Shown here: positions 1 to 64,000 of the stretch, piece after piece | Layout: every line of letters starts with the position of its first letter | Position numbering within the stretch: position 1 is the first letter of the stretch | Assembly (NCBI GenBank): GCA_001179505.1 | Contig: CDMY01000592.1 | Coordinates: 62,001 to 126,000, forward strand | Origin: Vitrella brassicaformis CCMP3155 | Lineage: Eukaryota; Protista; Chromerida | Direction: 5' to 3' | DNA length: 64,000 nt | Program-made: the position numbers and the translations under genes | The notes under the pieces: model-generated | What the model was told of the DNA's origin: nothing | Databases searched by the model: none | Seen by the model: the letters and a program-made list of their open reading frames with translations, nothing else

Positions 1-1959
1 CCAAGCAGGACCTCAGGAAGAAGTGCTACTGCCCCTACCCTGAGTCAGCGAGCAGCACTGACACCACGCTCTGCACACACCCACTCCATCGCCGGTGTGT
101 TCTATGTGTCTGCTTCGGTTGGTGCAGCTGCGGAGAGGACCTGGGGGCGCAGCCATTCGACGCCGTCGAGTGAGCTCACTGACACACAAAGCGTCTCGTG
201 GCCCGTGATTGCCCGTCGACAAGTCTTTGTCTTTCGTGCGATAAATGAATGTCTGTAGGTCTGACCGGACGCTTCAGAATTTGGTCGACAAGTTGTTCCC
301 CGAGTTCGCTGAGCGCGAGAAGAAGGAAAGGGAGGGGCTGTACCGATTCTGTGGTCCGTCAGGAAGCCGGATAGATGGGATGAACGAACGAACATGCCGC
401 CAGGTGGACATGGGCGTGGTGGATGTGATGTTCGTTTGTGTAGGTCTCGATCATCTTCTGGAGGACTCACCGGGAGTGCCCGAACAAAACGGTGTGCTCA
501 CGCACACGCACGAACGAAGGAGCAGCGACTGTCCAAATGATGCAGTGTTGTTGGCTGTGCCGTGTTCTCCGACCGATGTGGTCAGGTTTGTCTGCCCCGG
601 CACCGAAGGAGAAGATTGGCGGCGGCGAGGCGACGGAAGAGCTGCACAAGATGCTCGTCAAGGGTATGGACACTCGCCATGCGTGAGAATCCACACAGAC
701 GCGTCGAGCATCGTGTCTGTATCCCACACAGGTCGTTACCGTGAGGTGCTCCAGTCAGACCTCACCTTCATGCTGCTGCCAAAGGACGAGTAAGGCGGAT
801 AAAGAAAGCCATACCAGATAGACCGATGGAGGAAAGAGGCTGGCAGTGTGGCAGACAGGCAGGCAGGCAGGCAATGTGTCGATTCTGTCTGTCTCGCGTG
901 GTGGCTGGGTGGCTGCAGTTCTCTGGGTCCGCTGTCCCGTCCTTACCTTCGGACCAACTCGCAGATGACCGTTGGCCATCTGATGAAGTACCTCGTCAAG
1001 AAAATGAACCTTCACGACACATCAGAGGTATGTGGAGAGGCAGGCAGGCACGATTGAGTGGTCTTCTTCCCTCTCCCTCACCACCACCCTCTGTTGCGTG
1101 CAGGTGCAGATCATGTGTGAGAAGCAGGTGTGCGCCAGGTCGCACACTCTCGAGTTCCTCAAGTGAGCCTACACACACCAACGCACCAACCCACCGACGT
1201 ATCCCCTCCATCCATCCATGCATCCATCCGAGTGTTTGTGTTTGTGTGTGTGTGTGTCGTTTGTTTCTTCTCAGCAAGACGCGCCGGATGGACCGGGACA
1301 AGTACATGGTGCTGCACTACCGCCGCATGGCCAAAGACAAGAGCCTCTGGGTCGCACCGCCCCCAAAGCCGCCACCGGTGGTCAGGAAGAAGTGGGCACG
1401 GAAGAACCCACCACAAGACAAGGCCGCAGCGGCAGCAGCAGCAGCCGCTGCCGCATCGGCGGGTGGAGCTGGGGAAGGTCGGGAGGGCGAGGGCGAGAAC
1501 GCGATCCCATCTCCCTCCCCATCGCCATCACCCGACGCCTCCCAGTCGCAGTCACAGTCTGCGAGGGAGGAACGGGAAAGCCCATCGCTCGACAACCAGA
1601 ATGCGGTGCAAGCGGAGGGCGAGGAGGAGGGTGAGGGTGAGGAGGCCTTCAATGGCGAGGCAGCTGACGGGCAGGAGGAGATGGCGGACGAGGCGAAGGA
1701 GGAAGATGAGGTGGTCGGAGCTCATGTGGATATCGACATGGGGGAGGGCGAGAGGGCGGAGGCGTCGCAGGAGGCAGCGGACGAGCCAATGCAGACGTCC
1801 CAGCAGGAGGAAGAGGAGCTGGGGAGGGGAGGGGGCGATCAAGTGGCAGAGGGCTCTGTGCAGCCAGATCAGCAGCAGGGGGGAGGGGGAGAGCGGTCGT
1901 CTCAGCAGCCAGTGGATGAGGACTGTGTGATGGATGACGGGGGCAGCACCGGCAGCTAG
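1..1959 (+). CDS. Polycomb group RING finger (PCGF/BMI1/PSC-like) protein with RING end, RAWUL domain and acidic tail; 5' part lies upstream of the window
   Basis: GT-AG splicing gives KKCYCPYPDCGEDLGAQPFDAVESDRTLQNLVDKLFPEFAEREKKERE, resembling the PCGF post-RING motif RSDKTLQDIVYKLVP. Later exons give LTFMLLPKD, RPYLRTNSQMTVGHLMKYLVKKMNL, VQIMCEKQVCARSHTLEFLK and YMVLHYRR, resembling the BMI1 RAWUL domain. Stop at 1957-1959. Confidence 0.8.
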
Positions 1960-2797
1960 GCTGTCTGCACTGACCAGAGAGGGAGGGAGGGAGGGACGGG
2001 GTAGATGCCCGCGTGGGCATCTATCTCATGCCCTCTCTGGAGACTCGGCCTCAGCATGAGTAGGTGTTTAACTAATGAACAGATTCGCTTTCACAGAAGC
2101 ATGGGCGACCAGCACATAAGCTGATCTAGAGTCGGCAATATATGTATAGTATTCCCACGCAGGCAAAGGCACAGGCAATCACGGAAACACAGGCGCACCA
2201 CACGACAGCAGCAGCCCCACACAAAGCGAACAGCCTATCAATGAACTGAATGAACGTGGAGTCGATTTGTTGTTTGATTTGGCCAGTTTGGTCACGCACG
2301 TGCTTCCGCCTCCCTCTTGTTTCCTCCTTCCTGTCCTCTTTGAGAAAAGGCTCGCAGATCGACATATCCGCTGCCTGCGAGCTTATGGCCTCTCCTCAAA
2401 CACCTTTTCCAGATGACGACAGGACTCGCTGATCTTCCTGTGTGGCCAGCAGATCTCTCCCCTTCGCCGCCTGCTGACTGAAGGACTGACTCGCTGATCT
2501 GACTCTCTGACTCTCACTGCGTCGCTCTGACTGCTGACCCGTCATCACCCACCCTGTCGCTGGTATTTTTGCTCTTGTGTCACCGCCTCAGCTACTCCCC
2601 AACGACCCCACCCACCTCTCAATCTCGGCGCAGAGATCCGGTGCGAGGAGGGAGGCGCGACGCAGCACGGCAGCCGGCTAGCTATGGGGTCTCATGAGAA
2701 TCGTCACCCAGTGACGGCCCTGCTGCCCCTCTGAGGAGACCTCTCGAGACAGATACAGCGCGACACATCAGACAAGCGCGCACCGACCGAGGGAGTG

Positions 2798-5039
2798 ATG
2801 CAGACGGAGGCAGAGGAGAGGGGGTACAGGCGGCGGTGGCGGCACGAGTCGGGTGCTCGTCAGCCGGTGCCGCCGGGTTCCCCCGGTCCTCACTGCGTGG
2901 GTGCGTTGCGCATGATCGGTCGGGTGGTGGAGGGTGTGGTGCATGAGATGGTGGAGGAGAGGTGGCATCCGCTGCCCCAGCCGGCCCCGCCTTCCTCGAG
3001 CAATGTGCTCAAGTCGGGATGGGTTTACAAGAAAAGCAGACACCTGGGACAGTGGAGATGGTAAGCAAAGCAACCAACACAACCAACCACTGATTGATAT
3101 ACCCACTGCACTTGTGAGGAACCATCACATTTGCTGTGTGTGTCGTGTTGTCATTCCGCTCGTGCAGGCGCTGGTTGGTGGTGACGTCGCGCGCTCTGTT
3201 GTTCTATCGCGAGCCATACCCCCTCCCTCCCCGCACCGGGCTCATATCGACGCCCATCGACACCGACAAGGGCACACCCGAGACGACAGACGCCGACGAC
3301 CCGCTGCAGCCGGGCGAGGTGGAGGTGGAGGGCCAGGGCGACGTCATCGAGTCGCCCCCGGTGGGCGGCAGGGGAGTGCGCGCGTGTCGCCGGCGCAAGC
3401 CCTTGAAACCCACTGAGTGGTTCTGGATGGAGGACGTCCTCGACTTCAGGACGGTCGAAGACGGCATCGAACTGGTAAGTGACACCAGGACAATACAACC
3501 ACACTCGCGAATCGCACGTGTTGTTTGTTGCTGGGTCGATCAGACGATCAATCGTCGCGTGCCCGAGCGGCAACCGAGGTGCCGTCAGCTGGCGTCCTCC
3601 CCCACCCTGTCGTGGCCCTCGGCCAGCCCATCGCCCACACCATTTGACTCGCCCCAGGGCGCCATCAGGCCCCTGCCTGAAAGGAGACAACTCATATTTG
3701 AGGACTTCAAGTGAGACAGACGCTCACAGACAGACACTGCTGCGCACGGAGAGCGGCGGACGACTCCCACTGTTTCTTTCTATCCGCTGTGCGTGTCTGT
3801 TTCTTTGTTTCTGTGTCAGTCACGACATCAGTTTCCGTCGTGCGATAGTGATGGCCAAGAACAAGCTGGAGATGAAGCGCAAGACCCAGCAGATGGGGTC
3901 CTTCATGTACCACTGCGACGCCCGCAGGCTCCAGCGGCCGCCACCCATCATCACATCCAAAAGCCACGGCCACTGCGTCGGTGTCGGTGTCCCACACCAC
4001 CCCTACCCCTTCTCACCGCCATCCATCTCAGTGGCCTCCCCCTCACCCCTCCCCCCTCCCCTACCACCACTGCCTGGCGCCGGCATGCTCTTCGAGACGC
4101 GAGAGGGCCGCCTGCAGGTGCGTGCGGTGAACAATTTTCTGTCTCTGTGCTGAACAATCGCTGTGTGTGTGTTGTCTTGTTTGTTTGACGCAGGTGCTCA
4201 CCACTCGGAGCGCCAGCAACCTCACCACGGCCGGCCTGGCGGACACTGGTGTGGGCCACAACACCTACACCTCCTTCCCCCGGATATCGGCGTCGCCCTT
4301 TACGCGCCGCAGGAAGACTGCCAACGCCAAGCTGCTCAGCGGCGGCGGGGGTGGCGAGACCATGGAACTCGAGACGCCCACGGACATGCCCCTCCACAAG
4401 CTGCCGTCGGTGGCCTCCCTGCCCCGACTGGCGTCACTCGTCAACCAGCAGGACACCGACGGCTGCCCGCCCTCGCCACCCCACTCACACTCGCCCTCCC
4501 CCTCCCCCTCTCCCTCCCCGGCTCCCTCTCCCCTGCCATGCCACGTCGCCTCTGCGTGTGGCCGCCCCGACGCACTGAGTGTCCACCACATTCACGACAG
4601 CGCCCTGCGATCGTCCAAGTCTTCAGAGTCCACCCTCTCTGTCGACTCGGACTCGACCGTCGCATCCAACGCCCCATGGGGCAGCAGCAGCTCCAACCGG
4701 CGCGACCTCCTGAGCGCGCCGCTTCTGTCCAAGAGGAGCCCTGACGGCACGCCCCGGTCGCTGGGCAGCTTCGGATCGCCCTGTGGGTCAAGCTGTGGGC
4801 GCATCAAGGGGGACGACGGCAGCAGCAGCAGCCTCGGCAACATCACGGGGGCGGGGATGGGCGTGGTGCGGCGTGAGATGTCTGCTGGCGGCTACACGAG
4901 GCTGCGCGACGACGGCGGGGACAGTGATGGAGAGGAGGAGGTGGGATCGCGCAGCTGCAGCGCACGGCGGGTGAGGCGCGTGATGGCGGCTGCTGAAAGG
5001 CCATTCGTGCCGTTTGGGGGGCTCGATGCCACCGAATGA
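2798..5039 (+). CDS. Multi-exon PH-domain protein with Ser/Pro-rich low-complexity C-terminus
   Basis: NVLKSGWVYKKSRHLGQWR / RWLVVTSRALLFYRE is a typical PH beta1-beta3 pattern. Exons are GT-AG bounded. The last exon lies in ORF 4167-5039. Confidence 0.65.
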
Positions 5040-5208
5040 ATCATGAGGGAGGGGGTGGACGGGGGAGTGAGTGAGGGGAGAGAGGGATCAAGCCGCGCTC
5101 CACGAGATGAAGCCCAGCCAAGTTTGTCTCGTCTTGGCTTGGCTTGGCTTGGTCTCCCACTTCGCCAGACTACTGCCGATTGCCTATGTATTTGCCTACA
5201 ATGTGCCA

Positions 5209-5240
<32 letters not shown>

Positions 5241-8200
5241 CCAGACAGAAATGAGTGCGTCCTGTGAGCGACCGATTGCCGTCCTTCCTCGGCAGACTGA
5301 CTAACTGACTGCCTGTGATGTTTGTCTCAAGGTGACTTAGTCGAAATGCTTGTTGCTTGCTTGTGTGCCTGCGTGTCTGCCTTGCCTTCATGTCTGAGTG
5401 TGCGCCTTTGTTCAACCAGACCTGCCCCTTTCTGTCTGCCTGCCTGCCTGCTCAGCCACCGACAGGGGAGGGAGGGAGGGAGGGAGGGAGGGCTCCTCTG
5501 CCCGCCTGCTTGCCTGGCTGCTTGCTTGCTTGCTGTGTGCCAAACAATGACCGAATGTGCTGCCTAACTGCCTGACTGCCTGACTGCCTGCCTGACTGAC
5601 TGACTGGATGGACGGCATTTTGTGACGGCTGCTGATTTCATTTCACGCCCACAGCAAGACACACCTATCGCTTTCAAAGAACCGGAGCAAAGGACAGGAA
5701 GGAGCCAAGGCATTTTGGCCATTTGTTTGCTTGGAGGAAGAGCGCGCACACACAGAGAGCGAGGGAGAGAGAGGGGGAAGGACGGCAGCTGAGGCGAGGC
5801 GACGTGTTCACCTGATCGTATGCCTGCTTTCACCAGGACTGACTGACTGACTGGCTCGCCGCGCACACACACTCACGCTCACGCTCACGCTCACGCAAGG
5901 GGGGGCTGTGCCGGGGCGAATTGGCGGACGCGATGGCACCGACGGGCGGATGGACAACACACACACACACACGCAAACACACACATGTACCTACCTGATC
6001 AGACTAGAGAGGGGCGGGAGGGAGGGAGGGAATGGACGAGTGAGGTACCGTGCCATACCAAGCCACACATTGCACTGCACCGCACACGCCGCGAGAGAGG
6101 CCGGCATTTTACTTGCCTGCCTGCAAGGGGGGCAGGGCAGGTCAGTGCATCCGTCGACATGACATGATGTGTGTCCACCCACACACACCACACACCTGCC
6201 TGTTCGTTCCATCACACCACACCAACTCACCCACTCTCCCACTCACTCACTACCCTCGTCTGTATGTGCCCTGATGCCCTGTCTACAGCCCCTGCAGAAG
6301 TCATTTCTGCCTTCCTGCCCGCCTGTGTCTTGTGTGTGGGTGACGTGTGTATGTGTGGACGTCTCTCTCTCTCTCGCTCTCTCTCTGGGTGTGTGTATGT
6401 CTGGGCAGCAGCTTGCCGCCGTGTCCCATCCCATCTATAAGTGGAATTGTTTTGCTCTCTCTGCTAGGGCAGAGGGAGGCAGGGAGGGAGGTGGTGTTCC
6501 TTTGTTTACTCGTTTGTCCGTCTGTGTGCCTGCCTGCTGATGATGATGATGGAACATGCCACGTGATTGCGAGTACGTTTGTGTCTGTCTGTCTGTCTGT
6601 CTGCCACGTCATACTTGCAAGTCACATCAATCATACCGTTGCGCGTACCGTTGCGCGTAGATAAGATTGACCAGCAGCGAAAGGCCCCAAGACTTTTTGT
6701 CTGCCGCCTGCTGCTCTTTTGATGACTGGTGGGCGAGTGCGTTTTTTTCCTCTCTGTCTCTGTCTCCCTCTCTCTGTCTGTCGGCGAGTTGTGGCCGGCG
6801 GGACAGCACGGCGCGCAGGTAGGGTGGGATATCGATCGATGTGCATCCATCATTTTGAGAAGAAGAAAAGAGCAGAGAAGGCCCTCTGTCTGGGTAATTC
6901 GCAGCAAGATTTGCGCCACATCCGCCCACTCAGCCATCTACCCACCCATACACACATCCAGCCATCCATCCATGGAGCCATCCCACGCCACTCATGCCAC
7001 TCATGCCACATCACACGCCTTCGTGCCCGTTTTCGTTGATTTGATGGATACCGTTGCTTGCTTACGTAAATGGCATTTCTTTCTTTACTGTCACGTCCGT
7101 CTGTATGAGTGAGTATGCGATGCGGCTCGCCCCATGCAGAGCGGCACTGGGCTGTCTGTCGATCGACTGGTCGACTGACTGTCTGTCTGACTTGTGTGTG
7201 TTGCGTTTAGATACCTTTCTGGGTGGGGTGGGGTGGGTGTCTAGCTGTTTGCAGTGAGGGAGGGAGTTCAACGGGGAGGGGGGCCGTTTGTTTGCTATGT
7301 TATTCACCCATTAGTCAGTCAATCCATCCATCCATCCATTCAAGCATCCAGATCGCTCGGGTCGATGATCGATCCCCATAGGTCTTCCTTTTTCTTCTTC
7401 GTGATGAGGGCGTTAATTCCGACCGACCGCCTGAGTGATCCATTTGTATGTGTGTGACTTTGCTGAGAGCTCTCTCCCTCCCTCCCGCATCGCCTGCCTT
7501 GTCTGTCTGTCTGCTCGTCCGTCTGTCTGTCCGTCTGTCTGGATGGATGGCTTTCTCTCTCTGTATGTCACCGAAAGAGACCCCACAACGATGCAGTTAG
7601 TCGGTCTAACACGCACAAGTCCGCACACATGCACCCACGAAGGGCACGGCACGGCACACTACGATCATGCTACGGCAGGCACACAGCACGGCAGCATTGC
7701 ACTCCATTGCACGGCATTGGATGGCGTTGGTTGGCGCTGACTGACAAGTGGGTGGGATGGCCCGTCTTTCAACACAAGAGGGGGGGGAGGGGTTGAGGGC
7801 GGGGCGGGCGGAGGGGCTGGGTGGGCGCACGGCACACCATTCATCCATTCACTGTCTTGTCTCTTACCTATCGGTAGGGCGGGGCGGGGTGGGGTGGGCT
7901 CTGCATGACATACGCGAGCTCTGACACGACACACGCTCACATGGCATACTTGACACAAACTGCCAAACCATGCAATCTGCCGATCTATTTCATACGGGCC
8001 TTCCTCTCTATGTGTACGTGTACGTGTGTGTGTACGTGTGTGTGCATGGGTGTCGGCTGCTCTGGCCGACCGCTGTATCTTTTTTCACTCGGTGGTAACA
8101 TGCATACATCCTATCTGCTGCTGCTGCTGCTGCCGACCGACTGGCTGCATGTACATGCGTCTGTCTGTGGTGTGTGGTGTTTATGCGTCATGTGCGTAAC

Positions 8201-11200
8201 TGACTGGTGTGCTGCTGGGGTTGGGCGGTGGGGGAGGGGGAGTGAAGTGCGGGTGAACGGGAGCATAGTCAAATCTTGTGTGTGTACAGGCAGAATGAGC
8301 GCAGGATGGAAAAAGGAAGGAATGAGAAAGGATTGATTTGACCTGACGACTTGGCGTGAAGTTTGTCCGTCTGTCCGTTCGTTTGTTCGACGGTGCCCTC
8401 TTTTGTCTTTGTCTCTTCTCATTTCTTTCTCTCTGTCTCTCTCTTGCTCTGGTGGGGTGCGGACACTCAGACACGTCCGCCCCCGCCGTCCTCACCTCTG
8501 ACTGTTTGCTGCACAAGTCCCCTTCATGCTCACTTTCCGGCTTTGTACCTACTTGATGCGTACACACACATTCATATACACACACATGCGTACATGCGTA
8601 CATGTGTACATCCCTTTTTCACCCTCACTATGTGCGTACGTGTGAGTAACGCCCTACCGCACCGGCCGGCCGGGCTGCCTGACTGCCTGACTGTCAAGCG
8701 CACTCCCTTCCCTCTCTCCCCCTCCTCCCTCCCGCCCCTTTCTCTGTATGGACGCCACGCCTGCCTCCTGCGCACGCCTCCCGGCCTCCCTGTGAACAAA
8801 CCTCTCGCGTCGATCGATCGACATGCGTATTATTATGTGTGTGCATTTCTTCTGTCTGTCTCTCACTGGTTGATTGACGACTGGCTTGATAGAGCTCGGA
8901 TCCATCGCCTCTTTTTTCGGACGGAAGGCAGGGACGAAGGGAGGCTCGCTCGTGTGCTCGTGTGCGGAGTGCCAACGACGGACGACTCGACGGATGGGCT
9001 GGATGGCTGGAAAGACTGCGATCGTATGAGTGCCCTTGGCCGTACGGTGGATGGATGTGGCTGCCTGTGTGCCCGGCTGCCTGCCTCCCTGGGAGGCTGG
9101 TGAACTGTCTTGCGTACATATGATATCAGATCAGATCGTAGGAGTCCATGCGGGTTGTGGGTAGACAGAATGAATGGATTGGGCTGCACACAAGGAGGGA
9201 TGGCTGTTGTGTTTTGCGTCACCACCTACCCACTCCCTCTTCTCAGAGGCCTCACTTGCGCCACTTTCCCGGCTGTGTGTGTGCTGTGCGCGTCGCGCCC
9301 TGCCTTCTTGGTCCTCATGAGCATCGATCGCTTGGCGCATACAACACATGGCATCCATCGCTGGGTTTACTCACTCATTTTACGCACTCACTCAGTCACT
9401 CAGTCACTCAGCCGTCCACTCACTCCTCTCTCCAGAGGTTTTACTGGTTTAAGCCTCTTTCTTTCTACCTTCATTGGTTGGCTGGTTGCTTGCTTGCTTG
9501 CTGCTGTCTTACACTCATTCACTCATTCACTCACTCCCTGACTCACTCACCACGGCTGGTGGATTGCTGCTGTAGTGACACTGTCTGCCTTGACTGCATG
9601 AATGGATGAATGGCCTAGTCGTGTGTGTGGCGTGTCGTGTGTCGTGAGCCGTTTGCCGTGTGTCGTGCTGCCTATCTCTCTCGTGTGCCTTTCCTCCCTC
9701 CCTGCCTCCGTCCCTCTTCGTACACACCACCCCACACCATGTTGATTGATTGCTAGTTAGTGCATGCCCACCGATCGCTGCCCACCTCCATCCATCATTC
9801 CATCCACAGCACAGAAGGACACCTAGATTGACCGACTTACTGACTGACTGACTGACTGACAGAGAGAGAGAGAGAGAGAGGTGAGGGAGGAAGAAGTTTG
9901 TTCAGGAGCCTTTTTGCCGTCCGTTCGTCAGTCAATCATTTTGATCGATTCACCGATTGTCGACTGTTTCACTAACTCTATCTATATGTCTGTCTCTTTC
10001 TCTCCCTCTCTGTGTCTGTGTGTGTGTATATGGTATGCCTCTCTGTTTACGCCATCTCGTTTACCCCCAATGCCCTACCTCCGTCTCTCTCTCTCTCTCC
10101 TTGCTGCAGCAGTGGTAGTGATTGCCGGCAGCCGGCCCCTCTAGTCAGTTGTGTGTGTTGTGTCTTGTGTCCTGGGGCCCTGCCGGCCTGCACATGCAGG
10201 GAGGGAGGAAGGGAGGGAGGGGAGGGCAGGAAAGCTGTGTTTGTTGTCCATATTGTGCCTCCTTGCTCATCCTCCTTCGGTTGCTTCATTTGCGCGTCCT
10301 TTGCGCTGCTCTCTCCCCACTCGTTTCTGCGCACCGTACCGCACCCGAGGGCGTGAACTCTATCTATCTGTCTATCCGTCTGTGTGTGTCCGTGATGTCG
10401 GCGGGGGGGTGGATTTTCATTGCACATCCATCTGGGCTCCATGGGGGGCGGGGGTATGGACACTCACTGTCTGTCTGTCTGTCTGGTATACCATAATCTC
10501 TATGGAATCGATCTCTCAGATGCGACACGCACGCGATCTCTTTTTCTGCGCCCACCCCACAATCCCTCCCTCCCTCACTCCCTCCCTCCGTCCTATTTCT
10601 CCCGCACTCAGTCAGCCTCTCACTCAGCCAGCTGCTTCCTAGACTCACTTGACAAACAGCCACACGGAGGGCGGGAGGGGGAGGGGGATGAGGGGAGGGA
10701 GGCTATGGTGGGGTGGGGCAAGCGTACAATGGCTGCCGGTGCTGGTGTGATGTGCTGTGCTGCATGCCCTGATGAGTGCACCAGCTGAGATGACTGGTGA
10801 TGACTGACTGACTGACTGACTGCATCCATTGCGTGCGTGGCTCGTTTGAGAGCGATCGACTGGGGGGTGCAGGTGCGTACGTACACCTACCTAACCTACC
10901 TATACACGTGACTGACTGACCGAGTGACCGAGTGAGTGAGCGAGCGACGGCGGCCGCTTGCTTTCTTCTCATCTCATTGCCTGCCTGCCTGCCTCGCTGC
11001 CTGATTGGTGGATTGTTCTTTTGTCAAGAGTCTACGCCATGATGTGATGCTCCCTGCATCTGTTCTGCTCTTATCGCGCAAGCGGCGGTCTCCATNNNNN
11101 NNNNNNNNNNNNNNNNNNNNNNNNNNNNNNNNNNNNNNNNNNNNNNNNNNNNNNNNNNNNNNNNNNNNNNNNNNNNNNNNNNNNNNNNNNNNNNNNNNNN

Positions 11201-14200
11201 NNNNNNNNNNNNNNNNNNNNNNNNNNNNNNNNNNNNNNNNNNNNNNNNNNNNNNNNNNNNNNNNNNNNNNNNNNNNNNNNNNNNNNNNNNNNNNNNNNNN
11301 NNNNNNNNNNNNNNNNNNNNNNNNNNNNNNNNNNNNNNNNNNNNNNNNNNNNNNNNNNNNNNNNNNNNNNNNNNNNNNNNNNNNNNNNNNNNNNNTGTCG
11401 TGTTGTAATTGACGAGTGATGCGATGCACACCCAGGTTGCGACCAACAAGACCAGACACTTCTGATGACGTGCGTGCGTGTGTGTGTGTGTGTGTGTGCC
11501 CCTTTTCTAAGCACCGGGGGCAGAGGGAGTCTCTGATCTCTGTTTGTACTTTCCTCCTCGACTACATCCCCCTATCTGCCGCCCTGTCTGCAGAGCAGCC
11601 AGAGCAGCCAGGTCAGTCAGTCAGTCAGTCGTGTGTAACACGAGCGTCACGTGAGACCGCCTCCCCTCAACAGAAAGTGGCGCGCGGCCTCATGTGGTGC
11701 TGGTGTGGGTCAGACTTGAAACCTGGTGGGCGTAGACGTGCTCTCTCCTCTCCCTCTCACCCTCCCCCCTACCCCTCTGTGTGTGGGGCTGGCTGCACAC
11801 TCGTGCACGCCCATTTGCCCTACCAGGTTGTGCAGTGCAGGTTGTGAATGAGTGAGGCCTTTTTGACGATTTGACGAATGAGCCGACGACGCACACCCAC
11901 CCACATGGAGAGAGGCACTCGCCACATCCCGTCCCATCCCATCCCACACACCCTCCCACATGACCCACACGATGCTGACTGAGAGAATGAATGCATAATC
12001 GATGCAGGAATTTGTTTACACACGGTAGGCCGGTAGGTAGGTAGGTGTCAGGGGCGGAGGGAGGGAGGAAGGGGGAGGGGAGGGGGCAGGGGCGATGAGA
12101 GGACGGCTGGCTGGTTTGACGGAAGTTTTCTTTTTTGTGCGTGTGCGCGCTGCGTGCCGCCTGTTGCGCATTGTGTCATGTATCATGTATTGTGTGTTGC
12201 TTTAGCGAGAGAGATAGAGTGAGGAGTGATTGAGTGCAGGTGCGTTTTTGGCTTGACACGGCTTCCCCTGCATGTCTCTCTCTCTCTCTCTCTGTGTGTG
12301 TCTCTCTCTCTCTCTGTCGCTGTCTATCCGTATCTATATCTCTACCAGTCTGCCTTCCTCGCTGTCATCCGTCACGCACAGAACAGCCTGTGTGTGGCGG
12401 ATGGGCGTCTCTCTCTCTCGTGTGTCTGTCTGTCTGTCTGTGTATCGGCTCCATATGTGGCAATCAATAACTGTGTGGTCGTCGAAATTTTTCTACACCT
12501 CTGCGCTCTTTTAACCCCGACGGCTGGTGCCCTTCCTCCCTCCGTCACTCCGTCGATCCCATACCCACCTGCTGTGTACGTCTGTATGCCTCTGTGTGTG
12601 TGTGTCTGTCAGTCTGGGCGGACCAGAGCCTTTCCTTCGTACGTACTCACATCGGTTGGTTGGTTGTCCCTTCGCTGGTCGATCCCTCTTTGTTTACGTT
12701 TGTGTGAGAGAGAGAGTGTGTCTGTTTTTGTGTATCCGTGTCTGCATGTGCCCCATCAGCTGCCCGCCTTTCTGCCTGCCTGCCTGCCTGCCTGTCTTTC
12801 TGTCTGTCTGCCTGCCTGGGTGTGGGTGTGTGTGGGTATTTCCACATGGGTGCACTCAGCAACCAGCAAAGAGGAAAGACGCCACCACCACCACCAGACA
12901 GCGGGCGGGCGAGCCGAGAGGAGACGGGGGGCAGGCTGAAAGATGAATCAACGGCCGTCCACACGCCTCCGTCCTCTCTCCCCTCCTCCACCCACACTTC
13001 TCTATCTCTGTGTGTGTCTCTGCCGTTTTGAAGAAGGAAGGTCCGAACAGCGCCCTCCTCCGGGGCGCAGGCAATCTAGCACTGTCTGGGATGGGAGGGA
13101 GGGGGAGGGGTTGTGATGGATCGATGGCTGGGGGTTTAATGGGGGAGAAGGTTGGTTGAGGGGGGAGGGGGTGGCTGGCTGATGCTCTCGGGAAGAAAGG
13201 AAGATGATGCGGTTTTGGTTTTGTTTTCACCGTCTCGATCTGTCTGTCCACTGTACATGGCATTTTTCCAGTCATCACCAAAGGGCGGTTTTACTTGCCT
13301 TTAGTTTGCCACATGCACTCTCTCACCGATCAGCTCCTTGCTCGTACCTGCTGCATTTCGTTGCCTTGCGCTTGGATGTGTTGTGTTGTGTTGTTGTTGT
13401 TGTTGTTGTTGCCGTTTTGTGTGCGGACGATCGTATGGCTATCCCATCTCTGCTGCCGCTCCCTCGGTCGACTGGTCGTTGCCTGGTTGAGTCCTCTGGT
13501 ATTTTCTCTAGTCGCGGGTCGCTGGCTGGCTGGCTGTCGGTTGCCAGCCTGGTCTGGCCGATGGATAGATGCCTCTCACCCACAACCAGTAAGGCCTCCT
13601 CTCTGTATGTGTGGGCTGCTGTTGTTGCTGCTAATGTGGGTGCTGCCGTTGTTGCTCTTTTTATGGGGCCACATGTGCCGATACACTGACAGCGTGCATC
13701 GACAAACGATGCATGCGGCTGATTGGTACTTTTCTGTGCCTGCCTGCCTGCCTGCCTGCCGTGTGTGTGGGGAGGGGTGGGGGTGACTGAGTGTGTCTGT
13801 CTGGCGCATGGAGTCGCCCATACACACACACACAGATCTCTGCGATACATGTCGTCGATTGTGTACTATACTCACTGCCTGTCTGTCTGCCTCTCTGGTG
13901 GCCTTCCGTACCGATGGAAGAGAAGAAAAAACACACGAGACCGGCCGATCAATCAAGTACTTGCCGACACACATCACACACACGGGGGGCGCGCCGCAGG
14001 GTAAAGTACGAGTAGCGAACTGAAATGGCTTCGCGGAGTGTTGTGAATGAATGGTGTGTGCTGGTCGATCTCTCGTCGGCCAAGACAATCAAGTGAAATG
14101 AAATGAGAGGAATGCGCCCCGTCGATTCGTTCTTTTTTCTGTATCCCCTCGCTGTCTGGCTGTGTGTGTGGCTGTGTGTGTGTGTGGCGGGCGGCATTCG

Positions 14201-14900
14201 GCGGGCAGGCAGGCACTAAGGCAGGTGGCGTTTTGGTACAGACCTAAGATAAGAACTAGACGAAGGGAGGAGGATGGTCCGCCCGTCCAGTACAGCCGTA
14301 GTTGAGGTGAAAGGCGAGAAGGAGTGGTGCGTACAGACGTGGTCGGTCGGTTATATCTATCTGCCTGCACGGCAGCGGCCCTGCCTCTCCCGTGTTGTTT
14401 GTGTTGCGTCCGTCCGCATGCTGTCTGGCCTGTGTGTCGGTGTCTTCTGGATGGACCGGATGGGTGGCTCTTGTGTGTCTTTGATTGGACGGACATTGAC
14501 GGACAGACAGACATTGCATTACATCGCGAGAAGCTGAAGCATTCTCACACACACATTCTGTGGGTGCACGCACTCGTTGGACAAGTCAAGGCAGCCAGGG
14601 GGACCACACACACAAACACGGACACACACACTCAGGCAGCGAGGGAATGGCATGTCGGGATAAAGACGAATCTTCGCCCATAACTCAAGCAGCGACTCAC
14701 TCACTGGACTGACTGGCTGGCTGGCTTGACGGATGGATGGATGGCTCTGTGTGCGCGAAGGACAGACTTTACACTGACCGTAACCCTCGCACCCAGCACA
14801 CACAGAGACCCAAACACACTCTCTCAGATGAACCAAACGCAATCGCCAATGAACAACCGTCACACTCTTTTTTTCCACTCTTCCACTCGGCGTTCTTGTC
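5040..14900. repeat. About 10 kb microsatellite-rich region with no convincing coding exon
   Basis: Dense (AC/GT)n, (AG/CT)n, (GACA)n, (GGAT)n, (GGCA)n, (GGGA)n and (GACT)n tracts. ORF translations are repeat-derived (THTH, CVCV, SLSL, QTDR). Confidence 0.6.
11096..11395. other. Assembly gap (300 N)
   Basis: Run of N. Confidence 1.
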
Positions 14901-14963
14901 AACGTCTTCTTGTCGGAAAGTTCGATCACTGCGAGCTTTGACGACTAGAAAGGCTTCTGTGCG

Positions 14964-16640
14964 ATGGGCAACACCGTCTCGCGGAAGGCCACCGACGAGG
15001 CCTCGCCGTCCGTCCACGGCCAGTGCCTCGACTTCATTCACCGGGACGACAGATACCAGCTCTACGACGAGGCCAAGGACATCGGCCGCCTCAGGACGGC
15101 AGCCCGCTTCGTCAGCAATGACCACTTCCCTGCCCTGACGCTCCGCGAGCGACTCAATTGGTCACTCCATCGCATTCGGCTCGCCGATGGGACCCGGCTG
15201 GAGACCGTGATAGCCTTCGGCCCGCAGTCGGTGACCGAGGCGCGGCTGCTGTTGGCGGCCATGTGAATGGTGGAGCAGCAGAGCTGGGATGAGGTGGCTG
15301 AGGTGCTGCGGTGGGCCAGCCAGTGTGGACACTGCACGCTGCCCGTCAGCATCACTGCTGACGACATCAACAAACACGCCGACATGACGGTGGGACTCAC
15401 AGGGCGGGAGGGAGGGAGGGGAAGAAAGGGCCTCATTTGCTCATCCATGCGCGTGTGTGTTGTGTGTGTGTAGGCGTATGTGTCGCTTCCCCGTGTGGTG
15501 GCGCAGCTGATGGTGGTAGGGAGGGCGTCACATCGACTTCGGTGACGGCAGCCGGCTGGAGCTCTTCCGCCATGCCCATCAGGTGCGGGCCATCAACGAC
15601 GAGCCCGGCTTCCGGCTGGACTTCAATCCGCCCCTCCCTGCCGGCCACCTCTACCGGCAGCACCGACTACAGGATGACCCACCAGTGCGTAGCGGCATCT
15701 TTTACGACAACGTCGACGGCGAATGACGGGGTACGGTGCGCTCCACCTATGCGTCGGCGTCGTCGTCCGCCAAGGACTTGATCCGCAACCATTTCGTTGA
15801 GACTCACCAGACCAATTTCACAACGAAATATCTCGACAGGTAAGCCACCGATGGCACCAGTGGGTGAGAGGGGTGTGTGTGTGGTGTGGTTGGTTCAGGA
15901 ATGACGGCGGCGGCCATCTGGATGCCCTCCTCACCCAGTCGCCCCACACGCCGGTGGACGGCTGCAGCACAACATTGACCTCGGAGGCTTATGTCCGATA
16001 CCTGGTGCTCACAAACAGCACCCACAACTTCGTCGCATGGATTCGCATCATTGACTGGGCAACAACGGGCAACAACGGTTAGGCCGACAGACAGACAGGC
16101 AGCTCTGCTGGTTACGTGCCACTAATGTTCTCTCCCTTGTGTGTCTGCAGTGGAGGTGAGTGTCAAGACGACCGAGGCGCCTGCGTCTGGTGTGCATGAG
16201 GATGCGCCCTTCAAGGACCGCTTCCCCGAGACGACCGTCCTGGCTTGTGTGCCGCTGGAGGCTGTGGCGCCTTACGTGTTCGACGGACAGCAGCCGCCAC
16301 AACAGCCACAGCCACAGCCACAGGCCCAGCCGCAGCAGCAGGGGGGCGACGACAGTGACGACGATGGTACGGACAGACAGACAGAGGGAGGGAGAGAGGG
16401 ACACACACATGAGGATGGATGGATGGATGGATGAGCCCTCTCTGTCTGTGTGGTGTAGATGAGGACGGCCGTGGTGAGAGTGAGGGTGACGACTATGACG
16501 ACGATGACGGTGGGAGGAGAGCGTTGCACATAAACACACACAGACACACAAACACACTTGGGTGGTGCAGATGGATCTTTTGATGGTGACGATGACGATG
16601 ACGATGATATGCATCCCAACGACGGACAAGAGGGCAGCGG
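14964..16640 (+). pseudogene. Disrupted member of a lineage-specific multicopy gene family (MGNTVS start, Q/P- and D-rich tail)
   Basis: The frame continues past in-frame TGA at 15264-15266 and 15724-15726. The exon starting 15474 (AYVSLPRVVAQLMVVG) is offset from RHIDFGDGSRLELF by an AGGG duplication near 15520. Later exons read NDGGGHLDALLTQSPHTPVDGC and FKDRFPETTVLACVPL. Confidence 0.65.
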
Positions 16641-17109
16641 AGGTACGCACCACAACACAACACGGCACAGACCCCCTGGCTCCTGTCGATCTGCATCACC
16701 TTTCTAGTTGTCTGATTGTGTGTGTGTGTGTGTGTGTTGATTAGGTAGCGACGAGTACTCAGAGTGACTCGTGAGGCGGACACGGCAATGGAGGCAAGAG
16801 GGGCTGTCGAGGCCGTCGAGTGCCCACAGACATACAGACAGTGTGATGACACGTGGATCAGTGCGTGGGGGTGCAGAAAAGATGGCCTTCATGGCTGGCT
16901 GTTGGGGGCTGTGGTGTTTGAGAGTGTGGCCGTCGGCATAGAAGAATTGAGCAGCCCACCAGCTGAGCCGCTGCATGTGGTCTACTCACTGGTGTTGTTT
17001 TGGCAGTGAGAATGCGAGGCGCCCCACAGACCCATATGGACTGTCTGACGAGGGAGGGACCACCAGGGAGGCGGGCAGCACAGTCCCTCACCTTGTCTTC
17101 CAACACATC

Positions 17110-17140
<31 letters not shown>

Positions 17141-19369
17141 CCCCCCATCCGTCCACTCTTTGTGTACAGCACAGCACGTGTGAGGGCTTTGGTGGATGGA
17201 TTTCCAATTTTGGGTCGGCCACTTGCTGCGCAATCGGCCGGTTGCAGCGCTTATCCATCTTTGCATGAGAGTTGTGTTGCTTTCCCGGCCACACACAGAG
17301 GACAGAGGAGCGCACCGCCAACCGATGTAGGATCACTTGCTGACAGAAGGAGGGAGGGATGTTAGCAACACAATCCATCCATCCATCAATCCATCCATCA
17401 ATCCATCCGTCTGTGGCGCATTGTTAGTTCCATTCCATACAGACAGACATGGTCGTGTGTGTTTCACACTGATTGCCCATCCACTCACACGTCACCACAC
17501 CACACAGACAGACAGACAGACAGACAGACCGCGGCCATGCAGTCAGTCAGTTTTGCCTTACTGTCGGTCGGGGCGGCTTCCTTTCTCTCTGTGTGTGTGT
17601 GTCTGTGTGTCGCTTTGAGTCCATATCTGTGTGACCCCCTGCATGGCACTCGGTACGGTCGCCGAGGCGCTTTTGCTGAGGGCTTCCGTGTCCACAGCCA
17701 CACACACTGACTGGAGTGATGCGCTTCACTCCTCCTTATCGCTGTGGTGTGCGGATGGATGGCCATGTGCTCATGACTGGTAAGTCTCTGCTGCCTTGGC
17801 TGCCTCAGTTTGGCTCTCTCCCGTCCCCCTCCGTCCCACCCTCTGTCTGTCCCTGTGTGTGTGTCCGTATTTGTATGTCCTCTGTACGCACCAATACATA
17901 CGGATACACACACACACATATATGTATAATATATCCATCGGGGTGGATTTCTGCGTCCATGGCCTCTTTGTCGGACTGTGTGGCCTGTTCATGGCTTCCT
18001 CTCTGCTGACGATGGCTGGATTTCCTCTCTAGCTCTCTCTGTGCGTATGTGTGATGCATGCTGACTTGCGTCTCATCAACTTTTTCGCTGATGCAATGGA
18101 ATCGATCACTGTGTGCTGACGGCGTCGAGACTGGGGGCAGATGGGGGTGCAAGCTTGGATGGAGTCTCCAAGTTCTTCCACGTGCACAGAAAGCGCCCTT
18201 TCACTCCTTTTTTCTTTTCGCGGCGAGATTTCTCGACGCGAGAGACAAGACAGTTTATTTAATGAATGCAGCCCATTTCGTGAGCACCGCCGCGCTTTTT
18301 CTCCTTGTCGGCCTTCTCGCGGCCACAGCTCCTCCATTTCATTTTCGTTCGGGCTGCTTGTCGTCCTATGTGGCTCGCCCAAGCCCCTCCAAGCCCTCCA
18401 GCTTGTCCGGATGGCAGCCGTCACTTCTTCCTTGCGCCTCCAGCTGACGGGCAGCCCTCAGCCGTTGGTACCCTGCCGCCTACCGAGAGCATGGCGTCTC
18501 CCGGGAGAGCACGGTGTCTTCTTCTCCCTCGCGGAAGCCTCCATGAGGTCAGTGCGTGTGCCTTATGTTCATACCTCTCTCTGCGCGTGCGCTCGTCCGT
18601 CTGTGGTCACTCCTGACGTGTGCGGTCATGCATTGCCCTACTTTGTGTGTGTGCAGATGAGTTCTCGACAGGCCGTCTCATCGACACACTTCTCAACAGG
18701 TGGTAAGTGTATCAGTAAGTCGAGCTTCCTGTGCTGCCCCGCAGAAATATATGTTCTCAGAGGCTGCGCAGGCCCACCTCTGCCCTTCAATTGTTTCCTC
18801 AGCGTAGCGACACTGACCGTCGACCTGACATCCGTCGAGCCAGTCGATGCAGTGGCAAATAGGTACTCAAAGTCAGAGCACTCGTCGCTTTGTCCTGTCC
18901 TGTCTGCAGGAGGAGAGCTTGTATCTGAGTCCGATACTCTTGCCGGGTATCACGAGAGCGTTTCGTCGCCGGTGTTTCTTGTTTTTCAATGTGTTCTCAT
19001 TTCCCGCAGATGGCCAGGCAGCCGGCGGGTCGCTGTGCGAGAGGGAGAAGGCTGCCTTCACAGGTGCACAAACTCATGGGGACCAAGAACCTCTGGCCAT
19101 CTCCTTCACCATCAAGCGCACCAAGGGGAAGCCCATCCACGGGGCTGGTACGGAGGCACACGCAAGAGAGAGGGATTGAAGCCGGATGAATGAACAAGTG
19201 CCCTGCTGTTGATATGCTTGTGAAGGGACATTTGCCAAAATAGGCACAGAGAAGGCGGGGGAAAAGGAGGTGCCGAAGGTGTCGATGGACGACGTCTTGG
19301 TGACGTTTCCAAGGGCTAGGCCTCAGCTTTCACACCCTCTCGACCGTGACTTGGCATGCGTCTGCTTCA

Positions 19370-20219
19370 GGGGATGGCTGCGGAACATCATCGCGGCATT
19401 CCCGCGCACAAAGGAGTACATCCTCGACAATTAGCCCGACAAGAAAGTCGACAACAACGACGGCAGCGGTGGTGGCAAGGGCAAGAATGCCCGATGGCTG
19501 CCCAACATAAGTGCGGCATTCCCGCGCACCCATCGGTGGCTCCTTGACAAGTTTCCACACACAATGGCCAAGCTCGGTCTGGTACGATGAATAGATAGAT
19601 ACCCACGTGAATTAGTGTATGCCTGTCTTATCTCCCTTATGTGCAGAGGCACCCGCCCCCCGAACGAGAGCAGGTGGCCCCACCATACCCGCCACCGCCG
19701 CCATCACACGCCACGGCCGGGACGCTGCCCAGGAGAAGGGCTTGGCTGCTTGGAACTTTCAAGAATACGGCCAAACACCTAGGACTGGTAGGATGCTGCA
19801 CACACATTGAAGCAACACCTGTTCACATGCAGTCTTCGCCGCTTCTGTGCCGTTCCGTCCCTCTGCAGAAAGTCCCGTCGCCGCCAGCCCTCGAGAGCGA
19901 TGTGACGACGCCAGTGAGGTGGACGCCACTATATATTATGCAATAAATCCGAACAGCCCCGTCAAGTGCCCCTGCCTGTGTCTCGCTGTGTGTGTATGTG
20001 TTTCAGACATGGCAGTATCCCATTGCTGTCTACATTTTATATTTCGTCAACTCCTTTTGCCTTCACCCGCGCATCCCACGAGATGGCGAAGCAAGAGAAG
20101 GATCATGGAAGGTGGTCGAACTGTGGGATACACTAGCGAATGGACTGTCTCTCCTTGTTTACGGGTGCCGTTTGTGTGTGGTCTTTTCTCTCTTCGTGTA
20201 TGTATGTGCTGTAGTGTGC

Positions 20220-20255
<36 letters not shown>

Positions 20256-22607
20256 TTGTGCGTATGTGTGTGTCAGTTTTGGGCGAGCTGTTGCCCCGAC
20301 CTTTTGGCCCCAGCGACCCCCCCACACCATGCCGACGCCGCCCAAACGAATCCCTCTCTCACGGTGCGGGGGGGAGGGGCCCGAGGATCGACGACCGCTT
20401 CGCCATGGTCCGATGGGTAAGTTTACAACACAGACAGACAGCAGAAGGCCAAAGCCCACCAAGCAACTTATTTACCTACTCTCTCGGCTTGGCTTGACGA
20501 CCTGTGTCCTGCACGTGTATGCCTGTGTTTGGTTCAGCACGCCCCGCACCACATCGACTCGGCAAGCCCCGACAACAAAGTCGACAACAACGACGGCAGC
20601 GGTGGTGGCAAGGGCAAGAATGCCCGATGGCTGCCCAACATATGTGCGGCATTCCCGCGCACCCACCGGTGGCTTCTGGACAAGTTTCCGAACACAACGG
20701 CTACGTTGGGCCTGGTAGGATGAATAGATAGATACCCACGTGAATTAGTCTGTCTTATCTCGTTATGTGCAGCGAAATCGGCCGCCCAAACCGAAGCAGG
20801 CGCCGCCATATCCGCCACCACCGCCTTCCAACTCGACCGGGCCGCTGCCAAGGACGAGGAAATTTCTGCTCTCCACATTCAAAAATACGGCAAAACAACT
20901 GGCATTGGTAGGATGCTGCACATACATTGAAGGAACACTCCTGTGCCGTTCCGACCTTCCCATCACAGGCGCCAGCACCAGCATCTCCATCGCCCCAGCA
21001 GCAGATGACCCCGCCCAGCCAGCCGCCCCCACCTCCTTCGCCCCCACCACCACCACCCCCGCCCAAGACCAACGCCACGGGCCCAACGACTGGTACGAGG
21101 GAGGAGCCAAGACGGTGACGACTGTGATTGTGTTTGCTGTGTTACAATTTGTATGTTTGTATGTTTGTTGATTGCAATGCATGCAGGCAAGTCGTATAGC
21201 GACACGGTGAAGGACAGCGTCGTCAAGGAGGGCCCGGCAGGGGCAGCGCCGGTAGCTGCCACACTACCCAAGGTCAGAGAGAGAGTGAAGTGAGCTGAGT
21301 GAGGCGACATGTCCATCAGCCGATGGTTGCAAGAGCAAGACGACCCGATGGCTGGGAATATTCCCACGCACACAGAAGTACCTGCTCGACAATTTTCCAC
21401 ACACAATGGCAAACTTGGGCCTGGTACGATGAATAGATAGATACCCACGTGAATTGGTTTATGCCTGTCTTATCTCCCCTATGTGCAGAGGGAGCCGCCG
21501 CCCGAACGAGAGCAGGCGGCGCCCTACCCGCCACCACCGCCATCATCACAGACCGCCGCCAAGCCGCTGCCCACGGACCACAGCTTTCCTTCTCTCAACA
21601 TTCAAAAATACGGCGAAACATCTGAAATTGGTAGGATGCTGTACACACATTGAAGCAACACTCCAGAAGCAAGAATGGCCTTGCAACTGTGGATCATCAT
21701 TGGCTGCATCCATCGTGTTGCATCAGGACTCGACGTCGATGGACAGCCCTCTGCAGGCCACCCACACACTCGCATCGCCAGCACCAGCACCAGCACTCGC
21801 TGAACCACAGGCCGCCGATGGAGACCAAAGGCAAGGGGGAGCTACAGCAGATGCCGCCATGGACGCGCCACCTGCACCTGCAGGTCCAGAAGAAGCCGTA
21901 GAGGGCCAGCAGGCACCGGCCACAGGCACTGCTGCGGCAATGGAGGTGGAGGACGACCAACAGCAGCAGCGGTGGCGCGGCCTCGAGGCCCGACGTTTTG
22001 GCCCCAACGAGCCCCCCGACCCCCTGCCGACAAAGCCGCGAAGAGTCCCCATCTTGCCGCCGCCCGAGACGGTGCTGTCTGCCGTGGGTGCGGGGGGAAG
22101 GGGGCAGCAGCAGCCGCCGCAACAGCCACACCCACAGCCACAGCAGCAGCCACAGCCACAGCCACAGCAGCAGCCACAGCCTGCCGCCGTCAAAGGTACG
22201 CACACACACACACATGCACACACATCCCCCGCAACACAGCCATCTCTCCACCTGTCCATGCGTGTGTGTATGTCTCTCTCTCTCTGTGTGTGCGCCTCTC
22301 CCTCCCCCCTCCCCCTCTCACCCATTGCCTCACGTCAGCCATGGTAGAGTATTGGCTGAAGCAACAGGAGGCTCGGGCCGCCCAGCACCGGGAGGATCTG
22401 GCACAGCAGCAGCAGCATCACCGGCAGCAGATACGGCAGATGATGCAGCAGCAGGCCGAGATGCAGCAGCAGATGCTGGAGCAGCAGCAGGCGCTGCTCA
22501 GGCAGCACCCAATCTTCTCACGCCACTTTTCCAACCGGGGTATGTACCACACACATGCTCACAGACAGATGGACAGGCGGACGGACAGGCATGAGAGCGG
22601 GACTGTT

Positions 22608-22647
<40 letters not shown>

Positions 22648-25153
22648 TATGTGTCGGATTGCAGACGTCCAGGCCACCAGCGTACGCAGATGACTACATA
22701 AGACACGACGTCACACCAGGAGAGCTTATGTATGTCCTCTCTTTATCGCTGTATGTGTCCATGCAGCCAACGTCGGATGCGTCGGCTCAGGACGAGCGCA
22801 AGGTAAACCTCACACACATCCACCCACTCACTCACTCACTCACAACATGGCCACATCCATCCAAGTGCACCTGCCTGCGTCTGTGTGTGGGTTGTGTGTG
22901 TGCAGGTCGGTTCGGTTCCATGTAGGCCGACATACATGTCCTGTGTTCACAGATAGACAAGTGAGAGTTCTCTGTTTTTGCAGATCGCCGTCTACATTTT
23001 ATATTCGTCGGCACATCTCAACATCGATGCGCTGCCCCCTTCGCCCTCCCATTACATTACGGAGTCGCCATCTGGCTACATCTGGCTGCATCCTGCGAGT
23101 GGGCAGCGTGAGAAGGACCAAGACACTGCAATCCAATCGGTGTGCACACACCCAATGTGTCTGTTGCTGGTGTGCAGATCGTTGTCTACATGTTATATTT
23201 GACCGACTGATGACGACACTTCACCCGCACCGCCTTGGCTCGCCGTGTGCGCATCAAAGGTAAGCTGTCAAAATAGACTGATCGACTCCACTGGTATGTG
23301 TCTCGCGTCTGTGTCTTCAGAGCGATCGGTGTCTACATGTTATATCCTGTGGGCCCCTTCTACTTGATCCAAGATTGGCTGCTGTGCATCAGTGAGTTTA
23401 TCCCCGGCGGCCCCACAGGTGCGTGCGTAAGTGAGAGGCAAAAGAAGAGGCTCATCAACAAGAGCCCATGTCTCCTTTTCTTCTCCGTTTTTGTCTCCGC
23501 ATCTTTGGTGAATGACGAGGCCGATTGGTGAATGACGACAAAGATACCGTACCATATGGCCGAGACCACCCGACCTCGCCAGCAACCCCCCGACACCCTG
23601 CCGACGAAGCCGCGAAGAATTCCTCTCTCGCCGCCCGGGACGGTGCTGCGTGACGTGGGTTGCGAGGGGTATGTGAAGCTGTCAAGCTACGTCACGTGTC
23701 TGTGTGTCCAGGTCGATCGCTGTCTCCGTTTTATATCCGTGGACCTCTCCTTCTCAATTGCCGATGCACCTCATCTAAAAGCGCTTTGAAATAAATTCCT
23801 AGTAGAGGAACAACAGAAGAGACTCGTGAACATTTGCTCATGTCTCCTCTTTTCTCTGTTCGTCTCCGCATAATTGGCCGCTCCGGCGGCCCCCGAGAGA
23901 TCTATCTGCCAAGTGCCCGCTGGCGGCCTTTCATCGCGGCTCATGGCGGGCGACAGAGGTGCCGTTCTGAACGGCACCATTTCGCATAGCGATGCGATGG
24001 CTTGGAGAGATCATTGCGGCATTCCCGCCCACGCAGCAGTACCTCCACGACAATTTCCCAAGAACGACGGCCACGTTGGGCCTGGTACGATGAATAGATA
24101 GATACCCACGTGAATTGGTTTATGCCTGTCTTATCTCCTTTATGTGCAGAGGGAGCCCCCCCCAAACCAGAGCAGGCGGCACCCTACTCGCCACCACCGC
24201 CATCATCACAGACCGCCGCCAAGCCGCTGCCACGGACCACAGCTTTCCTTCTCTCAACATTCAAGAATACGGCGAAACATCTGAAATTGGTAGGATGCTG
24301 CACACACATTGAAGCAACACTCCAGAAGCAAGAATGGCCTTGCAACTGTGGATCATCATTGGCTGCATCCATCGTGTTGCATCAGGACTCGACGTCGACG
24401 ACTCCCTTCCTGTGTTCGGCATCGAGCCGCCCGAGCAAGCCCGTCGGCCGCTCGTCAAAGGGCACGCCCGTGCGCACACCGACCATGCCCACACCCACAT
24501 CGCACACACAAAAGGCCGGCCCCACACCATCGCCCCTGCCTCAGCCCGGCAGCAAACTGACCCCTCCCAGCAGAAAGGCCCTTTCGCCACACGAAGCGGC
24601 AAGGGTGCTCCTGCCGCCGCCGCCGCTGCTGCCGCTGCTAGTGGTGCCGCTGTGTCGCCTGTGATAGGGCCGTTGATGGAGTTTCCAGGGCGGAAGACGT
24701 CTAGACGACCCTCGTGTAAGGGAGGGAGACATGGGGGAGAGACAGATAGAAAAGATGTGTCGGTGTGCGGTGTGGTATGGGGGTGGGGATGCAATGGGTG
24801 CAGTTGGTGTGGCCGTCATGCCGGATGCCATTCCGCCCTCGATGCTCAAACGGCACATCGGTACCACACCACACGCAAGCCCGTCTGTCCCTCTCTCTCT
24901 CTCTCTCTCTCTCTCCCATACTCATCTGTCAATATGTGGACTCGGCAGACAACAACGACGGCAGCGGTGGTGGCAAGGGCAAGAATGCCCGATGGCTGCC
25001 CAACATATGTGCGGCATTCCCGCGCACCCATCGGTGGCTTCTCGACAGGTTTCCGAACACAACGGCCACGTTGGGCCTGGTACGATGAATAGATAGATAC
25101 CCACGTCAATTAGTGTATGTATGCCTGTCTTATCTCCCCTATGTGCAGAAAAA
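19370..25153 (+). repeat. Patchwork array of duplicated exon-intron modules (A/B motif pairs and other modules), partly pseudogenic
   Basis: Five copies of intron GTACGATGAATAGATAGATACCCACGT...TATGTGCAG start at 19582, 20715, 21424, 24085 and 25080. Each follows an exon ending FPRT..[WY]LLD.FP.T.A.LGL and precedes an exon encoding PYPPPPP...LPRT..[FW]LL.TFKNTAK.L.L (the last is cut by the gap). There is a premature TAG at 19432 and a +1 indel near 21570. Confidence 0.85.
24426..25153 (+). repeat. Segmental duplicate of the formin 3' region (38253-38981)
   Basis: Colinear and highly similar, but with substitutions and indels, e.g. ccacacgaagcggcaagg versus ccacccgaagacggcaagg. Runs into a gap. 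Confidence 0.9.
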
Positions 25154-25453
25154 NNNNNNNNNNNNNNNNNNNNNNNNNNNNNNNNNNNNNNNNNNNNNNN
25201 NNNNNNNNNNNNNNNNNNNNNNNNNNNNNNNNNNNNNNNNNNNNNNNNNNNNNNNNNNNNNNNNNNNNNNNNNNNNNNNNNNNNNNNNNNNNNNNNNNNN
25301 NNNNNNNNNNNNNNNNNNNNNNNNNNNNNNNNNNNNNNNNNNNNNNNNNNNNNNNNNNNNNNNNNNNNNNNNNNNNNNNNNNNNNNNNNNNNNNNNNNNN
25401 NNNNNNNNNNNNNNNNNNNNNNNNNNNNNNNNNNNNNNNNNNNNNNNNNNNNN
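25154..25453. other. Assembly gap (300 N)
   Basis: Run of N. Confidence 1.
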
Positions 25454-27341
25454 TACGCGTCAGGTTCTGGTGTGGACAGCCACGCGTGCCACAGGGCATT
25501 CCACTGCCAGAACTACTTCCTCAAGATCGACGCCCGTGACGGAGTCGAGAGGATCAGGGCCACCATACAGGGGCTGCAGCTGGGATGAGCTTCAGGCCGT
25601 CGGGCTGTTTGCTAAGCTGGCGGGTGATAAAGTGTCTATCGCCGCGTTGTACAGTGGCGGCGGTGGACGAGGAGGGTGCCGGGCTGGCTGTGTACACACA
25701 TGTTTGTGCTTGTCTATACGTGCGACTGACTGGGGGGCTGTCTCACGATGAATCGATCCATCGATCCATGGTAAGCAGGCAGGCAGGCAGGAGACTGCCT
25801 GACTGTGGTGTGCAGATGTGTGTGAGGCGGTGTGTTCTTTGCCGAGTCGGATCAAGGACGACTCATGTGCTGTGAGTGGGGTTATCCCGTGTAGTAAGTT
25901 TGCCTGCCAAGGCCTCCATCAGTCAGTGGCTTGTTCCATAATCCCAATTGGGAAGGTCTGGTCAGCTCACGCCACAGACACAAACACGGCAGTGACCGAC
26001 GACAGACAAGACGGCACACACAGACGAAAGCAGCACACACCATCAGACGCCGGAGGAACTGTGCCCTGCTGATCCAATCGTCCACCGACAGCGCCAGATG
26101 CGGCCCACTCGAAAGACAGTGAGTGAGCGAGAGACCGCAGCAAAGATGATAATTCCCAGTCCGCCATCCACCAGACCCGGCGCAATAGTCATCCTGCCGC
26201 AAGCAACGACAGACAGACAGACATGGAGTGAGTGAGACGGTCAGTCAGTCCGCTGGCTTCCGATCTATAATTGCCCTTACCTGCACGGTCCGCCGGGCAG
26301 TGACATGTCTGAGCATCTGGCGAGAAGCCCGATGCAAGGATGACACACCATGAGTTCAACGCTATCAGCTTCAGACAATTTGCACGCCCGATATCGCACC
26401 GATGATGAGCCGCTCTCGCTCTCGAGACTACTCCAGCGATACACACAAGTGCCAGTTTGAAGACAAACTTTATCTTGAGCTGCTGGTCGCCAAGAACGAC
26501 GGTGTCCCTCGCCGCATCATTGTTGTTGATCACACACTCGGGCAGCTCATCGGCCAGGCTTTCGAACGATCTGCTCTCTGACCTGCTGCTGGACCGACGC
26601 AAGCGTCAACGAGCCAGAGCCACCCAAAGAGTCCAGGACATTAGCACCCACGATTGTGGCGTAGGCGTTGATCTGCCGGCGCTTCTCGCTGCGGTTGCCG
26701 CAGTGTCCGGGCGACACATTTGGGGAGTCAGAGGGCGACCAGCAAGGCCAGGACGAGATGAATGTGCACCCACACAGACACGCACTCAACTGACTACTGC
26801 ATGGTTTCCATCCATCAGTGTACCACGGCGGTGAAGAGAGCGGAGTACCCCTCTTCCCCTGTAAAGCCACAGAGAAGTCCATTCATCCATCCTGTGAAGT
26901 GCCTCGGGCAGTCCACTGACCTGCAACACCCAACAGATGGCACACAAAGGGACAGAGAAATGAATCGCTGACTGCAGATCTCTGTGCAGCTCGTGATTGT
27001 GCGGTGCAGGGGGGTGATGTGGCGAGCTGGATGTGCCTCTTTTTCGTGGTGTTTGAGTTGTGTGCGCGTTACACGACGTTACGTTATACCGACGCCTGCC
27101 CTAACGCCCAATCTCCGCGCGGGAGAGAGAGAGAGAGAGGAAGAAAGGCAGCAGAGAGACTCACAAACGCACACAGGATGGCGACCAACACGCAGCCAGA
27201 AGGGCTCTCACTGCATCAGCTGACTTTTCTCTCTCTCTGTTCTGTGAAGCCGCCGTGATTTGGCTCCCGAGCTCACTTACCACACAGCGGATCAGCAACA
27301 GCGGCCTTCAAGCATCGCGTCTATTCGCACGGCTCACAGGC

Positions 27342-28795
27342 ATGAGGCCGCCCACGTCTGTCAGCGCCCCTCCTCCCGCCACGGCTGATCCCCCAGACAC
27401 AGACGTCCTCAGACAATCAGCTTCTGAATTGGACGTCTCGACGACAAGGTCAGCGAAGTCATCGAAGCATCAACCAAAGGCTCAAGGAGATGGCGAAGGC
27501 GGCGCTCGGCTCTCAGGCGTGTCCACCACCGTCTCGACATCGGTCTCCACCCCTGCAGTGGACGGCCGGGCTCCGCTTGGCGACGGGGATTTCGGCTGAG
27601 GAGGGCGATCTGTGGGGCTTTCTGGTGCTGCGGATTGGCTGTGTGACCTTGTGGCTGACGGACTACCCTCTGAGGCATTTCCTGCTCATCATCGGCCTCC
27701 TCCTGATCTATGCACTGTGGTCGTGGGGTGGTTTTAGTTTTATCTACTACCTTCTCGTTATCCTTGGGTATGCGAGGAGTTTGTTATTCGCTCCCGTGAT
27801 TCCCTTTGTGATTGTGATATGGACACCGCCGTCGCTGATGCTCTTGATTGGATTGGGAAGTCTGTGCGCGCCGCCTCTTTGGTGGGGCACTCGATGGCTC
27901 GTCTATTTCTCTATCGTTCTGACCATTGTCTATTCCGGGTTCATGTACTTATTCGCGGTTTCTAATTATCTCACTATGTCCGTTGAAAGCGATACCTTCG
28001 GTATGCGCTTCGGCGCACTGGCGTGGCTGGCTGGAGGGGCCCTTCTCCAGTTGGCTCTCTTCATTGTCATCTCGGAGCCGCGGCTCATCCGTGCATCGAC
28101 CAGCCCGACGGGTGGAAGGGAAATCGACGTCGATCACAACCGGCTCTCATGCTGCGGCCGTCGGGCAGAGTGGAGACCCTCGGCGACGGCCGAGTGGATA
28201 GCCAAGGCCCGGCAAACAGAGCCCTTCCTCTACCGCTCGGTGACCAAGCGGTGGCTCAAACGGATGGACTATCTCACCTTCATTCGGTTGTATAAACTGC
28301 TGGCCGTCGTGGGGATGGCCGTGGACTTCATTACCGATGCGGCGGTGGGGTTTCAAATGATCACCGGGCTTCCAGAAAGGCTATGGGGTCGTGCAAGATC
28401 CATCTGTATGGTCGATGGCAAATATCCGTGGAGTGATTATGAAAGGGAATGCATGGATACCACGATGAGCCGTCTGAAAAGTGAAGCGCAAGGCTATGGA
28501 GTTGTTGGCTTTGTCATCCTGGGCCTATCGCTGGCCGACTTCATATCGCTGTTCATTCACTACGGCATCCGCGGCTCTCCCTCAGTATGCCAGCACATCT
28601 AGATTGTCGCCTTTGCCCTCCTGGAAGTGCCCATCTTGGTGCTGAGAATTGTGTGGGCGATGGAGGCCAGCAATCCGACGGTCTTCATCGTATCTGCCTT
28701 CTTCACTCTGGTGACGGTTCTCTCTCGAGTCGGGTCGTTTGCGTGGAGCATGTCTATGCGGCGAAAGAGTGGATTGTCGACCGACTCTCAAGAGG
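27342..28795 (+). pseudogene. Intronless multi-pass membrane protein paralogue, disrupted
   Basis: Colinear with 47530-48870. A 1-nt frameshift near 27590 separates the leader MRPPTSVSAPP...LGDGD from AEEGDLWGFLVLRIG. A premature TAG at 28600-28602 replaces TGC in the paralogue, and homology resumes at IVAFALLEVPILVL. Confidence 0.8.
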
Positions 28796-30598
28796 TGAGA
28801 AGAGGAGGGAATGAGGACGTTGTGTGTCATTCCTCGTTGTCTTGTTTACTATGCACCAGGGAGCTCCATCGGTCGTGTGATGGACGGCACATTCTTGGGC
28901 ACTTGGAAGTGCTTGGGCGAAGTATGGTACTTCCTGCTGCTGCTGCTGATGGGACTGACAAGTGGCCGGCTGTCTGTTATCCTTCCAGTCAATCAGACAG
29001 GGAGGAAGGGAGCCAAACGATCGGTGGATTCCACCGCCAGCCGCAGGACCGAAGTGGCTGTGCGTACGGATCTACGGCTGTATACATGTGTGTGCAGCTC
29101 CATGCATGTCAGTCACGTGCTTGTTTGCCTGTTGTAGCACGAAGGGATGTAGTTTCATGCCTTTCAGCTGCTTGTCTTGCCTTGAGCCCCTTTCTTTCTT
29201 CTGGCTCATCGACATGTTCGTGTGACTGACTTGTTTCGCTGGTCGATCTGTGTGTCTTTCTGGATGGACGGCCGGTGGCTGGAAAGCGTGGATGGTGGAC
29301 GGATGTGACCGTGATTGATGTCTTGACAGCGAAGGTGCTGATGGTGTGATGTGGTGTGCATTGAGTGTATGAGGGCAGCGACGGTCTGTGCGACGACAGA
29401 CAGACAGACATGCACCCAACTTGAATGCGGTCCCGCTTTCCTGCCTCCCTGTACGTCTGTCTGTCTGCCTGTCTGTCTGTCGAGGTTGCTGTGGGTGCTG
29501 CGTGGGTGGGCTGACGAAGGGATGTGCGTGCGTACGATGGATGCCATGCTTTGACTGACCGGCCAGATGCGATGCGTGTGTGATGTCATGTGTGTGAGCG
29601 AGACAGTGAATGAGTGGTGTCCGTCCACCCATTTCCTGGAATACTGAATTCAGTCAGTCAGTCACTCAGTCAGTCAGTCGTCCGCGTGTCGGTCTCACAT
29701 ACCATCGGCAATCCACGAAGGAAGTCCACCAACAAGGAAGCAGCCAGCCGTATGCACACACACACACACACACACACGCCATTTCGCACATGCATCCACA
29801 CACGCAGCCATGGCCGAAGGGGCGCCTTATGTGTGTGGGTGTCTGTCTGTGTCTCATCCATCCATCCATCCGCTAATCCTGCCTGCGTGGCAACGTGGCT
29901 GGATGTTTGTGGGTCTGTCTGTCTGTGTGTGTATTGGTCTGTCTGTTCCATCGGCGTCACTCACCGGACAAAGGCAGTCAGTCAGTCATGGATCGGATGG
30001 ACGAGAGAGGTCAGTCATGAAAGCATGAACCGAGAAAGAGAGACACACACGGGCGGGGTGGATGGGTGGATGATGGGTGGAGCCGAGAAAAAGAAAGGGA
30101 GGCGCTGTGTGTGTGTGTAGTGTTGGCTGGTGTGGCGCTGAATGGATGGACGGACGTGAGGTAGAAGAAGGTCCTTGCTGCCTGCCCTGCTCTCCTCCCT
30201 CTCTCGTACTTGCACACAAACTGCCTCGGTCGATGTGATGTATCTGTGTGGGTGTTGGTGGTGGCTAACCTTTCTCTCTCTCTCTCTCTCTCTCTGTCCC
30301 AGGAAGAAACAAAACCAGTGAGAGAGTTCCTGTCATCCAATCCACACAACACGAACGGGCAGACAGACGACTGCAACACACAACGAACTCCCATGCTCAC
30401 AAGCAGCGCTGCACGACAGCCAACCAGCCTGACAGTGAGTGAGGCAGGCAGCCATGGGATCTCTCCACACACAATCACACACTCATTCATTCATTCAGTC
30501 GCCAATCCATCCATACTCCCCCCCCCGTCGGTGTGCTGCGTGTGTGGTGTGTAGTATGGAGTGTGTGTGTGTGATGGTGTGATGGTGTGATGGTCTGT

Positions 30599-33500
30599 CT
30601 ACTTGGCGCGGCCATCGCGGTCGCGCTTCTTGCCCTTGGACATGTGGGCGTAGTTGATGGGCTCCTGGCCCTTGTCCCGCTTCTCCCGCAGACGGGGCGA
30701 CACGCGCAGCCCCACCCCCTCCCCTCCGCCCCCGGCAGCCTGGTTGTTGCCCTGCGTGGGGCCACGACGGCCACGGCGGCCCCTGGAGCCACCGCCACCG
30801 CCCCCAGCAGCAGCAGCGGCGGCGGCGGCCGGTGCGGGGCCGTCGTCGACGTCCATGTCGTCGTTGTCATGGTTGTCGGGGAGGCCGTAGTCCACCTGGG
30901 GGAAGGGCGGGTTCGGCGGCATCACAGGAAACCCTACATGGATGGACGCACAGAGAGAGAGGGGGAGAGGGGGGGATGGGGTGGTGGGTGAGTCTCTCTC
31001 TCTGTGTCTCTCTCTCTGTGTGTGTATGGGTGTGTGGTGGGTGTGCGGTGGTTTGGGTGGTTTGTGTCTCCTCTACCATACGCAATACGTACCCTCAGGA
31101 TAGTTGGCCTGCACCTCGCCCAGGAAGTGCTGATACCTGCACACACGAACAAACGAACCAACGACAAGACCACACGACCACCACCACCACCACCACCACA
31201 ACAACAGACATGTTATGTTCGTGTGCCCATCCATCCCTTTGCCTGTCCTCACTCCTCCCTCACTGGTCGCTTACTGAGTCTTGTCAACGATGTCGAAGAA
31301 GGGATGGTACAACGCCTGCACAGCCGTGATGCGACGATCCGGCTGGTACGTCAACATGCTGACGCAACCAACACACAACCACAGCCACATCACACACATG
31401 ACCCCCACACACCACACCCCTCCGCCCCCCTGTGTGTGTGTCTGCTGCGTCTGCCCACCGAGTGAAGAGATCCACGGCCAGCGAGTTGCGGTCGATGTCG
31501 GTGCGGCCGTAGGGGCGGTACCCGGCGGCCTGGGAGATGGAGTCGTGGCTGCGGCGCAGCAGCGCCGTGATGCCGTCACGCGGGTCGCGCACAAACTTGG
31601 GGAAACGCTGTACACACACACACACGCGCAGAGAGAGAGAGAGATGAATGAGTTGTGTTGTGTTGTGTGTGAGGGGGGCACATTGAACTGGTCGGCGTAG
31701 GTGAACGCTTCGCTGCCCGGCCAGATGGCGTTGGTGGGGGTGCCCAGCGTGTTGAGCATCTTCATCAACGTCTCAAACTGACAGAAAGGTGGCAACAGAG
31801 ACACACAGGCAGATGGGCACACAGGCAGACGAGTGTGTGTGGTTTTTGGAGGTGCTGCGCACCTCAGTGTGGGCGTTGAAGGCCGGCATGCCGCTCGTCA
31901 ACTCTATGAAGATGCACCCAGTGGACCTGACGACGGCACATGACACACACACACCAGAATTGCACAGGCCCCCTCCGTCCCCCTCTCTCCATCCATCCCT
32001 CTCAACCCCCTCTCTCCCCCTCCCTCTCTCTGAGTGTTGTGTCTTTTGTCGGCTGACTGACCAGATGTCCAGGGCATAGGTGTACTTGAAGTTGGCCGGT
32101 CCCATGAACAACTCGGGCGGGCGGTACCTGCACACACACGAACACGCACATAGAGAGAGACACTGCTGAATGCACTGTGCGATGCTCTCTGTATGTGTGT
32201 GAGGGTGTGAGGGTGTAGGTGTTGAGTTGTGTGCTCACCACTGAGTGGCCACCTCGTGCGACATCAACTTATTCGGAATCGTCACCGTGCGAGCCAAACC
32301 TGGGGAGTGAATACACCACACACACATGGATGGATGGATGGACAGATCTGTGTGTTGCCACGGTGTGTGCGGTAGCTGACCGAAGTCGGCGATTTTGACG
32401 ATCCAGTCGGTGGTCATGAGGATGTTCTGCGGTTTCAGGTCACGGTGGATGACTGCACACACACACACACGCATACACACACACACAGGTACATCAGTAC
32501 ATGGCTGTGGATGGAAGAATGGTTGGTATGGTATGGTGTGTGCCATAGTGTCAGAGTGGCGTACGTCCTTTGCAGTGCATGTAGGCGATGCCGTTGAGTA
32601 TCTGGTACATCACGCGGGCCAACTGCTCCAGCGTCGGCACTGCACACACACACACACATACAAACCAACACGTGAGCCCCTGTCCCTCCCCCTCTCCCTC
32701 TCCCTCTCCCATGTGTTGTCATTGTGTGTGTGCGTACCTGTGTTCATGGGGAGTAGTTTGTTTGGGTTCCAGTGGGGGTGATTGATCTTGTTCTCCTTGG
32801 CACAGATGGTACGGAGGCGTCCGACGTCGCCGGCCTCGCACAGCTCGAAGATGAGGTACACGATGGTGGCCATGGGGTCCGAGGGGTCCATGCCGACCTT
32901 GTGGAGGGTGACGATGTTCATGTGGCCCCTCAACGCCATCAACGCATTCACCTGACACACACACACACACGGGGAAAGATGGCGGGGACGTGGGGGAGAT
33001 GACTTTGTTGTGGTGCGTCGTGTTGTGTGTGGGATTGCGTGTGGTCCAGGCCTCACCTCGCGCATCGTGGTGGATTCTATGCCTTCGCCCCCGTTCCACT
33101 TCTTCATCTGCACACAACACATCACACCATATCACACCGCACCGCGTGCACACACATGAAGAGATGCCATTGTCACCATGCATTCCCTCTCGGGATGATC
33201 AGTCAGTGGCGTGGTTACCTACCTTCTTGATGGCCAGGGGTGTGCCCTCGGGGACCTCAGTCAACGTGCGATTCGTCACGGCAGCTACACAGCCATACGT
33301 TCCTGCACACCAACAGAATACGCAGACAGAGGGAAAGGAAAAAAGAGTTACGCAATGGAGAGCGTCAAGAATATGCCGATGCATCCAGCCACGCGTCCAC
33401 GCATCCACACAGAGCAAAATGCACCATCCATCCGATGCATCCGACGCATTCCATCCCGGCTCCCTCAGTGCATATCACGTCCCACGCCGTGTCTCAGGCT

Positions 33501-33631
33501 TCCCCGGCTCTTTTGACCCTCCCTCTCGTCTCTTTGGGCTCACCTGATCCGAGCATACGGACGAAGTTGAAATTCTGGACCACATAGGGGTCGTGCTCCA
33601 TGTCGTTGGACTGCGCAAGGGCCTGCGCCAT
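30599..33631 (-). CDS. Cyclin-dependent kinase-like (cdc2-related, CMGC) protein kinase
   Basis: Spliced motifs: LGSGTYGCV, LAIKK, EGIESTTMREV (PSTAIRE position), VIHRDLKPQNIL, KIADFGLAR, HEVATQWYRPPE, ALDIWS, LGTPTNAIWPG, RITAVQALYHPFF. Two further exons extend to the stop at 30599. Confidence 0.93.
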
Positions 33632-33825
33632 CCTCAACAAACCAACAACTCGCAGAAGCCTTCTATACGGCCTTTTAGGCGGCTGATCGCGATACCGATC
33701 AGGCGGCCATACCCAGAGAGCGATGCAAAGGCCGCACAAGGACAACTCCAAACCAACTCCAAAACTGCCCCCAGCTCGCACAAACCCTGCGTTTACATCA
33801 AACCCCAGCGCAGTGAGTGAGGGAG

Positions 33826-36800
33826 ATGGCGGCCATGAGAGCTGACGGTAAGGCCGGCCAGCAGCAGCAAGAAGGGGAAGATGCCGAGGAAGATCTCCCC
33901 TCCCTCACGCCGCGCACTGCCACGCGGGAGCTGGATGAAGAGCGGGAGCGGCGGCGGAGGGCCGAGGTGCGGACGGAGCAGCTGAGCCGCTTTATCAAAC
34001 AGGCCGAGGCCGACGCCAAGAAGCGCGAGACCACCAACCGCCAGCTCGAGGCCGATCGGGACAACTGGAAGCGGAAGTGGAAGACCGAACTGGACAGAAT
34101 GCACAAGTAGGATAGATACACTGATGCAGGGAAGGTCCCTCTCTGTGCGCATGGAGGATGTGCGCGAGAATCTGACGGCGTGTGTGTTGTGTTGCTGGTT
34201 TTCGTGTGTGCAGGTTGCAGGCTGAGAGTGCGCGTCAGGTGGAGGCGGTGCAGCGGGACCTTCAGGGGCAGGTGGAGGCACTGCAAAAGCTACACACACA
34301 CAGGTGCATGCGGTCGCACAGCACTGCACGGGAGGGGAAGGCCGCGATTCTCCCTGAGCTTCTTCTGTCGTCCATGATGGTTGCGTGTCATTGTTCCTTG
34401 CCCCATTCTCTGTCTGCAGGGACCGTAACAGCCAACTCAGCCACCTGCTCAGGGTCAAGGATAGCACACAAGAACGGTACATGACACACACGCCACGCCA
34501 AGAGGGAGAAAGAAGAGATCCGACCACCACAATCCATGAGTGCCCCTGTTCCTTTGTTTCTTTGTTCTGTCAGCTTGGAGGCCGAGATCCACCGGCTGCA
34601 GGACCTCGTAAGCCCTACCACCACACACAACACACACGACACGATCCATCCTCTATGCTTCTCTGTCGCTCGATCAGCTCTCACACCAGACCAACACCAA
34701 CCCCGACACAAAGAGTGCCGAGAAAGCTCCAATTACCCCCCTCTCTCCCCCTCCCCCGCCCCCCGTCCACATCCCTCCCGAGGCCACACCGGCCTTCCAG
34801 GCCCTCAAAGCCGAGTACGATAGGACCCTCTCGTTCATCACAGGCACTCTGGGGCTGCCGGGCCCTCCGCAGCTGTACCAGTGGAGAGGCACCGTCACTC
34901 ACACAGGGGAGGGAGAGGGCAAAGGGTCATCGCAACAGCAGATTGGAGAGGGTGGTGGTGCGCCGGAGCCCTCTTCGGCAGATGGCGGCGTGCAGGCTGC
35001 TGCTGCTGCGGCTGCGGAGGCAAAGGGCAAGGCCGCACCGCCCAAAGGTGAGCAGTGGGTGGATTCAATGCGCTGGATGGACCCGTGTCGTGTGTTCTCT
35101 CCCTTCTACCTCAGGTCCTCCGCCAAAGTTCTCCGGCGCCCGTCCACCCAAGCTCCCATCGGTCAAGGCCCCCCCACCACCGCCCAAACATCCAGCTGGC
35201 GGCAAACGAGCCCCTCCCATCAGCAAGTCGGCAGACGCCGCCAACCGAGGCAAGAAGGCGCCCATGTCCGAGTGCGTCAACATCCAGTGGGGGACGGCGG
35301 GGGGCGCACCCCCGAGGGCCGACGTGGGCACAGAGGAGATATTGCGGCTGCAGCAGCAGGCTAAGTTCTCACAGGCTGGTGTCGGAGGAGGTCACAGTGG
35401 GGGCAAGGAGGAGGGCAGCGGCAAACATGCTGGTGGGGGTGGGGGTGGCGCTGGGGTTGGGAGTGGGGCTGGTACATCGGCTAAGGGTGGTCGGATGAGT
35501 GTGGGCGGGGCTGGGGCTGGCGGTGGCGCTGCTGGTGTGGGTGAGAAGGGGAGGGTGGTTGTGGATTTTGACCAGACGGTGAGGGACTTCCCCGAGGCTG
35601 TAGCCGCCCGACAGAGGTACGTATGTCTGTCTGTCGTCTGCGTAAGAGCGGTGGGTGGGTGATCCACGTCTGCATCATCATCTGTGCATCCGTATACACC
35701 ATCCATGTGTGCAGTTTGACGAAGCGCCAGCTCAACCCCATCACGCCATCCAGTACCGACGGGCGGGACGACACAGCCACACCATCTGACTGACTGACTA
35801 CGCGCTCTATGTGTGATGGTGTCGGTCGTGTCAGTCTTCGATTTGGACGAGGAGGGCGAGCGGCTGATGCAGGGCGTAGCGCAGGACCCGCGGCTCGTGG
35901 AACTCTTCAAACGAAAACCCACCAAGGCAGACAACGCACTACACACCACACCTCTTTCGCCTCAGACAAACACATGCATGCCTTTCTTTTTTTCTGCACA
36001 CTCAGGCTGCCCCTGATTCGTTTGCCGCTGGAGGGGCCAAGCCGCAGCGGTCGTCATGCCTCACCGACAAGGGACAGAAGCGATACGGTCGGCACACTCA
36101 TTCCCCCACCCCTCCCAAACAACACACCCGTGTTTCCACAGAGTGAGAGAGAGGTGTCTGTATGGTTGTGTGTGTGTGTGTGTGTGTGCAGAGGTAGCCC
36201 GTCAGCGCATCGCAATGACGGTTACGGCCCGTCTGCGGGGGTGCATGTCGAGCCGCGAGCACCCCCACTGGCTGCATGAGTTCAAGCGCCTGTTCCTCGA
36301 GTGTAACCTGGAGTTCCTCAACAAGGAGCTCATCAACTCACTCATGTGACAAGAGACACACACACACACACACGCATCTATGTGCTTCGGGGGCGTGTTG
36401 TAGGGATGCTGTGCCGAAGGATGAAGACATAGCGGCCGTGCTGCAGTACAAACAGGTGGGAGTCTGTCTGTCTGTCTGACCGTCGGCCTGCGCCTTATGC
36501 ATTCTGTCTCCTTCCCGCTCCCTCTATCATCGTCTCTGTATGTGTGAGTCTGTCAGGATCACCCGGGTGTGCCGCTGCTCGCTGCCGAGGAGTTCGTCTA
36601 CAACGTATGTGCGACGACCGACGCCACACACAAAGCTCGACACACACATCTGTGTGCCTTTGTGTGTGTGACTATGCGTCAGATGTCGACCATCCCGCGT
36701 CTGAAGGAGCGGCTGGAGTGCATGGCGTTCAAGCTGTACGCTGAGGACTCATTCAAGGAAACCATCCAGGTGCCCTCACACAGACAGAGATTCTCTTGTG

Positions 36801-39540
36801 TCCATTGGACGTACGCGCCTGGATGTGTGTATGTGTGCGCCAGTACATTGAGGACCAGCTGGCGGCTCTGGACATGCTGATGAAGAGCAAGAGGCTCCAC
36901 CACCTATTCCTCGTACTTACAGACACACACCCCTCCCCGTGTCATAGCTATGCGTCTGTGTGTGTGTGTGTAGGTGATAGTGGCGATCGGCAACAAGCTC
37001 AACGAGGGCACCACTCTCGGCAACAGACAGTGGTTCAGACTCAAAACACTCAAAATGGTGGGCAGGGCAGGCCAAAATACCCAAACAAACACCTGAATGA
37101 CATAGATGTACCCCTCCCCACCTGTGTGCAGTTGGGAGACACCAAGATGACCACGGCGGACAGGCGCGAGCGGCACGTGCTGCACTACCTCATCGAGACC
37201 TTCCCGTGGACGCGTAAGCCATCCGTGAACATACGACAGAAGAAGCAAGCCATCCGTCCATCCTTCCATCCATGTGAATGCCTTTGTGGCTGTGTGTGTG
37301 TGTGTGTGCAGGTGAGGTGTTGGATGAGAAGGACATGCGCATCCTCGCCAAGGCGCAGCAGCGTGCGTACCCCCCCCACACACACACACGGACGGCCGGC
37401 CGCACTTGTGGATGCATCTCTCTGTGTGTGTGTGTGTGTGTATGTGTGTCTGTGTGTGTCAGAGCACGTTGCGATGACCTACACGTTGGGCATGGACCAC
37501 ATCAACTCGTGGCTCGCCGTAGGCATCACAGCACTCGCCTATTCCCTCCCAGACATCTCACATCTTTCTTTCTTTCTCTCTGTCTGCCTGCACACCATCA
37601 ATCAGATCAAGGCAGAGTATCGGCAGGAGAGGCGGCGCAACTCCATGGCTCCCCACGAGGCCGACAAAAGGGACTGGTCAGTCAGCCCGTCAGTCAGCCG
37701 ACCAACCCTCTACCTCTCTCCCAACGCCTCCTTATGTGTGTTTGGTTTGCTCCATTCGTGTGTCAGTTTCCACCAGGTCATGGCCGACTTCCACAAGCGG
37801 AGCGTGTCGCAGGTCATCCAGATGGACCACAAGCTGGGCGAGCTCAGGGATGCCTACACGGCAGCCGTTCTCTACTTCGGCGACGTGCAGGGCTTCTTTC
37901 CTATAGATGCGGTGAGTGAGTGAGTCAGTACCACTCTCCTGGTCACCTGTGGTCTTCCACCCATGTGATTGTGCGTGTGTGTGTGTGTGTGATTGTGTGT
38001 GTGTGTGTGTGCAGAGGGGCGACGATCCCAACACGTGTAGCATGCGGCCGGACCTCTGCAAGACTGTCTACGACTTCCTCAAGGACCTCAGAAAAGCCGC
38101 ACACGACGTCAAGAAAGAGGAACAACACAAACAGGTAGGTGCCTTACCTTCCTGACACCCACGCCTCACATCACAACAACTAACCAACTCGTCCCTCTGT
38201 CTCTCTGCCGTGCAGGTCAAGAGGACCCCCACCGGCCCCCCTGACATCCCCCGCCGCCCGAGCAAGCCCGTCGGCCGCTCGTCAAAGGGCACCCCTGTGC
38301 GCACACCCACCATGCCCACACCCACATCGCACACACACAAGGCCGGCCCCACACCATCGCCCCTGCCTCAGCCCGGCAGCAAACTGACCCCTCCCAGCAG
38401 AAAGGCCCCTTCGCCACCCGAAGACGGCAAGGGTGCTCCTGCCGCCGCCGCTGCTAGTGGTGCTGCTAGTGGTGCTGCTGTGTCGCCTGTGTCGCCTGTG
38501 ATAGGGCCGTTGATGGAGTTTCCAGGGCGGAAGACGTCTAGACGACCCTCGTGTAAGGGAGACGTGGGGGGACAGACAGATAGAGAGATGCGTCTGTGTG
38601 TGGTGTGGGGGTGGGGATGCAATGGGTGCAGTTGGTGTGGCCGTCATGCCGGATGCCATTCCGCCCTCGATGCTCAAACGGCACATCGGTACCACACCAC
38701 ACGCAAGCCCGTCTGTCCCTCTCTCTCTCTCTCTCTCTCTCTCCCATACTCATCTGTCAATATGTGGACTCGGCAGACAACAACGACGGCAGCGGTGGTG
38801 GCAAGGGCAAGAATGCCCGATGGCTGCCCAACATATGTGCGGCATTCCCGCGCACCCATCGGTGGCTTCTCGACAGGTTTCCGAACACAACGGCCACGTT
38901 GGGCCTGGTACGATGAATAGATAGATACCCACGTCAATTAGTGTATGTATGCCTGTCTTATCTCCCCTATGTGCAGAAAAAACCGCCGCCTAAACCGGAG
39001 CAGGCGGCGCCCTACCCGCCACCACCACCAGCATCCCACGCCACGGCCGGGCCGCTGCCAAGGACGAGAGCATTTCTGCTCGCAACGTTCAAACAAACGG
39101 CCAAACATCTAAAATTGGTAGGATGCTGCACACACATTGAAGCAACACTCCAGAAGCAAGAATGGCCTTGCAACTGTGGATCATCATTGGCTGCATCCAT
39201 CGTGTTGCATCAGGACTCGACGTCGACGACGCCGCCCGAAGCGGAGCAGGTGGCGCAGCAGAGCACCCTGTGGCCGCACACAAAGAAGTACGTCCTCAAG
39301 AATTTCCCAAGAACCACGGCAAAGCTCGGCATGGTACGATGAATAGATAGATACCCACGTGAATTAGTGTATGCCTGCCTTATCTCCCTTATGTGCAGAG
39401 GCACCCGCCGCCCGAACGAGAGCAGGTGGCACCACCATACCCACCACCACCGCCATCGTCTTCAACCGCCGCTGCCACGAACGAGAGCATTCCTACTCTC
39501 AACGTTCAAGCAGACGGCAGCCCAGCTGCGCAACGACTGA
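33826..39540 (+). CDS. Formin (coiled-coil N-terminus, short FH1-like Pro-rich segment, FH2 domain) with a C-terminal extension of repeated motif exons
   Basis: FH2-like exons: ECVNIQW, AAEEFVYN/MSTIPRLKERLECMAFK, VIVAIGNKLNEGTTLG, FRLKTLKM/LGDTK, HVLHYL, KLGELRDAYTAAVLYFGD, TVYDFLKDLRKAAHDV. The FH2 call is firm; the 3' end after 38552 is inferred from frame-compatible GT-AG splicing. Confidence 0.85.
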
Positions 39541-39579
39541 AATGTGTGTGGTGTGTGTGTGTGTGGTTGTTGCAACCAG

Positions 39580-40510
39580 TCACAGGGCGGGTCAGCCAAT
39601 GAGAGCTCGGGGGAAACTCCGTGCTCTATGGTGTCGTACGACGAGGAAGCTGCACACGGATTTGGCGGCGAGGCCGACAATGGCAGAGCAGGAGTGTCTG
39701 ATGCCGCGAGTACGGAGCATACGGACTCCAACCACGAGCTGATGGATCTCGAGATCCGAGAATCGGACAAGCCGAGAATCGACAAGGAGCCTCCGCGCGT
39801 CTCACTAAGGTCAGCCTGCCACAGACATGCACACACATACCCACAAAGATACAAGTGCGTTTGCAGGTACAAAGACGGACATGAGTACCGTGGCACCTTC
39901 AACGAACTGATTCGGCTCCTGGCTGTGTACGAAAAGCAGACCAAGGAGTCACAAGCACAGGTGGGCGGTGGGTAAGCACATCACCTGGGCTGGTCTCTTT
40001 GTGAGAGTGTGTGTGATATGTATGTGCAGACCAACATCACTGTTCGTTGGGAGGTTACACCGAACGGTCGCCGCACGGCCAACTTTCGCCTCCGCAAGGC
40101 CGAGACCGACGTGCGCTCCGTCGTAGGCAACGAAGTCAGAATCAAATACACTTACGACGGTACGTACGGAGGCATTCCCTCCACACACGTGTGCGCAAGA
40201 TGGTACGGTTGTGCGCTGTGTCAGATGGTGAGGTGTGGATGCGGGAGGGCCACGTCTGTGTATGTCTCTCTCTCTCTCTCTGTGTGCGCGCCCCTCCCTC
40301 CCCCCTCCCCCTCTCCCATGCCTCACGTCAGCCATCATGGAGTATATGCAGCAGCAGCACGAGGCCCGGGCCGCCACGCACCGCGAGGAGATGGCCGACT
40401 TGAACCGCAAGCATCAGGAGGAGATACAGTGGATGATGCAGCAGCAGGCCCAGATGCAGCAGCAGATGCAGCAGCAGAAGGCCCTGCTCATGCAGCACCT
40501 ACAGCAGGCA
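39580..40510 (+). CDS. Hypothetical multi-exon protein or fragment ending in a Q-rich exon shared with 22339-22540
   Basis: Exon-like blocks GGSANESSGE...RVSLR, YKDGHEYRGTFNELIRLLAVYEKQ, TNITVRWEVTPNGRRTANFRLRK and AIMEYMQQQHEARAATHRE, separated by GT-AG introns. Start and end are uncertain. Confidence 0.45.
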
Positions 40511-41720
40511 CAGTGTGGTGCAGGTGAGAGACGGTGACAGAGATTGCGAAGGCAGTGACAGTGTCGGCGACGGAGTCCGTGACGCGCGGGCCTCTGTCTG
40601 TGTACCTCTTCAGGGGGAATTGCTGCCTCCATTTCATATTTGCTGGCTCTTCTCGTCCATCACCCGTCTGGTCAGGTGAGTGAATCTTCGTGTACTCACA
40701 CACGCGCCTCTGTGTCTCTGGTGGCCATCCGTCTCACGGGAATGTGTTGTGGTATGTCAAGACCGAGCAGGAGATCAAGGCTGAGCTGTTGTCACGGACG
40801 AAGGCCCTCAGACGAGCTCGTCTTCCTTTTCGAGTGCATATTCACAGAGACACCAATGAGTGGATGCACTTGCTCACTCACTCACATTTTTCCGTCTCGG
40901 CTGTGTCGGCCGGTGGTGTGAATTTGTTTCAGTGCCCTCCACACTAGCCCGCACCACCGATGCAACGCCGATCAGCTAGCCGCCCATCGCCCCTGTGCAG
41001 CAGCCACCCATTGCATGCGTCATACGAGAAGGGGACGTAGGGTGTGTGTGTGGATGGTATAACTTTGCTTTGTTGGTGGTGTTGCGATCGCCACTCGTCG
41101 AGGATGGACGCGGGATGGTACACATCCGCTCGGCACAGCGGATATGTTCCATTTTACACTCGTCCGCGACACCGGGTGACTCGACCAGTGAGTGCATCAC
41201 GCGCACACGTGACCAAGACAGATGAGATGCTTTGGCCTGTGTGTCCGTGTGTGCGTGTGTTGTGCACAGAGAGGGGTCATCTGGTCAGTGCTTGATTGCG
41301 TGGTCGGTCTGTGTGTATAGGGAGGGAGAGGGAGGGAGAGGGAGGGATGGATGGATGGATGCGTGCGTGAATATTGTCGCATGAGTGTCTTCCCCTCTCA
41401 GCACGTGTTGGCGTGTGTGGCATGCTGCTCTATGACAGACACTGCTTGCAGTGAGTGAAGACACTCAACCAAGTCAATTACCGCCATGTGTTCATAACCA
41501 GAAATCGGTGGGTCCATCACACACGCACACACAGACAAAGACACACACCAGCCACACCAGCCATGACGAAGCCACACCTTCTTCATGGTGATGTCTTGTT
41601 GTACGGTGTCTGACTCGACAGACAGCCTGACGTCACAACACACAACCTACACACACACACACATTATATTTATGTACATTGAAGTGAAATTCAAAGCCAT
41701 TTGCCTCTCAATCTCACCCA

Positions 41721-44254
41721 TCAAGAGCGGCGAGTTGCCTCCAGCACAATCTCCTCACTATCGCCCCAATGGTGGATGGCGAAGTCGCCGATGCTCGCGT
41801 CGTTGCGGAACACCTGCCAGATGGCATCGCCAAGGGCGTCATGCACTTCCAGCCACAGCCGCACCTCCACACGCCTCAGGCCCCGCATGCCACCGTTGAG
41901 CAGAGACGTCAGGCCGCTCCTAACGAGATCGGCAGCGTCAGCGGGCTCTAACTCAGCGGGGACTGAATGAGGACACACACACACACACACGCACACAGGG
42001 CGGATGCACACACAAATGTATCGACGAACACCTTCCTGCAGTCACTGTATTCCCGCATACCTGATATGTGTATCTTTATGTTGCGAATCGCTGGGAGGCT
42101 GTTCGACCCCCATCCGTCAAAGAGGCCGCCCTGCGTGAGACTGACCCCCCGGACTGCACCCCATGGATATAAATTTTCACCCACACAGACCTCGGCCACC
42201 TGCCTCCCCGCCCCCAGTGCCTCCAGCACACCCCTCCTGTCCTCTGCGCTCACATCTATGCCAAACGCCACCATCACCTCCGTAGGCATCTTCTGCGCCA
42301 TCAGCCGGCCCGAAGCACCGCCCAGACCGCTGTAGACACGCAGTTGTCTGGCCCTTGGGAAGTGCGGCAGGTGGTTGATGACGTCGGGGATGGGCGAGCC
42401 GGTGTTAGGAGGGGGGACGAAGCCATCGGCATTGTCGACCTTCACGAGCCCCACCTTGTCGAATGAAAGGCTCGATGCGATGTCGACGGCCGCCTGGCTG
42501 GGGTTGCCGATGGGGTGGGTGAGGTCGTGCTGACTGAGCCTGTAGACTACCCTATGCGCCTGCCGTGCCGCCTCCTGGATGGCCGTCTTGATGAAGGGAG
42601 AGGGGCGAGGGGGGAATGTGTCGGCGTAGAAGAGGGACAGCTCGAAGGGGACCCACTCCGCGCCCTTCACAGTGATGGGCACGTCAGGCGACACGCAGCA
42701 GTTGTCGATCAGGTCATCGACAGCGAGCAGGGCGGCAAGGGCAGTGGGGCCCGCAAAGGCTGGAACCTGCACGTCGACCCTCTTGAGCGACTTGAGGCAC
42801 CGCGCGATGTGAGCACCTCCTACAGATGAAGAGAGAAGGACACCATTCGTGTGTCCTTGTCAACCCCTACCAAGACACTATAGTGTGATGTGCTTACTTG
42901 GAGCCGCGTCACGTTGGTGCCATGCTCGATCAGGCCGATACGCTCCAGTTGTCTGAGCGGCCCTGGCTGCCCAGCGGATGCGACGGGGAAGGGCTCAAAC
43001 ACAGCCGCCCACTCTTGGCCGGGCCATAAACGCCCTCGCACTTCTTTCAGCGACCGCGACGACTTGATGAAATGGCCCAGCTCGCTGGTACCCCCCTCCT
43101 CTTGACCCACACACTCGAGTGCGGGCATCTTCCATCCTCTCCTGTTGGACGGCTCCCGTGACGGCCCTGAGGGAGGGGAGGGCTGGGGGCTCGGAGAGGG
43201 GAGGGAGGGAAAGCCACCGCCGTCTGCGGCCGGTGGTGCCGTAGGCGGTGGTGGTGCTGCTGCTGAATTTGATCGTCTCCAGACTGCCTTCGGCCATGTA
43301 CTGCTGGCCCTCCTTCTCGCTCGCCTCGCGCCGCCCGACCGCATGGCCCTCCACGATGCTTATCATGATGTCCCGGCACCACAACCGCTCGCAGAATGGC
43401 TGAAGAAGGCTGAGGGCCGTGAGGTTGATGAGTCGCTTGCCGAGCTGGAAGGCCCCCTCAGGTGTGATGCTCTCCCAGAATTGGCGGTCTGCATCTGTGG
43501 TGCAGTCGATGTCGATGTGGGTCTGCTGCTGGAAGGCCCCCTTGCGGACTTGCCCCCACTGCTTGCAGAGGCTTGGCAGGGCGGACAGCTTGCGAGGGGT
43601 CATAAAGCTGAACACTGATGTCAGATGGTCGTCGCCAAAACCAGCAGGAGCCTGAACCAAAACACAGGACGACGGGAGAGGAAGCCGCATGAGAATGGAA
43701 GGCGGTCTTTGTGTGTTGTCTGTGGCTGTGTGTGGCTATGTGTACCTTCTTGCTGTCATCCCACACCTACACCCACATGACACCACACACCCAAGCACCA
43801 ACGACAAGCACCGAGCAGTGCTGTCCGGGCCTTTCTCTTGCGGTGTGTTTGCCTACCATGGGTGGCTGTGGGTTCGCGTGTGTCAGCACCGTGGCCTCGG
43901 TGTGCGGCACCATCACTTCGAACTCCTCCCGGTGTCCGCCCACCTCCCTCATGTATACCGCCGTCCGTCCACTGCTCTCTTCGATGCGATAGACGTCGGC
44001 CTTGACCCACCTCTGCTTGCCCTTCTCACGCTCGTTGGTCACCGTCTGCACACGACTGCCCTCCCGGTAGCGGCACGGCGCAGCGGATGCCATTGCCTAA
44101 CGAATCGAACAATCAAACGAACGAAGGAATGAGTCAGTGAGTGATGGTCTGACACGCGGTCTGACACGCGGCAGTGTCTGCCTGTTGCGCCTTGACTCAC
44201 CTCGCCATGAGGCAAAGCAGACGATGAAGCTGAAGCTGAAGATGAAGATCCCAT
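41721..44254 (-). pseudogene. Lineage-specific F-box-like family gene, probably frameshifted
   Basis: First exon MGSSSSASASS..., then AMASAAPCRYREG..., then GFGDDHLTSVFSFMTPRKLSALPSLCKQW (F-box-like). The frame switches without an intron near 43140 (AVTGAVQQ to RGWKMPALECV). Further exons run to the stop at 41721. Confidence 0.6.
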
Positions 44255-44307
44255 GGCGCCACTCAAGCGCGGCTGATAGGACAGAGCAATGACTGACAGG
44301 CTGCGCA

Positions 44308-44447
44308 GTCTTGCCCTAGTTGGGGCGCCTTCTCTTTTCTGTTGGCTCGTCGACATGCGTGTCCGAGGCAGACAGATGGACTGTTAAAGCGAATGCGGGG
44401 ATCTATCCATCCCTCCTATACCTGCCTCTTGGCCAAGCTCGCAAAAG
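44308..44447 (+). repeat. Direct repeat (about 140 bp), copy 1; copy 2 at 49207-49355; partial copy near 29170-29225
   Basis: Shared gccctagttg.ggcgcctt...ctgttggctcgtcgacatgcgtgtccgaggcagac...gatctatccatc...gccaagctcgcaaaag. Confidence 0.85.
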
Positions 44448-44830
44448 TGACAATATCGGAGTCAGACGAGAATGGAGCTGCCCCATCAGCAAAGCAAATG
44501 AAGATGGGTGGGTGGGATCTTGGCGAATTAAGAAGATAAGAAGATGGAGTCGCAGCCCCGTCGCCGCTTCGATGGTTTGGACCCAAGCTTGCGTGTCCAT
44601 GAGACCTCCGTCGTCACTGAATGCTTCTTTCGGCTTCGTCACATTCCTACTCGCTACCCCGAGCTACTGCTGATACTCCAACTGAAGAGGGAAGATAGGG
44701 GCCGCAGTTTCTGCCGAGCTCTCACTACACAGACAAGTCTACACAGCGGATCACCAACAGAGGCCTTCAAGCATCACGTTTATTCCCACGGCTCTCAATC
44801 TCTAAGATCGGCTCTCCGAGTGACGCAGAC

Positions 44831-47529
44831 ATGGAGCCGCCCGCGTTTGTCAGCGTTGCTCCTGTTGCCACGGCTGATCCCCCAGACGTCCTCAGACAAT
44901 CAGCTTCTGACATGGACGTCTCGACGAAAAGGGCAGCGGAGTCTTTTGAATATCAACTGGAGGCTGAAGGAGATGGCGAAGGCGGTGCTCGACTCTCAGG
45001 CGTGTCCACCATCGTCTCGACATCGGTCTCCACCCCTGCAGTGGACGGCCGGAATCGGCTTGGGGATGCTATCGCCAAGAGCTGGCAATTCGAGCTTTGC
45101 GTGTGGATCGTCATCGTTCTCAACTGTATCGCTGTCTGGATCGAGACATCCTTTAGGTAAGCATGTTCAACAGCAGCACACACATGCACTGTGATGCACA
45201 CCACAGACATGTGCGATCAATGTGACTATGTGTTTGTGTGTCGATGACAGTCATCGCGACCAGACGGTCAACAAGTGGCCGTGGATTGGAATACAGTTCG
45301 CCTGTCTGCTCTTCTTTGTCGCCGAGCTCATCTTCAAGATGGTCGCCCTCAGCTGGAGGTTCTTCAAGGTCGGTCAACCTCACACTCACTCACCAACCCA
45401 CACAAGCACGCACGCATCGCACATCGGCTGTTTTCTGTGTGCCCTCCATGCCTACAGGACGTCTACAACTGGATCGACTTGATGATTGTGGTCATGACCA
45501 TCCTGCCGTGGTACATATCGATGTGGATGCCCGCCCTGGGGTGGACCTCAAACGCAGAGATGGCGTGGCGCAAGCTCTCCATCCTGCGTATCATACGAGG
45601 ATTGCGCATATCGCGCGCTTTCAGATACCACCCCGTCTTCAGAGAATTGTAAGACACGGAAACGCACAGACATTGATTGATAACGTGCTATGTCCATCCT
45701 TTTGTGTCTGTTTGTGGGCCCGCCTCTGTGCAGCTGGATGTTGACGGGCGGTATCACGTACAGTCTGAAGACCCTCGTGTGGAGCGTCATCATCACGGCC
45801 ATCATGCTCTTCGTCTACGGCACATTCGTCACCACCATGATCGGATTCTCAAGCGACTTCCAACCCGAACAGGACCCGTCCACAAACCAGATCGCGGTAA
45901 GGCATCCCAGACCTCACACAGTCACTCCGAGGCATTGCACTAACATGGCCATTCTCCCTTTCTCGTTCGCCCAGGAGCAGTGCAGAAATCTCACCAGCAA
46001 TCTGACAGACGCGGATGCGGCTGAGCTCCAGGACCGTTTCGGCATCATCATTCCCCTCCTGCAGCAGCAGTGCGAGGCCTTTGTCGAGAAGGGCCGGCGG
46101 GCACTGATGGGTCTGGACGGCCTCTGGCCGTCGCCGCGCCTGCTGAGTGACGAGGACGGCGAGCCCTTCATAACCAACGAAGAGAAGGAGGAGGTCCAGT
46201 CGCAGTTCGGCACAGTCGTCAGGTCCATGCGCACTCTATTCCAAATCATGACACTCGGTGAGTGGCGTATGTGCAGATATGGACCGTGCAATACTGTCTG
46301 TCTGTGTGTGTGGCGTGGTGTGTGTAGACGACTGGACGGACGCCACTGAGGTGGTCGTCAAGCAGCAGCCGTGGATGTGGCTTTGCTTCGTGGGGTTCAT
46401 CTGTATATCCGTCTTCGCTCCGAGCAACCTCATCACTGCCGTCCTCGTCGAGAGCGCCACACAGGTACAAATCCCACCCCGGACACAGGCCACAATGCAC
46501 ACAACCCACCGTTCCTGTCCTTCAGATGTCGCGCGAGGACGAGAAGCGCCGTGAGTTTGAGAACCACCGTGAGATCTGGAAGCTTCGCTGCATGCTCATC
46601 CGCGTCATGAACGCCGGCGTCCGTCCTGACTCGGAAAACGGCAGCGGCGACCGACGCAACGAGCGCACCGCTATGGCCCAGCGAGGGACTATCGGCTCGC
46701 TGACCACCGCAGCGGAGGAGGAGGAGGCCAAGGCTTCGACGAGTGACCCCAAGGACCCCTCGCCCACTCACGGAAGGACGAACGGGATGGCGGGTGGTGC
46801 GCCGAGTCCCAAGGGTGTGAGGGGGATCTTCTTCAAGAGTCTGACGTCGCTGGTGGACCGGTCGTGCAACACACCGAAAGGGAAGCGGCGGATGAGTTGC
46901 TCCGACGTGTACCAGGACGTGCAGCTCAGCGAGATGAACGACTCCTTCACAAAGTCCAGGCTCGCCGAGGTCATGGGGAAGGCCGAACTCAAGGTGGGTG
47001 GGTGCCACCGACAGAAATGGCGATTCTGCGCACATTTCAACCGTATGTGTGGTGCCCCTTTCTCTCTGGTATCTGTCAGCGTCTGATGAAGATGTATGAG
47101 TGCGAGCCCAACGACCTGCTGTATGAGTGCGAGCCCAACGACCTGCTGGGTCTCTGTGACCAGCTCACGGTGGACTTCGAGACCCGAGACCCGACGGGCA
47201 GGCGCAAGGAGGGCGAGATCAAAATGGACGACTTCATCTTCGGCGTGCAGAGACTCAAGGTCAGTAGGAAAGATGGGAGTGGTGGCACACGTGTGCGCAT
47301 TTGGAAGGATGTGTGGCGTTCACTCTATCTCTCTGTGTCCGTCTGTGTGCGTGTCCAGGGTGGTGCTAAGAGCAAGGACTTGCTGCATGTGCTGACGCGC
47401 CTGTCGATGATAGAGCGCAACCAGGAGCACATCATGCGCAACCAGGGGCACATCATGAAGGTCCTCAACGCAGTCCGGCAGGGGCAACTCGCAAGGTACG
47501 CACACAATCGACAATCAGCTTCTGAATAG
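44831..47529 (+). CDS. Single-domain (6TM) voltage-gated cation channel, BacNav/CatSper/EukCat-like, with degenerate EF-hand-like and coiled-coil C-terminus
   Basis: S1 FELCVWIVIVLNCIAVWIET, S2 LLFFVAELIFKM, S3 YNWIDLMIV, S4 LRIIRGLRISRAFR, S5 LKTLVWSVIITAIMLFVYG, pore FGTVVRSMRTLFQIMTL/DDWTD, S6 NLITAVLVES, tail GEIKMDDFIFGVQRLK/GGAKSKDLL. Confidence 0.9.
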
Positions 47530-48870
47530 AATGTCTCGACTAAAAGGCCATCGGAGTCATCGGAGCATCAATCGGGGGCTCAAGGAGATGGCGATGGCGG
47601 TGCTCGGCTCTCAGACGTGTCCACCACCGTCTCGACATCGGTTCCTGCGCAAGCAGTGGACGGCCGGGCTGCGCTTGGCGACGGGGATGCTTGGGCTGAG
47701 GAGCGTAGTCTGTGGGGCTTTCTGGTGCTGCGGATTGGCTGTGTGACCTTGTGGCTGACGGATTATCCTCTGAGGCATTTCCTTCTCATTATCGGCCTCG
47801 TCGTGACCTATGCACTCTGGTGGTGGTGGGGGTGTTTCTCCGTACTTCTCGTTATCCTTGGGTACGAAGGGAGTTTGTTCGTTGACGACCCGCTCCTGGC
47901 GATTGTGATTTTTGCACCGCCGCCTCTGATGCTTCTCGTTGGATTGGGAAGTCTGTGCGCGCCGCCATTTTGGTGGGGCACTCGATGGCTCATGTATTTT
48001 TCTATTATTCTGAACATCGTCCTTTTCAGGTTCACGTTGAGTTGGGTTTGCACGGCGTCCATGCCTCGTGATCTCCGCTTTGGCCTGCGGTTCGGCGCAC
48101 TGGCGTGGCTGGCTGGTGCGATCCTTCTGCAGTTCACCCTCTTCATTGTCATCTCGGAGCCGCGGCTTATCCGTGCATCGACCAGCCCGACGGGTGGAAG
48201 GGAAACTGACGTCGATTACAACCGGCTCTCGTGCTGCGGCCATCGGGCAGGGTGGAGACCCTCACCGACGGCCGAGCGCATAGCCAAGGCTCGGCAAACA
48301 GAGCCCTTCCTTTATCGCTCGGTGACCAAGCGGTGGCTCAAACGGATGTACTTCCTCACCTTCGTTCGCTTGTCTAAACTGCTGGCCGTTGGGGGGATGG
48401 CTGTGGACTTGATCACTGATTTGGCGGTGGGAGTGGAATTCACCAGCGGGATTCCAATATCTTCGCTTGCAGAGTCTATTTGTGGGTTCCCCGATGCACC
48501 GTGGAGTGATGCTGATGAGGAGTGCATGACAACAGCGAAAAGCCGTCTTGAACGAGAATATCTAGGATATCAAGCTGTCGGCTTCATCATCCTGCACCTA
48601 TCGCTGGCTGACGTCGTGTCGCTGTTTGTTCATTACGGTATCCGCGGCTGTCCCTCCCTATGCCAACACTTCTGCATTGCGGCCTTTGCGCTGCTGGAAG
48701 TGCCCATCTTGGTGCTGACGATCGTGTGGGCACCGGAGGCTGTCAATCCGATCCTCTTCATTGTGTCTGCCTTCTTCACTCTGGTGACGGTTCTCTCTCG
48801 AGTCGGATCGTTTGCGTGGAGAATTTATGAGCGGCTGAAAGGTCGCGACGACCCCGAGCCCTGCTCCTGA
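47530..48870 (+). CDS. Intronless multi-pass (roughly 8-10 TM) membrane protein of unknown function; open frame lacks an early ATG
   Basis: Uninterrupted frame with many hydrophobic segments, paralogous to 27342-28795. The first in-frame ATG is more than 100 codons downstream of the GTG at 47617. Confidence 0.7.
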   Translation, partial: NVSTKRPSESSEHQSGAQGDGDGGARLSDVSTTVSTSVPAQAVDGRAALGDGDAWAEERSLWGFLVLRIGCVTLWLTDYPLRHFLLIIGLVVTYALWWWWGCFSVLLVILGYEGSLFVDDPLLAIVIFAPPPLMLLVGLGSLCAPPFWWGTRWLMYFSIILNIVLFRFTLSWVCTASMPRDLRFGLRFGALAWLAGAILLQFTLFIVISEPRLIRASTSPTGGRETDVDYNRLSCCGHRAGWRPSPTAERIAKARQTEPFLYRSVTKRWLKRMYFLTFVRLSKLLAVGGMAVDLITDLAVGVEFTSGIPISSLAESICGFPDAPWSDADEECMTTAKSRLEREYLGYQAVGFIILHLSLADVVSLFVHYGIRGCPSLCQHFCIAAFALLEVPILVLTIVWAPEAVNPILFIVSAFFTLVTVLSRVGSFAWRIYERLKGRDDPEPCS

Positions 48871-49402
48871 TTGATGGACGGATGCAGCACTCACGAGGTG
48901 AGCAATGGAGCGAGCCTCAACGAGATTGTGCATGTCTGACAATTGTCAGGGAGAGCCATCGGTCGTGTGACGGATGGCACATGTTTGGCCGCTTATGCAT
49001 GGTTGATTGGATTGACAAGGGGGTGGCTGTCTATTTTTTTCCGAGTCAATCGGACAGATACGGAGGGACTCAAACGACCGATGGGAGAATGTGGGTCGGC
49101 CCTGTGCGGATAAGTGTGCAGATATTTGCCTGTCAGTCAGTCAGTCAGTCAGATGGTCATTGGCATTTTGCAACAGAGATGTGTGTAGTTTCACGTCTCT
49201 TGGTGAGTCGTGCCCTAGTTGAGGCGCCTTTTTTTCTCTGTTGGCTCGTCGACATGCGTGTCCGAGGCAGACGGACAGACGGACTGTGAAAAACAAATGG
49301 AATGATCTATCCATCTTTTGTGCGTTAAGGAAACCTTCAGCCAAGCTCGCAAAAGGTGTTTTCTTTGCAAATCGGCAAACGACAGAACGGAGCCGTGCCA
49401 TC

Positions 49403-49745
49403 CGCGACTGGCTCCCCCTGTATGGCTNNNNNNNNNNNNNNNNNNNNNNNNNNNNNNNNNNNNNNNNNNNNNNNNNNNNNNNNNNNNNNNNNNNNNNNNN
49501 NNNNNNNNNNNNNNNNNNNNNNNNNNNNNNNNNNNNNNNNNNNNNNNNNNNNNNNNNNNNNNNNNNNNNNNNNNNNNNNNNNNNNNNNNNNNNNNNNNNN
49601 NNNNNNNNNNNNNNNNNNNNNNNNNNNNNNNNNNNNNNNNNNNNNNNNNNNNNNNNNNNNNNNNNNNNNNNNNNNNNNNNNNNNNNNNNNNNNNNNNNNN
49701 NNNNNNNNNNNNNNNNNNNNNNNNNNNCAGACAATCATTCGCGCT
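49403..49745 (-). repeat. Inverted copy of the ~600-bp element, interrupted by a gap
   Basis: 49403-49427 cgcgactggctccccctgtatggct is the reverse complement of the ends at 51432 and 54109. 49728-49745 cagacaatcattcgcgct is the reverse complement of 53468-53485. Confidence 0.75.
49428..49727. other. Assembly gap (300 N)
   Basis: Run of N. Confidence 1.
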
Positions 49746-50819
49746 ACTAGACCAATCAGATGAGCCTTTGATTGGCACACCTATTCGCGTTAACGTTTGC
49801 TACAGCTTTCTCACAGTTCTCCCTGAACTGCTGTCCCTTAAACGGGCCAGTAATAAGAAGCACGTCAGGCAGCGGTCTATCGTACTCGTCCGCAGGTATC
49901 ATCCGTGTCTCACTTTGCTGTCATAGCTGAGAACGGCACGCCTTGACGTTGTCACCCCCTCCCTTCATCGTGTGATTCTCCTCTATTACATGCGCCTCTC
50001 GATTCATCGACTCATGGGCCTGCATACATCCCAACAGACAATACTGGGTCTCCCTTGACGAGTGAGACAGCGAGATGAAACAACACGTTGCACTCCAGCA
50101 GATGCATGGACGATTTGTATATGTCCAGCCATTTCAACCTGCAATCGCGAAAAAGCACGTTCATGGACAGAGACACTGAAATTTATCCGTTCACATCTCT
50201 TCGCCTACATCGTCAATCCCACAATCTTCATCTGCCAGACGTCTTCGCGGAAAGCCTCCAGCTCTGCCTTGGTTGATACCGTCGTCCTCAAGCAGAACTG
50301 GAATGACATGAAGAAACACCAGACCCGTCTCTGCATCCTGTGGGGACTCATGTCTCCGTTTGCCCCGACTAGTTGGCACAGCAGCAGCGGGAGCAGCGGC
50401 AGCGGCCGGCTAAGGCTGAGGCTGAGGCGGAGCATCAAGCATTTGGTCGGTTGTGTCGGGCTGAATGTTGGACAAGAGACACTGGTGGCGGTATGCTTTC
50501 GGGAATCACTGGTGGCGGAGGGGCGTATGAGGGGAACAGCGGTGGAGGGACGATTGGTGGCAGTATTGCATGGCCGAGCGCTTGCAATGCAGGAGGCGGT
50601 GGAGCGGGCGCAGGTGCTGCTGCTGCTGCTGCAGCAGCTGCTGCAGGTGGAGAACCTCTCGCCCTTCCTGCAGGCTGAGGACACCTCGGTTCTCTTCCGT
50701 CCAAACGTGGCGCAAATCCAAGATCACGCCGCCGATCTTCAGCCTCTTCCCGCCTGTCCATATCAAACCCGAGTTATCTGTCAAGTCACACCAGAGAAAG
50801 CAGCAGAGCAGATATCGGT

Positions 50820-51432
50820 ATTGGTCAGACAGAATTGGATGAAGAATATCTCGCCAACCAGAGTGAGTGGGGTGATGATGTTGGCAATGGATTGATTGCC
50901 CTTCGAGTGACGGTTCAGATGCGCCGGACGCGGTCCGTGTCTGTCAAGTCACTGCAGAGAAAGCGGTAGGTCAGATACACAGTGGTCAGACAGAATTGAG
51001 TGAGGAATATCTCACGAACCAGAGTGAGTGAGTTGATCATGTTTGAAATGACTTGACAGTCCTTTGAGTGGGCGTTCAAATGCGCTCAGCGCGGTGGTCA
51101 CAGCTGCTTTGGTTGCCGAGAACGGAGCGCTGTTAGAAGGGTTCCCATTGTGAAAGAACGTGACCGAGCGAGGAGCTGCTGCTTTGTGTGTGAGAGGCTC
51201 TCACATGGGCGGTTCGCATTTGCTTTTGATCATCTGGGTGGGCTGCTTCTCTGCAATTTTATGTGGGTCAACTGCCAAATGGGGGCCTGCACGTCGAGAT
51301 TCTCGACATCGTCGAATGGACCCCTGGTGTATACATCCGATTTGACCCTTCACTCAAAGCGGTTAAAGTTTGCCTAGTGCGAAGAGGCTGCTTACTACCG
51401 CCTGAGCAGCCATACAGGGGGAGCCAGTCGCG
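50820..51432 (+). repeat. ~600-bp non-coding repeat element, copy with internal sub-repeats
   Basis: Near-identical to 53503-54109, from attggtcagacagaattgg to gagccagtcgcg. The internal unit gtcaagtcac...ggtcagacagaatt...gaatatctc...accagagtgagtg occurs twice. Confidence 0.9.
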
Positions 51433-51703
51433 AACAGCAGCGCGCGGCTGGGCCGGGGGAGGGAGCAGCGCCGCCCGTCCCTGCGGGCGGCCCGCAGCCC
51501 GACACGGGGGGTACATAAGCCTTCGCCTTTGGCCAGCCGGCCGAAACCGGAGAAGGGACACGCGTTGATATGATAGGCTGTCGTCTTTTTAGTGTCGAGC
51601 AGAATTCACTGAGAGCCTGCCTGAAGGCTCTTCCTTCGATAAGGCCCACTGTCCGTCCGTCCGCCTGTGGAGTCGAGCCGAGCAGCCAGCGTTCGTGTCG
51701 GTC

Positions 51704-53070
51704 ATGCGTCGCAACAGCGGTGAGGAGGGGCTGAGGTATTCCGACATCGAGTCACAGCAGTCCGAGGAGAGGGAGAACGAGGAGGTCAGAGGCAGAGGGG
51801 ATGGATGGATGGATGGATGGGATGACTGAATGGACTGTTCGCCTTGCACCATGTGACATTGCTGTGTGGTGTCCATTCATCGTGGTTTCAGCAGCACAGC
51901 TTGGAGGGGGACATTGACGTCACGGCGTGTGGCAGTCTGAACCACTTGTGGAAGGGCAATGAGTACGGCCGCCTGTCCAGTCAAGCCGAGCAGCCAACGT
52001 TCACCGCGGTGAGGAGTGGAGGGAGAAGGAGGAGGTCAGAGGGAGATCGCGTCGCTGTGCAAGGAAGGGGATGGATGGGATGGATGAATGGACGGCTCGC
52101 CTTGCGCCATGTGACATGGCTGTGTGATGTCCATTCATCGTGGTTTCAGCAGCACAACTTCGAGGGGGACGTGGACGTGACGGGCGGCAAGGAGGACTAC
52201 GTTTGGAAGGGCAAAGAGTACGAGTGCACGGACAAGAACTCTTCTCTGTGTGTGTGTGTGTGTGTGTGTGTGTCCATGTCACACAGCGCTGGCCACGCCG
52301 TTGGTGAAGGTGCTGATGGGTGTCTATCGCTATTGGAAGGTGGTCAAGGCCTACGTGGTACAGACACATGCAGATGAACCCTCACACGCGGACGCGACCA
52401 CACCTATATGTGCGACTGCATACATACCTGTCTGTCTCCCATCCGTCAGTTGGCCGAGAAGGTGGATCTGCTGCTCGACTGTGGCATGAGCATCTCGCTC
52501 AAGCACCGGTGGGTGGGGTGGGGCCGGGACACACATTGATTCACACACCACACGGGTACACACACATACCCACATCCACGGCTGTTTGTTGTGTGTCTAC
52601 TGTACTGTACCTGTGCACGTGTTGTGTGATCTGATTGATAGCATGTTCTGCACCGGCGGGCAGGGCAGTGTCCCCATCGGGGCGCCGGGCAACAAGATTT
52701 CCACAAGAAGGAGCAATAGGTACGTACGTACGTGTGCCATGGGTTATCACACTGGCCATGAACACACACGACGCTCTCCATGTGTTTGTCATTGCGGGAT
52801 GGATGGATGGATGGCTCGGTCAGTTGGTCGTCATCTGGAGCTCGTGGATGGAGGAGTTGCTTCGAAGCCTGTTCACCATGGTGGAGAGAGCACTCAGCCC
52901 CTACGCCACCCTGCAGGCGTACGCACCGTCGAGCAGCACACACACGCACGGACAGAGACGTGTGTTGATGTGGATGGATGGATGGATGCTGTCTGCAGTC
53001 AGTTTGAGACGGTCCCCACCTTCGAGAAAACACTCATAGAGACACTCAGCAACAGCAAACTGATGGTGGG
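51704..53070 (+). CDS. Hypothetical multi-exon gene fragment containing a tandemly duplicated acceptor plus exon
   Basis: Exon-like blocks MRRNSGEEGLRYSDIES, QHSLEGDIDVT...WKGNEY, QHNFEGDVDVT...WKGKEY, LVKVLMGVYRYWKVVKAY, QLVVIWSSWMEELLRSLF and FETVPTFEKTLIETL with GT-AG introns. Runs toward a gap. Confidence 0.45.
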
Positions 53071-53167
53071 GACACACACAACAAACAGACAGACAGACAG
53101 ACAGACCGAGAGTTCACGGGGCCACACTCATACATTGTCTGCCGGCTGAACCTCTATTAAACAGCCG

Positions 53168-53467
53168 NNNNNNNNNNNNNNNNNNNNNNNNNNNNNNNNN
53201 NNNNNNNNNNNNNNNNNNNNNNNNNNNNNNNNNNNNNNNNNNNNNNNNNNNNNNNNNNNNNNNNNNNNNNNNNNNNNNNNNNNNNNNNNNNNNNNNNNNN
53301 NNNNNNNNNNNNNNNNNNNNNNNNNNNNNNNNNNNNNNNNNNNNNNNNNNNNNNNNNNNNNNNNNNNNNNNNNNNNNNNNNNNNNNNNNNNNNNNNNNNN
53401 NNNNNNNNNNNNNNNNNNNNNNNNNNNNNNNNNNNNNNNNNNNNNNNNNNNNNNNNNNNNNNNNNNN
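53168..53467. other. Assembly gap (300 N)
   Basis: Run of N. Confidence 1.
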
Positions 53468-54109
53468 AGCGCGAATGATTGTCTGTATGAATGTACTGAC
53501 TCATTGGTCAGACAGAATTGGATGAGGAATATCTCGCCATCCAGAGTGAGTGGGGTGATGATGTTGGCAATGGATTGATTGCCCTTCGAGTGACGGTTCA
53601 GATGCGCCGGACGCGGTCCGTGTCTGTCAAGTCACTGCAGAGAAAGCGGTAGGTCAGATACACAGTGGTCAGACAGAATTGAGTGAGGAATATCTCACGA
53701 ACCAGAGTGAGTGAGCTGATAATCTTTGAGGTGACTTGACAGTGGGCGTTCAGATGCGCTCAGCGCGGTGGTCACAGCTGCTTTGGTTGCCGAGAACGGA
53801 GCGCTGTTAGAAGGGTTCCCATTGTGAAAGAACGTGACCGAGCGAGGAGCTGCTGCTTTGTGTGTGAGAGGCTCTCACATGGGCGGTTCACATTTGCTTT
53901 TGATCATCTGGGTGGGCTGCTTCTCTGCAATTTTATGTAAGTGGGTCAACTGCCAAATGGGGGCCTGCACGTCGAGATTCTCGACATCGTCGAATGGACC
54001 CCTGGTGTATCATCCGATTTGACCCTTCACTCAAAGCGGTTAAAGTTTGCCTAGTGCGGAGAGGCTGCTTACTACCGCCTGAGCAGCCATACAGGGGGAG
54101 CCAGTCGCG
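53468..54109 (+). repeat. ~600-bp non-coding repeat element, second direct copy
   Basis: Near-identical to 50820-51432 and ends at the same motif, gccatacagggggagccagtcgcg. Confidence 0.9.
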
Positions 54110-55178
54110 GTTTGTCTTTGCCCGTCTCGTCAATGAGGGAGCGGGAGGTCGATGTGAGGTTGTGAGGGAGGGCGGCTGGCGAAGAGAACAGGTGAAGGGG
54201 GACAGAGATGGAGGGGATATGGAGGAAACAGCGCAAACTGTGGCGAATCTGCGAGAAATCTGCTGAAAAATCGCCGAATGTCAATCACTGTCTCCCGGCG
54301 AGAATTCTCGACACGGCGTTCAAAAGTCTTCCGAAAAGGCTCTGAGGTCGCAGCTGACTTCCCACCCGTCACGTCATCCCGACAAGTCAGCTGAAAGCCT
54401 CCAATGTTGCAAGGACGAAGGTGAGAGGCGGCTTGGATCGTTGCTCAATGTGAAAATGACAAATATTGTACGTATGCAGAGTGTCCAATCTCCTGAATCA
54501 AGCATGTCATCACGGGCAGGGAGGCGGCAGATAAAAAGCCACTAGAGGAGACTAGAGTAGACTAGATCGTATACAGATATCCATTGTCAAACAAAACCAA
54601 AAACGAGTCAGTGGGTGAATGGGTGGGTGTGTGGGTGGTGGTGGTAAGGAGATGAGACGGGTCTGGCTCAAAAACAAAGGCGACCAGCCTGGCTTTGGAT
54701 GGCACCGGGCCCACACGATCGACACGACGCAGCACAGCTGATGACAAATGCACTAGCGCACACACCACCTCTCTGAAGAAACAAACAACGAACGATGACA
54801 CACGCCATACCACTAAGAAAGCACACACGCCATCCGCCATCCATCCATCCATCGACTCCATCCTCCTCCCCCCATACCCACCCATCAACCCTCCTACGTG
54901 TGCAAATTCGCGACCTTTGCACACGACTCCCTCCCCTCCCAGATCGTTAATTCAACAAATACGCGAGTATGCCTGTGCGATATCTCTCCCCCAAGCTGCG
55001 TGCGATGGTTGGTGATCACTTGCAGTCGCCTTCGTCCCAATTGCATGCCTCCACGTTGCACACCTCATCACACTGCCCGTCGCCCAACAGAGGCGGCGAG
55101 CAGCCGGGGCAGCCCTGACACACAACAACACACAACAGCGCACACAGTCGTGTATTTCTCCCTCGTCATAAGCAGCTG

Positions 55179-56112
55179 TCATGCAAGGCTCACCTTGACT
55201 GCCTCGCAGTCTCCGTCGTCGAATTTGCAGGCAGCGACGTTACAGAGTGGGTCGCAGAACCCGTCCCCTCTATGCTCAGGATGGCAACCAGACGCACACA
55301 AATCGCCTGAAGCAACAACAAGAGGTAAAGTGGCTGTGAGGGGCCTTGCGTCGTGATACTGAGCTGTTCGCACCTTTGCAGTCGCCTCCGTCATTGCCGC
55401 ATGCCTCTGTGTTGCACTCGGCATCGCACACACCATTGCCCAGCAGAAAAGGGCGGCACCCACCAGACAGACCTGCACATGCACACACACACAGGGGGAG
55501 ATCTCAGCCTGCTGCCACCCGGCCAGCCGGCCTGCTGTCGTCCCCCAAACGCCCAACTTACACGCAGCTCTTGTTTGGATGGCATCTCTCACCCTCCCGC
55601 GCACGTTGGAGAGCCCGCCACCAGCCGCCCCCGCCCCCGCCTCCTCCTCTCTGGCCGCGTCCGGCAGCCCCAGTGTATCGCCAATGGACTGGACAATCGA
55701 CGCCACTCTGCCGCCAGGCCGCTCAGCACAGTCGTCACCATCCCAGTCACACTCCTCCACTTCGCACCCAGGCTGACAGATGCCGTCGTTGATCTGCGAG
55801 TACCGACAAACGCCGTAGCAGATATCCGGCTGAAGGTTGCGCAGCATCTGGCTCGTCAGGGGATGACGGGATGAGAAGTCGGGCAGGCTCGATAAGAGGG
55901 AGGACCGCACGCGAGATGAAGCGTAGCCTGGAGGATCAGCACACAATATGCGGGGGGTCGGTCGTGTTTATTGTCCCTCCCTGCTCACCTCCGGCGATGC
56001 CCAATAGCAGCAGGAGCAGCTGTCGCCTTCTCCCTCCCTCGTACCGGGAGCGTCGTAGATCCGCACCGCCTCGGTGGCCATGACGGCTACCCGTCTGCGA
56101 TGTATCTTCCAT
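55179..56112 (-). CDS. Small protein with three LNR (Lin-12/Notch) repeats and an N-terminal hydrophobic segment
   Basis: CRYSQINDGICQPGCEVEECDWDGDDC, CRPFLLGNGVCDAECNTEACGNDGGDC and CHPEHRGDGFCDPLCNVAACKFDDGDC match the LNR G[DN]G.C...C....C..DG.DC pattern. The inferred first exon ends RRRQLLLLLLGIAG. Confidence 0.8.
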
Positions 56113-56482
56113 CCCAAGGAAAGAACGTTTGGTTTCAGAACGTTTGCAGTATGTACGTCAGCTCGCACAGGTTTGACGGAAGGAATACCCCAACTCGCAT
56201 TCGTCGAGCCGGGGAGGTGGTGCCAAGCGGCCTCAAAGGGCAAAGGAGGCCATGTCAGCATTCGAAACGCATGACTCGTTCATCGGCACGCCAGCCCATT
56301 CAACAGACTCTCCTTGAGCAATGAGGGATGGCCGGAAGACATACCTCTTTCCACGCTCCTGATGGTGGTGCCGAAGGCAGCGAGAATTGTCCCCGTTGAC
56401 CCTTCCAGCAAATCGCAAGGCAGACAAGTAGCCGAAGGTACGGCACTTTAACTTCGTCTGTGTACGAGATTCATCATGCCAT

Positions 56483-58147
56483 ATGCACGCAGGCAACGTC
56501 TGCAGCTGGTGCTGCCTTCCTGCCCGCCAGACTGCTGGCCATGACAGTGCAAGGCCGCCGGAGAAGGCGAGGAAAGTCCCCTTCCTCGAAAGATTCGACG
56601 CATTCGCATACGAGACAGCGACACACTATGAGTTGACGGTGAGGGAGGCATCTCAGGAAGACAGACAGACAGACAGACAGACAGAAAGACGTGTGTTTGA
56701 GTGCAGGAATTCAGCCATCATCCCGGCATCCGTATCGACATGGCTACATTCCCTGTCATTGTGTATCGGTAAGGGCAGGCCTGCGTAGGGTACCTCGCCT
56801 TCCTCCCGCTGCATGCAACTCTGCCTTCTTTCTTTCCGCTCAGCATTCTGCACGAAACCGCCCTGTACAATCTGTATCTCATGAAAGTCCGCAGCACACT
56901 TATGCTGGGCATGAAGTTTGCTTTTGACAAACCCCACGACAACCGAATCGCCGCTTTCTGGAACGCCGCGCCAACACCTCACATGTATGCCGGCTCGTTC
57001 GCCTCTCATTTCTCCTGTTGCACCGTCCGTCCCTTGTTCATTTCAGGCTGCGAAGCTACAAACAGATAAGGTCAGCAATGAAGCCCGAGGGCGAGACAAG
57101 CGCTGCAGACAAGAGCTCGGCGGCTAAAGAAGGGGGCGTGAGGTTTGGCAGTGCCGAGGATGACAGCTCGGTTCCACTGGAGCAGGTGCTGGCCTCAGAC
57201 GCGCCCATGCCAATGGCCATTGCCAGGACAATCGACTCAGAGGTCAGCCACCAGCAAACCTACCGGCCGTTATCTCTGCGCCTCATTGTCACACCATGTC
57301 TCCGTCTTGCCAGATATATGCGGTAGCCCCCTTGCCACTGCTTGTTGCTGAAAAGCTCTTGGATGGCGCTGAGCTGGCGCGCGTGGCCGCCGTTCGCCTG
57401 TCCACTCGCGAAATAGGCGGCAGGAGAGGGACTTTCAAGCAAATGAACATCCCCTGGTACTCCCCTCATCCCCCAGACGTCCCGGAGTATCTCAAGCCAA
57501 TCATGAGCACGAAAGGTGTCAAGTTTTATCAGCGGCCAACAGGTGAGCTGATGACAGGCAGAGAGAGAGGCAGGGAGCCAGGGAGGCAGGGAGGCAGGGA
57601 AGGAGACACGTCTGATCTTTCTTTCTTGTTTCTCGCAGAGGTGGAGCCGTTCAAGAGCATCGGTGCACACGACGACTTCATCAAATCATTGGATGTGCTG
57701 AAGGAGGAACGAAGGCGATCGACGGCGGAAAAAGTCAAGTCAATCCTCGCAAATGCCTTCATGCAAGCAGGAGACACCAAACCCGGCAAACCGGAAGCGC
57801 CGGCATCTCCCCCCGTTGTTTTGAAGGAGCCGGTGTTCAGAACCACCAAAAGGGAGCCGACCCTGGGAGAGAGAATCATGCAGCGCCAAGGGAGTCTGCT
57901 GCGGCCGCTGAAGAGGACGCGCACCGAGGCGCTGGGTGAAAAGAAACCCGTCAAGAAGAAGCCCTTCGACGTGATAGAGGCAGTCATGTACGGGGGCCGG
58001 AGAGGCTCAGACGCCTTCGAGAAACCGAAGTTGAGGCGCTCTTCGACGAGCCAGGCCCAGGCCATGAAAGAGGAGCCCAAGACCCTGTCAGAGGAGGAGC
58101 TGATGAAGGCCCGGAGGCAATGGATGGAATGGGCCAGGAGCAGATGA
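56483..58147 (+). CDS. Hypothetical multi-exon protein
   Basis: Frame-compatible exons FLERFDAFAYETATHYELT / EFSHHPGIRIDMATFPVIVYR / ILHETALYNLYLMKVR / LRSYKQIRSAMK / IYAVAPLPLLVAEK / EVEPFKSIG...WMEWARSR then stop. Start is uncertain. Confidence 0.6.
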
Positions 58148-58393
58148 GTGTGGGTGCAGATGGTGGGGTGGGCGAGTGGGGGAGGGGTGAGGAGGGGGTT
58201 ATCTGGGATGTGTCCGTCGAGAGGTAAATAAGGCTTGTGTGTCTGCTGTGTGTCCATTTGTCGAGACAGTTGTCTTGTCTTCTGTGTCTTGTGTCCTTTA
58301 CAAAACACCTCGATTAATTCAACATGATCATACGCACGATCGTCTAACTCAAATCACCTAATTAACAGATGGCTGGCTGGTATTGATTCATGT

Positions 58394-59524
58394 TCACAGG
58401 TAGCCGAGGTACCTCGCGACGAAGCGCACCAATGAGTATAGAATGAACAGCAGAGGCAGTAGCTGCATCAGCCTGGGCATCAGCTGGCTCGACACACGCT
58501 CAGCAAACGACAGCTTGAACGCCACCCAGGGGAAGTTCTGCACTCATATGCACAACCGAAACGCGCAGCCAACCATCACACCGACCCACACGCTCTGCTC
58601 ATTGGTGGTACACACCGACCTTTCCTTCAGGGTCCGCGACGACGGCCTGTCTGCCGTTCTCCTGCAGCATGACTCCCTCGTTGTCGACAATGTACAGGGC
58701 GGGAATGCCAGACGGCGTGAACCGATTGTTCAGCTGGTCGCGGCGGGCAGAATCTGAGGCGATAAGTAGCAACATACACACCTACATCAATGCCGCCGAC
58801 GCCACGTGTGTCCGTCCGGTCCTGGTCATGTGCCTGCCGTGCCCACCCATGAACCTGACGCTTGTCCATGGCATCCCTGGTCGACACGGACGGCACAACA
58901 CAGCGTAACACAACACACACGGGGCAGGAGATGGAAGTGCGGAGACACCTATCGTCCGTTCATTGCATCATTACCGGCAAAGTATGTCTTGAAGTCGGCC
59001 TCGCTTCTGTCGAGTGACACGAAGATGACCTCAAAGCTGCGCACCAACACGGGCACACGGCATCCCATCTGTGTCATCCACACACGTGGGGTAGTGTCTG
59101 GCGTCTGGGGCCTGACCGTTTGTCCGAGTCCTTGAGTTTCTTGTAGGTCCCTGACACACACAGACACAAAGAAGCGGCAATGCAGTGAGTGCCGGCCGAG
59201 TGAGCCATGGTCGGTCACACCCACCAATTAACATGGGTGTGAATCCCCTGCACGGCGGGCACCAATGCGCAGAGAAATACACCTGACACGAACAACGGAT
59301 CACCATGCACTCAAATCATCATCTGCAGCTGCAGCGCACCCCTATTGCGTCGCATTTCGCCAGCTCTTCTACCTGAACAAAATGATCACACACCAAACCA
59401 AGGCACGTGCAATTGCATTGCAGTTCATTGTGTTTTCATCTCTCACCGGGATCTCTTCGCCAGCGGCATTGATGACGCTGGAGCCAAAGATGGACTCCAA
59501 CGCCTCAGCGGAAGGCGATGCCAT
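58394..59524 (-). CDS. Nucleoredoxin/tryparedoxin-like thioredoxin with predicted C-terminal membrane anchor
   Basis: VYFSAHWCPPCRGFTPML, FEVIFVSLDRSEADFKTYF, GIPALYIVDNEG, then last exon NFPW...LLPLLFILYSLVRFVARYLGYL and stop. Confidence 0.9.
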
Positions 59525-59707
59525 GGCGGGAAGATGCAGGCCGCTTGCGGCTGAAGAATCTTGCGCCTCCTCGATGCACTGGGCAGCTGCAGCAGCAGCA
59601 GAGCGGTAGCGCACTCTTCTCAGGCTCGCCTCTCGTGCGAGCTCACCTTTTTCGCTTTGTTGTGGCGAAGGAGGAGGAGGGAGGAGATTCGTAGGCCTCC
59701 TGCCACC

Positions 59708-61759
59708 ATGTCGCAGCATCGTCGTCGTTCTTCTCGGCAGTATGTAGACCAGCAGCCGTCCGCAGCCCCAGGGGCAGTGGACAGCAACAACTGGCGCCGG
59801 CCGCCTCCTCGAGACCACACGGGCGCCCTATCGCAGTACGAGCCATCGGAGGCCAGCTCACCGGGCAGCAGCCATGTGCCAGACCCCTACTACCAGCAGG
59901 GCGGCGCCCACATGGACGAGAGGGAGGCCTATGATGATGGTGTGGGCGTGCATATGGGCGGATCTGGCCGTGCCGGGTTTGCCGGAAACAATGCCATGAG
60001 CCGAGGACCGGTAAGGAAGGAACACGGGAGCAGGGAGAGAGCCAGCTGCATACATGTGATGGATGCATGTGACATGTGTCGTATGTGACGGTGTGTGTGT
60101 GTCTCTCAGGGGAGTCATGTCCCGCCCGCCAGTGTGCCCCCGGCCAACGGGCGCCCCGTGCCCTACACCAACATGTCCTACACATACGTCCCCAGCCGCA
60201 CCAGCCCGTCACCCGATATGAGCGGCAGCCCGCGCCGGTACGGGTCAACGAGTCGCCAGGTTGACCACCAGGCGGACCACCACTACCCCAACCAGTCACC
60301 GGCAAGCCACTACGCCCATCCGCACAACGACCATCGCGCCGCTCACCATCACCAGCACCATCACCACCAACAGGACAGGTGGGACACCCGATCCGACGCG
60401 CCGCCGATGCCGTATGGCGCACAGGACCAGCACGACGGGAGTGCGAGCATGTACGGCGAACATGATAACCACTACCCTCCCTCAGAGCACAGCTACCACA
60501 CGGGCGGATACGACACCGGCGGCTACGCCGACGGATCGCAGTCGTATGGCGGCATGGGGCAGGGAGGTGCGTGGGGCGGGGGGGCGAATGGGTACGGTGA
60601 CCGGTTTGGTGATCAGGGGGACGACGACGTGCCCGATGTGCAGTGCTTCTCTGAGAGTGAGGACGAGGGGCACCACCGCCCCGCCGCCGTGGGGCCCAGT
60701 CGAGGGCGCCAGCAGCTGTACCAGCACGAGCAGATGGCGGATGGCGGGCGCACGCGAGGAGGGGACACAAACGACGAGAGGGACTACATCATGTGAGCAG
60801 AGGGAGGAGGGACAGAGAGACAGACAGACAGACAGACAGAGAGGGTGGTTTGGTTGATTGCCGTCGTCGTGTCTTGTTGGTTGTCCTGTCCGTCTATCTG
60901 TCTCTCAGTGCCCGTCTGCAGGATGCGACGGCACGTCGAAGCCTCTTGGAGTCGCGGGTGGTGGCCCAGCTGCAGACCTGGCCCCTCGGAAAGCACGGCA
61001 TCAACTGGCCGTTTGCCAGCGCCCCCAACCCCGATCAGCCAATCGCAGACGGCCCGCAGGATGACACACACCAACACCAACACCAGGAGCACCAGCACCC
61101 ACATCCTCACTATGAACAGCCGCTTCCCTCGCCACACTCGCCCGACCCATCGCAGGTGCCCGCTCCATTCGCTGACGCGGCGCAGTTCCCCACCGACACC
61201 CACACCGATATGCTTCAGGGCAACAACGGGAGTGCTGCGGCTTACATGAGCCAGTTGGACGACGTGCCACCACACGCGCCCTCGTCCGAGCTGCCCGTCC
61301 CACCACAGCAGCAGCAGCCATACGAGGCAACAGGGGAGGACCAGACAGAGGGCAACACGTCCCTGTACGACGACGATCTGCTCAAAGGGAGCTTCAACGC
61401 GAGCTTGCAGCAGGCGGGCATGGGCATGGACATGGGCATGGGTCCTCCGGGCATGGGCGTAGATACGGCCATGGTTGTGGGTGGAGGGATGGGTGGGTCG
61501 TTGGGTGTGGGGGGACGGGGGCTGGGGGTGGACGTGGTGGCCCCTGCCCACCCTGCCCCTGCCCCTCCTGCTGCTGCTGCTGATCATGTCGACGAGGAGG
61601 AGTTTGTGCACAGGCCCGAGAGTCACCCTGACTGGGACCTGTTCGACCACTCCGAGGACGACACGAAGCGGCGCGAGAAGGAGGAGCGCGCCGAACGGCT
61701 GCAGCCCCTCGAATGGGTCTTCCCGGTACGTCTGTGCCTGTGACAACCATACACGCGCA

Positions 61760-61795
<36 letters not shown>

Positions 61796-63027
61796 TGAAG
61801 AGAATGGACACGTCTTTCGTTGCTGTGTGTATGGCTGCAGGGGAAGGATGCGTTGGATGCGGAGGCCTTGGCGGCTGACCCGTTTGGTGAGTTGGAGGAC
61901 CCCAGTAAGCTGATAGATTCCACATACTGGACGGACATCATTGAGGAGGTGAGAGCGACCAACCAACCAACAGGCAGGGAGGGGACGTCGATCCACTTGT
62001 GGGTGTGGCGTGGCCGCCTGCCTGCCTGCCTGCACAGGACCCTCAGTACTGGTCGGAACGGCTTGTGTTCAAGGAGAACCCTGCCACGTGGCCCTACCCC
62101 ATGGCAGACGTGCGCGGCCTTCAGAAAGGTGAGTCGGGGGGGACATACACCACACGCCACACACACGTCTGCCTGCATACCCATCCATCCATCCATCCAT
62201 TGTGTGCGTGTGTGTGTGTGTGTAGGCTGTCAGGGGTACCACCCCAAGTTGCGTGAGGCCAGCATCGGCATCCCTGATGACGACAGCGCCGAGCACGTAG
62301 CCCAACTCTTACTCGACAACTGGGTTTTCGAAGCCAAACAGGACTCCAAGTTGGAGGTAGGAAGCACACCCGACACACGACACAAGAGGAGTCTTTCACC
62401 TTGTCTGTGTCAGCAGAAACGACGCCACGTCAAACCGGAGCCCCAGCCCCTAGACGAATCCTACAAGAACGAGCTCATGGAGAAGTTCACTCGATTCGTA
62501 GACGGCATCGAGCAGGGCCAAGACTGTACGCTCCGCACCCACCACACCCAAACATAGCCACAAAGACACGAGTCCCCACGATGGATGACTTCCTTGATGT
62601 GATTGTGATTGGTGTGATGTGTGCGCTGCAGGGAATGGTTGGGAGGTGGATTTCAAGGACATAGCGGCCCAGTTCCCAGACGACCTCCACACACGCATCA
62701 AAGCCACGTTCAAACTCTTCGGTGCGTTCTCCCACACACACATTCAATAAATATTGCCGTTGCTGACCTGACCTGCGTGCAGAGAATTTCTTTTGCGGCA
62801 ACAAGATCAGCAACATCGTGCCCAAGGATGTGTGGGTCAGGTGGGTGGCCTGGAAGAGGAAGAACATCCCCAACAAGGCACAGACACACACTGCCGCAGG
62901 TACGTGACGTGCACGCACATGAGCCGACCGCCCCATTCTGTCTGTCTGTCTGTCTGCAGGCTCCGTAGTACCAGACGATGAGTACCCCACCTTGCCCGGC
63001 GCCTCGCCCGTCAAGACCAAGCAATGA
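59708..63027 (+). CDS. Large hypothetical multi-exon protein with a low-complexity His/Gln/Pro-rich N-terminal half and a possibly folded C-terminal region
   Basis: Long coding-like exons at 60110-60790 and 60920-61725, then short exons (GKDALDAEALAADPFG, DPQYWSERLVFKENP, GWEVDFKDIAAQFPDD, VPKDVWVRWVAWKRK) with GT-AG introns. Stop at 63025-63027. Could be two genes. Confidence 0.6.
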
Positions 63028-63643
63028 TATGGCTGCCTGGGGGCGAGATATCTAGATGGATGGATGGATGGATGGCAGCAGAGCGACTGCCCCTTGGCTT
63101 TTCGTTTTGGCCTGGCCTGCGGGTGGGAGATGAGATGACTAGATGGGAGGGGGGGCTCTTTTCTACGGATGGCTGGCTGGGCGGGCGAGTGGGTGGTTGG
63201 TGATGTAGATACATACTGATACATACATACACAAAGACAGACACGTACGGACTCGCTCTTAGATGCGGCGCACACAGCCACTTTGAAGGGCCAGAGCGAG
63301 AGAGAGAGAGAGAGAGAGGCCTGGTAGATGGTGAGACAATGACGGACTGACGCGACTGGCGGTGCTGATATCAATGAACGCACCAGTCAGTTCAACTTCG
63401 CCTCACTCGACAGACTTGCTGAGGCCACACGCTATGCATCAAAGGTGTCGGTCATCACGCACACGCGTGCACTCATGCATCCATCCATCCAGGCACTGGA
63501 GGTCGATCCATCAATCAATACACGACGAAGACCTCCACCTCATCAGCTTTGAATGAACCACCTCATCAGTCTGAGCATTGAAGCCGCCGTCACCAGTCAC
63601 CACAAGGCAGCGTCATACACAGTCACTCACCCCTTAGCATTCA

Positions 63644-64000
63644 CTACTCCTCCTCCTCCTCTCTGTGTCGCTTCTTCTTTTTCTTCTTCTGCCTCCTGCC
63701 CTCTCCCTCACCCTCACCAACCGCAGCAGCAGCAGCAGCGGCTGCTGCCTGCCGCCCTTCCGCCGCCTGTTCGGCAGCTGCCTCGCTCTCCATGTGCTTC
63801 TTTCTCTTTTTCTTTCTTTTGTCCTGGATGCGTTGGCCGGCCTCCTCGGCTGCCTCGTCGGCCGCCTTCCTCTTCCTCTTTGCCGGCTCCTGCTCCTCCT
63901 CACCTGCCGTGACGGCCGCCGCCGCAGCGGCGGCGGCGGCTGCCGGCTTTGGCCTGGGTCCCTTGACCCAGGTCATAGTGGGCTCCTCGACGCCCAAGGG
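63644..64000 (-). CDS. 3' end of a gene with a Lys/Glu/Ala-rich basic tail, typical of nuclear or nucleolar proteins; continues beyond the window
   Basis: ORF ...GVEEPTMTWVKGPRPKP...KRKKKRKKH...RRQKKKKKKRHREEEEE then stop. Confidence 0.55.
   Translation of the reverse strand, partial: PLGVEEPTMTWVKGPRPKPAAAAAAAAAAVTAGEEEQEPAKRKRKAADEAAEEAGQRIQDKRKKKRKKHMESEAAAEQAAEGRQAAAAAAAAAVGEGEGEGRRQKKKKKKRHREEEEE

What the first reader, a model, noticed from the sequence alone, without database searches (positions are those of the whole stretch)
19370..39540. Unrecognised ~22-aa repeat motif encoded by shuffled phase-0 exon pairs
Seen: at least 13 exons end in [FLW]P[RHP]x..[WYF][LV]L..F[PK].T...L.[LM] directly followed by a phase-0 GT donor. 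Type A (e.g. AFPRTHRWLLDRFPNTTATLGL) and type B (e.g. PYPPPPP..GPLPRTRAFLLATFKQTAKHLKL) alternate as A-intron1-B-intron2 units near 19370, 20540, 21340, 23990, 24950 (cut by the gap), 38777 and 39216. The two intron types start alike (GTACGATG / GTAGGATG), implying A and B share an ancestor. B exons are phase 0 at both ends, so they can be added or removed without a frameshift. I recognise no known domain. Known analogue: exon-per-repeat shuffling in Ectocarpus ROCO-LRR and NB-ARC-TPR genes. Inference: a modular, recombining peptide-repeat system.
Basis: partly seen in the sequence, partly recalled or inferred. Interest (0 to 1): 0.82.

Follow-up and report, generated by a model that had tools for sequence, protein, structure and literature searches.

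The report
Shuffled two-exon motif cassettes in Vitrella
One stretch of the genome of the alga Vitrella brassicaformis holds about ten copies of a two-exon cassette encoding a short helix-forming peptide motif found nowhere else in public protein data; the copies were spread and re-paired by recombination inside near-identical introns, one gene carrying them is an actin-filament builder (a formin), and what the motif does is unknown.

Summary
The repeat is real. The window holds 7 A-type and 6 B-type motif copies in seven A-intron1-B-intron2 units, where shuffled sequence gives none. Three more units lie elsewhere on the same contig and none on other contigs, apart from a contig end that overlaps this one. 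The genome is Vitrella brassicaformis CCMP3155.

- **Coding:** A and B are variants of one motif (hhalign 91%). Nonsynonymous divergence is below synonymous, and conserved residues use 2-4 synonymous codons.
- **Novelty of the motif:** there is no Pfam, PDB or Rfam match. A profile search of 1.84 billion proteins found only three proteins, all annotated at this locus. One is an FH2 formin (CEM25070.1) with A-B-A-B after its FH2 domain.
- **Introns:** intron 1 differs by about 5% between copies, while synonymous sites differ by 39-49%.
- **Recombination:** site patterns show at least two exchanges at intron 1 (p 4e-13 and 2e-7).

Two B exons are 142 and 140 nt, B7 has a 5-nt deletion, and an upstream A copy is frameshifted. 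The unit at the gap has no B exon in the assembly.

Function is unknown. A WH2/DAD-like actin-binding role is only an analogy and failed the tests I could run. I found no independent transcript evidence.

The parts
19372..19434 (+). Truncated A copy (A0), running into a TAG stop at 19432-19434
   Evidence: Alignment; genome HMM hit with 1 TAG.
19435..19581 (+). A1 exon (open frame of 49 codons; core 19519-19581), followed by a GTACGATG donor
   Evidence: The annotated protein P0001 starts at the ATG inside it, at 19564.
19582..19646 (+). Intron 1 of unit 1 (65 nt)
   Evidence: It contains the 23-mer that is identical in all 9 clustered copies.
19647..19787 (+). B1 exon, 141 nt, phase 0 at both ends
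   Evidence: P0001 aa 7-53.
20538..20714 (+). A2 exon (59 codons)
   Evidence: P0001 aa 156-214.
20715..20772 (+). Intron 1 of unit 2 (58 nt)
20773..20907 (+). B2 exon, 135 nt, phase 0 at both ends
   Evidence: P0001 aa 215-259.
21320..21423 (+). A3 exon (core 21361-21423); the annotated model P0001 skips it
21424..21488 (+). Intron 1 of unit 3 (65 nt)
21489..21630 (+). B3 exon, 142 nt. A 1-nt insertion puts the motif out of frame with the acceptor, and P0001 reads it in the non-motif frame.
23995..24084 (+). A4 core region
24085..24149 (+). Intron 1 of unit 4 (65 nt)
24150..24289 (+). B4 exon, 140 nt, with a 1-nt deletion in a run of C. The motif is out of frame with the acceptor, and no database protein covers it.
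24290..24664 (+). Chimeric segment: intron 2, then the first ~17 nt of an A7-type exon, fused to a copy of the formin tail exon. It has 1-nt and 9-nt deletions and then a TGA. It looks like a pseudogene.
24948..25079 (+). A5 exon, with a core identical to A6
25080..25153 (+). Intron 1 of unit 5 plus 5 nt, cut by the assembly gap at 25154-25453. No B exon is in the assembly.
33826..40976 (+). Annotated gene for the FH2 protein CEM25070.1 (P0003, 1422 aa, about 34 exons). The FH2 domain is aa 544-838.
38219..38551 (+). Pro/Ser/Thr-rich tail exon after FH2, followed by a mini-exon at 38634-38687
   Evidence: The block 38253-38981 is duplicated at 24426-25153.
38776..38907 (+). A6 exon (P0003 aa 987-1030)
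38908..38976 (+). Intron 1 of unit 6 (69 nt)
38977..39117 (+). B6 exon, 141 nt, phase 0 at both ends (P0003 aa 1031-1077)
39118..39213 (+). Intron 2 of unit 6 (96 nt, open in frame)
39214..39333 (+). A7 exon, phase 0 at both ends (P0003 aa 1078-1117)
39334..39398 (+). Intron 1 of unit 7 (65 nt)
39399..39540 (+). B7: the polyproline part is in frame, but a 5-nt deletion puts the motif out of frame. In the motif frame it ends with a TGA. The annotation uses 39399-39503 in the non-motif frame and splices onward.

Best explanation
This is a species-restricted family of duplicated two-exon cassettes confined to one locus.

**Layout.** Exon A encodes a Gly/Asn-rich linker and then a motif of the form RWLPNIxAAFPRTxxWLLDxFPxTxAxLGL. 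A short intron follows. Exon B encodes a polyproline stretch (PYPPPPP) and then LPRTRAFLLSTFKNTAKHLKL. Both end in the same ancestral 21-residue motif, [FWL]P.[TR]..[WYF][LV]L..F[PK].T...L.[LM]. Its centre is predicted, at low confidence, to form a helix of about 10 residues whose hydrophobic residues recur at helical spacing, within otherwise disordered Pro-rich sequence.

**Shown.**
- The cassettes multiplied by tandem and segmental duplication along about 100 kb of one scaffold.
- They were re-paired by homologous exchange in or next to intron 1.
- Intron 1 is far more uniform between copies than the synonymous sites of the flanking exons.
- Public gene models place the cassettes in at least three genes: two orphan Gln-rich proteins and an FH2 formin, where A-B-A-B follows the FH2 domain.
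- A diverged unit sits upstream of a kinase-like exon.
- Four copies are frame-broken, and the segment 23990-25153 looks like a pseudogene.

**Inferred.**
- The intron stays uniform through repeated short gene conversion, seeded where identity is already highest. The same identity makes it the preferred crossover point.
- The motif is a short linear protein-binding element. Its position behind polyproline in a formin tail makes recruitment of profilin-actin or actin monomers the leading guess, at about 1 in 5.
For: - **Identity of the genome:** 72,700,666 bp in 1064 scaffolds equals the figures in PMC4501334. The source names of the proteins agree.
- **The motif is real:** 10 strict matches against 0 in 60 randomisations.
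- **A and B are homologous:**
- **Protein-level selection:** mean pS is 0.39 (A) and 0.49 (B) against pN 0.21 and 0.17. Conserved P, R, T, L and F columns each use 2-4 synonymous codons.
- **Uniform introns:** intron 1 differs by 0.05 on average. A 23-mer is exact in all 9 clustered copies and occurs nowhere else in the genome. The start of intron 2 behaves the same way.
- **Not ancient constraint:** in the diverged unit U10 the intron is only 64-72% identical to the others. This points to recent homogenisation.
- **Recombination:**, plus the chimeric junction at 24385.
- **Confinement:**
- **No relatives:** the 1.84-billion-protein profile search found only P0001-P0003.
- **Gene context:** FH2 at E 4.9e-32 in P0003, and exon maps.
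- **Helix prediction:** AF2 places short helices on the A6, B6 and A7 cores, at low confidence.
Against: - Four of about 19 copies are frame-broken: B3, B4, B7 and the second A copy upstream. Part of the array is therefore decaying or mis-assembled.
- No transcript-derived protein with these motifs turned up in the size ranges searched, and each 90% cluster has one member. Expression and splicing thus rest on gene prediction only.
- The link between formin and cassettes could be a merged gene model.
- Nothing supports the functional guess. The Pfam WH2 model does not match, and the Leu that corresponds to the LKKV box is not followed by a basic pair.
Confidence: 0.7

Rival explanations
1. The motif is an actin-monomer or autoregulatory element like WH2 or DAD. 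Each B exon would be a small polyproline-plus-helix unit that feeds profilin-actin or G-actin to the FH2 domain, and copy number would tune formin activity.
For: - The cassettes follow the FH2 domain in CEM25070.1.
- B exons start with PYPPPPP, a typical profilin-type track.
- The core has an LLxxF box in a predicted short helix. This matches the H region described for DAD and WH2 in PMC12871907.
Against: - The Pfam WH2 model matches none of the exons at E up to 10 and nothing in the whole genome.
- PDB sequence searches return no WH2 or DAD chain.
- The Leu after the helix is followed by K-L, G-L or G-M, not by a basic pair and then V or T. The spacing is also one residue longer than in INF2.
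- Most cassettes sit in proteins without an FH2 domain.
- P0003 has no recognised DID domain.
Confidence: 0.18
2. The array is mostly dead DNA: a recently duplicated and now decaying set of pseudo-exons, partly an assembly artefact near a gap. The gene models that string them together are prediction artefacts.
For: - Frameshifts in B3, B4, B7, the upstream A copy and the 24.6-kb tail-exon copy.
- A truncated A0 copy with a TAG.
- The gap at 25154, and near-identical blocks.
- The P0001 model starts inside A1 and skips A3.
- No transcript-derived proteins were found.
Against: - pN is below pS in both cores, and conserved residues use several synonymous codons.
- The motif pattern survives between A and B, and in the diverged U10 unit at about 50-65% DNA identity.
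- Six of nine complete B exons keep exact phase 0-0 lengths.
Confidence: 0.12
3. The selected unit is the intron itself. The 58-69-nt intron 1 would carry a functional element, such as a regulatory site (it contains CACGTG), a small RNA or a splicing control, and the exons would be secondary.
For: Intron 1 is 91-100% identical between copies, while synonymous sites differ by 39-49%. A 23-mer is exact in nine copies.
Against: - The predicted fold is not significant (z about -1.2).
- There is no Rfam match.
- The intron of the diverged unit U10 is as diverged as its exons, so there is no long-term constraint.
- The exons show their own protein-level constraint.
Confidence: 0.08
4. The cassette, or its intron, is a mobile element: an introner or a transposon fragment.
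For: Near-identical intron copies, and local duplications of intron plus exon start.
Against: All copies lie on one scaffold, in a few related genes. The larger open frames tested have no transposon protein domains.
Confidence: 0.02

Closest known systems
Exon-per-repeat shuffling in Ectocarpus ROCO-LRR and NB-ARC-TPR genes
   Same: One repeat per exon, and conserved intron phase at the repeat end. Recombinant combinations of repeat exons were shown here.
   Different: - The motif is a 21-residue helix-forming element in disordered sequence, not an LRR or TPR fold.
- There are about ten units at one locus rather than large dispersed families.
- Divergence indicates purifying, not diversifying, selection.
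- Several copies are frame-broken.
WH2 motifs and formin DAD / WH2-like tails (INF2, DAAM, mDia; PMC12871907)
   Same: A short helix with hydrophobic residues at helical spacing, containing an LLxx-hydrophobic box. It lies C-terminal to an FH2 domain, close to proline-rich sequence, with a Leu about ten residues downstream.
   Different: - There is no match to Pfam WH2.
- There is no basic dipeptide after the downstream Leu.
- Prolines sit inside the A version.
- The motif is repeated four times in the formin, and most copies lie in proteins without FH2.
- Binding is untested.
Formin FH1 polyproline tracks
   Same: A PYPPPPP stretch in each B exon, of the kind that binds profilin.
   Different: It lies after FH2 rather than before it, always paired with the helix motif. 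It also occurs in non-formin paralogues.
Concerted evolution or gene conversion in tandem gene families
   Same: Patches of near-identity between paralogues that otherwise differ, and mosaic copies.
   Different: The homogenised patch here is essentially the short intron and the start of intron 2. The flanking coding sequence stays diverged.

Membership tests
WH2 domain (Pfam PF02205) / formin WH2-like DAD | Match to the WH2 profile | tested here: not met
   hmmscan of nine A and B exons at E up to 10 gave no WH2 hit. PF02205 scanned over the whole genome gave no match at E up to 10.
WH2 domain (Pfam PF02205) / formin WH2-like DAD | N-terminal amphipathic helix with an LLxxL-type box (H region, as defined in PMC12871907) | tested here: met
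   The LL pair and F at +3 are conserved in 15-17 of 18 cores. AF2 places short helices on the cores, at pLDDT about 50-60.
WH2 domain (Pfam PF02205) / formin WH2-like DAD | LKKV box: an invariant Leu, then a basic dipeptide, then V or T | tested here: not met
   The Leu at core position 19 is conserved in 17 of 18 copies but is followed by K-L, G-L, G-M or R-L.
WH2 domain (Pfam PF02205) / formin WH2-like DAD | Binds monomeric actin (WH2) or a DID domain (DAD) | tested here: inconclusive
   The one complex prediction, with Vitrella actin, gave no verdict. Pfam finds no DID or GBD domain in P0003. A binding assay is needed.
Formin (FH2, PF02181) | FH2 domain in the protein that carries units 6 and 7 | tested here: met
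   P0003 aa 544-838 matches at E 4.9e-32 and 111.9 bits. The FH2 exons map to about 36191-38137 and the cassettes to 38776-39503 of the same model. The model is a prediction.
Exon-shuffled repeat modules (symmetric-phase cassettes) | One repeat per exon, with the same intron phase at both ends | tested here: inconclusive
   B1, B2, B6 and three B exons outside the window are 135 or 141 nt. B3 is 142 nt, B4 is 140 nt, and B7 has a 5-nt deletion. A exons end in phase 0 but start in varying phases.
Exon-shuffled repeat modules (symmetric-phase cassettes) | Mosaic copies that show exchange between units | tested here: met
   In U1, informative sites favour U2 over U9 by 28:4 on the A side and U9 over U2 by 40:3 on the B side (p 4e-13). 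U4 gives p 2e-7.
Introner or transposable element | Copies dispersed in unrelated genes across the genome, or transposon protein domains | tested here: not met
   All DNA, profile and intron-pattern hits lie on scaffold C592, plus the overlapping end of C318. No transposon domains were found.

The most novel reading that the evidence does not exclude
The cassette is a new kind of actin-assembly module. Each A-B pair would be a self-contained unit of polyproline plus helix that recruits profilin-actin or G-actin behind the FH2 domain, and that other proteins also use. The near-identical introns would act as built-in adapters, letting recombination add, remove or swap units and so tune the proteins quickly within the species.
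Probability: 0.1. Interest if true: 0.7.

Novelty: new member of a known kind. Interest (0 to 1): 0.38.

Why it matters
- **A clean natural example of exon shuffling.** In a free-living relative of apicomplexan parasites, both the breakpoints (at a short intron) and the substrate (introns kept nearly identical while exons diverge) are visible in one locus. This bears on how new repeat proteins are assembled, and on why some introns are more conserved than the neighbouring coding sequence.
- **A pointer for cytoskeleton work.** A chromerid formin is annotated with an unusual tail after FH2. If the motif turned out to bind actin or profilin-actin, it would be a new actin-binding element in alveolates.
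- **Limits on the impact.** The family is confined to one locus of one species, part of it is decaying, and its function is unknown.

Tried and rejected
- **Pfam.** Large open frames and each A or B exon gave nothing relevant.
- **Rfam.** A scan of 19-40 kb gave no family.
- **Folding of intron 1.** The structure is not significant (z -0.6 to -1.3).
- **PDB sequence searches with both profiles.** Only chance hits appeared. One is an adenylate-kinase segment of the form WLLDGFPRT at E 0.37.
- **ESM Atlas look-alike search.** No usable hit.
- **FH2 scan of the genome in six frames.** It missed this formin because its FH2 domain is split into small exons. The domain was recovered through the annotated protein.
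- **The look-up of encoding contigs for P0001 and P0003.** Nothing is on record.
- **Word searches for transcript-derived relatives.** The ranges 91-290 aa and 304-968 aa returned only P0001 itself.
- **Literature search for the three accessions.** No paper mentions them.
- **Complex prediction.** Vitrella actin (P0015) with ATP and the B6 peptide (P0003 aa 1048-1085) scored 0.04 against a mark of 0.34. The tool's verdict is 'no answer', so this is neither support nor evidence against binding.
- **Structure prediction of P0003 aa 960-1160.** Mean pLDDT was 52, usable only for the positions of short helices.
- **P0004.** This ENA protein has six tandem repeats and matched the B profile at E 3.5e-5. 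I judged it a chance match amplified by repetition.
- **Joined model left out.** I did not build or search any spliced model of my own. Exons were searched one by one by reference, and the only spliced sequences used were the public proteins that the search returned.
Full report
**Source.** The window is G000:C592:62001-126000 of a genome of 72,700,666 bases in 1064 contigs. These are exactly the figures published for Vitrella brassicaformis CCMP3155 (PMC4501334). The proteins recovered from this locus carry that organism's name.

**Observation.**
- A regular expression for the motif gives 10 strict hits, all on the + strand. It gives none in 30 mononucleotide shuffles and 30 first-order Markov simulations.
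- With relaxed matching the window holds seven A cores, six B cores and one truncated A copy that ends in a TAG.
- Intron 1 is 58-69 nt with GT...AG ends, a pyrimidine tract and in-frame stops. Intron 2 starts with a conserved 31-mer.
- Twelve copies are followed at once by a GT donor. The last B is followed by a stop two codons later.
- B1, B2 and B6 are 141, 135 and 141 nt. B3 is 142 nt and B4 is 140 nt. B7 lacks 5 nt relative to its closest relatives. In these three the motif is out of frame with the conserved acceptor.

**The assembly gap.** The sequence left of the gap (24426-25153) is 94.7% identical to 38253-38981 and stops 5 nt into what would be a B exon. The sequence right of the gap resembles neither a cassette nor any of the three proteins. 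Continuity and frame across the gap are unknown, unit 5 is incomplete, and nothing below depends on it.

**Distribution in the genome.**
- DNA, A-profile, B-profile and intron-pattern searches find copies only on scaffold C592.
- These are the seven units of the window, two units about 5 kb upstream on the opposite strand (L003), and one diverged unit at the scaffold start (L004:1115-1402).
- The end of C318 duplicates that start and is probably an overlap or a second haplotype.

**Is it coding?**
- A and B profiles align over 24 columns ending at the donor, with probability 91% and E 1e-6. They are two versions of one motif.
- Between units U1-U9, mean synonymous difference is 0.39 (A core) and 0.49 (B core). 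Nonsynonymous difference is 0.21 and 0.17.
- The conserved Pro, Arg, Thr, Leu and Phe columns each use two to four synonymous codons.
- This is the signature of selection on the peptide. It does not indicate diversifying selection.

**Introns.**
- Intron 1 differs by only 0.05 on average between the same units.
- A 23-mer within it is exact in all nine clustered copies and absent from the rest of the genome. The first 31 nt of intron 2 behave alike.
- The predicted fold is not significant, and no Rfam family matches.
- In the diverged unit U10 the intron is only 64-72% identical to the others, comparable to the B core (57-73%) though above the A exon (43-51%). The uniformity is therefore recent homogenisation within the cluster rather than ancient constraint.
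The numbers here confirm it.

**Recombination.**
- Segment-wise identity matrices are incongruent. U1's A exon is 87-88% identical to U2, U5 and U6 and 60% to U9, while its B exon is 95-97% identical to U9 and 70-77% to the others. U3 and U4 share intron 1 and B (94-98%) but not A (59%).
- Triplet informative-site counts switch sides at the 3' end of the A exon or in intron 1. For U1 the counts are 28:4 against 3:40 (Fisher p 4e-13). For U4 the test gives p 2e-7.
- A third event is visible at 24385. Intron 2 and the first ~17 nt of an A7-type exon are joined there to a copy of the formin tail exon, which carries 1-nt and 9-nt deletions.
- My reading, which is an inference, is that short conversion tracts keep the introns alike. 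That identity then makes them the preferred crossover site, so A and B exons are re-paired.

**Relatives and gene context.**
- A B-exon profile searched against 1.84 billion representative proteins found four proteins at E up to 0.001.
- Three come from this scaffold: CEM25063.1 (553 aa), CEM25051.1 (347 aa) and CEM25070.1 (1422 aa). The fourth is an unrelated tandem-repeat protein that I judge a chance match.
- CEM25070.1 has an FH2 domain (E 4.9e-32) at residues 544-838 and a UPF1-1B-like segment at 1258-1318.
- Its exons map to 33826-40976. They run through the FH2 exons, a Pro/Ser/Thr-rich tail exon, a mini-exon, then A6, B6, A7 and the in-frame part of B7, and then splice onward.
- CEM25063.1 maps to 19564-22690. 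It starts inside A1, contains B1, A2 and B2, skips A3 and reads B3 in the non-motif frame.
- The three proteins also share a Gln-rich C-terminal segment.
- The diverged unit U10 precedes a kinase-like exon.
- The models are Augustus predictions that used RNA-seq intron evidence genome-wide. I could not inspect reads.
- Word searches found no transcript-derived proteins with these motifs between 91 and 968 aa, and each 90% cluster has a single member.

**Function.**
- No Pfam, PDB-sequence or Atlas match exists.
- AF2 on residues 960-1160 of the formin is low-confidence (pLDDT 52) but puts short helices on the A6, B6 and A7 cores.
- The layout of a polyproline track, then an LLxxF helix, then a conserved Leu, sitting behind an FH2 domain, recalls the WH2 and DAD elements of formin tails as described in PMC12871907.
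- The membership tests fail, however. The WH2 profile does not match the exons or anything in the genome, and the Leu is not followed by a basic pair.
- I therefore hold the actin-related role as an analogy, at roughly 1 in 5. More generally I regard the motif as a short linear binding element in disordered tails.

**Comparison and verdict.**
- The layout is a known kind: exon-per-repeat cassettes spread by tandem duplication and shuffled through introns. The motif itself is new to the databases and is confined to one locus of one species.
- It is not a mobile element.
- Part of the array (B3, B4, B7, an upstream A copy, and the 24-kb segment) is frame-broken. This is either decay or sequence error.
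- I rate it a new member of a known kind, of moderate interest. The best features are the sharply intron-limited homogenisation and the demonstrable breakpoints.

I built no joined exon model of my own. The only spliced sequences used were the public proteins that the search returned.

Noticed in passing
L004:1115-3243 (G000:C592:1115-3243): The most diverged A-B unit lies upstream of an exon with a kinase-like catalytic-loop sequence (weak PF06293 hit, E 0.003). The cassette therefore also occurs next to a third kind of domain.
   Followed up: partly
L004:1403-1500 and L004:1996-2100: The intron-2-like sequence and the start of the following exon are duplicated about 600 bp downstream within the same gene.
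   Followed up: no
L005 (G000:C318:119000-123214) against L004:1-1300: The end of scaffold C318 is nearly identical to the start of C592, including the diverged A exon, with a few substitutions. It is probably an assembly overlap or a second haplotype.
   Followed up: partly
window 39868-40190 (P0003 aa 1258-1318): The formin model contains a segment matching the UPF1 helicase 1B domain (PF18141, E 1.3e-9), downstream of the cassettes. This is an odd partner for a formin and may mean the gene model is merged.
   Followed up: no
window 22262-22509 and 40258-40499: The Gln-rich C-terminal segment shared by the three cassette proteins is 81.7% identical at the DNA level between these two places.
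   Followed up: partly
window 27412-28767 against 47510-48841; window 50820-51432 against 53503-54109: Further local duplications (79.8% and 96.1% identity) unrelated to the cassettes. The second pair lies beside other assembly gaps.
   Followed up: no
window 39118-39213: Intron 2 of unit 6 is 96 nt and open in frame, so retaining it would keep the reading frame. Intron 1, by contrast, has a TGA at its third codon.
   Followed up: no
A cores, for example window 38845-38907: The A motif resembles the WLLDGFPRT segment of adenylate kinases in PDB searches (E 0.37-2). I judged this a chance match.
   Followed up: partly

Follow-up and report, generated by a model that had tools for sequence, protein, structure and literature searches.

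The closest described systems are silk genes of spiders. In Argiope MaSp2, the core unit consists of two exons and two introns, the introns form two alternating types with a mean identity of 97.6% and carry evidence of gene conversion, homogenization also extends to the exons, a single gene holds dozens of units, and introns vary from gene to gene (PMC9779670). To the knowledge of the Argiope authors, two alternating types of homogenized intron occur in no other eukaryotic gene (PMC9779670). Within the Nephila Flag gene, the introns hardly differ from one another and are conserved more strongly than the repetitive exons (Hayashi and Lewis 2000, as cited in PMC3563967). In the MHC, where balancing selection acts on the alleles and dN/dS exceeds 1 at binding sites, recombination or conversion homogenizes non-coding parts while selected exon differences persist. 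Venom genes (PLA2, conotoxins) combine accelerated exon evolution with conserved introns, and their defining feature is a dN/dS above 1. Near-identical short introns at several genome sites also characterize introners, introner-like elements and the invasive intronic elements of Amoebophrya (PMC7789003 for the last of these), all of which occur in many unrelated genes.

A module family of Vitrella brassicaformis would be a second case of the MaSp2 kind, in an alveolate alga. It shares with MaSp2 a repeated two-exon/two-intron unit, two alternating intron types (94% identical here) and evidence of conversion; unlike in MaSp2, its exons are not homogenized and are near saturation at silent sites, its 9-10 units extend over three genes (one inverted), and intron versions are common to several genes. 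The Flag-type variant fits better, with near-identical introns that are better conserved than the exons, although slippage is easily invoked for Flag exons, which are simple glycine-rich repeats, whereas Vitrella exon A is non-repetitive. As in the MHC, non-coding parts are homogenized while exon differences persist, but Vitrella gives no signal of balancing selection or of dN/dS above 1. Paralogue introns are more conserved than exons, as in venom genes; however, pN/pS in Vitrella is 0.4-0.55. In contrast to introners and the Amoebophrya elements, the Vitrella intron occupies one homologous position in one local family, diverged paralogue included; with nine copies in one family on one scaffold, assignment to introners or introner-like elements was rejected. 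The family is a clean, small, non-animal example of introns outlasting exons, the introns being about 94% identical over three genes and silent exon sites 40% different. It offers a tractable test of two possibilities: that concerted evolution can be sustained by shared stretches as short as 31-65 nt, or that introns of this kind carry unrecognized splicing signals.

Module layout and copy number

The window, the whole 64,000-nt stretch analysed (V. brassicaformis scaffold C592:62001-126000), contains seven module copies (m1-m7) in the order exon A, intron 1 (58-69 nt), exon B and intron 2 (Table 1). Upstream of these are two further copies in inverted orientation (m8 and m9, at about 5 kb) and a tenth, diverged one (m10, at about 60 kb). 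All ten modules have this common layout, with phase 0 at both donors, and the exons terminate in related motifs of about 22 residues, each with a GTA(C/G)GATG donor after it. The 9-10 modules are spread across three neighbouring genes: an FH2/formin gene and two others that are paralogous to its C-terminal part. Intron 1 was found nine times genome-wide, on this scaffold only and every time at the homologous module position, against a chance expectation of 0 matches in 100 shuffles. The initial annotation described the seven intron-1 copies in the window as near-identical; they are 90-100% identical, with lengths of 58 nt in m2 and 69 nt in m5 and m6.

On the reading preferred below, introns 1 and 2 are genuine spliceosomal introns, and the module to which they belong is specific to Vitrella. 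Intron 2 is open and in frame in most copies, and the segment from m6 exon B through m7 exon A (38977-39333) forms a contiguous open frame. A coding role of intron 2 was nevertheless rejected: because silent and replacement changes between m1 and m10 are about equal (hand count from the alignment), intron 2 is not constrained at the protein level. In m4, the frame of exon B is kept only with an acceptor AG 2 nt downstream. The assembled m9 likewise has a 1-nt indel and this candidate CAG|AG acceptor.

Table 1. Module features of the window (window coordinates)
Feature	Position	Strand	Description
Relic truncated exon A	19372..19432	+	positions -89 to -29 of Y-type exon A, then in-frame TAG
m1 exon A (W-type)	19433..19581	+	82-85% identical to exon A of m2, m6, m8
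m1 intron 1	19582..19646	+	65 nt, GT..AG, in-frame stop
m1 exon B	19647..19787	+	47 codons, proline-rich, FKNTAKHLGL-type motif at end; 96% identical to m9 exon B
m1 intron 2	19788..19868	+	81 nt; conserved core is first 33 nt
m2 exon A	20538..20714	+	100% match to aa 156-214 of protein P0003
m2 intron 1	20715..20772	+	58 nt, 7 nt shorter, GTAGG donor
m2 exon B	20773..20907	+	45 codons
m2 intron 2	20908..20968	+	61 nt; tail common to m8 only
m3 exon A	21346..21423	+	by homology; skipped by annotated model
m3 intron 1	21424..21488	+	
m3 exon B	21489..21630	+	142 nt; 1-nt insertion shifts frame in last third
m3 intron 2	21631..21726	+	96 nt; 1 difference from intron 2 of m4, m6
m4 exon A	23995..24084	+	by homology
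m4 intron 1	24085..24149	+	
m4 exon B	24150..24289	+	140 nt; 1-nt deletion near start
m4 intron 2	24290..24385	+	96 nt; identical to m6 intron 2, inside 119-nt identical block
m5	24948..25153	+	exon A 24948-25079, intron 1 25080-25148, first 5 nt of exon B, then N gap
m6 exon A	38776..38907	+	within FH2 protein CEM25070.1
m6 intron 1	38908..38976	+	69 nt; 4-nt insertion
m6 exon B	38977..39117	+	
m6 intron 2	39118..39213	+	96 nt, open, in frame
m7 exon A (Y-type)	39214..39333	+	40 codons
m7 intron 1	39334..39398	+	1 mismatch to m1
m7 exon B (as annotated)	39399..39503	+	first 59 nt m1-like, remainder diverged

An N gap at 25154-25453, one of four 300-N gaps in the window, truncates m5 after the first 5 nt of exon B. 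Immediately ahead of the gap, 376 nt match 38606-38981 in the m6 region without a single difference; 302 nt of them precede the m5 donor and 74 nt follow it. Over a further 340 nt upstream, identity drops to about 95% and indels appear. No module homology was found in the sequence after the gap (25454 onward). Because of this complete identity to m6 up to the gap, m5 was not counted as an independent copy. Together with the four gaps, it is also what speaks for an assembly artefact, in which collapsed or cross-corrected repeats would make the introns look alike. However, the other eight copies have copy-specific substitutions and indels as well as unique flanks, and the 65-nt repeat is shorter than the reads of the assembly, which was made from 100-nt paired reads (PMC4501334). 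An artefact is thus a very unlikely cause of the intron likeness; collapse of the whole family is rejected by the copy-specific variants and is retained for m5 only.

Divergence of introns and exons

The introns at 19582-19646 (m1) and 39334-39398 (m7) differ at 1 of 65 positions, as first reported, and the 66 exon nucleotides upstream do differ at 27; the six synonymous differences counted earlier become eight by the Nei-Gojobori method, which leaves 19 non-synonymous. Over the eight independent copies, the mean identity is 75% in exon A, 94% in intron 1 (range 90-98%), 77% in exon B and 94% in the first 33 nt of intron 2, and the corresponding nucleotide diversities are 0.26, 0.046, 0.23 and 0.058. 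Among m3, m4 and m6, intron 2 is 99-100% identical. For the distance counts, one base of m3 exon B was removed and an N was inserted at the m4 deletion. In the family-wide profile, diversity falls at the splice junctions with sharp edges. Across nine copies, the only changes in the first 31 nt of intron 1 are two singletons, and the first 28 nt after the GTA of intron 2 are nearly as constant. Intron lengths nevertheless vary (58, 65, 69 and 81 nt), and the tails of intron 2 are unrelated between subgroups.

Intron divergence (p of 0.045-0.058) is not similar to that of silent exon sites (pS of 0.39 in exon A and 0.42 in exon B), a comparison that the initial annotation had proposed as a check. 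Among fourfold sites of invariant amino acids, 17 of 20 vary, versus 8 of 65 intron columns (P=3e-9). The copies are probably old, their silent exon sites being 40% different. With pN values of 0.18-0.21, pN/pS is 0.55 in exon A and 0.42 in exon B. The introns of the distant copy m10 are just 71-78% identical to the others, so that near-identity is confined to the nine clustered copies. Both m10 introns are clearly alignable (z of 6.5 and 8.1) and are better conserved than the m10 exons, and far better than silent sites, which are near saturation (pS of 0.6-0.7).

Single-sequence folds of introns 1 and 2 were no better than shuffles (z of -1.0 to -1.3), nor was an intron 1-intron 2 duplex looping out exon B, in which a 7-nt complement is within chance. 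An Rfam search of 18-41 kb with E up to 1 gave no match in the introns and weak chance matches outside them. A structured RNA hosted by the introns (snoRNA or mirtron) was rejected on the lack of a stable fold and of an Rfam match in the introns.

Mosaic blocks and genealogies

High identity between copies occurs in blocks of 120-380 nt, every one of which includes an intron, which fits a role of the introns as shared homology. Relative to the intron-1 donor, the blocks extend from -25 to +245 (m1-m9), from -14 to +108 (m1-m7 and m7-m9), from 0 to +300 (m3-m4) and from -155 to about +25 (m2-m8-m6). For m1 and m7, high identity covers 19566-19705 versus 39318-39457 (94.3% over 140 nt); it does continue into exon B, to a depth of 59 nt, but the break was placed at the donor in the initial annotation and in fact lies about 16 nt before it. 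Between m4 and m6, a 119-nt identical block (intron 2 plus 17 nt) adjoins an upstream exon B that differs at 32 of 141 positions (Fisher 4.5e-7).

Sequence exchange is visible as mosaic tracts, in permutation, triplet and AU tests and in the identical blocks themselves. A Sawyer-type permutation test on polymorphic sites only gave a global P=0.0003 for m3-m4 and P=0.017 for m1-m9. The separate phylogenies and breakpoint tests called for at the outset revealed one genealogical conflict, that of m1. Its exon A is W-type, like those of m2, m6 and m8, and its intron 1, exon B and intron 2 resemble those of m9 and m7, with which m1 downstream of exon A is mosaic. Site counts for the two relationships are 12:4 versus 2:38 (Fisher 9e-7, triplet test), and the exon-A clade is rejected on exon B data (AU test, p=0.002). 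Directly upstream of m1 lies a relic exon A without its last 28 nt and donor, whose best match is m4 exon A (48 of 60 identical). The proposal that different A exons are swapped onto a constant platform of intron and exon B is thereby supported for one clear event, but the right junction of this event falls some 16-20 nt inside exon A rather than in the intron, and its left junction is non-homologous. With m1 set aside, the trees of exons A and B are largely concordant. The topology of the intron tree is roughly that of the exon B tree, on branches about ten-fold shorter, and two intron-1 variants are present in all four combinations (read from the alignment).

Origin of the intron likeness

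The explanation preferred here, given about an even chance of being correct, is that the near-identical introns result from short-tract ectopic conversion or unequal recombination in which introns serve as the shared homology, as in spider Flag and MaSp2. The old copies would continue to exchange short DNA stretches by these means. Because high identity is common to all copies in the intron cores alone, exchanges would begin or end in these cores or pass through them, and the introns would be homogenized family-wide (concerted evolution). Each exon would be exchanged within its own subtype only, or never, and would keep its older divergence under ordinary purifying selection. That the introns tolerate indels and have tails unrelated between subgroups favours conversion over constraint, and we infer that conversion is the cause of the likeness. 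Several points speak against it. Exon B (141 nt, pS of 0.42) lies between two conserved cores and yet is not homogenized; the stretch shared between subgroups, about 31-65 nt, is short for conversion tracts; the alignable introns of m10, with its near-saturated silent sites, are left unexplained by homogenization within the cluster; and an intron tree that mirrors the exon B tree would also be given by slow evolution.

The main rival, purifying selection on the intron sequences, corresponds to the functional constraint already suggested in the initial annotation and is retained as a less probable explanation. It holds that the ~31-nt cores after the unusual donors GTACGA/GTAGGA are cis-elements, for example splicing enhancers or binding sites of another factor; as enhancers, they would be needed to pair the correct sites in an array of short look-alike exons. 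The drop in diversity at the splice junctions, the near-invariance of both cores, the conservation of the m10 introns and the rough congruence of the intron and exon B trees are all consistent with it. On the other hand, constraint would have to act on about 85-90% of the 65 nt, a larger share than in the adjacent coding sequence; the introns nevertheless tolerate length changes of -7, +4 and +16 nt, and the tails of intron 2 have been exchanged completely; the introns show no significant fold, Rfam match or mutual pairing beyond shuffles; and perfectly identical blocks cross into exons and stop at rearrangement points. In its strong form, which we hold more doubtful still, both cores would be functional cis-elements under near-complete purifying selection, a dedicated intronic code for splicing or another RNA or DNA process, and conversion would be a mere side effect.

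Alternatively, the copies might be young and the introns show neutral divergence, with the GC-rich, proline-codon-rich exons mutating faster through slippage or another exon-limited process. This is improbable. Intron divergence is indeed near the substitution divergence measured between the flanks of the two youngest loci (0.063-0.089), three pairs that are otherwise close have one exon with 23-30% divergence (m2-m8 exon B, m3-m4 exon A, m1-m9 exon A) and no close donor among extant copies, and slippage has been proposed for Flag exons versus introns (PMC3563967). However, exon A has a pS of 0.39 in spite of being non-repetitive, fourfold-site changes involve all four bases, the pN/pS of 0.4-0.55 looks like long-term purifying selection, and a nine-fold rate step exactly at the splice sites has no known mechanism. 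Were the intron spread or replaced as a unit, like an introner or through reverse splicing, among exons that had already diverged, near-identical introns between diverged exons and sharp diversity edges at the junctions would result, but this reading is largely refuted and has a very low probability: all nine genome-wide copies share one homologous site within a single module family, blocks of identity run on into exons, and neither terminal inverted repeats nor target duplications were seen on inspection. The intron is moreover ancestral, because m10 carries a diverged homologous intron at the same site. Least probable is that diversifying selection, raised for A exons in the initial annotation, pushes the exons apart in the manner of venom genes while neutral introns stay alike. 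Exon divergence does greatly exceed intron divergence, but diversifying selection is rejected because pN/pS is 0.4-0.55, and the excess divergence is equally strong at silent sites, including the variable fourfold sites of invariant residues; at the resolution of such short exons, this reading is refuted.

Host genes and annotation

Relatives of the module elsewhere were limited to three proteins among 1.84 billion representatives, all from the C592 scaffold; none was found among proteins of 65-208 aa, and metagenome scans with the intron cores gave no matches. Protein P0001 (CEM25070.1) matches the FH2 domain (PF02181) at residues 544-838 with 111.9 bits (cut-off 34.8) and hosts m6 and m7, the modules lying C-terminal to this domain. 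Caution is warranted with several annotated models, CEM25063.1 and CEM25051.1 among them, because the modules beneath them are frameshifted or mosaic; the CDS annotated for CEM25063.1 begins only at the ATG at 19564, inside m1 exon A.

Module copies and host genes

The window has a GC content of ~57%. In a search of the 72.7-Mb genome, both intron cores (the first ~31-33 nt of introns 1 and 2) were confined to the copies of the module (exon A, intron 1, exon B, intron 2; see table). Intron 1 is 65 nt long, except in m2 (58 nt) and in m5 and m6 (69 nt), and exon B comprises 45-47 codons and is proline-rich. Because exons A and B end in related motifs (…F-P/K-x-T-x-A/K-x-L-x-L) with a GTA(C/G)GATG donor after them, the module appears, from its sequence, to be an ancient pair of copies of a single motif-plus-intron unit.

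Coordinates of module copies, shared blocks and associated repeats. Positions are those of the window unless prefixed by another sequence name; block positions are counted from the intron-1 donor.
Feature	Position	Strand	Remark
Intron 1 start, m1 to m7	19582; 20715; 21424; 24085; 25080; 38908; 39334		in copy order
m8 intron 1	C592:57087-57151	minus	inverted paralogous locus
m9 intron 1	C592:56487-56551	minus	inverted paralogous locus
m10	C592:1100-1410		diverged tenth copy, in another gene
Exons with 1-nt indels, m3; m4	21489-21630; 24150-24289		
Exon with 1-nt indel, m9 exon A	L004 ~1000-965	minus	
Intron 2 with length divisible by three	19788-19868; 21631-21726; 24290-24385; 39118-39213; L011 1404-1478		
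Relic exon A	19372-19432		directly 5' of m1 exon A; corresponds to -89 to -29 of a Y-type exon A
m1-m9 high-identity block	-25 to +245		
m1-m7 high-identity block	-14 to +108		
m3-m4 high-identity block	0 to +300		
m2-m8-m6 high-identity block	-155 to ~+25		
m4-m6 identical block	6 nt 5' of intron-2 donor, whole 96-nt intron 2, 17 nt of next exon		119 nt
15-mer GTCTACATKTTATAT	20028-20042; 22990-23004; 23184-23198; 23331-23345	+	also L011 near 650
Glutamine-rich exon	22338-22540; 40297-40480		also inverted locus upstream
Exon-like repeat RP-x-GP-x-(E/D)PP	20290-20410; 21990-22100; 23586-23669		interleaved with modules

CEM25070.1, a formin of 1422 aa, carries m6 and m7 C-terminal to its FH2 domain (residues 544-838). 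CEM25063.1 carries m1, m2 and m3 exon B, and CEM25051.1 carries m9; these two are paralogues of the C-terminal part of CEM25070.1, and neither contains a Pfam domain. A HMMER search of 1.84 billion representative proteins found no module relatives beyond these three proteins of the scaffold; thus, the module is lineage-specific. Residues 1258-1318 of CEM25070.1 (window ~40000-40200), 3' of the modules, match Pfam UPF1_1B_dom (38.4 bits, cut-off 28.5); either the protein combines domains in an unusual way or the gene model is a fusion.

Intron 1 is a true intron, since it has GT..AG ends, an in-frame stop and a length not divisible by three, since pN/pS is <1 in both flanking exons in the frames joined by its removal, and since the deposited gene models, for which Augustus used intron hints from RNA-seq (PMC4501334), splice exactly at introns 1 and 2 in m1, m2, m6 and m7. 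Three modules carry 1-nt exon indels (+1 in m3 exon B, -1 in m4 exon B and -1 in m9 exon A); the codons 3' of them are intact in the shifted frame, which points to recent changes or assembly errors. Intron 1 ends in CAG followed by A in all copies but m2 and m10, and the next base is G in m1, m3, m4, m7, m8 and m9 (CAGAG); m4 and m9 are back in frame if the second AG serves as acceptor, and CEM25051.1 uses it in m9. In most copies intron 2 is open in frame and, at 81, 96 or 75 nt, divisible by three, so that its retention would keep the frame; CEM25051.1 reads through it in m9. Between m1 and m10, silent and replacement changes are about equally frequent by hand count, and intron 2 thus does not look protein-constrained.

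Copy m5 ends 5 nt into exon B at an assembly gap (25154-25453). The last 376 nt ahead of the gap match the m6 region at 100%, the preceding 340 nt are ~95% identical to it, with indels, and the sequence 3' of the gap is unrelated, with no module homology. Because its upstream part differs from the m6 region, m5 probably exists as a copy of its own; its intron is no independent evidence, and m5 was excluded from every statistic (n=8 independent copies).

Divergence of introns and exons

Among the eight independent copies, mean pairwise identity is 94% (90-98) in intron 1 and 94% (88-100) in the first 33 nt of intron 2 (nucleotide diversity 0.046 and 0.058), compared with 75% (58-95) in the last 66 nt of exon A and 77% (71-96) in exon B (0.26 and 0.23). 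The m1/m7 pair, in which the initial annotation had seen an intron conserved over its upstream exon, indeed has 1 intron difference against 27 in the exon. By pooled Nei-Gojobori counts, exon A has pS 0.39 and pN 0.21 and exon B has pS 0.42 and pN 0.18, whereas p is 0.045 in intron 1 and 0.058 in intron 2; the introns are ~nine times less diverged than adjoining silent sites. At fourfold degenerate codons whose amino acid is invariant across all copies, 17 of 20 third positions vary, versus 8 of 65 columns in intron 1 (Fisher 2.7e-9) and 6 of 33 in intron 2 (Fisher 2.2e-6). Diversifying selection on the exons, raised earlier as an alternative for the A exons, is thereby rejected at the resolution of these short exons, as pN is below pS and the excess exon divergence extends with equal strength to silent sites. 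Flank substitutions amount to 6-9% between the inverted and 17.5-22.6 kb loci, and to 18% between the 22-kb and 40-kb loci (one alignable flank only); intron 1 differs at 1-4 of 65 positions in every comparison, within as between loci.

Probable exchange between copies

In sites shared with m2 versus m9, m1 scores 12:4 in exon A and 2:38 in exon B (Fisher 9e-7). The exon-A clade (m1, m2, m6, m8) is rejected by exon B data (AU p=0.002), and the clade (m1, m9) has AU p=0.06 on exon A data. The separate exon trees proposed in the initial annotation thus conflict at m1 and otherwise broadly agree (m2+m8+m6; m7+m9; m3 and m4 compatible). Upstream of m1, a relic exon A passes into the complete W-type exon A at a non-homologous join that creates an in-frame TAG. 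The last 16-20 nt of m1 exon A are m7-like again, so the swapped piece is confined to exon A and stops short of the intron. The suggested swapping of A exons with the intron as anchor is supported for m1, although the junctions of that event lie outside the intron.

A permutation test restricted to polymorphic sites, and therefore insensitive to constraint, found significant shared runs in m3-m4 (global P=0.0003) and m1-m9 (P=0.017). In pairwise profiles the ends of high-identity blocks vary by pair; an intron is present in every block, which fits introns acting as shared homology, and the blocks overlap at intron 1. Immediately 5' of the m4-m6 identical block, 32 of 141 exon B positions differ (P=4.5e-7).

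We favour concerted evolution of the introns, at about even confidence, because identity comes in blocks, of which the perfectly identical ones extend past the intron edges and end where rearrangements lie, because indels are tolerated and intron-2 tails unrelated, and because the distant m10 is less identical. The cluster would undergo continuing short ectopic conversion or unequal recombination, with exon exchange limited to the same subtype; the intron cores, which are the sole stretches common to all copies at high identity, would then lie within, or bound, nearly all exchanges. That constraint keeps the introns alike is the main rival reading, somewhat less likely, and would suit several observations: exon B remains unhomogenised between two conserved cores, subgroups have a very short stretch in common, the homology of the m10 introns is still clear (z 6.5 and 8.1) with silent sites near saturation, and the intron tree resembles that of exon B with branches ~ten-fold shorter. 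An RNA function of the introns finds no support from fold, Rfam family or inter-intron pairing.

The nearest described counterpart of this family is found in spider silk genes, with their repeated units of exons and introns. Flag introns are described as near-identical and conserved above the exons in an account citing Hayashi and Lewis 2000 (PMC3563967). In Argiope MaSp2, two homogenised intron types alternate within a repeated unit of two exons and two introns, a pattern that the authors of the study thought unique (PMC9779670). The Vitrella family resembles MaSp2 in its two-exon/two-intron layout and conversion signal, but its copies are few and distributed among three genes, and its exons are unhomogenised.

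Other repeats around the modules

A glutamine-rich exon (…EYWLKQQEARAA…) occurs in related versions at the end of all three loci. Between the 22-kb and 40-kb versions the exon is 72-76% identical and the preceding 50 intron nt 90%, an intron-over-exon tendency like that of the modules. An exon-like repeat (…RP-x-GP-x-(E/D)PP…P-x-(K/R)-P-(R/K)-R…) has three copies in the window and one in the inverted locus. The segments 50820-51432 and 53503-54109, 2.68 kb apart and 97-99% identical, each lie shortly 3' of an assembly gap (N 49428-49727 and 53168-53467) and either arose by a recent tandem duplication or were duplicated in assembly. The AT-rich 15-mer occurs four times between modules versus 0 expected, each time with CAG shortly 5'; one copy falls in annotated coding sequence (…LSTFYIS…), and the 15-mer may represent a further small repeated exon or a signal.

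What the first reader, a model, noticed from the sequence alone, without database searches (positions are those of the whole stretch)
44831..47691. Channel body sits between two copies of another gene's leader and is in frame with that gene across one TAG
Seen: the channel's 5' region (about 44700-45070, including its ATG) is homologous to the 5' region of the multi-TM family (about 27250-27590). The segment 44895-45070 recurs at 47510-47691, 14 nt after what looks like an orphan donor (AG/gtacgcacac at 47496). Read unspliced, the channel frame runs into leader copy 2, stops at TAG 47527-47529 (TTG and ATG in the other copies), and the same frame then stays open to 48870. That downstream ORF has no early ATG. 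Inference: an intron-containing channel fragment was inserted into a TM gene with a ~180-bp duplication, making a channel-TM fusion later split by one substitution, or still expressed by readthrough or splicing. The TAG-A context is not a classic leaky one.
Basis: partly seen in the sequence, partly recalled or inferred. Interest (0 to 1): 0.78.

Follow-up and report, generated by a model that had tools for sequence, protein, structure and literature searches.

The report
Channel gene spliced onto membrane-protein gene
In the alga Vitrella brassicaformis, the core of a voltage-gated ion channel gene sits inside the start of an unrelated membrane-protein gene; the two are copied into one RNA, and a tiny 51-letter intron holding the stop codon probably decides whether the cell makes the channel alone or a channel fused to that membrane protein.

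Summary
A ~180-nt leader occurs three times (27400-27583, 44883-45066, 47498-47681). The channel frame meets TAG 47527-29 and stays open to 48870. DNA contigs of three runs from three studies cross both junctions and the TAG with no differences, so this is not an assembly artefact.

The organism is Vitrella brassicaformis. The leader is the native N-terminus of a Vitrella-only multicopy ~10-helix membrane family. Channel paralogues (P0008, P0011) have other N-termini and longer C-tails. The "orphan donor" at 47496 matches the last intron of both paralogues in phase and approximate position, so the channel lost its last exon.

One transcriptome contig (L001) runs unspliced from channel exon 9 across the TAG into the membrane ORF. 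In a second RNA data set (X8), contig cover is zero over 47506-47543 while both flanks are covered. One X8 contig breaks exactly where a splice from 47495 to 47547 predicts.

That 51-nt intron removes the TAG in frame. The predicted products are a 678-aa channel (intron retained) or a 1108-aa channel-membrane fusion (spliced). Readthrough is not needed.

Still open: direct read counts for the splice, whether the fusion protein is made, and how the rearrangement arose. The two flanking leader copies are only 81% identical.

The parts
44741..44830 (+). 5' UTR / promoter-proximal region of the membrane family, now driving the chimeric gene
   Evidence: It matches 27282-27340 and the upstream region of the intact family gene L002 at 90%. 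RNA contig X8 record 25 covers 44671-44887.
44831..45070 (+). Leader copy 1: ATG plus about 80 codons of the membrane-family N-terminus, forming the first part of channel exon 1
   Evidence: It aligns with the N-termini of P0002, P0003 and L008. Leader homology ends at 45064-45074.
45071..47495 (+). Channel body: the pre-S1 stretch 'IAKSW' through S1-S6, the TLDDWTD pore filter and the C-terminal region. It comprises the rest of exon 1 and exons 2-9, with 8 GT-AG introns.
   Evidence: Pfam Ion_trans hits. Homology to Vitrella paralogues P0011 and P0008 starts at IA.SW.FEL.VW. Introns are shared with the paralogues.
47496..47546 (+). 51-nt neo-intron: a 13-14 nt stub of the channel's ancestral last intron (donor AG|GTACGC), then codons of leader copy 2 including TAG 47527-29. 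The acceptor is AAG|G.
   Evidence: The donor is in phase 2 inside an AG|G codon at about the position of the last intron of P0011 (also AG|G) and P0008 (phase 2 in a GC|N Ala codon). The intron is retained in L001. It is absent from X8 RNA contigs: cover over 47506-47543 is zero, and record 28 starts at 47544. Length 51 is 3 x 17, and the junction codon is AGG.
47510..47691 (+). Leader copy 2: family codons from about 22 to about 85, with no ATG and no promoter
   Evidence: It carries a private cluster of changes in a block that is otherwise invariant in the family (47645-47655).
47547..48870 (+). Membrane-family ORF: the rest of the leader plus a body of about 10 helices, in frame with the channel, ending at TGA 48868-70
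   Evidence: It is 56-65% identical to the full-length family members P0002 and P0003 (up to 78% to the part-identical, chimeric P0001). Private changes give pN/pS 0.43.
47973..48029 (+). 57-nt in-frame exitron inside the membrane ORF; it removes 19 residues of a hydrophobic segment
   Evidence: It is removed in L001. X8 record 29 ends exactly at 47971. GT..AG ends are shown.
48898..48949 (+). 52-nt intron in the 3' UTR, starting 27 nt after the stop codon
   Evidence: X8 record 31 joins 48895 to 48948 ('cut +2', GT..AG). The paralogue-derived part of L001 also resumes at 48948.
27342..28803 (+). Paralogous membrane-family gene with its own ATG and leader, now a pseudogene
   Evidence: A 2-nt deletion breaks the frame, giving a stop at 27597-99, and there is a TAG at 28600.
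44299..44411 (+). Fragment resembling the family's 3' UTR, upstream of the chimeric gene
   Evidence: It is 84-87% identical to 49206-49315 and 94% to L001 1578-1625.

Best explanation
This is a real, transcribed chimeric locus of Vitrella brassicaformis. The promoter-proximal region, ATG and first ~80 codons of a Vitrella-specific multicopy membrane-protein gene are joined in frame, inside an exon, to the core of a single-domain voltage-gated cation channel (S1-S6, filter TLDDWTD). That channel has lost its own N-terminus.

At its 3' end the channel piece stops 13-14 nt into its ancestral last intron. There it abuts codon ~22 of a second leader copy, followed by the intact ~10-helix body of the membrane gene. 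The whole unit is transcribed as one RNA.

The old donor (47496) pairs with a weak cryptic acceptor (AAG, 47544-46) inside leader copy 2. This makes a 51-nt intron that contains the TAG. If the intron is retained, translation stops at the TAG and gives a 678-aa channel carrying the foreign leader. If it is spliced, the frame continues and gives a 1108-aa channel-linker-membrane fusion (1089 aa when the 57-nt exitron is also removed).

What is shown: the DNA structure, the native owner of the leader, the homology of the donor, co-transcription across the junction, and the retained form. What is inferred from contig boundaries and depth arithmetic: the spliced form. What is only inferred: that the fusion protein is made and used.

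The origin was most likely a single DNA-level event, either an insertion or replication template switching into a family gene or between two tandem family genes. It was not retroposition, because the introns came along.
For: - **DNA.** Three independent DNA runs cross both junctions and the TAG with 0 differences at single-copy depth and do not branch at 47544.
- **Leader ownership.** Family proteins P0002, P0003 and the L008 ORF start with this leader. Channel paralogues P0008 (1114 aa) and P0011 (687 aa) have unrelated N-termini and align only from 'IA.SW.FEL.VW' onward.
- **Donor.** P0011 and P0008 each have their last intron in phase 2, 110 and 155 nt after the shared 'R|G.AKSKDL' intron. 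Window exon 9 is 137 nt, also phase 2, inside an AG|G codon as in P0011. Further intron positions shared with one or both paralogues (window introns 1, 3, 6, 7 and 8) confirm common gene structure.
- **Co-transcription.** L001, a JGI transcriptome contig, is 100% identical to 47416-47971 and 48029-48290. It crosses the donor and the TAG and has the 57-nt exitron removed, so it is processed RNA.
- **Splicing.** In RNA run X8 the bin 47506-47679 has mean depth 10.8, a total of 1879. This equals record 28 (47544-47679 at depth 8.42, total 1145) plus one paralogue contig from 47653 (27 nt at depth 27.2, total 734). So 47506-47543 has no cover while exon 9 (bin mean 10.5) and 47544 onward are covered.
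- **Contig boundary.** Record 28 fits from 47544, and exon 9 ends in ...CAAG. A join of 47495 to 47547 would match back to exactly 47544. Its other 104 nt were not listed. The second piece of record 29 at the confirmed exitron was likewise not listed.
- **Frame and size.** 51 nt is 17 codons and the junction codon is AGG. Introns of 52 and 57 nt are spliced at this locus.
- **Selection.** On a long private branch (0.17 substitutions per site) the membrane ORF shows 21 synonymous and 26 non-synonymous private changes, pN/pS 0.43. Intact paralogues give 0.22-0.55. Of the two broken copies, L009 gives 0.94 and the 27k copy 0.45.
Against: - The spliced junction itself was never seen letter by letter.
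- The 104 unplaced letters of X8 record 28 could come from another exon ending in AAG. Exons 2, 7 and 8 also end in CAAG.
- The acceptor is AAG, whereas all 18 verified acceptors at this locus and its P0011 paralogue are CAG or TAG. The intron lacks the U/G-rich 3' end typical of Vitrella introns.
- The only full contig across the site (L001) retains the intron.
- No protein of 613-1950 aa from this locus exists in the public protein collection, so no assembled full-length fusion cDNA is on record.
- RNA depth is low and rises 3'-ward (about 1-6 over exons 1-5, about 13 over exons 7-9), which also fits an internal start.
- The exitron removes a predicted helix, which would disturb the membrane protein's topology.
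- Broken family copies carry only one or two lesions each (27k copy, L009). An open ORF alone is therefore weak evidence of use.
Confidence: 0.6

Rival explanations
1. This is a channel-only gene with a dead passenger. The chimeric gene makes just the 678-aa leader-channel protein ending at TAG 47527-29. The 5'-truncated membrane ORF is a young pseudogene carried in a long 3' UTR. The X8 contig boundary at 47544 reflects a minor, aberrant or unrelated splice.
For: L001 retains the 51 nt. The acceptor AAG is weak. There is no ATG before codon 134. Two of seven family copies examined are pseudogenes with few lesions. Leader copy 2 has lost a nucleotide block that is invariant in all other copies. 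The exitron deletes a helix.
Against: X8 RNA contigs give zero cover over 47506-47543 although both flanks are covered. The ORF is 446 codons long without a stop or frameshift on a branch of 0.17 substitutions per site, with pN/pS 0.43. From general knowledge of nonsense-mediated decay: a stop at 47527 followed by two spliced introns would normally mark the RNA for decay, whereas the stop at 48868 lies only 27 nt before the last intron.
Confidence: 0.25
2. There are two proteins from separate starts. The membrane ORF is expressed on its own, from an internal promoter inside the channel's 3' exons. Translation would start at ATG 47929 or at a near-cognate codon, independently of the channel.
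For: RNA contig depth in X8 is higher over exons 7-9 and the membrane ORF than over exons 1-5. The 5' end of L001 lies inside exon 9.
Against: L001 begins at a 21-nt tandem repeat, which is a typical assembly break and not a defined 5' end. Starting at ATG 47929 would drop the first three or four helices conserved in the family. The rise in depth also fits the 3' bias of poly(A) libraries.
Confidence: 0.08
3. Programmed readthrough of TAG 47527-29 joins the channel and the membrane protein.
For: The same frame runs on both sides of a single stop.
Against: The context GAA-TAG-AAT is not a known leaky context. The TAG lies inside a segment that the RNA data indicate is spliced out. Another in-frame TAG case in this genome was judged ordinary by an earlier follow-up (s1-205573).
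Confidence: 0.03
4. Assembly or scaffolding artefact, or a natively shared leader (channel paralogues normally carry it).
For: The family is multicopy, at roughly 5-20 times single-copy depth. The window has four 300-N gaps.
Against: Unitigs from three studies cross both junctions with 0 differences. Neither channel paralogue P0008 nor P0011 has the leader. A search with the leader found only membrane-family proteins.
Confidence: 0.01

Closest known systems
[quoted passage not shown] 2019, PMC6509283)
   Same: One S1-S6 unit, an S4 with arginines at every third position, a T-x-D-x-W type filter (TLDDWTD), and a helical C-terminal region. Pfam Ion_trans hits support this.
   Different: That paper lists no chromerid. 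I made no tree, so clade membership is untested. This copy has a foreign N-terminus and lacks its last exon.
Vitrella paralogues CEL92820.1 (P0008, 1114 aa) and P0011 (687 aa)
   Same: The same channel core. Six of the window's nine intron positions (1, 3, 6, 7, 8 and 9, the last being the orphan donor) are shared with one or both paralogues.
   Different: They keep their native N-termini (about 55 and 590 aa before S1) and a last exon encoding the C-tail. They are only about 48-62% identical, so neither is the direct parent.
Chimeric genes made by DNA-level insertion or template switching, with an insert flanked by a duplication (exon-shuffling cases such as jingwei; FoSTeS/MMBIR-type events). 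Named from my own knowledge.
   Same: A foreign promoter and N-terminus are captured. The insert keeps its introns. Homologous sequence lies on both sides. There may be microhomology (GAT..GC) at the left junction.
   Different: The flanking copies are only 81% identical and are not demonstrably sisters. The event may instead have bridged two tandem family genes.
Intron retention and exitron switches that choose between two protein products. Named from my own knowledge.
   Same: A short intron of a length divisible by three, with a stop inside it. Retained and spliced forms both appear in RNA.
   Different: The intron is a hybrid: an ancestral donor from one gene and a cryptic acceptor within the coding sequence of another.
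Alveolate multi-membrane-domain fusions (an adenylyl cyclase fused to a K+-channel-like domain in ciliates and Plasmodium; a guanylyl cyclase fused to a P4-ATPase in apicomplexans). Named from my own knowledge.
   Same: An ion-channel-type module joined to a second polytopic module in one polypeptide, in the same major lineage.
   Different: The partner here is an orphan family without known function. The fusion is young, restricted to one locus, and unproven at the protein level.

Membership tests
Voltage-gated ion channel superfamily, single-domain type (Pfam PF00520 Ion_trans) | Profile match to Ion_trans | tested here: met
   Exon 3 scores 25.5 bits (cut-off 25) and exon 6 scores 17 bits. 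Exons were searched singly. The joined model was not searched.
Voltage-gated ion channel superfamily, single-domain type (Pfam PF00520 Ion_trans) | S4 with basic residues at every third position, and a pore loop with an acidic filter before a Trp | tested here: met
   Exon 3 encodes LRIIRGLRISRAFR. Exons 5 and 6 encode FQIMTL|DDWTD. Paralogues carry the same motif.
EukCat clades A-C (Helliwell 2019) | Placement inside one of the three clades in a phylogeny | not tested
   No tree was made. The paper does not list Vitrella.
Vitrella membrane family (P0002 / P0003 type) | N-terminal ~85-aa hydrophilic leader with its own ATG, followed by the conserved polytopic body | tested here: not met
   The body and leader codons from about 22 to 85 are present (65% identity to P0002). 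The ATG and the first ~21 codons are missing at 47510. It is a 5'-truncated member.
Insertion with target-site duplication | The two flanking repeats are each other's closest relatives | tested here: inconclusive
   Copy 1 and copy 2 are 81% identical, against up to 89% and 86% to other members. The tree is star-like with bootstraps of 29-59. There is one unique shared change, GGC to GGT.
Insertion with target-site duplication | A donor copy of the insert with native ends exists elsewhere | tested here: inconclusive
   DNA contigs show a second copy about 94% identical over 45787-46040, and depth of about 2x over exons 3-7 and 9. It could not be fetched, and its ends are unknown.
Programmed stop-codon readthrough | A known leaky stop context or a downstream stimulatory element | tested here: not met
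   The context GAA TAG AAT is not one of the leaky contexts I know (own knowledge). There are no Rfam hits in 44000-49400.
Alternatively spliced or retained intron | GT-AG borders, and RNA evidence for both forms | tested here: inconclusive
   The borders are GT..AG. The retained form is seen directly in L001. The spliced form is inferred from zero contig cover and a contig boundary in X8.

The most novel reading that the evidence does not exclude
The 51-nt hybrid intron is a working switch. Spliced RNA yields a 1108-aa protein in which a voltage-gated Ca2+-type channel subunit is covalently tied, through a degenerate copy of the leader, to a 10-helix orphan membrane protein. Retained RNA yields the channel alone, or is degraded. 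This would be a newly born, still-evolving channel plus built-in auxiliary subunit in a relative of apicomplexan parasites. It would also show directly how a stranded splice donor recruits coding sequence of a neighbouring gene as its acceptor.
Probability: 0.3. Interest if true: 0.75.

Novelty: new variant of a known kind. Interest (0 to 1): 0.55.

Why it matters
Chimeric genes are usually found long after they form, when the traces of the event have gone. Here the seams are still legible. They include an exon-internal in-frame junction, a 13-nt stub of the lost intron, a second copy of the leader, and a stop codon that sits inside a newly made mini-intron.

If the spliced form is translated, the locus shows how a stranded donor site can rescue a fusion by using coding sequence of the next gene as its acceptor. 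It also adds a voltage-gated channel to the list of unusual polytopic fusions in alveolates.

For genome annotation, neither this channel nor a fusion model was found in the public protein collections searched (the exon 4-5 stretch, proteins of 613-1950 aa), so the locus appears to be missed or mis-modelled.

Tried and rejected
- **Mini-introns ending at CAG 47518 (23 nt) or TAG 47529 (34 nt).** Both are too short and out of frame. The second leads into a 71-codon dead-end frame.
- **Transcript contigs in metagenome contigs.** A search with exon 7 protein and one with an exact exon 9 pattern both came back empty. That collection evidently lacks the sample that yielded L001.
- **The window's own channel model in protein databases.** A search with the exon 4-5 stretch found only distant hits. 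A search with the P0008 core for proteins of 613-1950 aa found only P0008, P0011 and two outsiders.
- **A search with the leader alone.** It found only membrane-family proteins.
- **A leader tree to test the duplication model.** Unresolved.
- **Codon analysis of the leader.** It evolves near neutrally in all members, so it is uninformative.
- **AlphaFold model of the membrane ORF from a 7-sequence alignment.** Pfam gave nothing.
- **Rfam and tRNA scans of 44000-49400.** Empty.
- **The protein-atlas search.** Closed.
- **Joined (spliced) protein models.** This includes the one look-up that might have fetched the X8 junction contig.
Full report
**Organism and setting.** The window is eukaryotic: 57% G+C with short GT-AG introns. 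It belongs to Vitrella brassicaformis CCMP3155, because the membrane ORF's best named relatives are proteins of assembly GCA_001179505.1. The window has four 300-N gaps, none inside the finding.

**Observation.** A 184-nt segment occurs at 27400-27583, 44883-45066 and 47498-47681. The 5' UTR-like stretch 44741-44887 also matches 27282-27398 and the upstream region of an intact family gene (L002).

The channel is a 9-exon gene starting at ATG 44831 (coordinates under 'parts'). Ion_trans hits fall on exons 3 and 6. It has an S4 with five arginines at three-residue spacing and the filter TLDDWTD across the exon 5/6 boundary.

Exon 9 ends AG|GTACGC at 47495/47496. Read on, the frame meets TAG 47527-29 and then stays open to TGA 48868-70. 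The first ATG in that frame is at 47929.

**Not an artefact.** Contigs of DNA runs X1, X3 and X4 come from three studies. They cover 47407-47738 or 47193-47738, and X1 and X4 also cover 45023-45565. All have no differences and lie at the single-copy depth of each run (table 8). None branches at 47544.

The same call shows that the membrane family is multicopy. Depth at 47680-47853 is 460, against about 22 for single-copy sequence. It also shows paralogue contigs in which the leader runs straight into the membrane body (contigs jump from 45047/45052 to 47709).

**Who owns the leader.** P0002 (501 aa, intronless gene L002:345-1850), P0003 (cDNA contigs L003 and L004) and the intact ORF in L008 all begin with M-x-PPT-SV...DPPDVLRQSAS...STSVSTPAVDGR, followed by the first helix LWGFLVLRIGC. 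A search with the leader alone found only this family.

The Vitrella channel paralogues P0008 (CEL92820.1, 1114 aa) and P0011 (687 aa) have unrelated N-termini. They become alignable to the window only at IA.SW.FEL.VW, just before S1.

At nucleotide level, leader homology ends at about 45066-45073 and channel homology is visible from 45071 (protein) or 45083 (DNA). The left junction is therefore inside an exon, in frame, and placed at the border between the hydrophilic leader and the first helix.

**The 'orphan' donor.** I aligned cDNA to genome for P0011 (L006 on L005) and P0008 (L012 on L011). Both have an intron at ...LR|G.AKSKDL (phase 0), as the window has at 47259/47359. Both then have a last intron in phase 2, 110 and 155 nt further on.

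Window exon 9 is 137 nt (116 without its 21-nt tandem duplication). It is also phase 2, inside an AG|G arginine codon exactly as in P0011. The GT at 47496 is therefore the donor of the channel's ancestral last intron. The last exon, about 130 residues in P0011, is gone. Homology to the leader resumes at 47510, so only 13-14 nt of that intron remain.

**RNA evidence: co-transcription.** L001 is a 2925-nt contig from JGI sample 3300017148. The same sample yielded the spliced cDNA L012, and the other JGI sample, 3300017297, yielded the spliced cDNA L007, so both are transcriptomes. I take both to be MMETSP re-assemblies; that attribution is from memory.

L001 is 100% identical to 47416-47971 and 48029-48290. 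It crosses the donor and the TAG unspliced. It lacks a 57-nt GT..AG segment (47973-48029), so it is processed RNA and not DNA. After 48291 it switches to a paralogue inside the family's most conserved block, which is a chimeric assembly. Its 5' end lies at the 21-nt tandem repeat, a likely assembly break.

**RNA evidence: run X8.** X8 behaves as a transcriptome. It has no cover of the intergenic 44200-44547. One contig has a 52-nt GT..AG skip in the 3' UTR (48898-48949). Another contig (record 29) ends exactly at the exitron donor.

**The 51-nt intron.** X8 record 28 (299 nt, depth 8.42) fits 47544-47738 without a difference. Its other 104 letters are not listed. The tool also did not list the second piece of record 29 or the exitron joint, so such omissions are normal at this depth.

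Exon 9 ends ...CAAG and the window reads ...AAAAG at 47542-46. A join of 47495 to 47547 would therefore match back to exactly 47544, as observed.

Depth arithmetic supports this. The X8 bin 47506-47679 has mean 10.8, a total of 1879. Record 28 contributes 136 x 8.42 = 1145. The only other contig, a paralogue that begins at 47653 with depth 27.2 (table 3, positions 47576-47693), contributes 27 x 27.2 = 734. Nothing is left for 47506-47543, while exon 9's bin has mean 10.5.

The DNA runs do not branch here, so the break is RNA-specific.

An intron 47496-47546 is 51 nt, keeps the frame, makes an AGG codon at the junction and removes the TAG. It is only one nucleotide shorter than the confirmed 52-nt intron. 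Its weakness is the AAG acceptor, since all 18 verified acceptors here are CAG or TAG. That weakness fits partial retention.

I put the spliced form at roughly 70%.

**Predicted products.** Retained: 678 aa (leader-channel, tail YAHNRQSASE). Spliced: 1108 aa, or 1089 aa without the exitron.

From general knowledge of nonsense-mediated decay, the retained form has two spliced introns downstream of its stop and would be a decay target. The spliced form's stop lies 27 nt before the last intron and would not.

The channel's C-terminus is cytosolic. The family leader has no signal-like hydrophobic start, so a fusion is topologically plausible. This is inference.

**Is the membrane ORF still used?** Among six family sequences, W47 (this ORF) has a long private branch of 0.168 substitutions per site. 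At codons conserved in the others it carries 21 synonymous and 26 non-synonymous private changes, pN/pS 0.43. The values for the other members are:

| Family member | Status | pN/pS |
|---|---|---|
| L002 | intact | 0.22 |
| L008 | intact | 0.46 |
| L003 | intact | 0.55 |
| 27k copy | broken (frameshift + stop) | 0.45 |
| L009 | pseudogene | 0.94 |

 This suggests constraint, but the branch may partly predate the rearrangement.

Family pseudogenes with only one or two lesions are common: the 27k copy has a frameshift and TAG 28600, and L009 has one stop. The leader itself evolves near neutrally in all members. Copy 2 has lost a nucleotide block that all other copies, including copy 1, keep unchanged.

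**Origin.** The insert carries its introns, so the event was at DNA level.

Copies 1 and 2 of the leader overlap by about 176 nt (codons 22-80) but are only 81% identical. Both sit on long branches of an unresolved tree and share one unique change. A one-step insertion or template switch with a flanking duplication, followed by divergence, is possible. A bridge between two tandem family genes is equally possible. A fragment like the family's 3' UTR lies upstream at 44299-44411.

DNA contigs show a second copy about 94% identical over 45787-46040, and about twofold depth over exons 3-7 and 9. This is a candidate parent or sister that I could not fetch.

**What the membrane family is.** It has no Pfam match. 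The hits are Vitrella proteins plus two unnamed proteins from JGI transcriptome samples. Hydropathy and the model suggest about ten helices. The model is too poor (pLDDT 47.5) for a fold search.

**Limits.** The single read-laying run showed contigs, not reads, so splice ratios are unknown.

Noticed in passing
window 47093-47148: A perfect 27-nt tandem duplication in channel exon 8 doubles the peptide YECEPNDLL. It looks very recent.
   Followed up: partly
window 47415-47457: A 21-nt tandem duplication (95% identical) in exon 9 encodes RNQEHIM / RNQGHIM. Transcript contig L001 starts exactly here, probably an assembly break.
   Followed up: partly
window 47973-48029: A 57-nt in-frame exitron in the membrane ORF is removed in two RNA data sets. 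The cDNA of paralogue P0003 (L003) keeps the homologous segment. Removal deletes a predicted helix.
   Followed up: partly
window 44580-44684: A short repeat just upstream of the chimeric gene is present about 55 times in the genome by contig depth (1236 against about 22). Loose ends lie at 44580 and 44684. There is no tRNA or Rfam match.
   Followed up: partly
window 45418-46983 and 47332-47505: DNA contig depth is 2 to 2.7 times single copy, and a variant contig has 15 differences and 2 gaps over 45787-46040. So a second channel copy, about 94% identical including introns, exists elsewhere in the genome. It was not found among the public proteins searched.
   Followed up: partly
window 27342-28803: The paralogous membrane gene is a pseudogene. 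A 2-nt deletion at the end of its leader shifts the frame, and there is a TAG at 28600. An alternative-frame ATG at 27490 would read into the body.
   Followed up: partly
L009 (CDMY01000439.1) and L008 (CDMY01000694.1): The public annotation truncates family members (P0005, P0004) at internal methionines. L008 actually has a full open ORF with the leader. L009 has one in-frame stop at the conserved CQH motif.
   Followed up: partly
window 42000-44093, minus strand: A gene on the opposite strand starts at about 44093, so 44100-44830 is a divergent intergenic region. It holds both the high-copy repeat and a fragment resembling the family's 3' UTR (44299-44411).
   Followed up: no
window 50820-51432 and 53503-54109: A 96% identical direct repeat of about 610 nt lies downstream, next to two of the 300-N gaps. 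25-nt inverted matches sit at the gap edges.
   Followed up: no
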